Virus record (IMG/VR): IMGVR_UViG_3300043112_000199
Location: 1 to 37,172 of that record
Reading direction: 5' to 3' (one strand)
DNA length: 37,172 nucleotides
From: a virus
Taxonomy: Duplodnaviria > Caudoviricetes
A model generated the notes under the pieces. That model saw nothing but the letters and a program-made list of their open reading frames with translations. It did no database searches and was not told the DNA's origin. This document shows positions 1-37,172 of the stretch, one piece after another. The position numbers were made by a program, and so were the translations under genes. Position 1 is the stretch's first letter. Every line of letters starts with the position of its first letter.

Positions 1-144
1 TGGGAAACGGGCATTCATTCTTCCCTTAGCTGGTGATGCGTGGCGGGTTTACCGCCACAGGCAGGTCTTTCCCGGATAACGGGAAAAGTCCGATCTGCTT
101 GGCCCCGGGGCGCTGCCCCGAACCTTTTAGGAAGGAGAATTCCC

Positions 145-1104
145 ATGGGAAAATCCGACAGCCTCAAGTACGGGATCAACCGGGCAACCTTATCCGGCCC
201 AAAGTCGAAACAACACCGAATCCGTCAGACGGCACATCATTTCGTCAAGGTCTTGCGCCAGGCGAACATGGGTGCCCAGAAGTGGACCAAGGTGACCAAC
301 AAGCATTTCCAGCGCGTGGCGGACGTCATGCGTGCCGACGGTGTGGGCGACGGCAGGATTGCCGAAGTCTTCAGCGCCGCACGCCATATCTGCCGCGCTT
401 ACGAAAATGACCACATCAGTAAAAGCAACGCGACCTTCGGGGTCAGGCGCGGGTCCATCGCCAACGCGACGTCCCGTGCGGTCACCCCGGACGCCTTTCA
501 AGACACCCTGACCCGTATGCGGAACGACGCGTCGTATCCGCATGCGGGCCGGGCGGCGGCGCAGACCGAGTTGATGTATGAACTCGGACTACGGAGAGAA
601 GAAGCGGCCAAGGTAGACCTGCCCAACGACTGGGACCGGGAAAACCATAGCCTTCTCGTTCAGTACGGCACCAAAGGCGGCAGACCAAGAACCTTGCTCA
701 ACCTGTCGTCCCGGCAGGAAGCCGCCCTTGAACGGGCGCAGAAATACGTGTCCCCTTCCAATAGGAAAGGCATCAACAACCTCATGCCCGAGAATATGGG
801 CGATGAATGGTTACACCGGCTGGACTACGCAGCCAGAAAGCACGGCCTGACAGGTAGTGACGCCAGGGGCACCCTGCATGGTCTCCGTCATGAACGGTTC
901 CGGCAGATGTATGTGGACCACACCGGATTCGAGCCGCCGAACCAGCACGAAAGCGTTCAGGCATTTCACGAATCCGCCCAGGCAACGGCCGGGGACGACT
1001 GGCCCCGGCTCGATGACGAAGCACGCGACAAAATCGAAGTGACGGCAGGGCATTCGCCTGGCCGTCGGGACGTATCGAACGCCTATCTGGGCAGTTCCCG
1101 TTAG
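145..1104 (+). CDS. Tyrosine recombinase / integrase-domain protein
   Basis: Full catalytic set: LGLRREEA (R), GTKGG (K), HGLRH, AGH, AYLG (Y). AGGAG SD precedes ATG 145, in frame with ORF 40..1104. Confidence 0.85.
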   Translation: MGKSDSLKYGINRATLSGPKSKQHRIRQTAHHFVKVLRQANMGAQKWTKVTNKHFQRVADVMRADGVGDGRIAEVFSAARHICRAYENDHISKSNATFGVRRGSIANATSRAVTPDAFQDTLTRMRNDASYPHAGRAAAQTELMYELGLRREEAAKVDLPNDWDRENHSLLVQYGTKGGRPRTLLNLSSRQEAALERAQKYVSPSNRKGINNLMPENMGDEWLHRLDYAARKHGLTGSDARGTLHGLRHERFRQMYVDHTGFEPPNQHESVQAFHESAQATAGDDWPRLDDEARDKIEVTAGHSPGRRDVSNAYLGSSR

Positions 1105-1106
1105 CA

Positions 1107-1143
1107 GAAGCCCCGCCATTTTCGGCGGGGCTTCACTTTTTTT
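1107..1143 (+). terminator. Intrinsic terminator
   Basis: GAAGCCCCGCC-ATTTTC-GGCGGGGCTTC 11-bp stem, then ACTTTTTTT, just after the stop codon. Confidence 0.9.
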
Positions 1144-1314
1144 CATCTTTTTTTCTCCGCCCCCCTCTCCGACATTTGACTTTCACTTCTCTGGCGGTGT
1201 CAAACTGGCCTGTTGGCCGAGTATTGATGAGCAACCTCAACCGAAGGGGAAGTTGGAAACGGGTACGCGCAAGCGGTAGGAGGCTTTACGTTCCGTTCCT
1301 ATGAGAACCACAAA

Positions 1315-1518
1315 ATGACCGATGCACCGAAGCTTTTGACCATCAAGGAAGTCGCCTGCCTTTTGCGGGTACACCGTGCGACCGTTTCGCGCCTGATCGG
1401 GACTGGCGCCTTGCCCCATCTCGCGATAGGATCACGAAAGCTGGTTCTGGAAACAGACCTGCTGTCGTTCCTTGAAAATCGAAGAAGCTTGGCGGCGAAC
1501 AGTCCGAAGGGGGCATAG
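1315..1518 (+). CDS. Excisionase-like HTH protein
   Basis: 67 aa, LLTIKEVACLLRVHRATVSRLI pattern; immediately upstream of an integrase. Confidence 0.85.
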   Translation: MTDAPKLLTIKEVACLLRVHRATVSRLIGTGALPHLAIGSRKLVLETDLLSFLENRRSLAANSPKGA

Positions 1519-1521
1519 CTT

Positions 1522-2685
1522 ATGGCTACAGTCACTATCGCGACCCGTTCGCTGAAGAAAGGAAAAGCGTACGTTATCAACTTCACCAACCCGGATACGG
1601 GCAGGAAGGAATACCACAAGACGTACAGACGGAAAGACCTGGCTCAGGAAGAGGCCAATCGGCTTCGCACCCTGCTTGACAGCGGCAGGCTGCCGACCAA
1701 GGAAGGTCAGCAACCGAAGCAGCAGACCCTGCCCACTTTCGGGCAGGCTGCCCTGCTGTGTCAGGCCGAGTGGGATCGAAAGCTGGGGGAAGGCAAGATC
1801 GGCGAAGCAAGTTATGCCGGATACGGCTACCTGCTGGCCCCTGTCCTGAAGGAATGGAAACACACCCTGCTCCATGATCTCGACGAGGACACCATTCGGG
1901 ATTACCGCATCCGTATCGCCGAACAGACCAAGGCGAGGCTGGTGGCCAAAGGCGAAGCAGGCAAGAACTGCAACGTCCTGGCAAACCGCCGACTGTTTGT
2001 CATCAAACAGGTCTTCGCCCAGGCCGTGAAGCACGGTTTGATCGAAAAAGACATTGCGCGGGACATCCCCTACCTGTCGGAAAAGGCCAGTGAAAGGAAG
2101 AAGGCCCAGCAGCCGCTCGAAATCGAGAAGCTGCTTGCGGCGGCCCGTCAGCGCAGGGCGAAGCACTACCTTCCCCTGGTTATCCTGCTGGCGGTCGAGC
2201 ATGGGTGCAGCACCCAGGAAGTCCTTGGCCTTCGGTGGCCTGATGTGGACCTTGCGGAAAACCACATCACATTCCACCGTACCAAAAATGGTATGACCCG
2301 AACCCACCGGATCATGCCCCGCACCCGAGACGCTCTCTTGGCCCGGCTGGAGCATGTGACCCGGTACCGGGAAAAACGTGGTGTGAAGGTCAAGGGGGAT
2401 TACATTGTCGGCAACATGGACGGCACCCCGTTCAAGTCCATCAAGACCGCATGGAAAGGGCTGTGCAAGGACCATGACTTTGACGACCTGCACTTCCACG
2501 ACCACCGCCACACCTACTGCACGAACATGCTCAAGGCGGGCTGCACGCTCAAGGAGACCAACGTCATGATCGGCCACAAGACCCTGCGCATGACCGACCG
2601 CTACAGCCATCTGGAAGGTGTGCTGGAAGACGGCCCCCAGGACCGTCTGGCCACCTGTGGGGGGCCACTTAACTTGAGAAGCTAG
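1522..2685 (+). CDS. Tyrosine integrase; C-terminus probably replaced by prophage sequence
   Basis: LGLRWPDVD, RTKNG, FHDHRHT, IGH, DRYSH motifs. The first catalytic Arg position reads Ser (HGCSTQE). The last 9 codons fall in the putative phage left end. Confidence 0.85.
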   Translation: MATVTIATRSLKKGKAYVINFTNPDTGRKEYHKTYRRKDLAQEEANRLRTLLDSGRLPTKEGQQPKQQTLPTFGQAALLCQAEWDRKLGEGKIGEASYAGYGYLLAPVLKEWKHTLLHDLDEDTIRDYRIRIAEQTKARLVAKGEAGKNCNVLANRRLFVIKQVFAQAVKHGLIEKDIARDIPYLSEKASERKKAQQPLEIEKLLAAARQRRAKHYLPLVILLAVEHGCSTQEVLGLRWPDVDLAENHITFHRTKNGMTRTHRIMPRTRDALLARLEHVTRYREKRGVKVKGDYIVGNMDGTPFKSIKTAWKGLCKDHDFDDLHFHDHRHTYCTNMLKAGCTLKETNVMIGHKTLRMTDRYSHLEGVLEDGPQDRLATCGGPLNLRS

Positions 2686-2830
2686 GGAATGCCTAGGAAA
2701 CATGAGACGAATATGGGACTTTTGTAGGACTGACGCGGTATTTCGGTGGGGTTTTATTGCTTTTGGGGCGAATTTCTAACTTGAGAAAAAGCGCCGGCGA
2801 ATTGCCGGTTTTGGACAGGTAAGATGAGAA
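2670..2830 (+). repeat. Candidate transposase-binding sites of the left end (consensus tAAcwTGAGAa)
   Basis: TAACTTGAGAA 2670-2680, AAACATGAGAC 2698-2708, TAACTTGAGAA 2777-2787, TAAGATGAGAA 2820-2830, all in the same orientation. Confidence 0.7.
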
Positions 2831-2873
2831 AGGGCCAGGCGGTTATTTTGCCGCCTGGCCCTTTTTGTTTTTT
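2829..2873 (+). terminator. Intrinsic terminator near the left end, possibly bidirectional
   Basis: AAAGGGCCAGGCGG-N8-CCGCCTGGCCCTTT 14-bp stem followed by a T-rich tract. Confidence 0.8.
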
Positions 2874-3001
2874 GTCGGCAGCTACACACAGGGAAGCTGA
2901 TAATTCTCGCAAATCTTGTTGAGCTTACGTTCCGTTCTATGGCAGGGTTCGTCACCTCCCTCCATATCATCGAAACAGGCGTAACAGCTTGCCTTTCTTC
3001 G

Positions 3002-3508
3002 TCATGCGCTGTGTCGGAGATCGTCAGAGTTCTTGTCCTCTGGCGCGGCTCGAGCTGCCTTTAGTTCTTCATGGTATTCCTTCGCCATGGTTCTGGCGGT
3101 ATCCAGTTCGCCTTCTAGCTTGACGACCTGGACGTTCAGCTCACCGACCCGCACCTTTAGTTCCCCGTTTTCTTTCCAGAGTTGCCGGTTCTCCACCACC
3201 AAGTCCCGGTTCATTTCTCGCTCCCGGATCAGCTCGGCTTCAATGTCAGAGCTCTGATTAACCTCTGCCACTAAAGATGCAGAGGTGTCAGCCTCAGCAA
3301 GCTGCATAGGACCTTCCCCGAACAAAAGCCACTTCGGAGAGATGTGGAAATGGTTACAAATCTTCAACCCCACTTCAAAATTAGGCAGAGATTTGCCCAA
3401 TTCGTAATTCCTCAAGGTGTTCTCATTGATCCCTAAGGTGGAAGCAAGGGAAGATCGAGACTCTTTCCCTCTAAGATAGACCAGTCGTTCTGCTAATGAG
3501 TTGTGCAA
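3002..3508 (-). CDS. Prophage repressor (XRE HTH plus coiled-coil C-terminus)
   Basis: LAERLVYLRG..LASTLGINENTLRNYELGKSLP..ISPKWLLFGEG; divergent from the early operon at the left end. Start is TTG and uncertain. Confidence 0.8.
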   Translation of the reverse strand: MHNSLAERLVYLRGKESRSSLASTLGINENTLRNYELGKSLPNFEVGLKICNHFHISPKWLLFGEGPMQLAEADTSASLVAEVNQSSDIEAELIREREMNRDLVVENRQLWKENGELKVRVGELNVQVVKLEGELDTARTMAKEYHEELKAARAAPEDKNSDDLRHSA

Positions 3509-3650
3509 AAGTTTTACTCGCTAAGTTTTGCATTAACTTTTGCACGCCTCAAACCATGCAACACACTCAATATCCTGAAGATTGCATTTTTGCCTACAAT
3601 TTAAGTTTTGCGCGCATTTTGATTGGCGCAGCTCTCAAAAATAGGCAAAA
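3503..3650. promoter_or_regulatory. Immunity region operators / divergent promoters
   Basis: AT-rich. GTGCAAAAGTT 3503-3513 inverted at 3535-3545; TAAGTTTTGC at 3522 and 3602; TTTTGCCTA 3588-3596 inverted at 3642-3650. Confidence 0.6.
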
Positions 3651-3780
3651 GAGAGGCGTGGGCAGTAAACACAGGTAACACTCACATTGTCTACCTTAAT
3701 TGACTGCCTACAGGGGGTCAACATCCGGCCCCGCACCTGTTTCGGACATGAAGTTGAACCTCAGCGGACAAGAGCGACAC

Positions 3781-4206
3781 ATGCGGCAGTTATCCCTCTT
3801 CGACGACCCAAGCGCAGACCTGGCCATGCTGTTGGCCAGGGTCAAGAGCGCCATGCACCAGAGCGCCGCGAGTTGCGGGCTGTCGCGTGAGGAGATCGTC
3901 GACCGCATGAACGAGATCGCCAAGAGAGCCGGGGTGAGCCTGAGCCGGGGGAACGCCAAGAGCGTCACACTGGCCACGCTGGAAAAGTGGCTCAACCCCG
4001 CCAATACGGACCACGTGCCATCGCTTCTGGTGGTGAACGTGTTCTGCATGGCCACGAAGAGCACCGCGCCACTGCTGGTGATGCTGGATCTGCACGGGTG
4101 CGGGGTCATGACCCCCGAAGACAAACAATTGAGGGACTACGCCGAGGCGATCCTTGCCGAGCGTGACGCCCGCAAACGAAAAAAGCAGCTGGAGTTGAAG
4201 CTATGA
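3781..4206 (+). CDS. Early regulatory protein (putative DNA-binding)
   Basis: First gene of the early operon, LATLEKWLNP motif, ATGA-coupled to the next gene. Start could be 3748. Confidence 0.65.
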   Translation: MRQLSLFDDPSADLAMLLARVKSAMHQSAASCGLSREEIVDRMNEIAKRAGVSLSRGNAKSVTLATLEKWLNPANTDHVPSLLVVNVFCMATKSTAPLLVMLDLHGCGVMTPEDKQLRDYAEAILAERDARKRKKQLELKL

Positions 4207-4469
4207 ATAAATGCGCTGCCTTCGGGGCAGGTCGGCAACGTCAGCCCTGGCGGATTCGCGAGTTCCTCGATGAGCAGGGGCTGACTCAGGCTGACGTCGC
4301 CCGCGAACTCGGCAAGAATCGCAGCATTGTGAACCGAACTATCCGGGGCTCCATCAACAATCGCGACGTACTGAAACATCTGTACAGGCTTGGCTGCCCT
4401 CCCGAATACCTGAGCTTGCCCGATGACCTGAAAAAGTGGGCAAAACAGGAAGAAATGGTGGCCGCGTGA
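4203..4469 (+). CDS. Ner/Cro-like HTH regulator
   Basis: QGLTQADVARELGKNRSIVNRTIRG HTH, upstream of the transposase. Confidence 0.8.
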   Translation: MNKCAAFGAGRQRQPWRIREFLDEQGLTQADVARELGKNRSIVNRTIRGSINNRDVLKHLYRLGCPPEYLSLPDDLKKWAKQEEMVAA

Positions 4470-4744
4470 TGCTGTTGAGTCAGCAGGAAATCGCCGAGAT
4501 TTTAGACGGTGAGCCGTTAAAGGTTCCGGCGAAAACAGGAATAAAAGTAAATGACCGGTACTCCATCTGGGCAAAGGTCGGCGGCGATATGCAACTGATC
4601 ACCGTGGTCTGCAAGACTGCACCCTACCGGAGGAAGCTACGAAACGGCGGAACCGCCTGGTACGTGGACGTGTTCGGATACGGGGTTCGTCAGAGCGTGA
4701 ACGTCAAGAAGCTGCGGGAATTGCCCGCAAAAGGGAGAGAGTAA
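4469..4744 (+). CDS. Hypothetical early protein
   Basis: TGATG overlap upstream and TAATG overlap downstream. Confidence 0.6.
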   Translation: MLLSQQEIAEILDGEPLKVPAKTGIKVNDRYSIWAKVGGDMQLITVVCKTAPYRRKLRNGGTAWYVDVFGYGVRQSVNVKKLRELPAKGRE

Positions 4745-5079
4745 TGAAATCTCACACAGTACCATTCCACAAGGAAGAGGACTCTGGCCACAAAAACGGT
4801 TTTGACCCTGAGTCCCTTGATGAGCATCTCGACATCTTGGAATCCTTGCGGGAAACAGCACGGCCCGTGGTCGAAATGCCTGCCGACCAACGGGCCGTTG
4901 CTGGGATAGTTGCCATTCTCATGAGTGCCGATAATCCGGGACAGGTTCTCAGCGTAGCACGCTACTACCACAAGATTCTTAAAGGTGTTTTGCCATTGTC
5001 TCCGCAAGGGATTGCCCATCGAAGCAGTGACCACACTTCCGGTAGCCGCGCGACTCGTGCCTCTTCAAAGCACGAGTAA
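4744..5079 (+). CDS. Hypothetical early protein
   Basis: GGGAG SD and coupled start. The 3' part overlaps an antisense gene. Confidence 0.45.
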   Translation: MKSHTVPFHKEEDSGHKNGFDPESLDEHLDILESLRETARPVVEMPADQRAVAGIVAILMSADNPGQVLSVARYYHKILKGVLPLSPQGIAHRSSDHTSGSRATRASSKHE

Positions 5080-5227
5080 GATCACTACTATTTTCAACAA
5101 TGTACAGATTGTGAGCGTCAGATTCCATCTTACGGAGATTACAACTCCCGTTAATGGCTGACCCTAAGTGAATAGTTTTGGAATCTTCGTTCACAATAAC
5201 AAGATCATGGATGTTTTGATTCTTCAT
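4979..5227 (-). CDS. Small antisense moron protein, possible Zn-binding (H..C..CGHC)
   Basis: AGGAG SD before the ATG at 5227, low GC, GYRKCGHC motif. Confidence 0.6.
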   Translation of the reverse strand: MKNQNIHDLVIVNEDSKTIHLGSAINGSCNLRKMESDAHNLYIVENSSDLTRALKRHESRGYRKCGHCFDGQSLAETMAKHL

Positions 5228-5318
5228 TTCCCCGGCTCCTTTTGTTTGAAGTTGGATGCGTAGCAACAGGAAAACCGATAGCAGAAGGGGCCGGGGCCTA
5301 CAACCGAGTTACACCGCT

Positions 5319-7412
5319 ATGAAAGACGCTTACACCACAAAAGAACTCACCATCCTGCTTGGGGCAGCTCCGAGCACGATCAGCCGGAGGGCCAAGCGTG
5401 AAGGCTGGCCGTCACGTCCTCGTCAGGCCCGTGGTGGAGGCTTTGAGTGGCTTGCTGCGAACCTGCCCGAAGACGTCCGGGCCGCAATCTCCCTGCACGA
5501 GACGAGAGCCGAGACGCCGGCCCTGCCCGATGAGAACGTAGTTATCCCTGACTGGGCGTACAAGGTTGGCATGGCTCGGTTCCGTCTGGTCAACGAGTGG
5601 CGACTTGCCGTGAAAAAGAGCAAGACGACCAAGGGCAAGGCCACGGCCGCATTTCTGACAGCCTTCAACTCCGGCCAGCTGCTCGCAAGCGAGTATGAAA
5701 AACTGGGCGAGGTTTCGGATAAGACCCTGTATCGCTGGGACAAGAAGCTCCGCGACAACGGCGAGGATTATCAGGTGCTTTGTGACCGGCGCGGCAAGTG
5801 GTCCAAAGGCGGCCGGAAGGGACTCGGCCAAATCGGACCTGAAGCAGAAAAGATCTTTCTCGGGTGCTGGCTGACACCGAATCGACCCAGCATCAAGCTT
5901 GCGTACGAGGCCACCAAATCCATCCTGACAAAGCACGGCCACAAGGCTCCCAGCTACAAGACTGTGGCTCGTTTTGCGAAGCGCTTCGATGAACACCATC
6001 ACGACCTGGTTGTGCTCAAGCGTGAGGGCGAGAAGGCTCTCAAGGACAAGGTCGGCCCTTACATTGCCCGTAACGACAAGGTCCTTTCCGTGGGCGACGT
6101 CCTCTTTTGCGACGGGCACGTACTCAACTTCCGTTGTCTGCACCCGACGACCGGAAAACCGTTCCGCCCCACGCTTATCTGTTGGTTTGATTGGCGCTCC
6201 CGCATGCCGGTTGGTTGGGAGATCATGCCCACCGAGGACACTATCGCGATCAGCTCGGCGCTTCATATGGCCATAGGAACGCTCGGGCAATACCCCCGCT
6301 GCGTCTACATCGACAACGGCAAGGCGTTCCGCTCCAAGTTTTTCAGCGAAGCTGATGCCGACTTCGGCGAACTCAACGGACTGTATGCCCGCCTCGGCAT
6401 CGCCGTACAGTACAGCCGGCCATATGAAGCGCGTACCAAGATCGTGGAGCGCTGGTTTCGAACCTTCGACGAGCAGTGCCAGCGCCTGCTGCCGAGCTAC
6501 ATAGGCAACTGCATCGACAATAAGCCCGCATGGATGAACCGCAACGAGAAGTACCACGAAGCGGCGCACAATGAATGGACGCCGACCTTGCGGGATGCCT
6601 CCGAAATTTTCCGTCTATTCGCAACCTGGTACGGACAGCAGGCGCATCGAGGCGTTGACAATCAGAAGCCTCTCGAACTGCTTCAGGCGGGTACAGGGGA
6701 CGGCGTGGATATGGGCGAGCTGGACCGGCATTTCCTCTTCCGCCAAAAGATCACGCCTCGTCGATGCGGATTCACCATCGGCGGCGTCCGCTTTGAATCC
6801 GATGCCCTGTACGGCCTGAACAAGCCGGTCATGGCCATGTTCAGCTGGGCCGACATGAGCGAAATCCACTTGCACACGCTCGAAGGGGAACGACTCGGAA
6901 CGGCTCGTCCCACGGTAGCGCTCCATCCGCTTGCCAACCAGTTCGGCAACGAGCTTGACCTGCAGAAGATCAAGGAAGCCAACAAGCGCCAGCGCAAGCT
7001 CAAAAATACGACCATGCAGCTGGCCAATGCCTTTGATGGTGACGTTGGTGAAAGCGCCTTCCAGCAACTGCCTTGGATGCAGCAGCAGACAGCTCCGCTC
7101 AGGGCGGTTGTCCAGCCCAAGAAGACAAAGCCGGAACTGACCCTGGACCAAGCGGAAGCAGCACGACTCGAAGAGGTACGCAGCAAGGTCAAAGCCCTGC
7201 CCTCGGCCCCGGATAGGCCGGACTTCTTTGCCTCGGAATACGAGCGCTACGAGTGGTGCTTCATGCAGTCCGAAATGCACGGCCACTGCTTGGATGAAAA
7301 CGACATTTCCTTCATGCGCGCCTACGAGGCCTCCGAAGAATACCGGACGGCCACGGGCAGACGCTTCGAGCAACTGAGGCTTGCATACGAGAACAAGAAA
7401 ATCGCGAGGTAA
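5319..7412 (+). CDS. MuA-like DDE transposase
   Basis: N-terminal Mu-type HTH (YTTKEL..ISRRAKREGW); catalytic CDGH, YIDNGKAF, VERWF; about 697 aa. Confidence 0.93.
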   Translation: MKDAYTTKELTILLGAAPSTISRRAKREGWPSRPRQARGGGFEWLAANLPEDVRAAISLHETRAETPALPDENVVIPDWAYKVGMARFRLVNEWRLAVKKSKTTKGKATAAFLTAFNSGQLLASEYEKLGEVSDKTLYRWDKKLRDNGEDYQVLCDRRGKWSKGGRKGLGQIGPEAEKIFLGCWLTPNRPSIKLAYEATKSILTKHGHKAPSYKTVARFAKRFDEHHHDLVVLKREGEKALKDKVGPYIARNDKVLSVGDVLFCDGHVLNFRCLHPTTGKPFRPTLICWFDWRSRMPVGWEIMPTEDTIAISSALHMAIGTLGQYPRCVYIDNGKAFRSKFFSEADADFGELNGLYARLGIAVQYSRPYEARTKIVERWFRTFDEQCQRLLPSYIGNCIDNKPAWMNRNEKYHEAAHNEWTPTLRDASEIFRLFATWYGQQAHRGVDNQKPLELLQAGTGDGVDMGELDRHFLFRQKITPRRCGFTIGGVRFESDALYGLNKPVMAMFSWADMSEIHLHTLEGERLGTARPTVALHPLANQFGNELDLQKIKEANKRQRKLKNTTMQLANAFDGDVGESAFQQLPWMQQQTAPLRAVVQPKKTKPELTLDQAEAARLEEVRSKVKALPSAPDRPDFFASEYERYEWCFMQSEMHGHCLDENDISFMRAYEASEEYRTATGRRFEQLRLAYENKKIAR

Positions 7413-7414
7413 CC

Positions 7415-8107
7415 ATGCGGCGAGACATTTTCATCGAAACAGGAAACGTAGCCAAGTTTCGCAAGGCGCTCGGCGTCCTGAGCGACACCGAGCGCGGCAG
7501 GCCCGGCATCGGGGTCATCCAAGGCGAAGCAGGACGCGGCAAGACCATGGCTGCCACCGAGTGGCACACCACCAATGGCGGCATCTTCCTGCGCGTCATG
7601 GAAGGCTGGAGCCAGTTCAGTTTTTTGCAGGCGCTGGCCTACGAGGTCTCCGGGGATAGGCCGGGAAACACGAACCGTTGCCGGAACCGCATCATGGACG
7701 CCCTGAGTTCGTTTCCGCAGCCCATCATCGTTGACGAGGCCGACCGACTGCACATGGCGCGCATCGAAGACTTGCGGGACGTACATGACATGACCGGCTG
7801 CCCGGTCGTCCTCATCGGCGAGGAAGGGTTTTACCCCAAGCTGCATGCCCGCCGGCGGGTCCAGTCTCGCGTCACGCAGGTGGTTGAATTCGATCCGGTC
7901 AGCGCCGAGGACGTCATGCTGTTCGCCCTGCAGACGGCTTCCCTCGACGTTACGCCCGAGGCCTGCCACAAGCTGGCAACTCTCGCAAAAGGCAGCTTCC
8001 GCGTGATTTACAGCTTCACGCTGCAACTTGAAGACTTCGCCAAGGCCCAAGGCAGCAACGACATCGACACCGCAGTAATTGAAAAGCTGCGGATCGGGAG
8101 GGCCTAA
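7415..8107 (+). CDS. MuB-like AAA+ transposition ATPase
   Basis: Walker A GEAGRGKT, Walker B IIVDEAD; directly follows the transposase. Confidence 0.92.
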   Translation: MRRDIFIETGNVAKFRKALGVLSDTERGRPGIGVIQGEAGRGKTMAATEWHTTNGGIFLRVMEGWSQFSFLQALAYEVSGDRPGNTNRCRNRIMDALSSFPQPIIVDEADRLHMARIEDLRDVHDMTGCPVVLIGEEGFYPKLHARRRVQSRVTQVVEFDPVSAEDVMLFALQTASLDVTPEACHKLATLAKGSFRVIYSFTLQLEDFAKAQGSNDIDTAVIEKLRIGRA

Positions 8108-8736
8108 TGCGGTCACCTGACATGGACAAATTGCGCGGTGTTGTCATCGGACTCAGCGATGGCGGCCAGAAGAAGCTGAGTAACGCGCTGATCTTCCGGG
8201 CGCTCGCCCTCGAAACCGAGCCTGAAAAGGCGCGTGTTCGCCGCCAGCTCGGCACGCTGGTCAAACAGAGCGAACTCGAACGGATCGAACCGGGGGTATA
8301 TCGCTACAATCCCAAGGCGCAGAGCCGCCGCAAGGGCGAAGGATATATCCGCATGTGGCGGGCGGTCCGGGCCATGAAGGGCGCGTACACCATCGCCGAC
8401 ATCTCTGCCGTCGCGCACATGGATGCATCCACCGTAAGCAAATACATGAAACACCTGGACGAACTGGGCTTTGTGCGACGCAACGGCAAGCAGGGAAAGA
8501 GCATGCTCTACTCCACGACGCCCAAAGGCCGTGAACAACGCGAGACACCGTATCCGCCGTTGGCCATTCGTGATCCGTTCGCGGATGAACGAGCCGCCAT
8601 GTCCCGGCTGGCGCGCGTGTTTTTCGAAAAGGATCTGTACACCGATTCGGCACGCAAAGCGGTGCTGAAGGAGTGCGGGACCATAATCAAACGTTTTGAC
8701 ACTCAACATGAGAAAGGAGGCCATCATGAAAATTAA
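8107..8736 (+). CDS. Winged-helix DNA-binding protein
   Basis: TIADISAVAHMDASTVSKYMKHLDELGFVRR wHTH; TAATG-coupled to MuB. Confidence 0.75.
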   Translation: MRSPDMDKLRGVVIGLSDGGQKKLSNALIFRALALETEPEKARVRRQLGTLVKQSELERIEPGVYRYNPKAQSRRKGEGYIRMWRAVRAMKGAYTIADISAVAHMDASTVSKYMKHLDELGFVRRNGKQGKSMLYSTTPKGREQRETPYPPLAIRDPFADERAAMSRLARVFFEKDLYTDSARKAVLKECGTIIKRFDTQHEKGGHHEN

Positions 8737-8983
8737 GGAGACGGCACGCAGGAACGGCAACGCAGGATGGGCCGGACCGGACGGCCCCATGAGCCGCAAA
8801 ATATTTGCGCAGGCTGTGGCCATCAAGGACACCGCGCAGCGGATCGTGGACCACCCCGCCGTGGTCGAAGAGCTGAACCAGTATGCAAACACGCTCATCC
8901 GCGAGTCCGAGCGTGTGGCGAATCTCGAAACCGCCCGTCCCGTCGTGCTGTTCTGCACCGGACACAGGGCCACGATCAATTAG
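8726..8983 (+). CDS. Hypothetical protein
   Basis: AGGAGG SD before ATG 8726. Confidence 0.6.
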   Translation: MKIKETARRNGNAGWAGPDGPMSRKIFAQAVAIKDTAQRIVDHPAVVEELNQYANTLIRESERVANLETARPVVLFCTGHRATIN

Positions 8984-8993
8984 AGGGATCGGA

Positions 8994-9593
8994 ATGAGAG
9001 ACGGTTACATGGAAGATGCCCAGGGGCGTTTGGTGCCCCTGGACCAGGTGAAAGAGATCGACAGAGAACGCGACACATTGGTCATGGAGCTGGTAGGACA
9101 GGTCAAGGCTATGCGGAGCGCCATGCGCGATCTCAAGGGACAGATCATGGGCGAGATCGAAGCATTTGTCCAGCTGAGCGCCGAACAGCATGGCGCTCAG
9201 CTCGGAGGCAAGAAAGGCAACGTGACGCTCGTGTCCTACGATGGGCGCTACAAGGTCGTGCGTCAGATTTCCGAGCATCTGTCCTTTGACGAGCAGCTGC
9301 AGGCGGCAAAGGCTCTCATCGACGAATGCATCAAGGAATGGACCGAGAATTCCCGCACCGAACTGCAGGTGCTCATCAACGATGCGTTTCAGGTGGACAA
9401 GGAAGGCAAGATCAACACGGGCCGGGTACTCGGCCTGCGTCGCCTTGACATCAAGGACGACCGCTGGAAACGCGCCATGGACGCAATATCCGACAGCCTG
9501 CAGGTGACGGGTACCAAGGCGTATGTGCGAATTTACGAGCGTCAGGAAGACGGATCATACAAAGCGTTGCCGCTGGATATGGCCGCGCTGTAG
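8994..9593 (+). CDS. DUF3164-like Mu-phage protein
   Basis: GYMEDAQGRLVP..GGKKGNVTLVSYDG..W.RAMDAISDS..KAYVRIYER; usual position after MuB. Confidence 0.85.
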   Translation: MRDGYMEDAQGRLVPLDQVKEIDRERDTLVMELVGQVKAMRSAMRDLKGQIMGEIEAFVQLSAEQHGAQLGGKKGNVTLVSYDGRYKVVRQISEHLSFDEQLQAAKALIDECIKEWTENSRTELQVLINDAFQVDKEGKINTGRVLGLRRLDIKDDRWKRAMDAISDSLQVTGTKAYVRIYERQEDGSYKALPLDMAAL

Positions 9594-9659
9594 GTCGCAT
9601 TGGGTGCGCAAACCATCGGAGTGAAAAGCAAAACCGCGCGTATGCGCAAGGAGATAGTC

Positions 9660-9938
9660 ATGAACAAGAGCGAATTGGTAACGGCCGTAGCCGCAAAATG
9701 CGAGGACCTGACCATGAGCGACGTGGAACAGGCGGTAAACGCCATGCTTGAAACCACGACGGAGGCTCTGGCCGCCGGTAAGGAGGTGAAGCTGAAAGGG
9801 TTCGGCGGCTTCGAAATCAAGAAACGCGATGCCTATCAGGGCCGCAATCCCCGCACGGGTGAGCCCGTGGCGATCCCGGCCAGCAAGGTGGTCAAATTCA
9901 AGCCTGCCAAGGCGCTGAGGGAGTCCGTGAAGAGCTAA
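9660..9938 (+). CDS. hup: HU/IHF-family DNA-binding protein
   Basis: MNKSELV..GFGGFEIKKR..GRNPRTGE..KFKPAKALRE; AAGGAG SD. Confidence 0.95.
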   Translation: MNKSELVTAVAAKCEDLTMSDVEQAVNAMLETTTEALAAGKEVKLKGFGGFEIKKRDAYQGRNPRTGEPVAIPASKVVKFKPAKALRESVKS

Positions 9939-9939
9939 A

Positions 9940-10001
9940 GCGAAACCGCCCTGCGGGGCGGTCGTCGGAGCGTGGCGGCTCCGGCCTGATGAGCAGCCGA
10001 C
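9940..10001 (+). ncRNA. Type II hammerhead ribozyme
   Basis: GC-GAAA(9942-45)-CCGCCC/TGCG/GGGCGG-TC^ (cleavage after C9963), then GTCGGAGC/GTGGCG/GCTCCGGC, CTGATGA (9986-92), GC. All core nucleotides and three stems are present. Confidence 0.92.
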
Positions 10002-10038
10002 GTGCTTTTGAAAAATGATCAGCAGGAGACAGAGCAAT

Positions 10039-10323
10039 ATGAATTTTTGGGAAGTGGTGCCGGAACGTACCCGACAAGAAATTATTCCAGACAGTGAAAT
10101 TGAAGCTGTCCATGCAAACGCCCAGTTTGGCGACATGCCCAAACGTGAGGTTGTGGATCGGGGTGTCTTGAAATGCGCCTTCGGATTTCATCAGGGCCAT
10201 ACGGTACGGCACATCCTGCACGGCCACGGCCTGATTCAAGAAAGGTACGGCGAGGGATACCGACTCACCATCAAGGGCCGAGAATACTTTTCCTCTGTCT
10301 GGAAAGTCGAAAAACGCAACTGA
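10039..10323 (+). CDS. Hypothetical phage protein
   Basis: AGGAG upstream; first gene after the ribozyme. Confidence 0.65.
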   Translation: MNFWEVVPERTRQEIIPDSEIEAVHANAQFGDMPKREVVDRGVLKCAFGFHQGHTVRHILHGHGLIQERYGEGYRLTIKGREYFSSVWKVEKRN

Positions 10324-10341
10324 TCCGCAAAGAACAGACGG

Positions 10342-10362
10342 AAAAACCCGGCATGCGCCGGG
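10342..10362 (-). terminator. Terminator of the antisense two-gene cassette
   Basis: Minus strand reads CCCGGC-GCAT-GCCGGG-TTTTT. Confidence 0.65.
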
Positions 10363-10392
10363 CTTCGATCTTTGAAAATTGAATGGTGTTGG

Positions 10393-10545
10393 TTAGCCGG
10401 ATTTCTTTTTCTGCGCTGCGATCCACGCTTCCATTGCCTCAACCATCGCTTCCCCGATGGTTTTGCCCTGAAGCATGGCCGCCGCTTTGAAGCGACGGCG
10501 CAGCTCTTCGGGGATGTTCTTTATCTGCCAAGGTGTTGTGGACAT
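10393..10545 (-). CDS. Ribbon-helix-helix (Arc/CopG-like) regulator
   Basis: 50 aa, WQIKNIPEELRRRFKAAAMLQGKTIGEAMVEAMEAWI. Confidence 0.8.
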   Translation of the reverse strand: MSTTPWQIKNIPEELRRRFKAAAMLQGKTIGEAMVEAMEAWIAAQKKKSG

Positions 10546-10549
10546 TGCT

Positions 10550-10762
10550 CTACACCCGGCCGTCAATGATTGCCTGAATTTCATTGAGAAGTCGGGCGGC
10601 GTCGTAGGAATCGTCTTCAATAGAAGTGAACTCGTCTCGTTCGATTTCAAAGTTTGCGCCATTCCAATTCACATCGCGGAGAGCCACGTTTTCAAGATGC
10701 TCTTCGATGCGGGTTACGGTTTCGTCGTTCACGTCGTAGCTGATGTTGATGATGGTTGCCAT
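10550..10762 (-). CDS. Small acidic hypothetical protein
   Basis: AAGGAG SD before ATG 10762; 70 aa, D/E-rich. Confidence 0.7.
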   Translation of the reverse strand: MATIINISYDVNDETVTRIEEHLENVALRDVNWNGANFEIERDEFTSIEDDSYDAARLLNEIQAIIDGRV

Positions 10763-10806
10763 GAGGGGTCTCCTTGTTTGGTTTGTTGCTTCCCTTTGTT
10801 GAGTAC

Positions 10807-10835
10807 AACCTAGCACTACCAGCACTACCAATCAA
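10807..10835 (-). promoter_or_regulatory. Sigma70 promoter with tandem operator
   Basis: TTGATT-17 nt-TAGGTT; the spacer is made of two GGTAGTGCT 9-mers. Confidence 0.7.
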
Positions 10836-10921
10836 CACTTTTCTTCATTTTTTTATTCATTTGTTTTCAGGGATTTAAACGTAAACCACGAAAAGCTTAG
10901 AACGCAACAACAGGAGACACC

Positions 10922-11260
10922 ATGGAACTTAGAGTCAAAAGCGGTTTTACAGAACAAAGTTACCGGGAACATCGTCGTAGGTTCCTGCACCAATCCGATA
11001 ACCATCGTCGTGCATCGGGTCGCACGGTCCGTCAGCTTTTGAATACGGCCATCACCATATCCAAAAATCCGGGACAGCCTCTGGTCTTGGCTGCTCACAG
11101 TTACGATTACGCCAAGGAGCTGTTTTGGAAGTTGAAAAATGTCTGCGACGACTTGGGAATACCGTTTCCCAGAGTAGTCCATCTTTCCAATGGCAAGGAT
11201 ATAGATCAGCTTCAAGGAATCGGCACGCATATTATGCATCAAGATCACTTTCGCAACTGA
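10922..11260 (+). CDS. Hypothetical protein
   Basis: AGGAG SD; RRASGRT resembles a degenerate P-loop. Confidence 0.6.
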   Translation: MELRVKSGFTEQSYREHRRRFLHQSDNHRRASGRTVRQLLNTAITISKNPGQPLVLAAHSYDYAKELFWKLKNVCDDLGIPFPRVVHLSNGKDIDQLQGIGTHIMHQDHFRN

Positions 11261-11289
11261 TCGCAGAACAGCGTTCAAAGGAAGTCGCA

Positions 11290-11745
11290 ATGTCTGAATA
11301 CACGACCATCACAGATTTTCCGGACTATGAGATCAACCGATCAGGATCGGTGCGCAGGGCCGACGGTACCTGCTTGGGCTCCCCTGTGTCCCCCAAATAC
11401 AACACAAACGGCGCGGAATATGTTTCGCTTCGTCGGGATGGACGGACAAGACAGCGGTGCATCAACGTGCTGCTGGTGGAGACTTTCGGCCCAGGGGCGG
11501 CACAACAGGCCGGATACCCCGAGCCGGACATGCGGCGCGTACAGGTTCAGCGCGAACTGGCCGAGCGCCCTCGCTCCGGCAAAAGCCTCGGGCGAGATGG
11601 GTACCGTAAATACACTCGGCGCTGTCACGACTGTGGCAAGCCGACCAGCAACTATCGCTGCGAAGAGTGCTGGATACGCATTCGCGGCTTCGGCGCGTCC
11701 GAGGCTCAGAATTACCACTTTGATCCGTACAGCGTACATGAATAA
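11290..11745 (+). CDS. NUMOD4-like domain plus C-terminal Cys4 zinc finger
   Basis: ITDFPDYEINRSGSVR..YVSLRRDG..VLLVETF; CHDC..CEEC. Confidence 0.65.
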   Translation: MSEYTTITDFPDYEINRSGSVRRADGTCLGSPVSPKYNTNGAEYVSLRRDGRTRQRCINVLLVETFGPGAAQQAGYPEPDMRRVQVQRELAERPRSGKSLGRDGYRKYTRRCHDCGKPTSNYRCEECWIRIRGFGASEAQNYHFDPYSVHE

Positions 11746-11947
11746 CCCGAGACAGAGGCCTAGGACCTGCACCGGATGCAGACACCTGCCGCCAACCTCA
11801 GAGGGCTGGTACGGATACAACGGCTGGGATTACAGCACGTGCCCGGTTACGGGAATCACCCTGCAAATCGACAGGGACGGCACCGCAACTCCGTTGGAGA
11901 ACTGCGATCAAAAGGAGATCCGCCATGGCAATGCCAAGCCGGAATAA
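11738..11947 (+). CDS. Small Cys-rich hypothetical protein
   Basis: CTGCRH..CPVTG..C; overlaps both neighbours in operon fashion. Confidence 0.55.
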   Translation: MNNPRQRPRTCTGCRHLPPTSEGWYGYNGWDYSTCPVTGITLQIDRDGTATPLENCDQKEIRHGNAKPE

Positions 11948-12386
11948 GATGATAGCCAAGATCAAGATAGGCCAGAAGCAACTCGGTCTGGATGAAGACA
12001 CCTACCGCACCATGCTGGACGACAGGTACGGCAAAAGCTCGGCCGCAAAGCTTTCTCTCAAGGAGCTGGCCGACTGCATCCACCATTTGGAGAACCTCGG
12101 TGTCGGCTTCACGTCCTCGCCTTCCACGAAGCAAAGGGGTCCGAAAGATTTCTACGCCGTTCCTGACAGCGTTCCCTTCGCCCGCCAGAAACGTTGGATC
12201 GCATCCATGTGGTACGCGCTGGGATGGAACATGTCCGGACTGGACTCCAGAAGCGCCAAACAGTTCGGCGTGGAACGGTTCATCTGGATCAACGATCAGA
12301 CTCATCTGCAGACCCTGGCCAAGGACATGATCAACCGTTGCCGTAACAAGGGCATAGACCCCGACGATGCAGAACCTGCAAGCTGA
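11925..12386 (+). CDS. gemA: GemA (Mu gp16 / DUF1018) family protein
   Basis: IAKIKIGQKQLGLDEDTYRTML...GKSSAAKLS signature; AAGGAG SD. Confidence 0.88.
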   Translation: MAMPSRNKMIAKIKIGQKQLGLDEDTYRTMLDDRYGKSSAAKLSLKELADCIHHLENLGVGFTSSPSTKQRGPKDFYAVPDSVPFARQKRWIASMWYALGWNMSGLDSRSAKQFGVERFIWINDQTHLQTLAKDMINRCRNKGIDPDDAEPAS

Positions 12387-12669
12387 GATCGAGCGCCGTT
12401 TCGGTACGGTGTATCGCTTTTGCCGGGAGCATACGGAGCTCAACCGAGCCACTGTCTACATGATCCTGGCCGGAACATACGGCGGCAACACAGAGCGACA
12501 GGAAAAACGGATCAGGGAAGCACTCGGAGACAACAGTAAGGAAAGGCAAGTTTTTGAAGCCATCAAACAAGCAGCCTGCGCCCGATGCCACTTCGGGCAA
12601 CCCTGTTCCCGGTGCGACTCGCTGTTCAAAACCCAGACAGACGCAGCCATGAAAGTTTTCTCAAGTTAG
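12367..12669 (+). CDS. HTH-like protein with Cys cluster
   Basis: LNRATVYMILAGTY; CARC..CSRC. Confidence 0.65.
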   Translation: MQNLQAEIERRFGTVYRFCREHTELNRATVYMILAGTYGGNTERQEKRIREALGDNSKERQVFEAIKQAACARCHFGQPCSRCDSLFKTQTDAAMKVFSS

Positions 12670-12687
12670 CTGACCCGGAGGTGGACA

Positions 12688-13125
12688 ATGACAGCCAAGC
12701 TTCTGAAAGAATTCGCCGACCTCTACGCCAAGGGGTTTCGTCCGTATACTGGCGAGATCACCAGTGAGGTTTATGAACGGCTTGGATGTGCGAAGCCGGA
12801 GAGGGCGTACTGGATAGTATACTGGCCGATCCTGCACTGCTTCGGCTGCTCCAGACGCTGCACACCCAAGACTCCTGAAGGCTTTCAGGTCGTTTTACCG
12901 ACCGAGGGTGTCACACGAGTAAAATTCGATATCACTCCGGCCCAGATGCTCCGGTCAAAATCCTTACTCCGGGCCGACGAAGCGGCCTACTGCCTCGCTG
13001 TCAGCCCGAGGCAGGTATATGCCTTGGCCGCTGAAGGAAAGCTTGATCGACATATAGACAAGCCGTTTCGAGTTACTGTAGAAAGCGTTGTTCAAGAGCT
13101 GAATCGCACAGAAATGGGAGTATGA
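12688..13125 (+). CDS. HTH regulator, candidate late-gene activator
   Basis: GGAGG SD; C-terminal LLRADEAAYCLAVSPRQVYAL HTH; lies near the end of the non-structural region, where Mu has gene C. Confidence 0.65.
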   Translation: MTAKLLKEFADLYAKGFRPYTGEITSEVYERLGCAKPERAYWIVYWPILHCFGCSRRCTPKTPEGFQVVLPTEGVTRVKFDITPAQMLRSKSLLRADEAAYCLAVSPRQVYALAAEGKLDRHIDKPFRVTVESVVQELNRTEMGV

Positions 13126-13709
13126 TCATGCAAACGACATTTGTTATTTTAGGTTTTATTTCGCTTTTAGCAGCACTTGTGGGGCTTCTTAAGCCCGGTT
13201 TGGTTACCAGCTTCCTTGCTCCGAAACACCGAACCCGTCTCAAAGCCTTTGGAGGATATGTTGCCATATTCCTCGTCGCGGTATTCATGGTTGGAACTAC
13301 TGCTAACAACAAGTCCAGTCAGGCGACACTAAGCAACCAGCCGGGAACGAACCAAATGACCTCCACCTCACCGAAAAACGATAATACAAAGCCTGAAGTT
13401 CAAGAAGCATCTATCGCCGAAAACAAAGAAGCGCTCCGTAACCTGCTCGACATGCTTCTGAGCTTTAAGGACGATCCCGAGTTTCACCAGAAGGGTTTTG
13501 GTGCAGGATTGCCGTACACGCATACTTGGTTGAAAACTTTAAACGAAATATCGCAAGAAATGACGGTAAAAAACGGATATCCACTCGGCTTGGCAACGGC
13601 ACCGAATGACTTACGCCAGCTAGGCATGGAATACATGCGAAGCCAAGGACGAGAGAATCAATTCACGAGGGATTTCCGGCAATTCATAGAAGAAGCCCTT
13701 ACACAATAG
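13122..13709 (+). CDS. Membrane-anchored moron protein
   Basis: Two N-terminal hydrophobic segments, a low-complexity linker and a soluble domain; lower GC. Confidence 0.7.
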   Translation: MIMQTTFVILGFISLLAALVGLLKPGLVTSFLAPKHRTRLKAFGGYVAIFLVAVFMVGTTANNKSSQATLSNQPGTNQMTSTSPKNDNTKPEVQEASIAENKEALRNLLDMLLSFKDDPEFHQKGFGAGLPYTHTWLKTLNEISQEMTVKNGYPLGLATAPNDLRQLGMEYMRSQGRENQFTRDFRQFIEEALTQ

Positions 13710-13736
13710 CTGTATCTACTCACCTTGACTGAAAAT

Positions 13737-13764
13737 AGCGCCTCACACCGAGGCGCTTTTTTTT
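13737..13764 (+). terminator. Intrinsic terminator closing the early/middle region
   Basis: AGCGCCTC-ACACC-GAGGCGCT-TTTTTTT. Confidence 0.9.
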
Positions 13765-13812
13765 GCACCATTCGCGTGGATTCCTGCGATACTGTAACAA
13801 TGCCGATACTAT
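13765..13812 (+). promoter_or_regulatory. Putative activator-dependent late promoter (lysis)
   Basis: GCAC-N2-TTCGC-N5-TTCC-N22-TACTAT; same architecture at 28621-28668; no canonical -35. Confidence 0.6.
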
Positions 13813-13901
13813 TCTCCCTGTATCCACCGAGTTAGCCGCTCGGACATCTCGCATAACGGCGGGGTCGGGCCGCATCCGGCCCCGCCATACAGGGAGTGAC
13901 C

Positions 13902-14402
13902 ATGAAACAGCATACCCGCATCGTCATCGTGCGGACCGACACCGGGCCTGAAGGCACGTTCGGCCGCATGATCCTGCCCGGAGGCCGCGACCTCGTCTGC
14001 GCCGAATTGCCCTGGCGCGACAACCGCACGAGCAAATCCTGCATTCCACCCGGCACGTACGCGTGCTCCATCGAAACATCCCCCACCTACGGCGTGTGTC
14101 CCCATGTCCACGACGTGCCCGGCCGCACCGCGATCCTGATCCATCCCGGCAACTGGGCCGGTGACGTTGATGCCGGACTGCATAGCGATTCCGAAGGCTG
14201 CATCCTGCCCGGCAAGGGGGTCGGCCACTATCCGCCCAAGGGTTTTGCGTCCCAGCGAATGGTCAGCAACTCGCAGCGCGCCTGGGAACTCATCATGGAC
14301 GAACTGAAAACCTCCGGCATCGAGGCCGGCGATCACTTCGAGCTGCAGATCCTCGACGCTACAGGCGAAGCCGGCAGGGGGTGGAACGATGGGATTCGGT
14401 GA
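13902..14402 (+). CDS. Putative endolysin (DUF5675-like)
   Basis: GTFG..ELPWRDN..SCIPPGTY..VPGRTAILIHPGN..SEGCILPG; first late gene. Confidence 0.8.
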   Translation: MKQHTRIVIVRTDTGPEGTFGRMILPGGRDLVCAELPWRDNRTSKSCIPPGTYACSIETSPTYGVCPHVHDVPGRTAILIHPGNWAGDVDAGLHSDSEGCILPGKGVGHYPPKGFASQRMVSNSQRAWELIMDELKTSGIEAGDHFELQILDATGEAGRGWNDGIR

Positions 14403-14991
14403 TTTCCTCACTGGCGCGCTCAAGTTCGTGCCGGGCGTAGGACAGATCGTCACCGCCGTGGAAGGCGTGGCCTCCATAGCCGGGGCCATCGGCGGTGATA
14501 CGGGCAAAAAGATCCAAAACGGCGTTTCTCAGGTCACGGAAGGACTCCGTGAGGCCGATGCAAAACCGCTCGACGGCAAGCAGCGCGCCGCACTCGAAAA
14601 GGCCGGGATGGATATGAAGGTCAAGCTCAGGGAGTTGGATCTGAAAGACGTCGAAGGCGGCCGCAAGCTCGCCAAGGCCGAGATCAATTCCGAGGACGAA
14701 TACGTCCGGCGCACCCGGCCGCAGCTTCTGCGCTGGTACGGCAAAGGTTCATTCCTGCTCATCTTCTCCTGCGTGGGCGTGGCCTTCACTTCTGCCTTTA
14801 CCTCCGCCGTAGGCAAGGACGAGGCCGCATTCATCATCGACGTGCTCAAGTGGGCGCTGCCCACGGTCTCGGGCACATTCCTGCTCATGTACCGCGCTTA
14901 CACAGGCCGCCGGACCCAGGAAAAGCTGGGCCAGCTCGGCATACAGCCGGAATCGGCCATGGACAAGGCCGCCAAGCTTCTCCGGAGATAA
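14389..14991 (+). CDS. Putative holin (3TM/GTA-holin-like)
   Basis: D.YVRRTRP motif, two TM segments, GRRTQEK tail; follows the lysin. Confidence 0.7.
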   Translation: MGFGDFLTGALKFVPGVGQIVTAVEGVASIAGAIGGDTGKKIQNGVSQVTEGLREADAKPLDGKQRAALEKAGMDMKVKLRELDLKDVEGGRKLAKAEINSEDEYVRRTRPQLLRWYGKGSFLLIFSCVGVAFTSAFTSAVGKDEAAFIIDVLKWALPTVSGTFLLMYRAYTGRRTQEKLGQLGIQPESAMDKAAKLLRR

Positions 14992-14994
14992 GCC

Positions 14995-15315
14995 GTGGAT
15001 CTGCATATTCTCGACATCATCCTGCGCATCATCCAGATCGTGCTCCTGCCGCTGGTGGCTTTCGTCGTGAAGATCCTTCTGGATCAGCGCAAGCAGCTGA
15101 ACAGCCTCGACAAGCGTATCACCACAGCCGAGTCCTGCCTCGAACAAGTGCCCAGCGAAAAGGTGCTGCACGAACTCTCCCTGACACTACGCGACTTCGG
15201 CGGCGACCTGCAGGTAGCCGTTGAAAAGATCGAAGGGTTGCGAAACATCGTGGATCGCGTGGACCGCGTGGTCGCAAGGCATGAAGAATACCTGCTCCAC
15301 GGAGGGAACCGATGA
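14995..15315 (+). CDS. TM plus coiled-coil protein (DUF2730 / Mu gp25-like)
   Basis: N-terminal TM helix, coiled coil, EEYLL ending; synteny. Confidence 0.7.
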   Translation: MDLHILDIILRIIQIVLLPLVAFVVKILLDQRKQLNSLDKRITTAESCLEQVPSEKVLHELSLTLRDFGGDLQVAVEKIEGLRNIVDRVDRVVARHEEYLLHGGNR

Positions 15316-15614
15316 ATTACAACGACGTGGTTATTGAACATCTTCGTATCACCATCTTGCGCCTGCTGTGCGAACAGCCGAGCTATTCGGCTAACGACAG
15401 CATGATCAAGGACATGGTTCCGCAATACGGTTTCCGTCCCTCGCGCGACCGCATCCGCACCCAGCTGGCATGGTTGCGCGAACAGGGACTCGTCGGCCTC
15501 GACTGCAACACAGGCTGCCACGTGGCGCACCTGACCGAACGCGGCGAGGAAGTGGCCAAGGGCTTTGCCACGGTACCGGGCGTCAAGCGTCCCTCTCCCG
15601 GCGAGGTTGCGTAG
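15312..15614 (+). CDS. Mu gp26-like winged-helix protein
   Basis: RITILRLL..YSANDS..LAWLREQGLV..LTERGEEVA.G...VPGVKRPSP. Confidence 0.85.
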   Translation: MNYNDVVIEHLRITILRLLCEQPSYSANDSMIKDMVPQYGFRPSRDRIRTQLAWLREQGLVGLDCNTGCHVAHLTERGEEVAKGFATVPGVKRPSPGEVA

Positions 15615-16202
15615 ATGAAGAAACAGGGCCGGGAATATCCGTCGGAAGCGGTCTGGACCGCGCAGGAACTCTATTGCGTGGCGCGACTGACCTATCAGCA
15701 GGTGGCCGAGGAAACCGGCGTGGCCGTCTCAACGCTCAAGCGCTGGGCCGACAAGTACGAATGGCGAGCCAAACGCGACGAGCTTGCGCAGGCCGAAGCC
15801 GACCTGCAGGCCGACACGATCCTCGCCCGCTCGGCCATGCTCAAAAAGCTGATCGAATCCAAAGACGCCCAGACCGGCTTTGCCGTGGCCAGCCTCGAAA
15901 CGCTGGCCATGAAGCAGGCCGAAGCAGCCCGCGCCCAGAAGCTCATGAACGCCAGCGCCCAGAAGGAGCTGCGCGAGATCCGCACGCAGGAAGATGCGGT
16001 GAACGCGCTGCAGGAAGCCGTGCAACTCAAGCTGAACCGACTCCTGCAAAGCCCTGACGAACTGGATTTCAAGGCCGTTGCCGACATCCGCAAAGCGCTC
16101 GACCTAGTGGCAGAGATGAAGAATGCCGGCACCGAAGAGCAGGACGACGGACGCGGCGTCTCCGGCGACAACATCGAACGCATGCTGGATGCACTGAGGT
16201 AA
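15615..16202 (+). CDS. Putative terminase small subunit
   Basis: N-terminal HTH (VAEETGVAVSTLKRWA..W); directly upstream of TerL. Confidence 0.7.
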   Translation: MKKQGREYPSEAVWTAQELYCVARLTYQQVAEETGVAVSTLKRWADKYEWRAKRDELAQAEADLQADTILARSAMLKKLIESKDAQTGFAVASLETLAMKQAEAARAQKLMNASAQKELREIRTQEDAVNALQEAVQLKLNRLLQSPDELDFKAVADIRKALDLVAEMKNAGTEEQDDGRGVSGDNIERMLDALR

Positions 16203-16205
16203 TCC

Positions 16206-17693
16206 ATGGGCATTCGACTGCTTCCGTATCAGCACGAACTCCGCAGTACCCTGAAGGAATCTCAGGTCGTGGTCGTGGAGAAGTCCCGGCGTACCGGCTA
16301 CTCGTGGGGCGCAAGCTGGGTTGCCGCCGAGTATGCGGCCAAAGCCAAGGCCCATGGCGGCATGAACGTCTATTACATGGGCTATAACCTGGAGATGGCC
16401 CGCGAGTTCATCGAGTACGTGGGCGACGCCGGGAAAACACTGGAACTCGGCGCATCCGTGGTCGGTGAAACTCTTTGGCAGGACGCAGGCGATCCGGAAA
16501 ACCAGATCAAGGCGTTCCGGGTCGATTTCCGGCACGGCCGCGTCGTGGCCCTGCCCTCGAAACCGCGATCCCTGCGAGGCATGCAGGGACTTGTCATTCT
16601 CGACGAGGCTGCATTCCATGATGATCTGGACGAGTTGCTCAAAGCCGCGCTGGCCCTGACCGTCTGGGGCGGCAAGGTGCTCATCATCTCCACCCATGAT
16701 GGCGAGGACAACCCGTTCAACCAGCTCATTCAAGACTGCCGAGGTGGGCGGCTTCCATACGCGGTGCTGCGGTGCGACTTCGATCGCGCCATCAGCGAAG
16801 GGCTTTATCAAAGGATCTGCGAGCGTACCGGCAAGACCTGGACCGAGCACGGTCAGGCCGAATGGCGGGACCGGATCATCCAGTTTTACGGCGACGGCGC
16901 TGACGAAGAACTTTTCTGCATCCCATCGAAGTCCGGCGGGTCCTACCTTATCCGAACGGTCATTGAAGGATGCATGGACCCGAGCATTCCGGTCCTGCGC
17001 TGGGAGCCGCCGGCCAAGGACTTCGTGGACTGGCCGGATGAACAGCGGCACCGGGAAATGCGCGACTGGCTGAAGGCGATGCTTCAACCGCTCCTGACAT
17101 CCCTCCCGGACAAGCCGGGCTGGTTCGGCGAGGACTTTGGCCGCAACGTTGACCTGACGTGCATCTGGCCGCTGCAGGAAGCACCGGGCTTGACCTATCG
17201 CACCCCGTTCGTGCTTGAGCTGCGCGACTGTCCCTTTTCCCAGCAAGAACAGGCCCTTTTCCATGTTGGCAATCATCTTCCCCAACTCTGCGGCGGCGCA
17301 TTGGATAAGGGCGGCAATGGCGCCTTTCTGGCCGAGCGCGCCCGTCAGGAATTCGGGGCGGAGATCATCGAACAGGTCCACTTCGCCGAGACATGGAACC
17401 TTGAAAACTGGCCCCCGGCCAAGGCCGCGCTGGAGGACCGTACCGCAATCATCCCGAAAAGCGACGACATCCTCGACGACTTCCGGGCCGTGAAGGTTGT
17501 CAAAGGCGTTCCCAAGGTCCCTCGCGACGCCCGCACCACTGACCGAAAGGATGCGGGCAAGCGCCACGGCGACTCGGCCATCGCCTTTGCTCTGGCCATG
17601 TTTGCAGCCCGGAAGTTCGAGCCGGGCAATAATGAATGGGATATCTGCACTGGCGGAGTAAGCCGCGCCGGTGCGCTCATGAGAGGATACTGA
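16206..17693 (+). CDS. Terminase large subunit (Mu gp28-like)
   Basis: LLPYQ, EKSRRTGYSW, LVILDEAAFH, ISTHDG, GEDFGR, HGDSAIA. Confidence 0.93.
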   Translation: MGIRLLPYQHELRSTLKESQVVVVEKSRRTGYSWGASWVAAEYAAKAKAHGGMNVYYMGYNLEMAREFIEYVGDAGKTLELGASVVGETLWQDAGDPENQIKAFRVDFRHGRVVALPSKPRSLRGMQGLVILDEAAFHDDLDELLKAALALTVWGGKVLIISTHDGEDNPFNQLIQDCRGGRLPYAVLRCDFDRAISEGLYQRICERTGKTWTEHGQAEWRDRIIQFYGDGADEELFCIPSKSGGSYLIRTVIEGCMDPSIPVLRWEPPAKDFVDWPDEQRHREMRDWLKAMLQPLLTSLPDKPGWFGEDFGRNVDLTCIWPLQEAPGLTYRTPFVLELRDCPFSQQEQALFHVGNHLPQLCGGALDKGGNGAFLAERARQEFGAEIIEQVHFAETWNLENWPPAKAALEDRTAIIPKSDDILDDFRAVKVVKGVPKVPRDARTTDRKDAGKRHGDSAIAFALAMFAARKFEPGNNEWDICTGGVSRAGALMRGY

Positions 17694-19204
17694 TGCCGAC
17701 CATACTTGACGCCAAAGGCTGCCCCATAGACTTCTCCGCCCGCAGTCCCGACCTGAGCACCGAGTTCGCCACCCGCGTGAGCGCCGGGGCCGACTTCGGA
17801 AGCTTCCTCGGCCTGCTGCCCGATCCCGACCCGGTGCTGGTGCAGCGCGGCGAATACTGCACCGTGCTGGACGACCTGACAGCCGATGATCAGGTCTGCA
17901 TGGCCATGCAGAACCGCAAGCTGCGGGTACTCAACAAACAGGATTACGACTTTGCGCCTGGTCAGGCCAAGGGCAAGGACGTCACATCCGATGCCTCACG
18001 CCTGTGCGACGAGTTGGTGGCCGACCTGGAAGCCATCAACCTGCGCAACGTGTTCTCGTGCATGCTCGACGCGCCGTTCTTCGGTCAGACAGTGCTGGAA
18101 CTCATGTGGAAGCCGCGCGGCGGACGCCTGCGCCTGGTGGATATCGTGGCCAAGCCGCGACACTGGTTCGGATTCGACGACCAGAACCGGCCCGTCTTCT
18201 GCGGAAATACCCTTGCAGAGAACACCCGGCTTCCGCACGGCAAATTCGTGCTGGTGCGGCATTTCCCGACCTTCGAAAACCCCTACGGCCTGCGGCTGCT
18301 CTCCCGCTGCCTGTGGCCCGTGGCGTTCAAGCGCGGCGGCATCGAATTCCTGACGCGCTTCTGCGAGAAATTCGGCATGCCGTGGGTGTTGGCCAAGGCT
18401 CCAAACAAAGCGGGTCGGGCCGAGCGCATGAACATGGCCAGCGACCTGGCTGCCATGGTGCAGGACGCCGTGGCCGTCCTGCCCGCCGGGGCCGACGTGG
18501 AGCTGGCCAGCGCATCCGGCAAGGCCGGCGATCTGCACGAGGCCTACCTGCGCCGCTGGGACAAAGCCATTTCCAAGGTGCTCATGGGCCAGACCCTGAC
18601 GGCGGAGATGGACGGCAGCGGCAGCCGCGCGGCCAGCGAAACCCACTACAGTGTGGGCGAAGACATGGCCGAGGCCGACCAGGCGCTGATCACCAGCGCC
18701 ATGAACGAGCTGGCGATCATCTATCGCGACGTAAATGCCCAGCCCGGCGTGCTGGCTCCCGTATTCGCCTACAACGAGCCGGAGGACTACGGCGCGCGGG
18801 CCGACCTGGACAACAAGCTGCACCAGGTGGGCGTACGATTTACCAAAGCCCATTTCACCCGCCAGTACGGGCTGGCTGAAGACGAGTTCGACCTGGAGGG
18901 AGCAGCATCCCCAACGGATCATGCCGCACCAATTGAATTCATGGACGCGGATGACGCTCAGGAGACCGTCGAACAGGCCGTGGCCGAGGTCATGCCCGAA
19001 GCGATCAAGGCCAACGATGCATTGGTCACGCAACTTGAGAAAGCCGTCCAGGACGCCGAGAGCTTCGATGACCTGCAGATTCTGCTGGCCGAACTGCTGG
19101 CGCAGGACGCGAGCGAAGACGAGCTGGCCGAGCTGGTCACGCGGATCACGCTCAACGCGGCTGCGTTCGGTGCCCACGCGGTCACGGAGGAAGCAGATGG
19201 CTGA
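17693..19204 (+). CDS. Portal protein (Mu gp29 / DUF935)
   Basis: NPYGLRLL..FCEKFGMP..ISKVLMGQTLT; TGATG-coupled to TerL. Confidence 0.92.
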   Translation: MPTILDAKGCPIDFSARSPDLSTEFATRVSAGADFGSFLGLLPDPDPVLVQRGEYCTVLDDLTADDQVCMAMQNRKLRVLNKQDYDFAPGQAKGKDVTSDASRLCDELVADLEAINLRNVFSCMLDAPFFGQTVLELMWKPRGGRLRLVDIVAKPRHWFGFDDQNRPVFCGNTLAENTRLPHGKFVLVRHFPTFENPYGLRLLSRCLWPVAFKRGGIEFLTRFCEKFGMPWVLAKAPNKAGRAERMNMASDLAAMVQDAVAVLPAGADVELASASGKAGDLHEAYLRRWDKAISKVLMGQTLTAEMDGSGSRAASETHYSVGEDMAEADQALITSAMNELAIIYRDVNAQPGVLAPVFAYNEPEDYGARADLDNKLHQVGVRFTKAHFTRQYGLAEDEFDLEGAASPTDHAAPIEFMDADDAQETVEQAVAEVMPEAIKANDALVTQLEKAVQDAESFDDLQILLAELLAQDASEDELAELVTRITLNAAAFGAHAVTEEADG

Positions 19205-19403
19205 TGGATGCGACAATGCCCAGCGCACGCAGGCCCTGTACCTGCAAACCGCGCTTGAGAATCGGATGACGCGGTCCCACGGGGCGTCACGTCATGCCTG
19301 CGAAGAGTGCGGCGAGATCATACCGGAAGCCCGCCGGCGAGCCGTCCCCGGCGTACGTCTCTGCATAGCCTGTCAGGAAGAAGCCGATGCCCGTCACTAT
19401 TGA
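19197..19403 (+). CDS. TraR/DksA C4 zinc-finger protein
   Basis: MADGCDNAQ..CEECGEIIPEARRRAVPGVRLCIACQE; GGAGG SD. Confidence 0.88.
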   Translation: MADGCDNAQRTQALYLQTALENRMTRSHGASRHACEECGEIIPEARRRAVPGVRLCIACQEEADARHY

Positions 19404-20664
19404 TCCCCTCGCTCCGGCCGAAGCCGCTGAATACTGGAAAGGCAAAGCCCCGGTTTCCGCCGAGGATTTCAAGCGCATGGAGACGGCCGCCAGAAGCCGC
19501 GCCTTCGCGGTTTCCGGCTTGGCCAGGATGGATCAGGTCCAGACGGTGCAAAACGCTCTGGGCAAGGCCATCACGGACGGAGAATCCCTTGCTGATTTCA
19601 AGAACCGAATAGGCGGGATAATCGAACAGCAGGGATGGACCGGCAAGAAAGCGTGGCGGGTGGAGAACATCTTTCGGACCAACATGCAAAGCGCATACAT
19701 GGCCGGGCGTTTCGAGCAGATGAAACGCGTGGCCAAGGCCCGTCCGTACTGGAAGCTGGTAGCCGTGCGCGATCGCCGCACCCGGCAGACGCACCTTGCC
19801 GTGGACGGCCTGGTGTTCCCGCACGATCACCCGTTCTGGGACACCTGGTATCCACCCAACGGCTTCGCCTGCCGCTGCGTGGTGGTCACGCTCTCCAAGC
19901 GCCAGCTTAAAGCGCAGGGCCTGACGGTCCAGACCGAGATGCCCGACACGATCCGCGTGGTGGATCCGGCCACGGGCATGGAATCCTTCGTCACACCGCT
20001 GCCCGACAAGGGCTGGGCCACCAACGTGGGCAAGGACTGGCTTTCCGGTCTGACACCTTCCGAGCTGGATGGAACGGTCAAGGACCTGAATATCGGCCCC
20101 TTTTGTCGATCTGGAAAACATGCCTCGGGAACGTCTTGCAAGCCATCGCTCAAAGCTCTTGATCCGCGACACGTACACCGCATTGGGCAAAACGACATTC
20201 TTCCCACTGGCTTGCCAGACAAAGACTACGTCATGACTTTCCTGAAGCAATTCGGCCTCAAGGACATCAACGCCAGCAAAGTACACACGCTGCCGGGAGG
20301 CATCCCAGTGGTCATCAGCAAAGAGTTCTTCGTCAAGGACAAGTCCAGCGGCAAAGGGTGGAAGGTCGCAAAAGGCGGACGAGAACAGTTCATCCCACTG
20401 CTGGCCAGAACCATCCTCGACCCATTCGAGATATGGCAAACAACCGTCAAAGTCGGAGCAAACTCGCGGCCTTGCCTGAACCTTTTGCGGCTCTTTGCAG
20501 ATGATTCGGGAACCGTCGGCGGATATGGCGTTTTCCATCTCATAGGTGGCCGCAAATGGTCTGCGGCTACGGTGTTCACCCCCAAGACGGGCCAGCCTGA
20601 GCGGGATTTGTATCGCTATCTGGAGAAAAAAAGAAACGGTGTGCTCGTATACCGCGAGCCATAA
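19387..20664 (+). CDS. MuF (gp30) minor head protein with C-terminal extension, probably PBECR2-like nuclease
   Basis: AFAVSG..IFRTN..DRRTRQTH..PPNGFACRC MuF core, then about 200 extra aa (LLARTILDPFEIW..YLEKKRNGVLVYR) with a visible change in codon usage. Confidence 0.85.
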   Translation: MPVTIDPLAPAEAAEYWKGKAPVSAEDFKRMETAARSRAFAVSGLARMDQVQTVQNALGKAITDGESLADFKNRIGGIIEQQGWTGKKAWRVENIFRTNMQSAYMAGRFEQMKRVAKARPYWKLVAVRDRRTRQTHLAVDGLVFPHDHPFWDTWYPPNGFACRCVVVTLSKRQLKAQGLTVQTEMPDTIRVVDPATGMESFVTPLPDKGWATNVGKDWLSGLTPSELDGTVKDLNIGPFCRSGKHASGTSCKPSLKALDPRHVHRIGQNDILPTGLPDKDYVMTFLKQFGLKDINASKVHTLPGGIPVVISKEFFVKDKSSGKGWKVAKGGREQFIPLLARTILDPFEIWQTTVKVGANSRPCLNLLRLFADDSGTVGGYGVFHLIGGRKWSAATVFTPKTGQPERDLYRYLEKKRNGVLVYREP

Positions 20665-20685
20665 CGCAGAACCGACGCACACCGC

Positions 20686-20777
20686 AAAAGAAAACCCCAA
20701 GTGGACCGGCCCCTTGAGGAGACGAGGCTCCTTTCAAATCCCCGTGCCGGTCGGGGTCATACGAGCACTCGCCTGTA
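20686..20777 (-). ncRNA. Candidate antisense small RNA convergent on muF
   Basis: Minus-strand TTGACT(20812-07)-17 nt-TAGTTT(20789-84); long hairpin 20694-20757 ending in TTTTCTTTT. Confidence 0.55.
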
Positions 20778-20813
20778 GTCTTCAAACTAAGCCCCCGAAG
20801 GAGGGAAGTCAAC

Positions 20814-21686
20814 ATGGCCGCGTGGATAAACATCTTCCGCATCGGCACGCACACCGACAGTTCCGGGCGCAGCCGCACCTGGACCGGGAGCGACCTTGAC
20901 CGGATCGTCGAAAACTACAGCCGGCGCACCGAGGACGCGCCCGTGGTGTTCGGCCACCCCAAGGACAACGAACCGGCCCAGGGCTGGATCAAGGAGGTCC
21001 GGAACAACGACGGAATTTTGCAGGCACAGTTCGCACAGGTTTCGGACGCAGCGCGCGAGGCAGTGGATAATGGACACTATCAGTACGGCAGCCTCAGCCT
21101 GACACCCGACCTGAGAATCCGCCACTTCGGTCTGCTCGGCGCGGTCCCTCCGGCGGTGAAGGGTCTGGGCCGCGTCGAATTTCAGGACGGCGGGCTGACC
21201 GTGGACATCAATTTCAACGAGCCGGACGGACCGGCCACCCCGCCGGATAATCCGGCACCGGAGGATCCTGACATGAGCAAGGAACTGGAAGCCAAGGTCA
21301 AAGACCTGGAAGCCAAGATGGATGCCGAACGCCAAGCGCGTGAAAAAGCCGAGGCCGAGCTGAAGGCCAAGGAAACCGAATTCGCCGAAGAGTCGAGCAA
21401 GCAGCGCAAGGAACAGCTCACGCAACGCGTGGACAAACTTGTGGCCGACGGCAAGCTCCTGCCCGCCGAAAAGGACAAGGTGCTGGCCTTCTGCGAAGCC
21501 CTGGACGGCACCGAGGACAATCCGCGCGAAATGAGCTTCAGCGAAGGCGAAGGCAAGAAGCCGCTCGTGGACCACTTCATGGACTTCATGGCCCAGCAGT
21601 CCGGACACGGACTGTTCAACGATTTCAAGGCTCCGGAAAACGGTCAGGACAACGGCCCGACCGAAGACCTGACGCAGTACGTCTAA
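20814..21686 (+). CDS. Prohead protease I with nested scaffold Z
   Basis: WINIFRIGTHTD..PVVFGHP..AQGWI..LLGAVPPAVKGL; in-frame internal GGAGG+ATG at 21273 starts a coiled-coil region. Confidence 0.85.
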   Translation: MAAWINIFRIGTHTDSSGRSRTWTGSDLDRIVENYSRRTEDAPVVFGHPKDNEPAQGWIKEVRNNDGILQAQFAQVSDAAREAVDNGHYQYGSLSLTPDLRIRHFGLLGAVPPAVKGLGRVEFQDGGLTVDINFNEPDGPATPPDNPAPEDPDMSKELEAKVKDLEAKMDAERQAREKAEAELKAKETEFAEESSKQRKEQLTQRVDKLVADGKLLPAEKDKVLAFCEALDGTEDNPREMSFSEGEGKKPLVDHFMDFMAQQSGHGLFNDFKAPENGQDNGPTEDLTQYV

Positions 21687-21698
21687 TCAGGAGGCAAC

Positions 21699-22055
21699 AT
21701 GACCATCACCGGCAATCGCGGCTCCATCGGGGCCGAGGGCGAACGCGCCCACACCAACCATCATCCCGCCATCGTCGGCCACGGTGCAGTCCTGGCCAAC
21801 AACGGCGAGTACCCCATCGGCCTCATCGTCAAGGAAGACGCGGGCGGCCTGCTGATTCCCTACACCGGCTCCGCCGACACCGACACTCCGGTGGGCGTCA
21901 TCGACGAACCCGTCAATACCGCCGAAGAAGGCGCGGCCATGGTGGTCCGGCACGGCACGGTCCGCGCCAATCTGATCAAGATCGGCGCGACCGGCGATCC
22001 CGCCACGGCCGACGACATCAAGAAACTGGCAACCATCGGCATTTTCGCCGTCTAA
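21699..22055 (+). CDS. Head decoration protein
   Basis: 118 aa between scaffold and capsid; VVRHGTV..L...GIF ending; AGGAGG SD. Confidence 0.7.
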   Translation: MTITGNRGSIGAEGERAHTNHHPAIVGHGAVLANNGEYPIGLIVKEDAGGLLIPYTGSADTDTPVGVIDEPVNTAEEGAAMVVRHGTVRANLIKIGATGDPATADDIKKLATIGIFAV

Positions 22056-22067
22056 GGAGACGTTTGC

Positions 22068-23051
22068 ATGTTCACTCAGCTCAAAGGGGTATTCAGCCCG
22101 CAGGCAGTGGCACAGCACCTCAAGGGCCTGCCGCCCATCAAGACCACCATCATGGACTCCTGCTTTCCCGGCCGCAGCCAGAAACCGTTCGCTCTGGTGG
22201 GCATCAGCGACGTGCTGGACGTAGTCGGCACCGTGCCGGTGATCCGGCGCGGCGGCCTGTCCACGCCCGTTAGCGCGGGGAGCGTGAAGGTCGACATGAT
22301 CGAGCCGCTGCCGGTCAAGCCGTCCAAGGACATCACCGGTCAGGACCTCAACAACCTGCGGCAGATCCTCGGCCAGAAGGCCAGCGTGGACGCCTGGACC
22401 CGCGACGTCATCGCCCACCTGCGCGACACCTGCCGCTTTACCACCGAGGCCATTGCGGCCACGGCGCTGACCGGCACCATCAGCTGGCCGGTGCGTCTCG
22501 ACGGCGGCGGCTGGGAAACCTATGAGGTGGATTTCGGCACGCCGCATCGCGTCATGCCCGGCAAGCTGCTGACTGAAACGGACGTCAAGATTTCCGACTT
22601 GTTTGGGATCCTGTCCGACATGGAGTCCGCCATTCAGGACGGCGGATACGGCGGCGAGATCGACTTCATGGCGGGCAAGGCTGCCTATCAGGCCGCTTAC
22701 GCCCTGGTGGAGGACTATAAGTCCACGGCCAAGCTCCGGGTGGCCATCGAAGGCGGTGTCATCGACGTGGGCGGCTACAAGATCCGCAAGATGTCCGAGA
22801 AGTACCGTGACCCCAAGGGTGGCGGCATGCTTCCGAAGGTTCCGGCTGGCGAGATTGTTGCTTACGCCAAGGACGCCCCGGCCAAGATCATCTACTGCGC
22901 TCTGGACGACGTGGAAGCCAATCTGCAGCCGTATCCGTTCTTCCCCAAGCCGATGAAGCTGATCGAAGGAAACGGCTACCGCATCATCGGGCAGTCCAAA
23001 CCGCTCCCTGCACGCTCTCCCAAGTCCATCTGCTGGGCCGAAGTGGTCTAG
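22068..23051 (+). CDS. Major capsid protein (lambda gpE-like family)
   Basis: 327 aa, TEAIAATALTG..VDFG..QSKPLP motifs; synteny. Confidence 0.85.
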   Translation: MFTQLKGVFSPQAVAQHLKGLPPIKTTIMDSCFPGRSQKPFALVGISDVLDVVGTVPVIRRGGLSTPVSAGSVKVDMIEPLPVKPSKDITGQDLNNLRQILGQKASVDAWTRDVIAHLRDTCRFTTEAIAATALTGTISWPVRLDGGGWETYEVDFGTPHRVMPGKLLTETDVKISDLFGILSDMESAIQDGGYGGEIDFMAGKAAYQAAYALVEDYKSTAKLRVAIEGGVIDVGGYKIRKMSEKYRDPKGGGMLPKVPAGEIVAYAKDAPAKIIYCALDDVEANLQPYPFFPKPMKLIEGNGYRIIGQSKPLPARSPKSICWAEVV

Positions 23052-23060
23052 CTTCAAATT

Positions 23061-23141
23061 TGCGCCCTGTTGCCCGGATGAGGGCAACAGGGCGCACGGT
23101 ACGCGAAACAACCCTGAACCTAGTTCAAAACTAGTCCAAAA
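23061..23141. repeat. 15-bp perfect inverted repeat plus 11-bp tandem repeat
   Basis: TGCGCCCTGTTGCCC-GGATGA-GGGCAACAGGGCGCA; CTAGTTCAAAA/CTAGTCCAAAA at 23120-23141. Confidence 0.85.
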
Positions 23142-23159
23142 CGCACGAGAGGGCCACGC

Positions 23160-23588
23160 ATGTACTGCCAAAAGACCGACCTGACCGGCTATGTGCTCAA
23201 CGCCTACCTGACGGCGGCCGAAGAGCAGACGCCCGGAATCGTCGACCAGACTCTGGCGAACGTGTCCGGCGAGATCGACGACGCGCTCCGGTCCCGCTTC
23301 GAGCTGCCGCTTGCCGAAGTGCCGGGCACGCTGACCCGCATCGCCGCCGTCATGGCCTCCTACAGGATCGTGGGTGCCATCACGTCGGTCATGGCCTCGG
23401 AGGGCGGCAGCAACAACGAATGGATACCGCTGCAGACCCAGTACAAGCAGGCCGTGAAAGACCTTGAAGCGGTCCGCAGCGGCAAGCTGGACATCGGCCT
23501 GAAGGAGCTGGGCGAGGAACCGCGCGTGGACACTGAAACCATGGTCGTCACCAGACGCCCCAAGGGACTGCTGCGGGGGTGGAAGTAA
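23160..23588 (+). CDS. Head-tail connector (Mu gp36 / DUF1320)
   Basis: MYC..DL..EIDDALRSRFELPL..YKQAVKDLEAVRSGKLDIG. Confidence 0.88.
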   Translation: MYCQKTDLTGYVLNAYLTAAEEQTPGIVDQTLANVSGEIDDALRSRFELPLAEVPGTLTRIAAVMASYRIVGAITSVMASEGGSNNEWIPLQTQYKQAVKDLEAVRSGKLDIGLKELGEEPRVDTETMVVTRRPKGLLRGWK

Positions 23589-24034
23589 TGGGCGGCGCGA
23601 GCTTCAACCTCAACTGGGGCGGACTGGACCGCATGGTCGGCAGCGCCACGGTCAAAGCAGGCAGGACACATCAGGCCATGGCCGAGATCGGCGAAGCTCT
23701 GGCCTCGTCCACCATTGCGCGCTTCGATGCCGGAGCCGGCCCCGACGGTACGCCCTGGGAACCGTCTCAGCGGGCCGAGCGGGAAAGCGGCAAAACGCTT
23801 GTGGACACCGGGCGGCTGCGCGGCTCTATCGGCTACGAGGCCAGCCCGTCGCAAGTCTCGGTGGGCAGCAATCTCGTCTATTCGCGCATCCACCAGCTCG
23901 GCGGCAAGGCAGGTCGCGGCCGCGCCGTAACGCTGCCCGCCAGACCCTACATCGGCATATCCGAAGAAGATCTCCAAGAAGCCCGCGCCATTCTGGTCGA
24001 GCACTTTGTTGACGCGTTCGGAGGCCCACGATGA
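23588..24034 (+). CDS. Virion morphogenesis protein (Mu G / tail S family)
   Basis: GPDGTPW..LVDTGRLRGSI..VGSNLVYSRIHQLGG..PARPYIG. Confidence 0.9.
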   Translation: MGGASFNLNWGGLDRMVGSATVKAGRTHQAMAEIGEALASSTIARFDAGAGPDGTPWEPSQRAERESGKTLVDTGRLRGSIGYEASPSQVSVGSNLVYSRIHQLGGKAGRGRAVTLPARPYIGISEEDLQEARAILVEHFVDAFGGPR

Positions 24035-24570
24035 GGCAGACCGCCTTTGCCATCATTCAGGCCGCCGCTGTGGCCGCAGGCCTGCCGGAAAGCGCTGTCA
24101 TGCACACCCCGGAAAAGGACGGCCCGACCCTGCCCAAGCGTCGTGCCGAAATATCCTACCTGCCCGAGCAATACCGGCGCACCGGAAGACCCGTCCGCAA
24201 ACGTCCGAGCGTTGACAAAGAGGACACGCACCGCACGCTTCGCCGCGAAATCTACACCGTCCGGCTGCCGGTGCGCGTGGCCATTCGCTCGGATGACGAA
24301 ACCTGGCTGCGTGACTTCGCTACCGCCTTTCGCGCGGCGCTGCCCAAACGGACCACGGACGAGCAGGGCAACCCGGTGAGCGTGACCGTGGAAAAGGCCG
24401 AATACGGCGGCTTCACCGGCAAACTGGTGGAAGTCTTCAAAAAGAGATCCAAAACCTTTCATGTGTCGGTGACGGGCATGACCACCAGAGACACCGAGAT
24501 CCCGCTCGTGCGCGATGCCGACATTACCCCCAAATACAGGGAGGCAAACAATGGCCAAGAAGAAGGCTGA
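24031..24570 (+). CDS. Putative tail completion/terminator protein
   Basis: Position between gene G and the sheath; ATGA coupling. Confidence 0.55.
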   Translation: MRQTAFAIIQAAAVAAGLPESAVMHTPEKDGPTLPKRRAEISYLPEQYRRTGRPVRKRPSVDKEDTHRTLRREIYTVRLPVRVAIRSDDETWLRDFATAFRAALPKRTTDEQGNPVSVTVEKAEYGGFTGKLVEVFKKRSKTFHVSVTGMTTRDTEIPLVRDADITPKYREANNGQEEG

Positions 24571-24745
24571 CAAAAAGGAAACCCTTCATCCCGTGGAAAC
24601 CCTCGCCGCCGACCTGCCCGTCTGGGAACTGGCTGCGCTGCGGCAGGCCACGGGCTGGACCGAAGGCAAACAGATCACCGGGGCGGACTTCGAGGATGCC
24701 CTGACCAAGCTCCGCGCCCGTCCGCAGGGCGGCGGCAGAATCTAG
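24551..24745 (+). CDS. Small protein preceding the sheath
   Basis: GGAGG SD; 64 aa. Confidence 0.65.
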   Translation: MAKKKADKKETLHPVETLAADLPVWELAALRQATGWTEGKQITGADFEDALTKLRARPQGGGRI

Positions 24746-24754
24746 GGAGGCCCC

Positions 24755-26443
24755 ATGAACGACGTCATCGAATATCTCATCGACGGAACCAGCGGCCTTG
24801 CGCCCGGTAGCGCCTCCGGCATGGCCATCATCGCCGGAGTCTGCTCCGAGGGCGAGGTCGGCAAAGGCTACCTGCTCGGCAAGCGCAGCGACCTGCGCGG
24901 CCTGCTGGGAGACGGTCCGCTGGTGGACCGCCTGTACGACATCTTCGCCACCGGCGGACAGGAACCGGTGGTCATAGCGGTTCCGGTGGAAGGTCTGCCC
25001 GGCGGCTACATCGGCCGCGTCAAGCACGCCGGAACCGGCCCCGGCGCCACGACCAGCGGTGTTGCCTGTAGCAATGCCGACGCCGTGATTGAGATCGTGA
25101 CCGAAGGCCAGCTCGGCACCGCCACCTACAAGCTGTCTCTGGACGGCGGCGAGACCTGGGAAAACGCTACGGCCACGCCCGCCAACGGGCAGATCGCGCT
25201 CGGGGAAACCGGTGCTTACATCACCCTCGAAGACGGCGCACACGTAACCGGAGACACCTATTCGGCCATCGTTCGCGGCCCCATCGGCCCCGTGAAACAG
25301 GTCGGCACCGGCCCTGAAATCGACATTGCCGGCACGGTCAAATCCGCCGCCGAAATCGTCCTTCGCATCGCCTCCGGCGGCGGCCGCAACGAAGGCACCT
25401 ACCAGCTCTCCGAAGACGGTGGCGACAACTGGAGCACGGTCCGGACCATCCCGGTGGACGGCGTGATCCTGGTCGGCTCCACCGGCGTGGCCATAACCGT
25501 TCCCGACCAGGAAATGACCGCCGGGACCGAATACAGCCTGCGCCTCAATGCGCCCGTCCCGTCCATATCGGCGGTCATGTCCGCCCTGGAAGCGCCGCTG
25601 GAAATCTACGACGTGGAGTTCGTGCATATTGTCGGTCCCACCGACGCCGTGGACTGGGCCGCCTGCGGTGCCAAGGCCGACGAGCTGTGGAACGCGCATC
25701 GCCCCACCTACTTCAAGACCGAATTCCGCATGCCCTACGACGGCGAGGACCTGAGCGACTGGGCCGCCGCATGGATCGAAGAACGGTCAGGCTTTGCTCA
25801 CCGTTTCGTCCAGAACATCGCCGCATTCGGCGAGGCCTCGGACGCATCCGGCAGACGCATACGGCGCAACTGGGGCGGCCTGCACGTGGGCCGAGTGCTC
25901 TCCGTTCCCGTCCACCGAGCCACCGGCCGCGTGCGCGACGGCGGCATCTCGCAGGGCTCACTTCCCGAAGGCTGGAACGAAGGCATCCAGTTCATGCTGG
26001 AACGCGAAGGCGCGGTCACTGCCAAGGCATACGCAGGGCTTGAATCCCCGTACTGGGGCGACTCCCGCATGCTGGCCGAAGCCACCAGCGATTATCAGTA
26101 CGAGGAAATCCTGCGCACCACCTTCAAGGCCGTACGTCTGGCACGAGTGGCCGCGCTCAATGGCATGTACGACGAGGCAGGCGACCCGGTGCGAGAAGGC
26201 GGAGCGAGCGGCCTCGAATACCTTAAGGCCAGCATCGAAAACGCCCTGGACACCATGACCGCGAGCAAACCGCGCGAGCTGGCGGACCGCATCGTGGACA
26301 TCCCGCCCGGGCAGGACATCGCCAACAACGGCGTGGCCGTGGAACTCGACCTGATCGGCATCCCCATCATCCGCAGGATCAAGCTCTTTGCCCGGTACAC
26401 CTATGCCGGCTCAAACTTCGATCCCAGACTGGAGGCAGCATAA
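24755..26443 (+). CDS. Tail sheath protein (DUF2586-like)
   Basis: 562 aa upstream of the tube gene; GRVRDG and SDYQYEE motifs; duplicated insertion domain. Confidence 0.8.
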   Translation: MNDVIEYLIDGTSGLAPGSASGMAIIAGVCSEGEVGKGYLLGKRSDLRGLLGDGPLVDRLYDIFATGGQEPVVIAVPVEGLPGGYIGRVKHAGTGPGATTSGVACSNADAVIEIVTEGQLGTATYKLSLDGGETWENATATPANGQIALGETGAYITLEDGAHVTGDTYSAIVRGPIGPVKQVGTGPEIDIAGTVKSAAEIVLRIASGGGRNEGTYQLSEDGGDNWSTVRTIPVDGVILVGSTGVAITVPDQEMTAGTEYSLRLNAPVPSISAVMSALEAPLEIYDVEFVHIVGPTDAVDWAACGAKADELWNAHRPTYFKTEFRMPYDGEDLSDWAAAWIEERSGFAHRFVQNIAAFGEASDASGRRIRRNWGGLHVGRVLSVPVHRATGRVRDGGISQGSLPEGWNEGIQFMLEREGAVTAKAYAGLESPYWGDSRMLAEATSDYQYEEILRTTFKAVRLARVAALNGMYDEAGDPVREGGASGLEYLKASIENALDTMTASKPRELADRIVDIPPGQDIANNGVAVELDLIGIPIIRRIKLFARYTYAGSNFDPRLEAA

Positions 26444-26871
26444 TGAGCGTCAATGGCAATCTGTATGACTGGGAAGGCGTAGAGATTCAGCTGCCCGGCG
26501 GTATCGCCGTCGGCATCTCCGACATCAGCTACAGCGATGAACGCGGCATCGAGCCGCGCTACGGCAAAGGCAGCAAGCCGCGCGGATACGGCCGCAAAAA
26601 CTACAAAGCCAGCGGCAACATGACCCTTGATCGCGACGAGTTTGAAACCCTGCAGGCCGCCCTGGGCGGATCGGTCTACAAAGGCGATCCGTTCCAGATT
26701 GTGGTCAGCTACGGCAACGACGGCCAGGAGACCAAGACCGACACGCTCCCGGCCGTGAAAATCACAAAGCAGGACACCGGCGCGAGCCAGGACGACGACA
26801 ACGCGGGCAGTGTCAAATGCGACTTCACCTGCATCAAGCCCATCAAGTGGAACGGTCAGGACGCCCTGTAG
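26443..26871 (+). CDS. Tail tube protein
   Basis: VNGNLYDWEGVEI..ISYSD..YGKGSKPRGYGR; follows the sheath. Confidence 0.8.
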   Translation: MSVNGNLYDWEGVEIQLPGGIAVGISDISYSDERGIEPRYGKGSKPRGYGRKNYKASGNMTLDRDEFETLQAALGGSVYKGDPFQIVVSYGNDGQETKTDTLPAVKITKQDTGASQDDDNAGSVKCDFTCIKPIKWNGQDAL

Positions 26872-26910
26872 TCCGACCGTGAGACACCCAACCTGAGAAA
26901 AGAGGACATC

Positions 26911-27216
26911 ATGGCCGAAGAGACCAAGACCGACGAACAGTATGTGGAGCTGTCCCATTCCTTTCTGGACCGCTTCGAAGGCAAGGACGTGGACCTGAAG
27001 TTCCGCTTCAAGCGCCCCAACACCCAGCAGGCTAACCGCGTGCAGAAAACGGCCCTCAAGAACGCGGGGCAGGCCTTCAAGAACCTGAGTCTGGAAACGG
27101 TCCACCCGGACGACAAGGCCGCCCTGCAGGAAGCCCTGCAGAAGTACCCCGGCCTCGCCTCTACCTTCGGCGGCGCGCTCATGGGCAGCTGCGGATTCGG
27201 TGATCTGGGAAACTGA
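26911..27216 (+). CDS. Tail assembly chaperone (G)
   Basis: Between tube and tape measure; ends in slippery G GGA AAC TGA. Confidence 0.8.
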   Translation: MAEETKTDEQYVELSHSFLDRFEGKDVDLKFRFKRPNTQQANRVQKTALKNAGQAFKNLSLETVHPDDKAALQEALQKYPGLASTFGGALMGSCGFGDLGN

Positions 27217-27392
27217 TTCAGCGCAACCTGCAGGAGCTGGAAAGGGACGGCCTCGCGCAATATTCAGTGCTCATCAAGCACTGGCTCCGCGAAACGCCGT
27301 CCCTTTCTCCTGAGATATTCGCCCAGCAGGCTGCGCAGGCTATGTGGTTGGAGAAACGGTACAGAAGGCAAAATAATAATGCTTTGGTCTAG
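27207..27392 (+). other. -1 programmed frameshift site and GT extension
   Basis: GGGAAAC 27207-27213 in X XXY YYZ phase. The -1 frame is open for 59 codons (LIQRNLQELERDG..AQAMWLEKR..) to TAG 27390-27392. Confidence 0.85.
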
Positions 27393-27616
27393 GACGATTC
27401 CCTTTTTAACGCTTGGGAAAGTTTTTCTTCCTCGGCCTTTTTAGCATTTGCTTTCTTTGTTTTTTGCTGATTGAGCTCTTCAATCTTTTTTTCTAATCTG
27501 TAGAGCACATCTTTGTGATGTCGAGCCTCTTTTTCCTTGCTTAGTATTTGGTTGTCAAGAGACTTAATATCATGCGTGTATCTTTTAATCATCGCCTCAT
27601 GCTGCTTAGAACTCAT
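27389..27616 (-). CDS. Small basic coiled-coil moron protein
   Basis: AAGGAG SD; 14 nt after the upstream antisense gene; low GC. Confidence 0.7.
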   Translation of the reverse strand: MSSKQHEAMIKRYTHDIKSLDNQILSKEKEARHHKDVLYRLEKKIEELNQQKTKKANAKKAEEEKLSQALKRESS

Positions 27617-27630
27617 GCTATCTCCTTAGG

Positions 27631-28530
27631 TTACAAACTTTGCTCAGACTTAACCAAAAAAACTATCGTTGAGGCCGTCATATGCAGGGTATAAGCGGCA
27701 ATATGATCCGGGACATTAACCACATCCGCACCTTGCCCATGTCCTCCCATCTTATTCCTTACCGTTGGCACGCATCCCTCTAGTGTGGACCGCAAACCAT
27801 TCATATGGCTTTGCCAAAATTCAGGGACAAGTCCGTTCTCAAAACAAATGGCAATGAGTTTTTTGACAGCAGCATGCTTATCATATTCCCACCCTCGCTT
27901 GTCGCATATAACCTTTATCGTGCTTTCAAACGCCTTAAGCCCGTCGACTAACGCCTCTTGATGTCGGCCATTACGAAAATGATCGTGAGCAGAAAGAAAT
28001 TCTTTCTGTGGACCGTAATAGGACTTGTCCGAAAGAATTGACAAGGCAGGTTTTACAGCCTGCTGATGGATATATTGACTATCAATACGAATTAGTTGTC
28101 CTCCCTCAAGCTGATACCCAACTCCATGCTCTCGAAAACGCGTATTGAGTTCGTGAACTAAGTAGCTATCTGGCTTGATGTAAGCATATACTTCTTCCAC
28201 TGCACTGAGAACGAACTCGATATCCTTCTCTTGAAGGACAAAATGCCCAAGCTCTTTTTCAAAATCTCTAAAACGACGGGCCATCCCGCCTGAATATATA
28301 TCTTCAGCGAGCTGAAATCTCCCAATCTCTCTGCAAAGACAATGAACTGTAGACTGGGCTATGTCACGAGTTTGCATACCTTTTTCGCTAAACTCGTGAT
28401 ATGGTTTTTGGAAAATATCCTGAAATAAGAGACAGAACTGGACCCGTAAAGCATTTGGCAGCGTCTCGTACTGATACACATCAGGGATTTCACCTCTTGC
28501 CTGCCTCTGCCGTTTGAAAAAAATAGCCAT
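27631..28530 (-). CDS. AbiJ-like / HEPN-type abortive-infection protein (STM4504-like)
   Basis: KRQ...GEIPDVYQY..LP..LRVQ N-terminus; KAFESTIKVIC and RNKMGGH (Rx5H) C-terminus; GAGG SD; low GC; antisense. Confidence 0.75.
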   Translation of the reverse strand: MAIFFKRQRQARGEIPDVYQYETLPNALRVQFCLLFQDIFQKPYHEFSEKGMQTRDIAQSTVHCLCREIGRFQLAEDIYSGGMARRFRDFEKELGHFVLQEKDIEFVLSAVEEVYAYIKPDSYLVHELNTRFREHGVGYQLEGGQLIRIDSQYIHQQAVKPALSILSDKSYYGPQKEFLSAHDHFRNGRHQEALVDGLKAFESTIKVICDKRGWEYDKHAAVKKLIAICFENGLVPEFWQSHMNGLRSTLEGCVPTVRNKMGGHGQGADVVNVPDHIAAYTLHMTASTIVFLVKSEQSL

Positions 28531-28620
28531 TTTACCTCTCCAGATTATCATCATGCATACTAATTTTGCTTATCACTTTTGCTATCATTATTAGCCGCTA
28601 GCTTCTACCTCAAACTTTAA

Positions 28621-28668
28621 GCACACTTCGCACAGCTTCCCGACACCCCTCCTGTAAGCGGCTATTCT
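28621..28668 (+). promoter_or_regulatory. Putative activator-dependent late promoter (tape measure)
   Basis: GCAC-N2-TTCGC-N5-TTCC-N22-TATTCT; ATG lies 7 nt after the -10. Confidence 0.6.
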
Positions 28669-28675
28669 TGCCGCC

Positions 28676-30727
28676 ATGGAAGCATTCAACGTCCTCGCCA
28701 CCATGTCCCTTGTGGACATGATCACCGCTCCGCTGCAGCGGATCAACGCCGCAATGGTCAGCACAGGCAAGGCCGCCTCCGCGCTTGGTGCGAGCGCTCT
28801 GGGGCTGGCCAAGGCTTTGTTGCCCGTTGCCATTGCGGCCGGGGTCTTGTTTGCCGCCATAGGACCGTGCGTTTCCACCGCCGCCGAATTTGAATCGGCC
28901 ATGTCTCAGGTCGGGGCGGTTTCAGGTGCTACGGCCTCGGAGATGGATGTGCTGTCAGACGCAGCCCGCGATCTGGGAGCCTCCACCGCCTGGTCCGCCA
29001 TGCAGGTGGCGGAAGGGCAGAAGTATCTGGCCATGGCCGGATTTTCGGTTCAACAGAACGTCGCTGCGCTACCCGCCGTCCTCGACCTGGCCACCGCCGG
29101 CACCACTGACCTCGGACGCGCAGCAGACATCGGCTCGGACATCCTTTCCGCCTTCAATCTGGAGGCCTCCCGAATGGCCGAGGTGGCCGATACGCTCGCG
29201 GCGGCCTGCACCACGTCCAACACCACGCTCGAACTGCTCGGCGACACCATGAAGTACGTGGCACCGGTAGCGGAAAAAGCCGGGGTATCTTTGCAGGAAA
29301 CCGCAGCCATGGCCGGACTCCTTGGCAACGTGGGCATTAAAGGTAGTCAGGCAGGCACCGCACTCCGTGCCATGCTGAACGGGCTTGCAGCCCCGTCTTC
29401 CGAGGCGGCCAAGTCCATGGCCAACCTCGGCATCGCCACCACGGACGCCGCCGGCAATCTGCGAAGCCCCATCACCATTTTGAGCGACATGGCCAATGCC
29501 ACCGACTCTCTGGGCAGCGCCCAGAAAATGGCCTTCGCAAAAACGGTTTTCGGAACCGAGGCCATGAGCGCCGCCCTTGCCTTGTTCGATCAGGCAGGAG
29601 CAGGAGGCATTGCAGAGTATGCCTCCCAGCTCAAAGCGGCTGGCACTGCCGCAGAGATTGCGGCCCAGCAGCATGACAACCTCGCAGGCGACCAGAAAGC
29701 GCTCGGCAGTGCATTCGAGTCGCTCCAGATCACCATCGGCACACTGTTCCTGCCCGCCGCCCGAGGCATCACCCAGGCAATCACCGCTGTCGTGCGCGTC
29801 TTCGACGCACTGGCCGGGCATCCGGTGGGCAAGTTCATTCTGTCTCTCGCATCCATAGCTGGTACGGCCGTGCTTGCCGTGACCGGGCTTTCCGCCGTTG
29901 TCTGGGCCGGGACAGCTGCCTGGGCTGCGTTCAACGCCGTGATCCTCGCCAACCCCATCGCGCTTATCGTTATGGCCGTTGTGGCTCTGGTGACAGGCAT
30001 CATCGCGCTCTACAACGAGTGCGAGACAGCCCGCGAGATCATTGACCAGATCGGTGCCGGCTTCCTCGTTTTCTGGGGTCATATTCAGGATGCGGCGGGT
30101 GCCGTGGGTGATTTCTTTTCCATCCTTTCCGGCGTCGGCATCATGGGCGTGTTCGCCTACTACTTCACCGACATTTACAACGCTCTGGGCCGCTTCTGGG
30201 ACGGCATCAAGTCGCTGTTCGACATCGACCTCAGTGAGTCCGGCCGCAAGCTCATCAGCACGCTGGCCGATGGCATCCGGTCCGTCATCACCATGCCGTA
30301 TGATCTGGTGAAATCCGGACTCGACAAGGTGCGCCAGCTCCTGCCGTTCTCCGACGCCAAGGAAGGACCACTCTCAGCGCTCACGCTTTCCGGCACCCGC
30401 ATCATGGATACGCTCGGCTCAGGCATCCGCGCCGCAGCGCCCCAACTGCACGCCACCGCAGCAACCGCACTGTCGGGCGTCGCCGTTGCCGCCAACCTCG
30501 CGGTCACGCCGCCCGATGCTCCTCCTCACCAGGCACCGCCCCCGGCTTCGGCGCAAGCCCCAGCGCCGGACCGGGGCGCGGTCGCCCGCAACGGCAAGAG
30601 CGTGGTCATTCAGAACCTGAGCGTAACTCTGCCCAGCGTGCAGGACGCGGACGGTTTTGTCTCCGCACTTGAGCAGCTGGTGGCAAGTCATGACGGCTCC
30701 GGCCCGGACGAAGGAGACATCACATGA
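28676..30727 (+). CDS. Tail tape measure protein (TP901-like core)
   Basis: FESAMSQV..A..LGAST..LAMAGF..GIKGSQAGTALR; Ala-rich with a TM region. Confidence 0.93.
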   Translation: MEAFNVLATMSLVDMITAPLQRINAAMVSTGKAASALGASALGLAKALLPVAIAAGVLFAAIGPCVSTAAEFESAMSQVGAVSGATASEMDVLSDAARDLGASTAWSAMQVAEGQKYLAMAGFSVQQNVAALPAVLDLATAGTTDLGRAADIGSDILSAFNLEASRMAEVADTLAAACTTSNTTLELLGDTMKYVAPVAEKAGVSLQETAAMAGLLGNVGIKGSQAGTALRAMLNGLAAPSSEAAKSMANLGIATTDAAGNLRSPITILSDMANATDSLGSAQKMAFAKTVFGTEAMSAALALFDQAGAGGIAEYASQLKAAGTAAEIAAQQHDNLAGDQKALGSAFESLQITIGTLFLPAARGITQAITAVVRVFDALAGHPVGKFILSLASIAGTAVLAVTGLSAVVWAGTAAWAAFNAVILANPIALIVMAVVALVTGIIALYNECETAREIIDQIGAGFLVFWGHIQDAAGAVGDFFSILSGVGIMGVFAYYFTDIYNALGRFWDGIKSLFDIDLSESGRKLISTLADGIRSVITMPYDLVKSGLDKVRQLLPFSDAKEGPLSALTLSGTRIMDTLGSGIRAAAPQLHATAATALSGVAVAANLAVTPPDAPPHQAPPPASAQAPAPDRGAVARNGKSVVIQNLSVTLPSVQDADGFVSALEQLVASHDGSGPDEGDIT

Positions 30728-31236
30728 CCGACGGCCTCTTGAGCTTTGCACACGGCGAAATCCGCCTCGGGAAAAATGGGGTGCCCGGCATCCTGCGCGA
30801 TATGCGGGTACGCGGCAGCGTGCGCTTTGACGAAACCGAGCGGGACGGACTTTCCGGCAAGGCGAAAGCCCCTATGGGCTGGGAAGACTGCGCCATCACG
30901 CTGGTCGTGGATCTGCTCACGGACGAAACCGGAAGTTGCTACGCAAAGCTGACGGCGCTGGACGCACTGTTCCGGGGCCATGACAACGGCGCGAACCCGC
31001 GCGTGCTTGACGTGGCCAACCCGCACGTCACGGCTCGCGGCATCGAGCGCGTGGTCTTTTCGCGACTCGAATCCGCCGAGACAAATCAAGACGATATCAT
31101 CATTGCCACGCTTGGATTTACCGAGCACCGCCCTCCCGTGATCCGCGCCGAACAGCGCGCCGGGTCCAGTCAGGGAGGGCGGCCCACCAACACGGAACCG
31201 GGGCTTGCCCCCGCCGTTGCGGAGCGTTCCAGATGA
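30724..31236 (+). CDS. Putative tail tube initiator / baseplate protein
   Basis: Synteny after the tape measure gene; AAGGAG SD. Confidence 0.55.
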   Translation: MTDGLLSFAHGEIRLGKNGVPGILRDMRVRGSVRFDETERDGLSGKAKAPMGWEDCAITLVVDLLTDETGSCYAKLTALDALFRGHDNGANPRVLDVANPHVTARGIERVVFSRLESAETNQDDIIIATLGFTEHRPPVIRAEQRAGSSQGGRPTNTEPGLAPAVAERSR

Positions 31237-32024
31237 TTGCGGGAGTGTTGCTACAGATTGCGGTCGGCGGCCTGATCGTCCAGCGCTGCCCCCGCCTTGA
31301 ACTGGCCTCACACAGGCACGCACCGCTGTCACGTGCCGCCATCCACCTGCCGGATGCCGACGGGGAGATTGTGCAATCCCTGCTGCCGGGCGATCCGGTG
31401 AGCATCCGCTATGGTTATCGTGGCGGTGATACCGGCGAATGGACCGGCACAGTGCAGGGGACGAGGCGCGTCAACCGCGACCAGCTCTGCATTCTTGCAG
31501 ACGGCCCCGACCTGCCGCTGGTCACCACGACAGTGCGCGAATGCTACGCCGATGAATCGGCCATGGCCATCGCACGGCACATCCTCGACCATGCCGGGCT
31601 ACCGGTGTCCAGACTGGACATCCCCGACGAAATCATTCCGCATTTCCCACTTTCCACGGTGCCCTGCTGCATGGCGGTGCGGCAACTGCTGCATACACTG
31701 CAACGGATCGGCCACGACATGCGCCGGACCACTCTATGGCTTGGCCGCGACGGTTTGAACCTCGGAGACTTCGACGAGCCCGGCGCAATCCCGGTGATCG
31801 AATCCGAAGGCAACCTCATACGACACCAGCCCTCGGAAAGCAGGAAAGGCCTCCATCAGCTGGAGACCTTCCTTTTGCCGGGCCTGAGCCATTCCCGCCG
31901 TTTCAGGCTCACGGACACAAGGCTCGGCACGGACCGGACGTTCCGTGCCCTGGGCGTGCGGCACGTTATCGAACCGGACCGTATGCGGACCTTCATCGAA
32001 TATGGGAGGGAGCATGGCGGCTGA
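31233..32024 (+). CDS. Putative baseplate hub protein
   Basis: GDPVSIRYGY..WTGTV..VRH pattern; position before the spike gene. Confidence 0.65.
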   Translation: MIAGVLLQIAVGGLIVQRCPRLELASHRHAPLSRAAIHLPDADGEIVQSLLPGDPVSIRYGYRGGDTGEWTGTVQGTRRVNRDQLCILADGPDLPLVTTTVRECYADESAMAIARHILDHAGLPVSRLDIPDEIIPHFPLSTVPCCMAVRQLLHTLQRIGHDMRRTTLWLGRDGLNLGDFDEPGAIPVIESEGNLIRHQPSESRKGLHQLETFLLPGLSHSRRFRLTDTRLGTDRTFRALGVRHVIEPDRMRTFIEYGREHGG

Positions 32025-32733
32025 TCTGAAAGAGCTCATGAAGCGGGTGGTCGAAATCGTCATGCCAAACCTGCGGGCCTATTACCGCGTCATGCGAAAG
32101 GCCCGCGTGGTGGCCACGTATCCTGCCGAGGACGGGCGCTACTGGGCCGACGTGCAGCCGCTCAGGAATGACGAATCCGTGGACGAAAACGAGCCGGTCA
32201 TCCCGCGCGTGGAGATCCCGATCCTGTGGGCCGGGCCGGGGCGCGGCGTGGTCTGCCCGCCGCTCGTGGGCGCGCTTTGCGACCTCGAATACTACGACGG
32301 CGACCCGAATTTTCCGCGCATCTCGAATTTCCGCTGGGCCGAGCACGGCGCACCGGCCTGCGAGGTCGGAGCCTTCGTGATCCAGCACAGCGACGGCACC
32401 TTCATCAAGATCGACGCGGACAAGAATCTCATTGAAGTAACCCCCGCCAACCGTAGCGCCCAAGTCGGTGGCGACAAGACCGAAACCATCGGCGGCACTT
32501 GGACCATCAAAGCCCCGCTGATCATTCAGGAGGGCAACGTCCAATCCAGCGGCCCCGGCGGCGTCATCGGCACCGTCAGCACCAAGGCCAACACCGAGCA
32601 GGAAGGCAGCTACACCCTGCTCGGCAAAATCACCTGCACCGAACTGGAAGTGACCGGCAACGCTTCCATCGGCGGCGATCTGAACACCGCCGGGAATAGT
32701 GATGCCGGGAGCCGGAGCGGAGGGGTGATATGA
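32014..32733 (+). CDS. Baseplate spike (gpV/gp45-like)
   Basis: ADVQPL..IPRV..GVVCPPLVG..DGDP OB-fold; Gly/Thr beta-helix C-terminus. Confidence 0.8.
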   Translation: MAADLKELMKRVVEIVMPNLRAYYRVMRKARVVATYPAEDGRYWADVQPLRNDESVDENEPVIPRVEIPILWAGPGRGVVCPPLVGALCDLEYYDGDPNFPRISNFRWAEHGAPACEVGAFVIQHSDGTFIKIDADKNLIEVTPANRSAQVGGDKTETIGGTWTIKAPLIIQEGNVQSSGPGGVIGTVSTKANTEQEGSYTLLGKITCTELEVTGNASIGGDLNTAGNSDAGSRSGGVI

Positions 32734-32735
32734 GG

Positions 32736-32996
32736 TTATTCCTTTTTCAAAGAATTTGTTCCAAACGTTGTTATCTTAGCAATTCCCGGAATCTCGAGTC
32801 CTTGAGACCCTCTTTCTGCTGCGTACTCAATCAAGCCATCTTCTTGAAGAGAGTGCAACAGCCTAACAAGAGCAGAATTTTCTTCAAAAGAGATGCTTTC
32901 TGAACCGTATGCCGCAACATTCAAGGCATTTCGTTTTGCTTTTTTTGTCGGCTGTTCAGCTAGCATTTGAAGTACATTGTTTCTCATTTGGTCCAT
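32736..32996 (-). CDS. Antisense moron, winged-helix-like small protein
   Basis: GGAG SD; low GC; LHSLQEDGLIEY..ITTFG. Confidence 0.6.
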   Translation of the reverse strand: MDQMRNNVLQMLAEQPTKKAKRNALNVAAYGSESISFEENSALVRLLHSLQEDGLIEYAAERGSQGLEIPGIAKITTFGTNSLKKE

Positions 32997-33018
32997 AAAT
33001 CAGCTCCAATGGTTAAAT

Positions 33019-33453
33019 ATGACAAACATCTTCGCACAAGACATCGCCCTCGACGCCTCAGGGCAGGCCAAGGTTGCCGCCAATGGCGAGCTGGTACTCA
33101 CCACCAGCCCGCAAACCGGCGTGCAGGACATCCGGCTGCGTCTGGATACATATATCGAATCACTGTTCTTTGACAAGGGATACGGTTCCACCCTGCGCGA
33201 CTGGGTCATGGAGGAAAACACCGAGCTGGCCCGTATTGGATTCGCGGCCGAGGTCAAACGGCGCATCGGAGAAGATCCGCGCGTGTCGGTTGGCAGCGCG
33301 TACTGTTCCGTTACGCAATGGGACGAGCTGGGTATCCGTGCCGATGCGTCCTGGCGCTTCATAGACAGCGCCCACGTTTTCAACCTCGTCATCGAGGCCG
33401 ACCACTCGAAAAAGGAAATGGTGATCAGGGATGCCGACCCCGCAGTTGTCTAA
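33019..33453 (+). CDS. Baseplate wedge (gp46/gpW/gp25-like)
   Basis: QDIRLRL..LFFDKGYGS..EDPRV. Confidence 0.8.
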   Translation: MTNIFAQDIALDASGQAKVAANGELVLTTSPQTGVQDIRLRLDTYIESLFFDKGYGSTLRDWVMEENTELARIGFAAEVKRRIGEDPRVSVGSAYCSVTQWDELGIRADASWRFIDSAHVFNLVIEADHSKKEMVIRDADPAVV

Positions 33454-34621
33454 GACGCTCGACGATGTGCGCTCCATGGTCTTCGGCCATGTGGAAGACG
33501 TGCAGCAGGAATATGCGGCCAAAGGCTGGCTGCCCGCACAGCTGAATCTGAACAAGGGGGTAGTACGCGGGCTGCTCGAAATCTATTGCTGGGGCCTGTA
33601 CCAGCTCTATCAGCTGCTGGCCGCCGTGTTCATTCAGGCCGCCCCGCTCACAGCCACGGACGACGACTGGCTGGAGTGGCACGCCGAACAGGTGGAGGCC
33701 CCGCGCAAACAGGCCACCAAGGCCGAGGGCGTGGTCCGCTTCGCCCGTGCCGGCACGTCCGGCAACCTGCCCATCCCGGCCGGGCGTATTCTGCGCACCA
33801 AGCCGGACGGTACGGGCAGGATTTACCGATACGTCACTACGGCCGAAGGCGTCATAACGGACGGCACCAACGAGGTCAGCGTCCCGGCGGTGGCCGAGGA
33901 TTACGGCGCGGCCGCCAACGCATCCGCCGGACAGATCACGGAGATGGCCACCCCGGTGCCGGGCGTGGACGCGGTTTCCAACTCCGCCGACTGGCTCGTC
34001 AGCGAGGGCGCGGATCTGGAACCACTCGATCATCTGCGGGAACGCTACGTGCTGCGTTGGATGGGCAACAACGGCATGACCAAGCACGCCTACGCATCCT
34101 GGGCGCTGAGCGTCACCGGCGTCGTAGCCGTGAAAATTCTCGACCAGCACCCGCGCGGCCAGGGCACCGTGGACGTCATCGTCAAAGGCGCGGACGGCAT
34201 CCCCACGGCAAACCTGCTGGATGCGGTCCGTCAGGCCGTGGCCACCGGAGCACGCCCCGAAGAAGTGCAGGCAGGCCCACCCGTCAACGACGACTGGCAG
34301 GTACGCGGCCCGCAACCCGTCGCCCTGAATATTGAGGGTACGCTGGTGCTCATGCCCGGCACGCATGCGGATTCGGCCCGCGCCGAGGCGGACCAACGAA
34401 TCCGCGCCCTGTTCACCGACCCGGCAAACGTACCGGGCATCAATCCCCTGCAGATTGGCGAGGACGTCCCGCTGGACCGCCTGACCGCCGCAGTCATGGC
34501 CGTGGATGGCGTCAAGCGTGTCGAATGGACCGCCCCGGCAGCCGACGTAGTCGTGCCAGAAGACGGACTGGCCACGCTCGGCAGCCTGACCCTGACCACA
34601 ACTGAAGCCGGGGAGGAATAG
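33431..34621 (+). CDS. Baseplate J / gp47 protein
   Basis: WLEWHA...RKQATKAEG..GADLE...LRER..WALSVTGV..RGQGTVDV. Confidence 0.92.
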   Translation: MPTPQLSKTLDDVRSMVFGHVEDVQQEYAAKGWLPAQLNLNKGVVRGLLEIYCWGLYQLYQLLAAVFIQAAPLTATDDDWLEWHAEQVEAPRKQATKAEGVVRFARAGTSGNLPIPAGRILRTKPDGTGRIYRYVTTAEGVITDGTNEVSVPAVAEDYGAAANASAGQITEMATPVPGVDAVSNSADWLVSEGADLEPLDHLRERYVLRWMGNNGMTKHAYASWALSVTGVVAVKILDQHPRGQGTVDVIVKGADGIPTANLLDAVRQAVATGARPEEVQAGPPVNDDWQVRGPQPVALNIEGTLVLMPGTHADSARAEADQRIRALFTDPANVPGINPLQIGEDVPLDRLTAAVMAVDGVKRVEWTAPAADVVVPEDGLATLGSLTLTTTEAGEE

Positions 34622-34623
34622 CC

Positions 34624-34695
34624 GTGATCCTGTTCGTTCTGATCGTTGCCGTCGCGATTTTCTCTGCAGGCTTTTTCTTCGGAAGGAGCCTCTGA
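34624..34695 (+). CDS. 23-aa single-TM microprotein
   Basis: GGAGG SD, GTG start, MILFVLIVAVAIFSAGFFFGRSL; TGATG overlap with the next gene. Confidence 0.55.
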   Translation: MILFVLIVAVAIFSAGFFFGRSL

Positions 34696-35336
34696 TGGGC
34701 GTCTTCAAGGACTACTTTTTCAAGACGCTGCGCTGGCCGCTTTCGCATCGCCCCGGCGCGCTGGCGGTCATCGTGGAAGGACTGGCCAGAAGCATGGATC
34801 AGGTGCGCGGGGACATCATTCACCTGCGGAACCAGTTCAACCCGTGGACCTGCGAACCGAGAATGATCGCGAAGCACGCTGCCAGCCGTGGCATCCGCCA
34901 GCACGCCAGCGAATCGGACGAACAGTTCCGCGCCCGCTGCGTGCGGGCCTACGCATGGCAGCGGCTCGGCGGCGGGCAGCTCGGTATGCCGCAGATTCTG
35001 GCGCACTTCGGCTATTCGGACACGAGCATGATCAACGTCCGTGAAGAAGATCCCCAGCGCTGGGCCGAGTTCAGGCCGCGGGTGCCCGTGAAATCCGGCA
35101 TGAAGGCTGAAGACTTCAGGACCATCGGGTGGGTGGCCGAGGAAACCAAGCCCGCGCGCTCCAAACTGGCAGGCATCCGTGCCGCAAGCACGGTCGCCGG
35201 TTCGGTGAATGCTGGCGGCATCACGTTTTCCAGCATCCGCATCCGGCTCACTCCAGAGCGGACCACGAACATACAACTGACCGGCTCGGTCTACGGCGGC
35301 GCTTACTCGCATGTCGTAGCCCGCACCCGCGCATAA
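34695..35336 (+). CDS. Baseplate/tail protein I (gp48-like)
   Basis: HAASRGI...ESDEQFRAR..WAEF..ETKPARS. Confidence 0.8.
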   Translation: MGVFKDYFFKTLRWPLSHRPGALAVIVEGLARSMDQVRGDIIHLRNQFNPWTCEPRMIAKHAASRGIRQHASESDEQFRARCVRAYAWQRLGGGQLGMPQILAHFGYSDTSMINVREEDPQRWAEFRPRVPVKSGMKAEDFRTIGWVAEETKPARSKLAGIRAASTVAGSVNAGGITFSSIRIRLTPERTTNIQLTGSVYGGAYSHVVARTRA

Positions 35337-35345
35337 GGAGGAAGC

Positions 35346-36284
35346 ATGTCACTAATACTCACCAGATCTGGGCTTGAGGCATACGCCCAGGCCGATGCCA
35401 CCGGCTCCAAGCTGCAAGCCACGCACATGGCCGTGGGCGACGGCGGCGGCGCGGCGGTTTCGCACACGTCTCAGTCTTCGGGACTGGTCAACGAAACGTG
35501 GCGAGGCGCGCTGCAGGAAATCAAGATCGCAGCATCCGGCGAGGTGGAATTCATCGCGCACGTGCCCATCACCATGGGCGGCTGGTACATCCGCGAAATC
35601 GCCATCTACGCTGACGACACGCTGTTGGCCGTAGGCGCACATCCGGAAATTTGGAAGCCCGAACCGGATGCTCCGGACAAGGTGGAACTGGAAATCACGG
35701 CCCCGATCAAATTCGACAATGCATCTGCCCTGAGCCTCACCGTGGACACCACCAAGGTACTGGCCAGTCAGGAGCACGTTGCCACCAAGATCGCGGAGCA
35801 CGACGCTGACGCCACGGCGCACGCCGACATGATGGCCGGCAAGGCCGATGCGGATCATGTCCATCCGTACGCCCCCAAAAATCATGCCCACACCACTGCG
35901 GACGTGGCCGACCTGCTGAGCGATTCACACGAATGGCAGGAAAGTCAGGCGTACGCACTGAACACGCTTTCGATCAGCGCGGGCACGGTGACATGGGACA
36001 TGGGCGCGAACCCGAACGCTGTGCTCACTTTGACCGAGGACGTAACGAGTCTCACGCTGACCAACGTGGTTCCCGGCGCGACCTATGAACTCACGGTGTT
36101 GCAGGGAGCAACAGGGGGTCGCTCTCTCGCATGGCCCGCGTCAATACTTTGGGCCGGGGGAACTGCTGTTGACGTGACGCAGGATGCCAATGCCGAGGAC
36201 GTAATCATGTTCACGGTGCGAGACAACGGCGGCACCCCTGTGGTCCGTGGCTATGCAGGGCAAGACATGAAGGCGGTGGCATAA
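35346..36284 (+). CDS. Tail fibre (P2 gpH-like N-terminus)
   Basis: ILTRSG..THMAVGDGGG..GGWYIREIAIY; HxH motifs; C-terminal adaptor-like domain. Confidence 0.85.
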   Translation: MSLILTRSGLEAYAQADATGSKLQATHMAVGDGGGAAVSHTSQSSGLVNETWRGALQEIKIAASGEVEFIAHVPITMGGWYIREIAIYADDTLLAVGAHPEIWKPEPDAPDKVELEITAPIKFDNASALSLTVDTTKVLASQEHVATKIAEHDADATAHADMMAGKADADHVHPYAPKNHAHTTADVADLLSDSHEWQESQAYALNTLSISAGTVTWDMGANPNAVLTLTEDVTSLTLTNVVPGATYELTVLQGATGGRSLAWPASILWAGGTAVDVTQDANAEDVIMFTVRDNGGTPVVRGYAGQDMKAVA

Positions 36285-37168
36285 TGGGCGTCTTTCGGCA
36301 CAACCTTCCGCCTGACGCGTGCCCGCTCGGCGGCATCGCGGAGGTCATTGGTTCGACTCCGACAGCATACGACCTGAATTCCGGCATAGCGTTGGACCCC
36401 ATCAAACGTGTGTATCTTGGCTATGCCCCAAACGGCCTTGTCTATGGCACCTATTCTGCGTCGGGGGATATCTCGGCCCCCCTGATTAAATCCATCAGCG
36501 GGATAGAATCCGGCGGCAGTATTGTCATAGATGCCGAGCGGCAGCTCTGGTTCTTCTGCCAACAAGGATGGTCGATCGGTCCCGCTTCGGCGATACACTA
36601 CGGGACTTATAATGCCAACGGCGAACCCGTAAAAGTGGGCAGCATGACTATCAGCGGCTTCGTGAAAGGTGCTGCTCAGTGCATGACAATAGACCCCGTT
36701 AACCACCTCTGGTGGGCTGGAGATGATGGGGCACAGTCCGGAGATGCCCAGCAAGTAGCTTACGGCATCTACGACCCCGAGACCGGGGCCACCACGCAAT
36801 CCGGAATCTTTGACACGCCTGCCGTGGCAATTGGCGTCACCTGCGCCGCCTCGGATAACCTGCTGTGGATAAAGGATTTCGTTACCACATACGACCCGTC
36901 CACGGGCGCTCCTGGGACATGGACGGATTGTGGCGTTTACGTCGGGCGCTTCATAGGCAACGTTGACGAGCGGCGCAAGATGATTTTCATCCCCGGTTCC
37001 GTCAATGAGTCGTTCCGCGCTTTTCGCTACGCCCCGGACGGATCGTTGACGCTCATCGGAGACACACTCATGCCATCGTACGCCCGTGCGGTGGCTGTCG
37101 ATCCGCTTGCAACCCTGCTCATTTCCCCCGAATACAACGGCGACTTGTATTGCGGCAAATACTGCTAG
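36284..37168 (+). CDS. Putative receptor-binding / fibre-associated beta-rich protein
   Basis: TAATG-coupled to the fibre; repeated IALDP/VIDAE/TIDP/VAVDP blades. Confidence 0.55.
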   Translation: MGVFRHNLPPDACPLGGIAEVIGSTPTAYDLNSGIALDPIKRVYLGYAPNGLVYGTYSASGDISAPLIKSISGIESGGSIVIDAERQLWFFCQQGWSIGPASAIHYGTYNANGEPVKVGSMTISGFVKGAAQCMTIDPVNHLWWAGDDGAQSGDAQQVAYGIYDPETGATTQSGIFDTPAVAIGVTCAASDNLLWIKDFVTTYDPSTGAPGTWTDCGVYVGRFIGNVDERRKMIFIPGSVNESFRAFRYAPDGSLTLIGDTLMPSYARAVAVDPLATLLISPEYNGDLYCGKYC

Positions 37169-37172
37169 GAGG

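What the first reader, a model, noticed from the sequence alone, without database searches (positions are those of the whole stretch)
9940..10001. Complete type II hammerhead ribozyme 1 nt after the HU stop codon
Seen: GAAA 9942-9945; stem III ACCGCCC/GGGCGGT; cleavage triplet GUC 9961-9963; 8-bp stem I GTCGGAGC/GCTCCGGC; core CTGATGA 9986-9992; stem II GC/GC (9940-41/9993-94). The loop I TGGC can pair with the 3' tail GCCG (9996-9999) as a pseudoknot. Known: this is the hammerhead consensus, and hammerheads occur in phage intergenic regions. Inference: self-cleavage splits the early polycistron between the transposition/HU genes and the accessory genes, leaving a 3' hairpin upstream and a 5'-OH downstream, which would tune their stabilities separately.
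Basis: partly seen in the sequence, partly recalled or inferred. Interest (0 to 1): 0.8.

Follow-up and report, generated by a model that had tools for sequence, protein, structure and literature searches.

The report
Known-type hammerhead in Mu-like prophage
A complete self-cutting hammerhead RNA motif sits one base after a gene's stop codon in a Mu-like phage and likely cuts the phage's early message in two; it is almost identical to copies already shown to cut in Desulfovibrio vulgaris, so it is real but ordinary.

Summary
Observation confirmed. 9938-10002 (+) matches Rfam Hammerhead_II at 74 bits (cut-off 37); every core base, three stems and the pseudoknot are present. The window is a Mu-like transposable phage, likely of Desulfovibrionaceae. 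The predicted 3' product matches D. vulgaris loc 1 and loc 2 at 36 of the first 37 bases. Both cut in vitro, and loc 1 gave paired cut ends in cells (PMC8782182). Cutting after C9963 is therefore very likely, though untested here. The layout stop codon-ribozyme-ribosome site is general: 80 of 137 relatives have a gene's stop within -1..+2 bases (2.4% at random places). The position is not tied to HU, flanking genes vary widely, and 26 of 43 related records lack it. Best reading: constitutive cutting between genes, leaving both pieces with hairpin ends. This idea has been in print since 2011 (PMC3088659), and this scan already noted the same layout on other DNA. Its purpose remains untested. 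New member of a known kind; interest 0.2.

The parts
9940..9999 (+). Type II hammerhead ribozyme with loop I/3' tail pseudoknot (Rfam envelope 9938-10002)
9940..9941 (+). Stem II, 5' strand (pairs 9993-9994)
9942..9962 (+). GAA core bases and stem III hairpin (9945-9951/9956-9962); would end the upstream product
9963..9964 (+). Predicted cleavage site after C9963 of the GUC triplet
   Evidence: consensus; same junction as the 5'/3' fragments listed for D. vulgaris loc 1-3
9964..9985 (+). Stem I hairpin, loop 9972-9977; would start the downstream product
9986..9992 (+). Catalytic core CUGAUGA (G9988 = G5)
9996..9999 (+). Pseudoknot tail pairing 9973-9976
9660..9938 (+). HU-family DNA-binding protein gene; stop codon 9936-9938 lies 1 nt before the ribozyme
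   Evidence: Pfam PF00216 E 2.5e-33
10024..10028 (+). Shine-Dalgarno-like AGGAG, 10 nt before ATG 10039
   Evidence: sequence
10039..10323 (+). Downstream 94-aa gene of an unnamed family (335 relatives); predicted winged-helix-like fold, function unknown
   Evidence: no Pfam hit
10342..10365 (.). Hairpin after the 94-aa gene; reads as a terminator on the minus strand (U run), weak on plus
8994..9593 (+). DUF3164 gene of the Mu-like early region
   Evidence: PF11363 E 1e-86
5256..8107 (+). MuA-like transposase and MuB-like ATPase genes upstream on the same strand
11925..12386 (+). GemA gene closing the accessory early region
   Evidence: PF06252 E 6e-18

Best explanation
This is a complete type II hammerhead ribozyme motif lying between the HU stop codon and the ribosome-binding site of the next gene of a Mu-like phage, and it likely cuts the early message constitutively after C9963. 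Shown here: the motif, its position, the general stop-ribozyme-ribosome-site layout, and near identity to tested copies. Inferred: the upstream piece would keep the HU stop plus a 25-nt tail ending in the stem III hairpin and a 2',3'-cyclic phosphate. The downstream piece would start with a 5'-OH on the stem I hairpin, followed by the ribosome site of the 94-aa gene. Only 2 bp of stem II and core contacts hold the pieces together, so the cut would be effectively one-way. The likely effect is that each piece decays on its own schedule and that an accessory gene gets the same protected 5' end whatever lies upstream, as engineered RiboJ insulators do.
For: Rfam 74 bits. The 3' fragment equals D. 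vulgaris loc 1 and loc 2 at 36 of the first 37 nt, the one difference being variable core position 7; the 5' part differs only by 3-4 extra bases in the stem III tip and in the bases before stem II (compared by eye). All three D. vulgaris copies cut in vitro; loc 1 and 3 gave paired 2',3'-cP/5'-OH peaks in cells; heat shock did not change activity. Layout: long-ORF stop within -1..+2 nt in 80 of 137 copies against 2.4% of 5809 random places; 43 of 49 stop triplets at gap 0 close an open frame of 40 codons or more; ATG 5-24 nt after the tail in 103 of 135; 21 of 32 in a second, model-found set. Covariation in stems I, III and the pseudoknot (122 of 127 Watson-Crick at the free pseudoknot pair, 0 of 10000 shuffles). 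Both changes seen in one related strain keep pairing (C9976T, G9984A). Flanking genes fall in 59 clusters of 86 upstream and 61 of 87 downstream. First base of the 3' product is predicted paired in 102 of 136. One record has 24 copies, nearly one per gene.
Against: Cleavage of this copy was not tested. The ribozyme is dispensable in many relatives: present in 17 of 43 DUF3164-bearing viral records and 6 of 13 near-complete ones; no other Rfam ribozyme in 25 of the ribozyme-less loci. Cleavage is not predicted to change access to the downstream ribosome site here (9.45 vs 9.51 kcal/mol) or consistently in relatives (median -0.43; 43 easier, 24 harder of 121). Competing folds exist in this copy: core paired with 10003-10022 gives -37.5 against -30.7 kcal/mol without the pseudoknot; it ranks 25th of 137 for core occlusion. 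In D. vulgaris most reads covered only the ribozyme itself, so stabilised long products were not shown. Tight spacing may be plain phage compactness.
Confidence: 0.6

Rival explanations
1. Cutting is gated by translation: a ribosome terminating at the HU stop would cover stem II, GAAA and the start of stem III, so the ribozyme would fold and cut mainly when HU is poorly translated.
For: Gap of -1..+2 nt in 80 of 137 puts the 5' third of the ribozyme under the footprint of a terminating ribosome (footprint size recalled, no call).
Against: 57 of 137 have larger gaps or no such stop; ribosomes leave stops quickly (recalled); compactness explains the gap; activity in D. vulgaris did not change with heat shock.
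Confidence: 0.14
2. The main value is at DNA level: the conserved 60-bp unit is a shared homology arm through which accessory genes are swapped between prophages, and cutting merely keeps such swaps harmless.
For: Near-identical ribozymes with unrelated flanks; contigs in run X8 stop matching right after 9998; in run X3 one contig has 3 of its 5 differences in 9882-9984 and at most 2 in the next 2.6 kb; arrays of one gene per ribozyme.
Against: Catalytic core and GUC are kept (131 of 137 GUC; the core was partly fixed by my search pattern); stems covary rather than stay identical; another swap in the same region (10530-10769, runs X4 and X6) has no ribozyme at its ends.
Confidence: 0.12
3. The cut is a decay or shut-off signal that destabilises one product, as glmS cleavage does in Bacillus (recalled; only the reference title was seen).
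For: Reads in D. vulgaris were short and confined to the ribozyme, and the authors raise low stability for loc 1 and 2.
Against: Both new ends are predicted hairpins; engineered hammerheads before a ribosome site are described as raising stability in E. coli; the same authors attribute short reads partly to the method.
Confidence: 0.09
4. This particular copy misfolds with its own 3' flank and cuts poorly; it is a passenger.
For: Competing helices 9986-9995/10003-10022 and 9963-9968/9997-10002.
Against: Not an outlier among 137 relatives; 0 of 63 differences from L003 while HU differs at 15 of 279 (weak, the downstream gene differs at only 5 of 285); near-identical tested copies are active.
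Confidence: 0.05

Closest known systems
D. vulgaris Hildenborough type II hammerheads loc 1-3 (Olzog et al. 2021, PMC8782182; section 7 read in full, supplement passages and Table S2 rows seen, figures not seen)
   Same: 36 of the first 37 nt of the 3' fragment equal loc 1 and loc 2; same GUC site, stem I and pseudoknot; described as near phage-like and DNA-binding genes; cut in vitro and in cells.
   Different: Stem III is 3-4 nt shorter here, core position 7 is U not C, and the 3' flank differs; single copy in this window. The paper did not test a function.
Type II hammerheads with pseudoknot, Rfam RF02276 (Perreault et al. 2011, PMC3088659; passages and first part of Discussion read)
   Same: Same permutation, 2-bp stem II, loop I/tail pseudoknot, prophage setting; mRNA processing into operon- or gene-length pieces proposed there.
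   Different: None in structure. The stop codon abutting stem II was not in the passages I read.
Self-cleaving ribozymes enriched near Mu-like phage genes (stated in Eckert et al. 2023, PMC10085705, passages; Weinberg et al. 2019, PMC6765202, passages; the 2015 primary paper was not held)
   Same: Same genomic setting; reason stated to be unknown; different stabilities or translation of pieces suggested.
   Different: Nothing found that sets this window apart.
Cultured Mu-like phages with an unannotated copy: Rhodovulum phage RS1, Rhodobacter phage RC1, Pelagibaca phage vB_PeaS-P1, Pseudomonas phage YMC12/01/R960
   Same: Ribozyme directly after a TGA stop and before the next gene; after HU in RS1 and vB_PeaS-P1.
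   Different: 78-83% identity over the match; other hosts and downstream genes; not annotated as RNA in the three records opened.
RiboJ insulators (engineered; PMC7536230, passages)
   Same: Hammerhead before a ribosome site that standardises the 5' end; what the element likely works like.
   Different: Engineered, placed after promoters, with an added hairpin; not a family this element belongs to.

Membership tests
Hammerhead type II (RF02276) | Core CUGANGA, GAAA and NUH cleavage triplet | tested here: met
   9986-9992, 9942-9945, GUC 9961-9963
Hammerhead type II (RF02276) | Stems I and III closed by loops, chain ends in stem II | tested here: met
   pair list; folds
Hammerhead type II (RF02276) | Pseudoknot of 4 or more bp between loop I and the 3' tail | tested here: met
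   4 bp here; 135 of 137 relatives have 4 or more; covariation
Hammerhead type II (RF02276) | Score above the family gathering threshold | tested here: met
   74 vs 37 bits
Hammerhead type II (RF02276) | Mg-dependent self-cleavage giving 2',3'-cyclic phosphate and 5'-OH | not testable with these tools
   Shown for near-identical D. vulgaris copies, not for this copy
Mu-like phage-associated ribozymes | Lies in the early region of a transposable phage | tested here: met
   MuA, MuB, DUF3164, HU, GemA, Mu portal
Tandem ribozyme pairs flanking single genes | A second ribozyme nearby | tested here: not met
   One Rfam hit in the window; none further at E<=1 in 2600-14000; classes outside Rfam not covered
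Intercistronic mRNA-processing element | Co-transcribed with both flanking genes and alters product stability | not testable with these tools
   Same strand, no terminator-like site called between 7221 and 12393 on plus; transcript not observed

The most novel reading that the evidence does not exclude
Type II hammerheads are a portable stop-cut-ribosome-site punctuation module of Mu-like and other phages. One 60-nt unit caps both mRNA pieces with hairpins, is gated by the ribosome terminating on the upstream gene, and doubles as the DNA homology arm through which accessory genes are shuffled, reaching 24 units in one record.
Probability: 0.15. Interest if true: 0.65.

Novelty: new member of a known kind. 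Interest (0 to 1): 0.2.

Why it matters
The motif itself adds little: near-identical copies are published and shown active. What stays open is why Mu-like phages keep these ribozymes, a question the field states as unanswered. The survey here sharpens the layout (stop codon abutting stem II) and names cultured phages that carry an unannotated copy after HU or another early gene, where a single core mutation would test function directly. The uncultured phage in this window is a poorer test object than those.

Tried and rejected
Second ribozyme in the window: none. Replacement by another Rfam ribozyme class in relatives lacking it: none in 25 loci; more ribozyme-less loci were held and not scanned. 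Expression: no RNA holder listed, which says nothing either way. A base-by-base view of further strains over the ribozyme is missing; one search hides 180 rows. HU-specific function: rejected. A regulatory anti-ribozyme fold special to this copy: not supported, rank 25 of 137 (the alternative helix was mis-indexed there and corrected). A translation switch on the downstream gene: no predicted change. Function of the 94-aa protein: no Pfam family, one weak PHROG of unknown function, atlas neighbours unnamed, good model (pLDDT 90.6) with only non-significant winged-helix hits in PDB (best E 0.55) and one uncharacterised phage protein (E 4e-5). Paper searches for the stop-abutting layout gave nothing on point (listings only); the library lacks most subscription papers and the 2015 Weinberg paper, so absence from print is not shown. 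No earlier scan note on look-alike DNA.

Full report
Observation. A structure descriptor found it once in the window and never in 150 simulated windows. Folding energy alone is not unusual (z -1.27).

Setting. The window is a Mu-like transposable phage: repressor, MuA (5256-7412), MuB (7415-8107), DUF3164 (8994-9593), HU (9660-9938), GemA (11925-12386), Mu portal and contractile-tail genes. The record is linear, estimated 67% complete. The closest named DUF3164 relatives (73%) include a Desulfovibrionaceae and a Desulfovibrio assembly, so the host is likely of that family (inference). In a sample of that family 40 of 121 genomes have a type II hammerhead, 39 above the cut-off. The ribozyme starts one base after the HU stop. 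Downstream lie AGGAG (10024-10028) and a 94-aa gene (10039-10323) with 335 relatives and a predicted winged-helix-like fold of unknown function, then a hairpin that reads as a terminator for two oppositely oriented genes. No second ribozyme was found.

It is nearly a published, tested ribozyme. Olzog et al. (PMC8782182; section 7 in full, supplement passages and table rows; figures not seen) tested three D. vulgaris type II hammerheads near phage-like genes. All cut during in vitro transcription; loc 1 and loc 3 gave adjacent cyclic-phosphate and 5'-OH peaks in cells, loc 2 only the 5'-fragment peak at low read counts; heat shock made no difference. Compared by eye with Table S2, the window's predicted 3' fragment equals loc 1 and loc 2 at 36 of the first 37 bases, differing at the variable core position 7, and the 5' fragment differs by 3-4 bases in the tip of stem III and in the bases before stem II. 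I put the chance that this copy cuts after C9963 at about 0.93.

Relatives. Of 43 viral records carrying a DUF3164 relative, 17 have the ribozyme and 4 of these have two; among 13 near-complete records 6 have it; 4 further records were not held, and two positives are near-copies of this phage. A pattern scan returned 133 stretches of an estimated 1100. My descriptor found 163 distinct copies in the loci then held; 26 were dropped as near-duplicates or for short upstream context, leaving 137. Caveats: the pattern fixed stem II and the core, and about a dozen copies come from one array. In this set a long reading frame stops within -1..+2 bases of stem II in 80 of 137, 3-10 bases in 32, further in 21, none in 4; at random places the first class is 2.4%. 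An ATG opens a long frame 5-24 bases after the tail in 103 of 135. A set found by the covariance model in 30 loci of the host family gave 21 of 32. In the 127 copies with this stem I length, stems I and III and the pseudoknot covary; the pseudoknot pair not fixed by the pattern is Watson-Crick in 122 of 127 and no shuffle of 10000 reached that (relatedness not corrected). Flanking genes, scored only in loci of 1200 bases or more, fall in 59 clusters of 86 upstream (HU largest, 13) and 61 of 87 downstream; most have no known function. A related strain has two changes in the ribozyme, both keeping their pair. Five named cultured phages and one unnamed record match the 81-base query (9 records); in the three opened the ribozyme directly follows a TGA stop and is unannotated.

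Mechanism. Shown: motif, position, layout, near identity to active copies. Inferred: cutting leaves the HU message with its stop codon, a stem III hairpin and a cyclic phosphate, and gives the next gene a 5'-OH on the stem I hairpin (first base predicted paired in 102 of 136). The type II order puts a hairpin on both new ends. That RNase E needs a 5' monophosphate and that 3' exonucleases need a single-stranded tail is recalled knowledge; engineered hammerhead insulators are described as standardising 5' ends and raising stability (PMC7536230, passages). I give constitutive processing 0.6, ribosome-gated cutting 0.14, a mainly DNA-level shuffling role 0.12, a decay signal 0.09, an inactive copy 0.05.

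Against. The element is absent from many relatives and not replaced by another Rfam ribozyme in 25 loci scanned. Cutting is not predicted to change ribosome access here or consistently elsewhere. Competing folds are within reach of the active one in a model blind to pseudoknots. The D. vulgaris reads did not show long stable products. I did not control the stop-to-ribozyme gap against other intergenic elements, so compactness remains a sufficient explanation.

What is known. Perreault et al. 2011 (PMC3088659; passages and Discussion part 1) described type II hammerheads, the pseudoknot, prophage clusters flanking genes and processing into shorter mRNAs. Weinberg et al. 2019 (PMC6765202, passages) names different stabilities or translation efficiencies as a suggestion needing work. 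Eckert et al. 2023 (PMC10085705, passages) states that the strongest gene association is with Mu-like phages and that the reason is unknown. A type II hammerhead is also annotated in Oleidesulfovibrio alaskensis G20 (PMC11124144, passages). I did not find the stop-abutting layout in print, with the library limits noted; earlier unchecked notes of this scan report it on other DNA, seen after my own counts. Supplements of the 2011 paper were not read and may already show it.

Verdict. Real, very likely active, a new member of a known kind in its best-known setting. Interest 0.2.

Noticed in passing
G044:C1:9932-17520 (L134, L235), minus strand: 24 type II hammerheads in 7.6 kb of a 57-kb viral record; 22 of the 23 gaps hold a reading frame (26-334 aa) running from a ribosome site in one ribozyme's tail to a stop abutting the next. 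G045 has 9 and G046 has 8 matches. Similar arrays were noted earlier by this scan.
   Followed up: partly
window 10393-10831, minus strand: Two small oppositely oriented genes inserted in the early region, one ribbon-helix-helix-like by eye (recalled motif); in runs X4 and X6 238 bases (10530-10769) are replaced by 304 others (count given for the joint).
   Followed up: partly
window 9882-9998: Mosaic boundary at or near the ribozyme: one X3 contig has 3 of 5 differences before 9985 and at most 2 in the next 2.6 kb; X8 contigs stop matching at 9998.
   Followed up: partly
window 27631-28554, minus strand: AbiJ_NTD4 plus DUF7014 gene (anti-phage defence-like moron) between tail genes.
   Followed up: no
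window 40-2685: Two tyrosine integrase genes left of the repressor, unusual for a Mu-like phage; perhaps flanking host or other element DNA.
   Followed up: no
window 19387-20664: Mu gpF-like head protein fused to a PBECR2 nuclease-like domain.
   Followed up: no
   Followed up: no
L008 near 6211: A relative with GUAA in place of GAAA, a very long stem III and an extra base after the core, still 47.8 bits.
   Followed up: no
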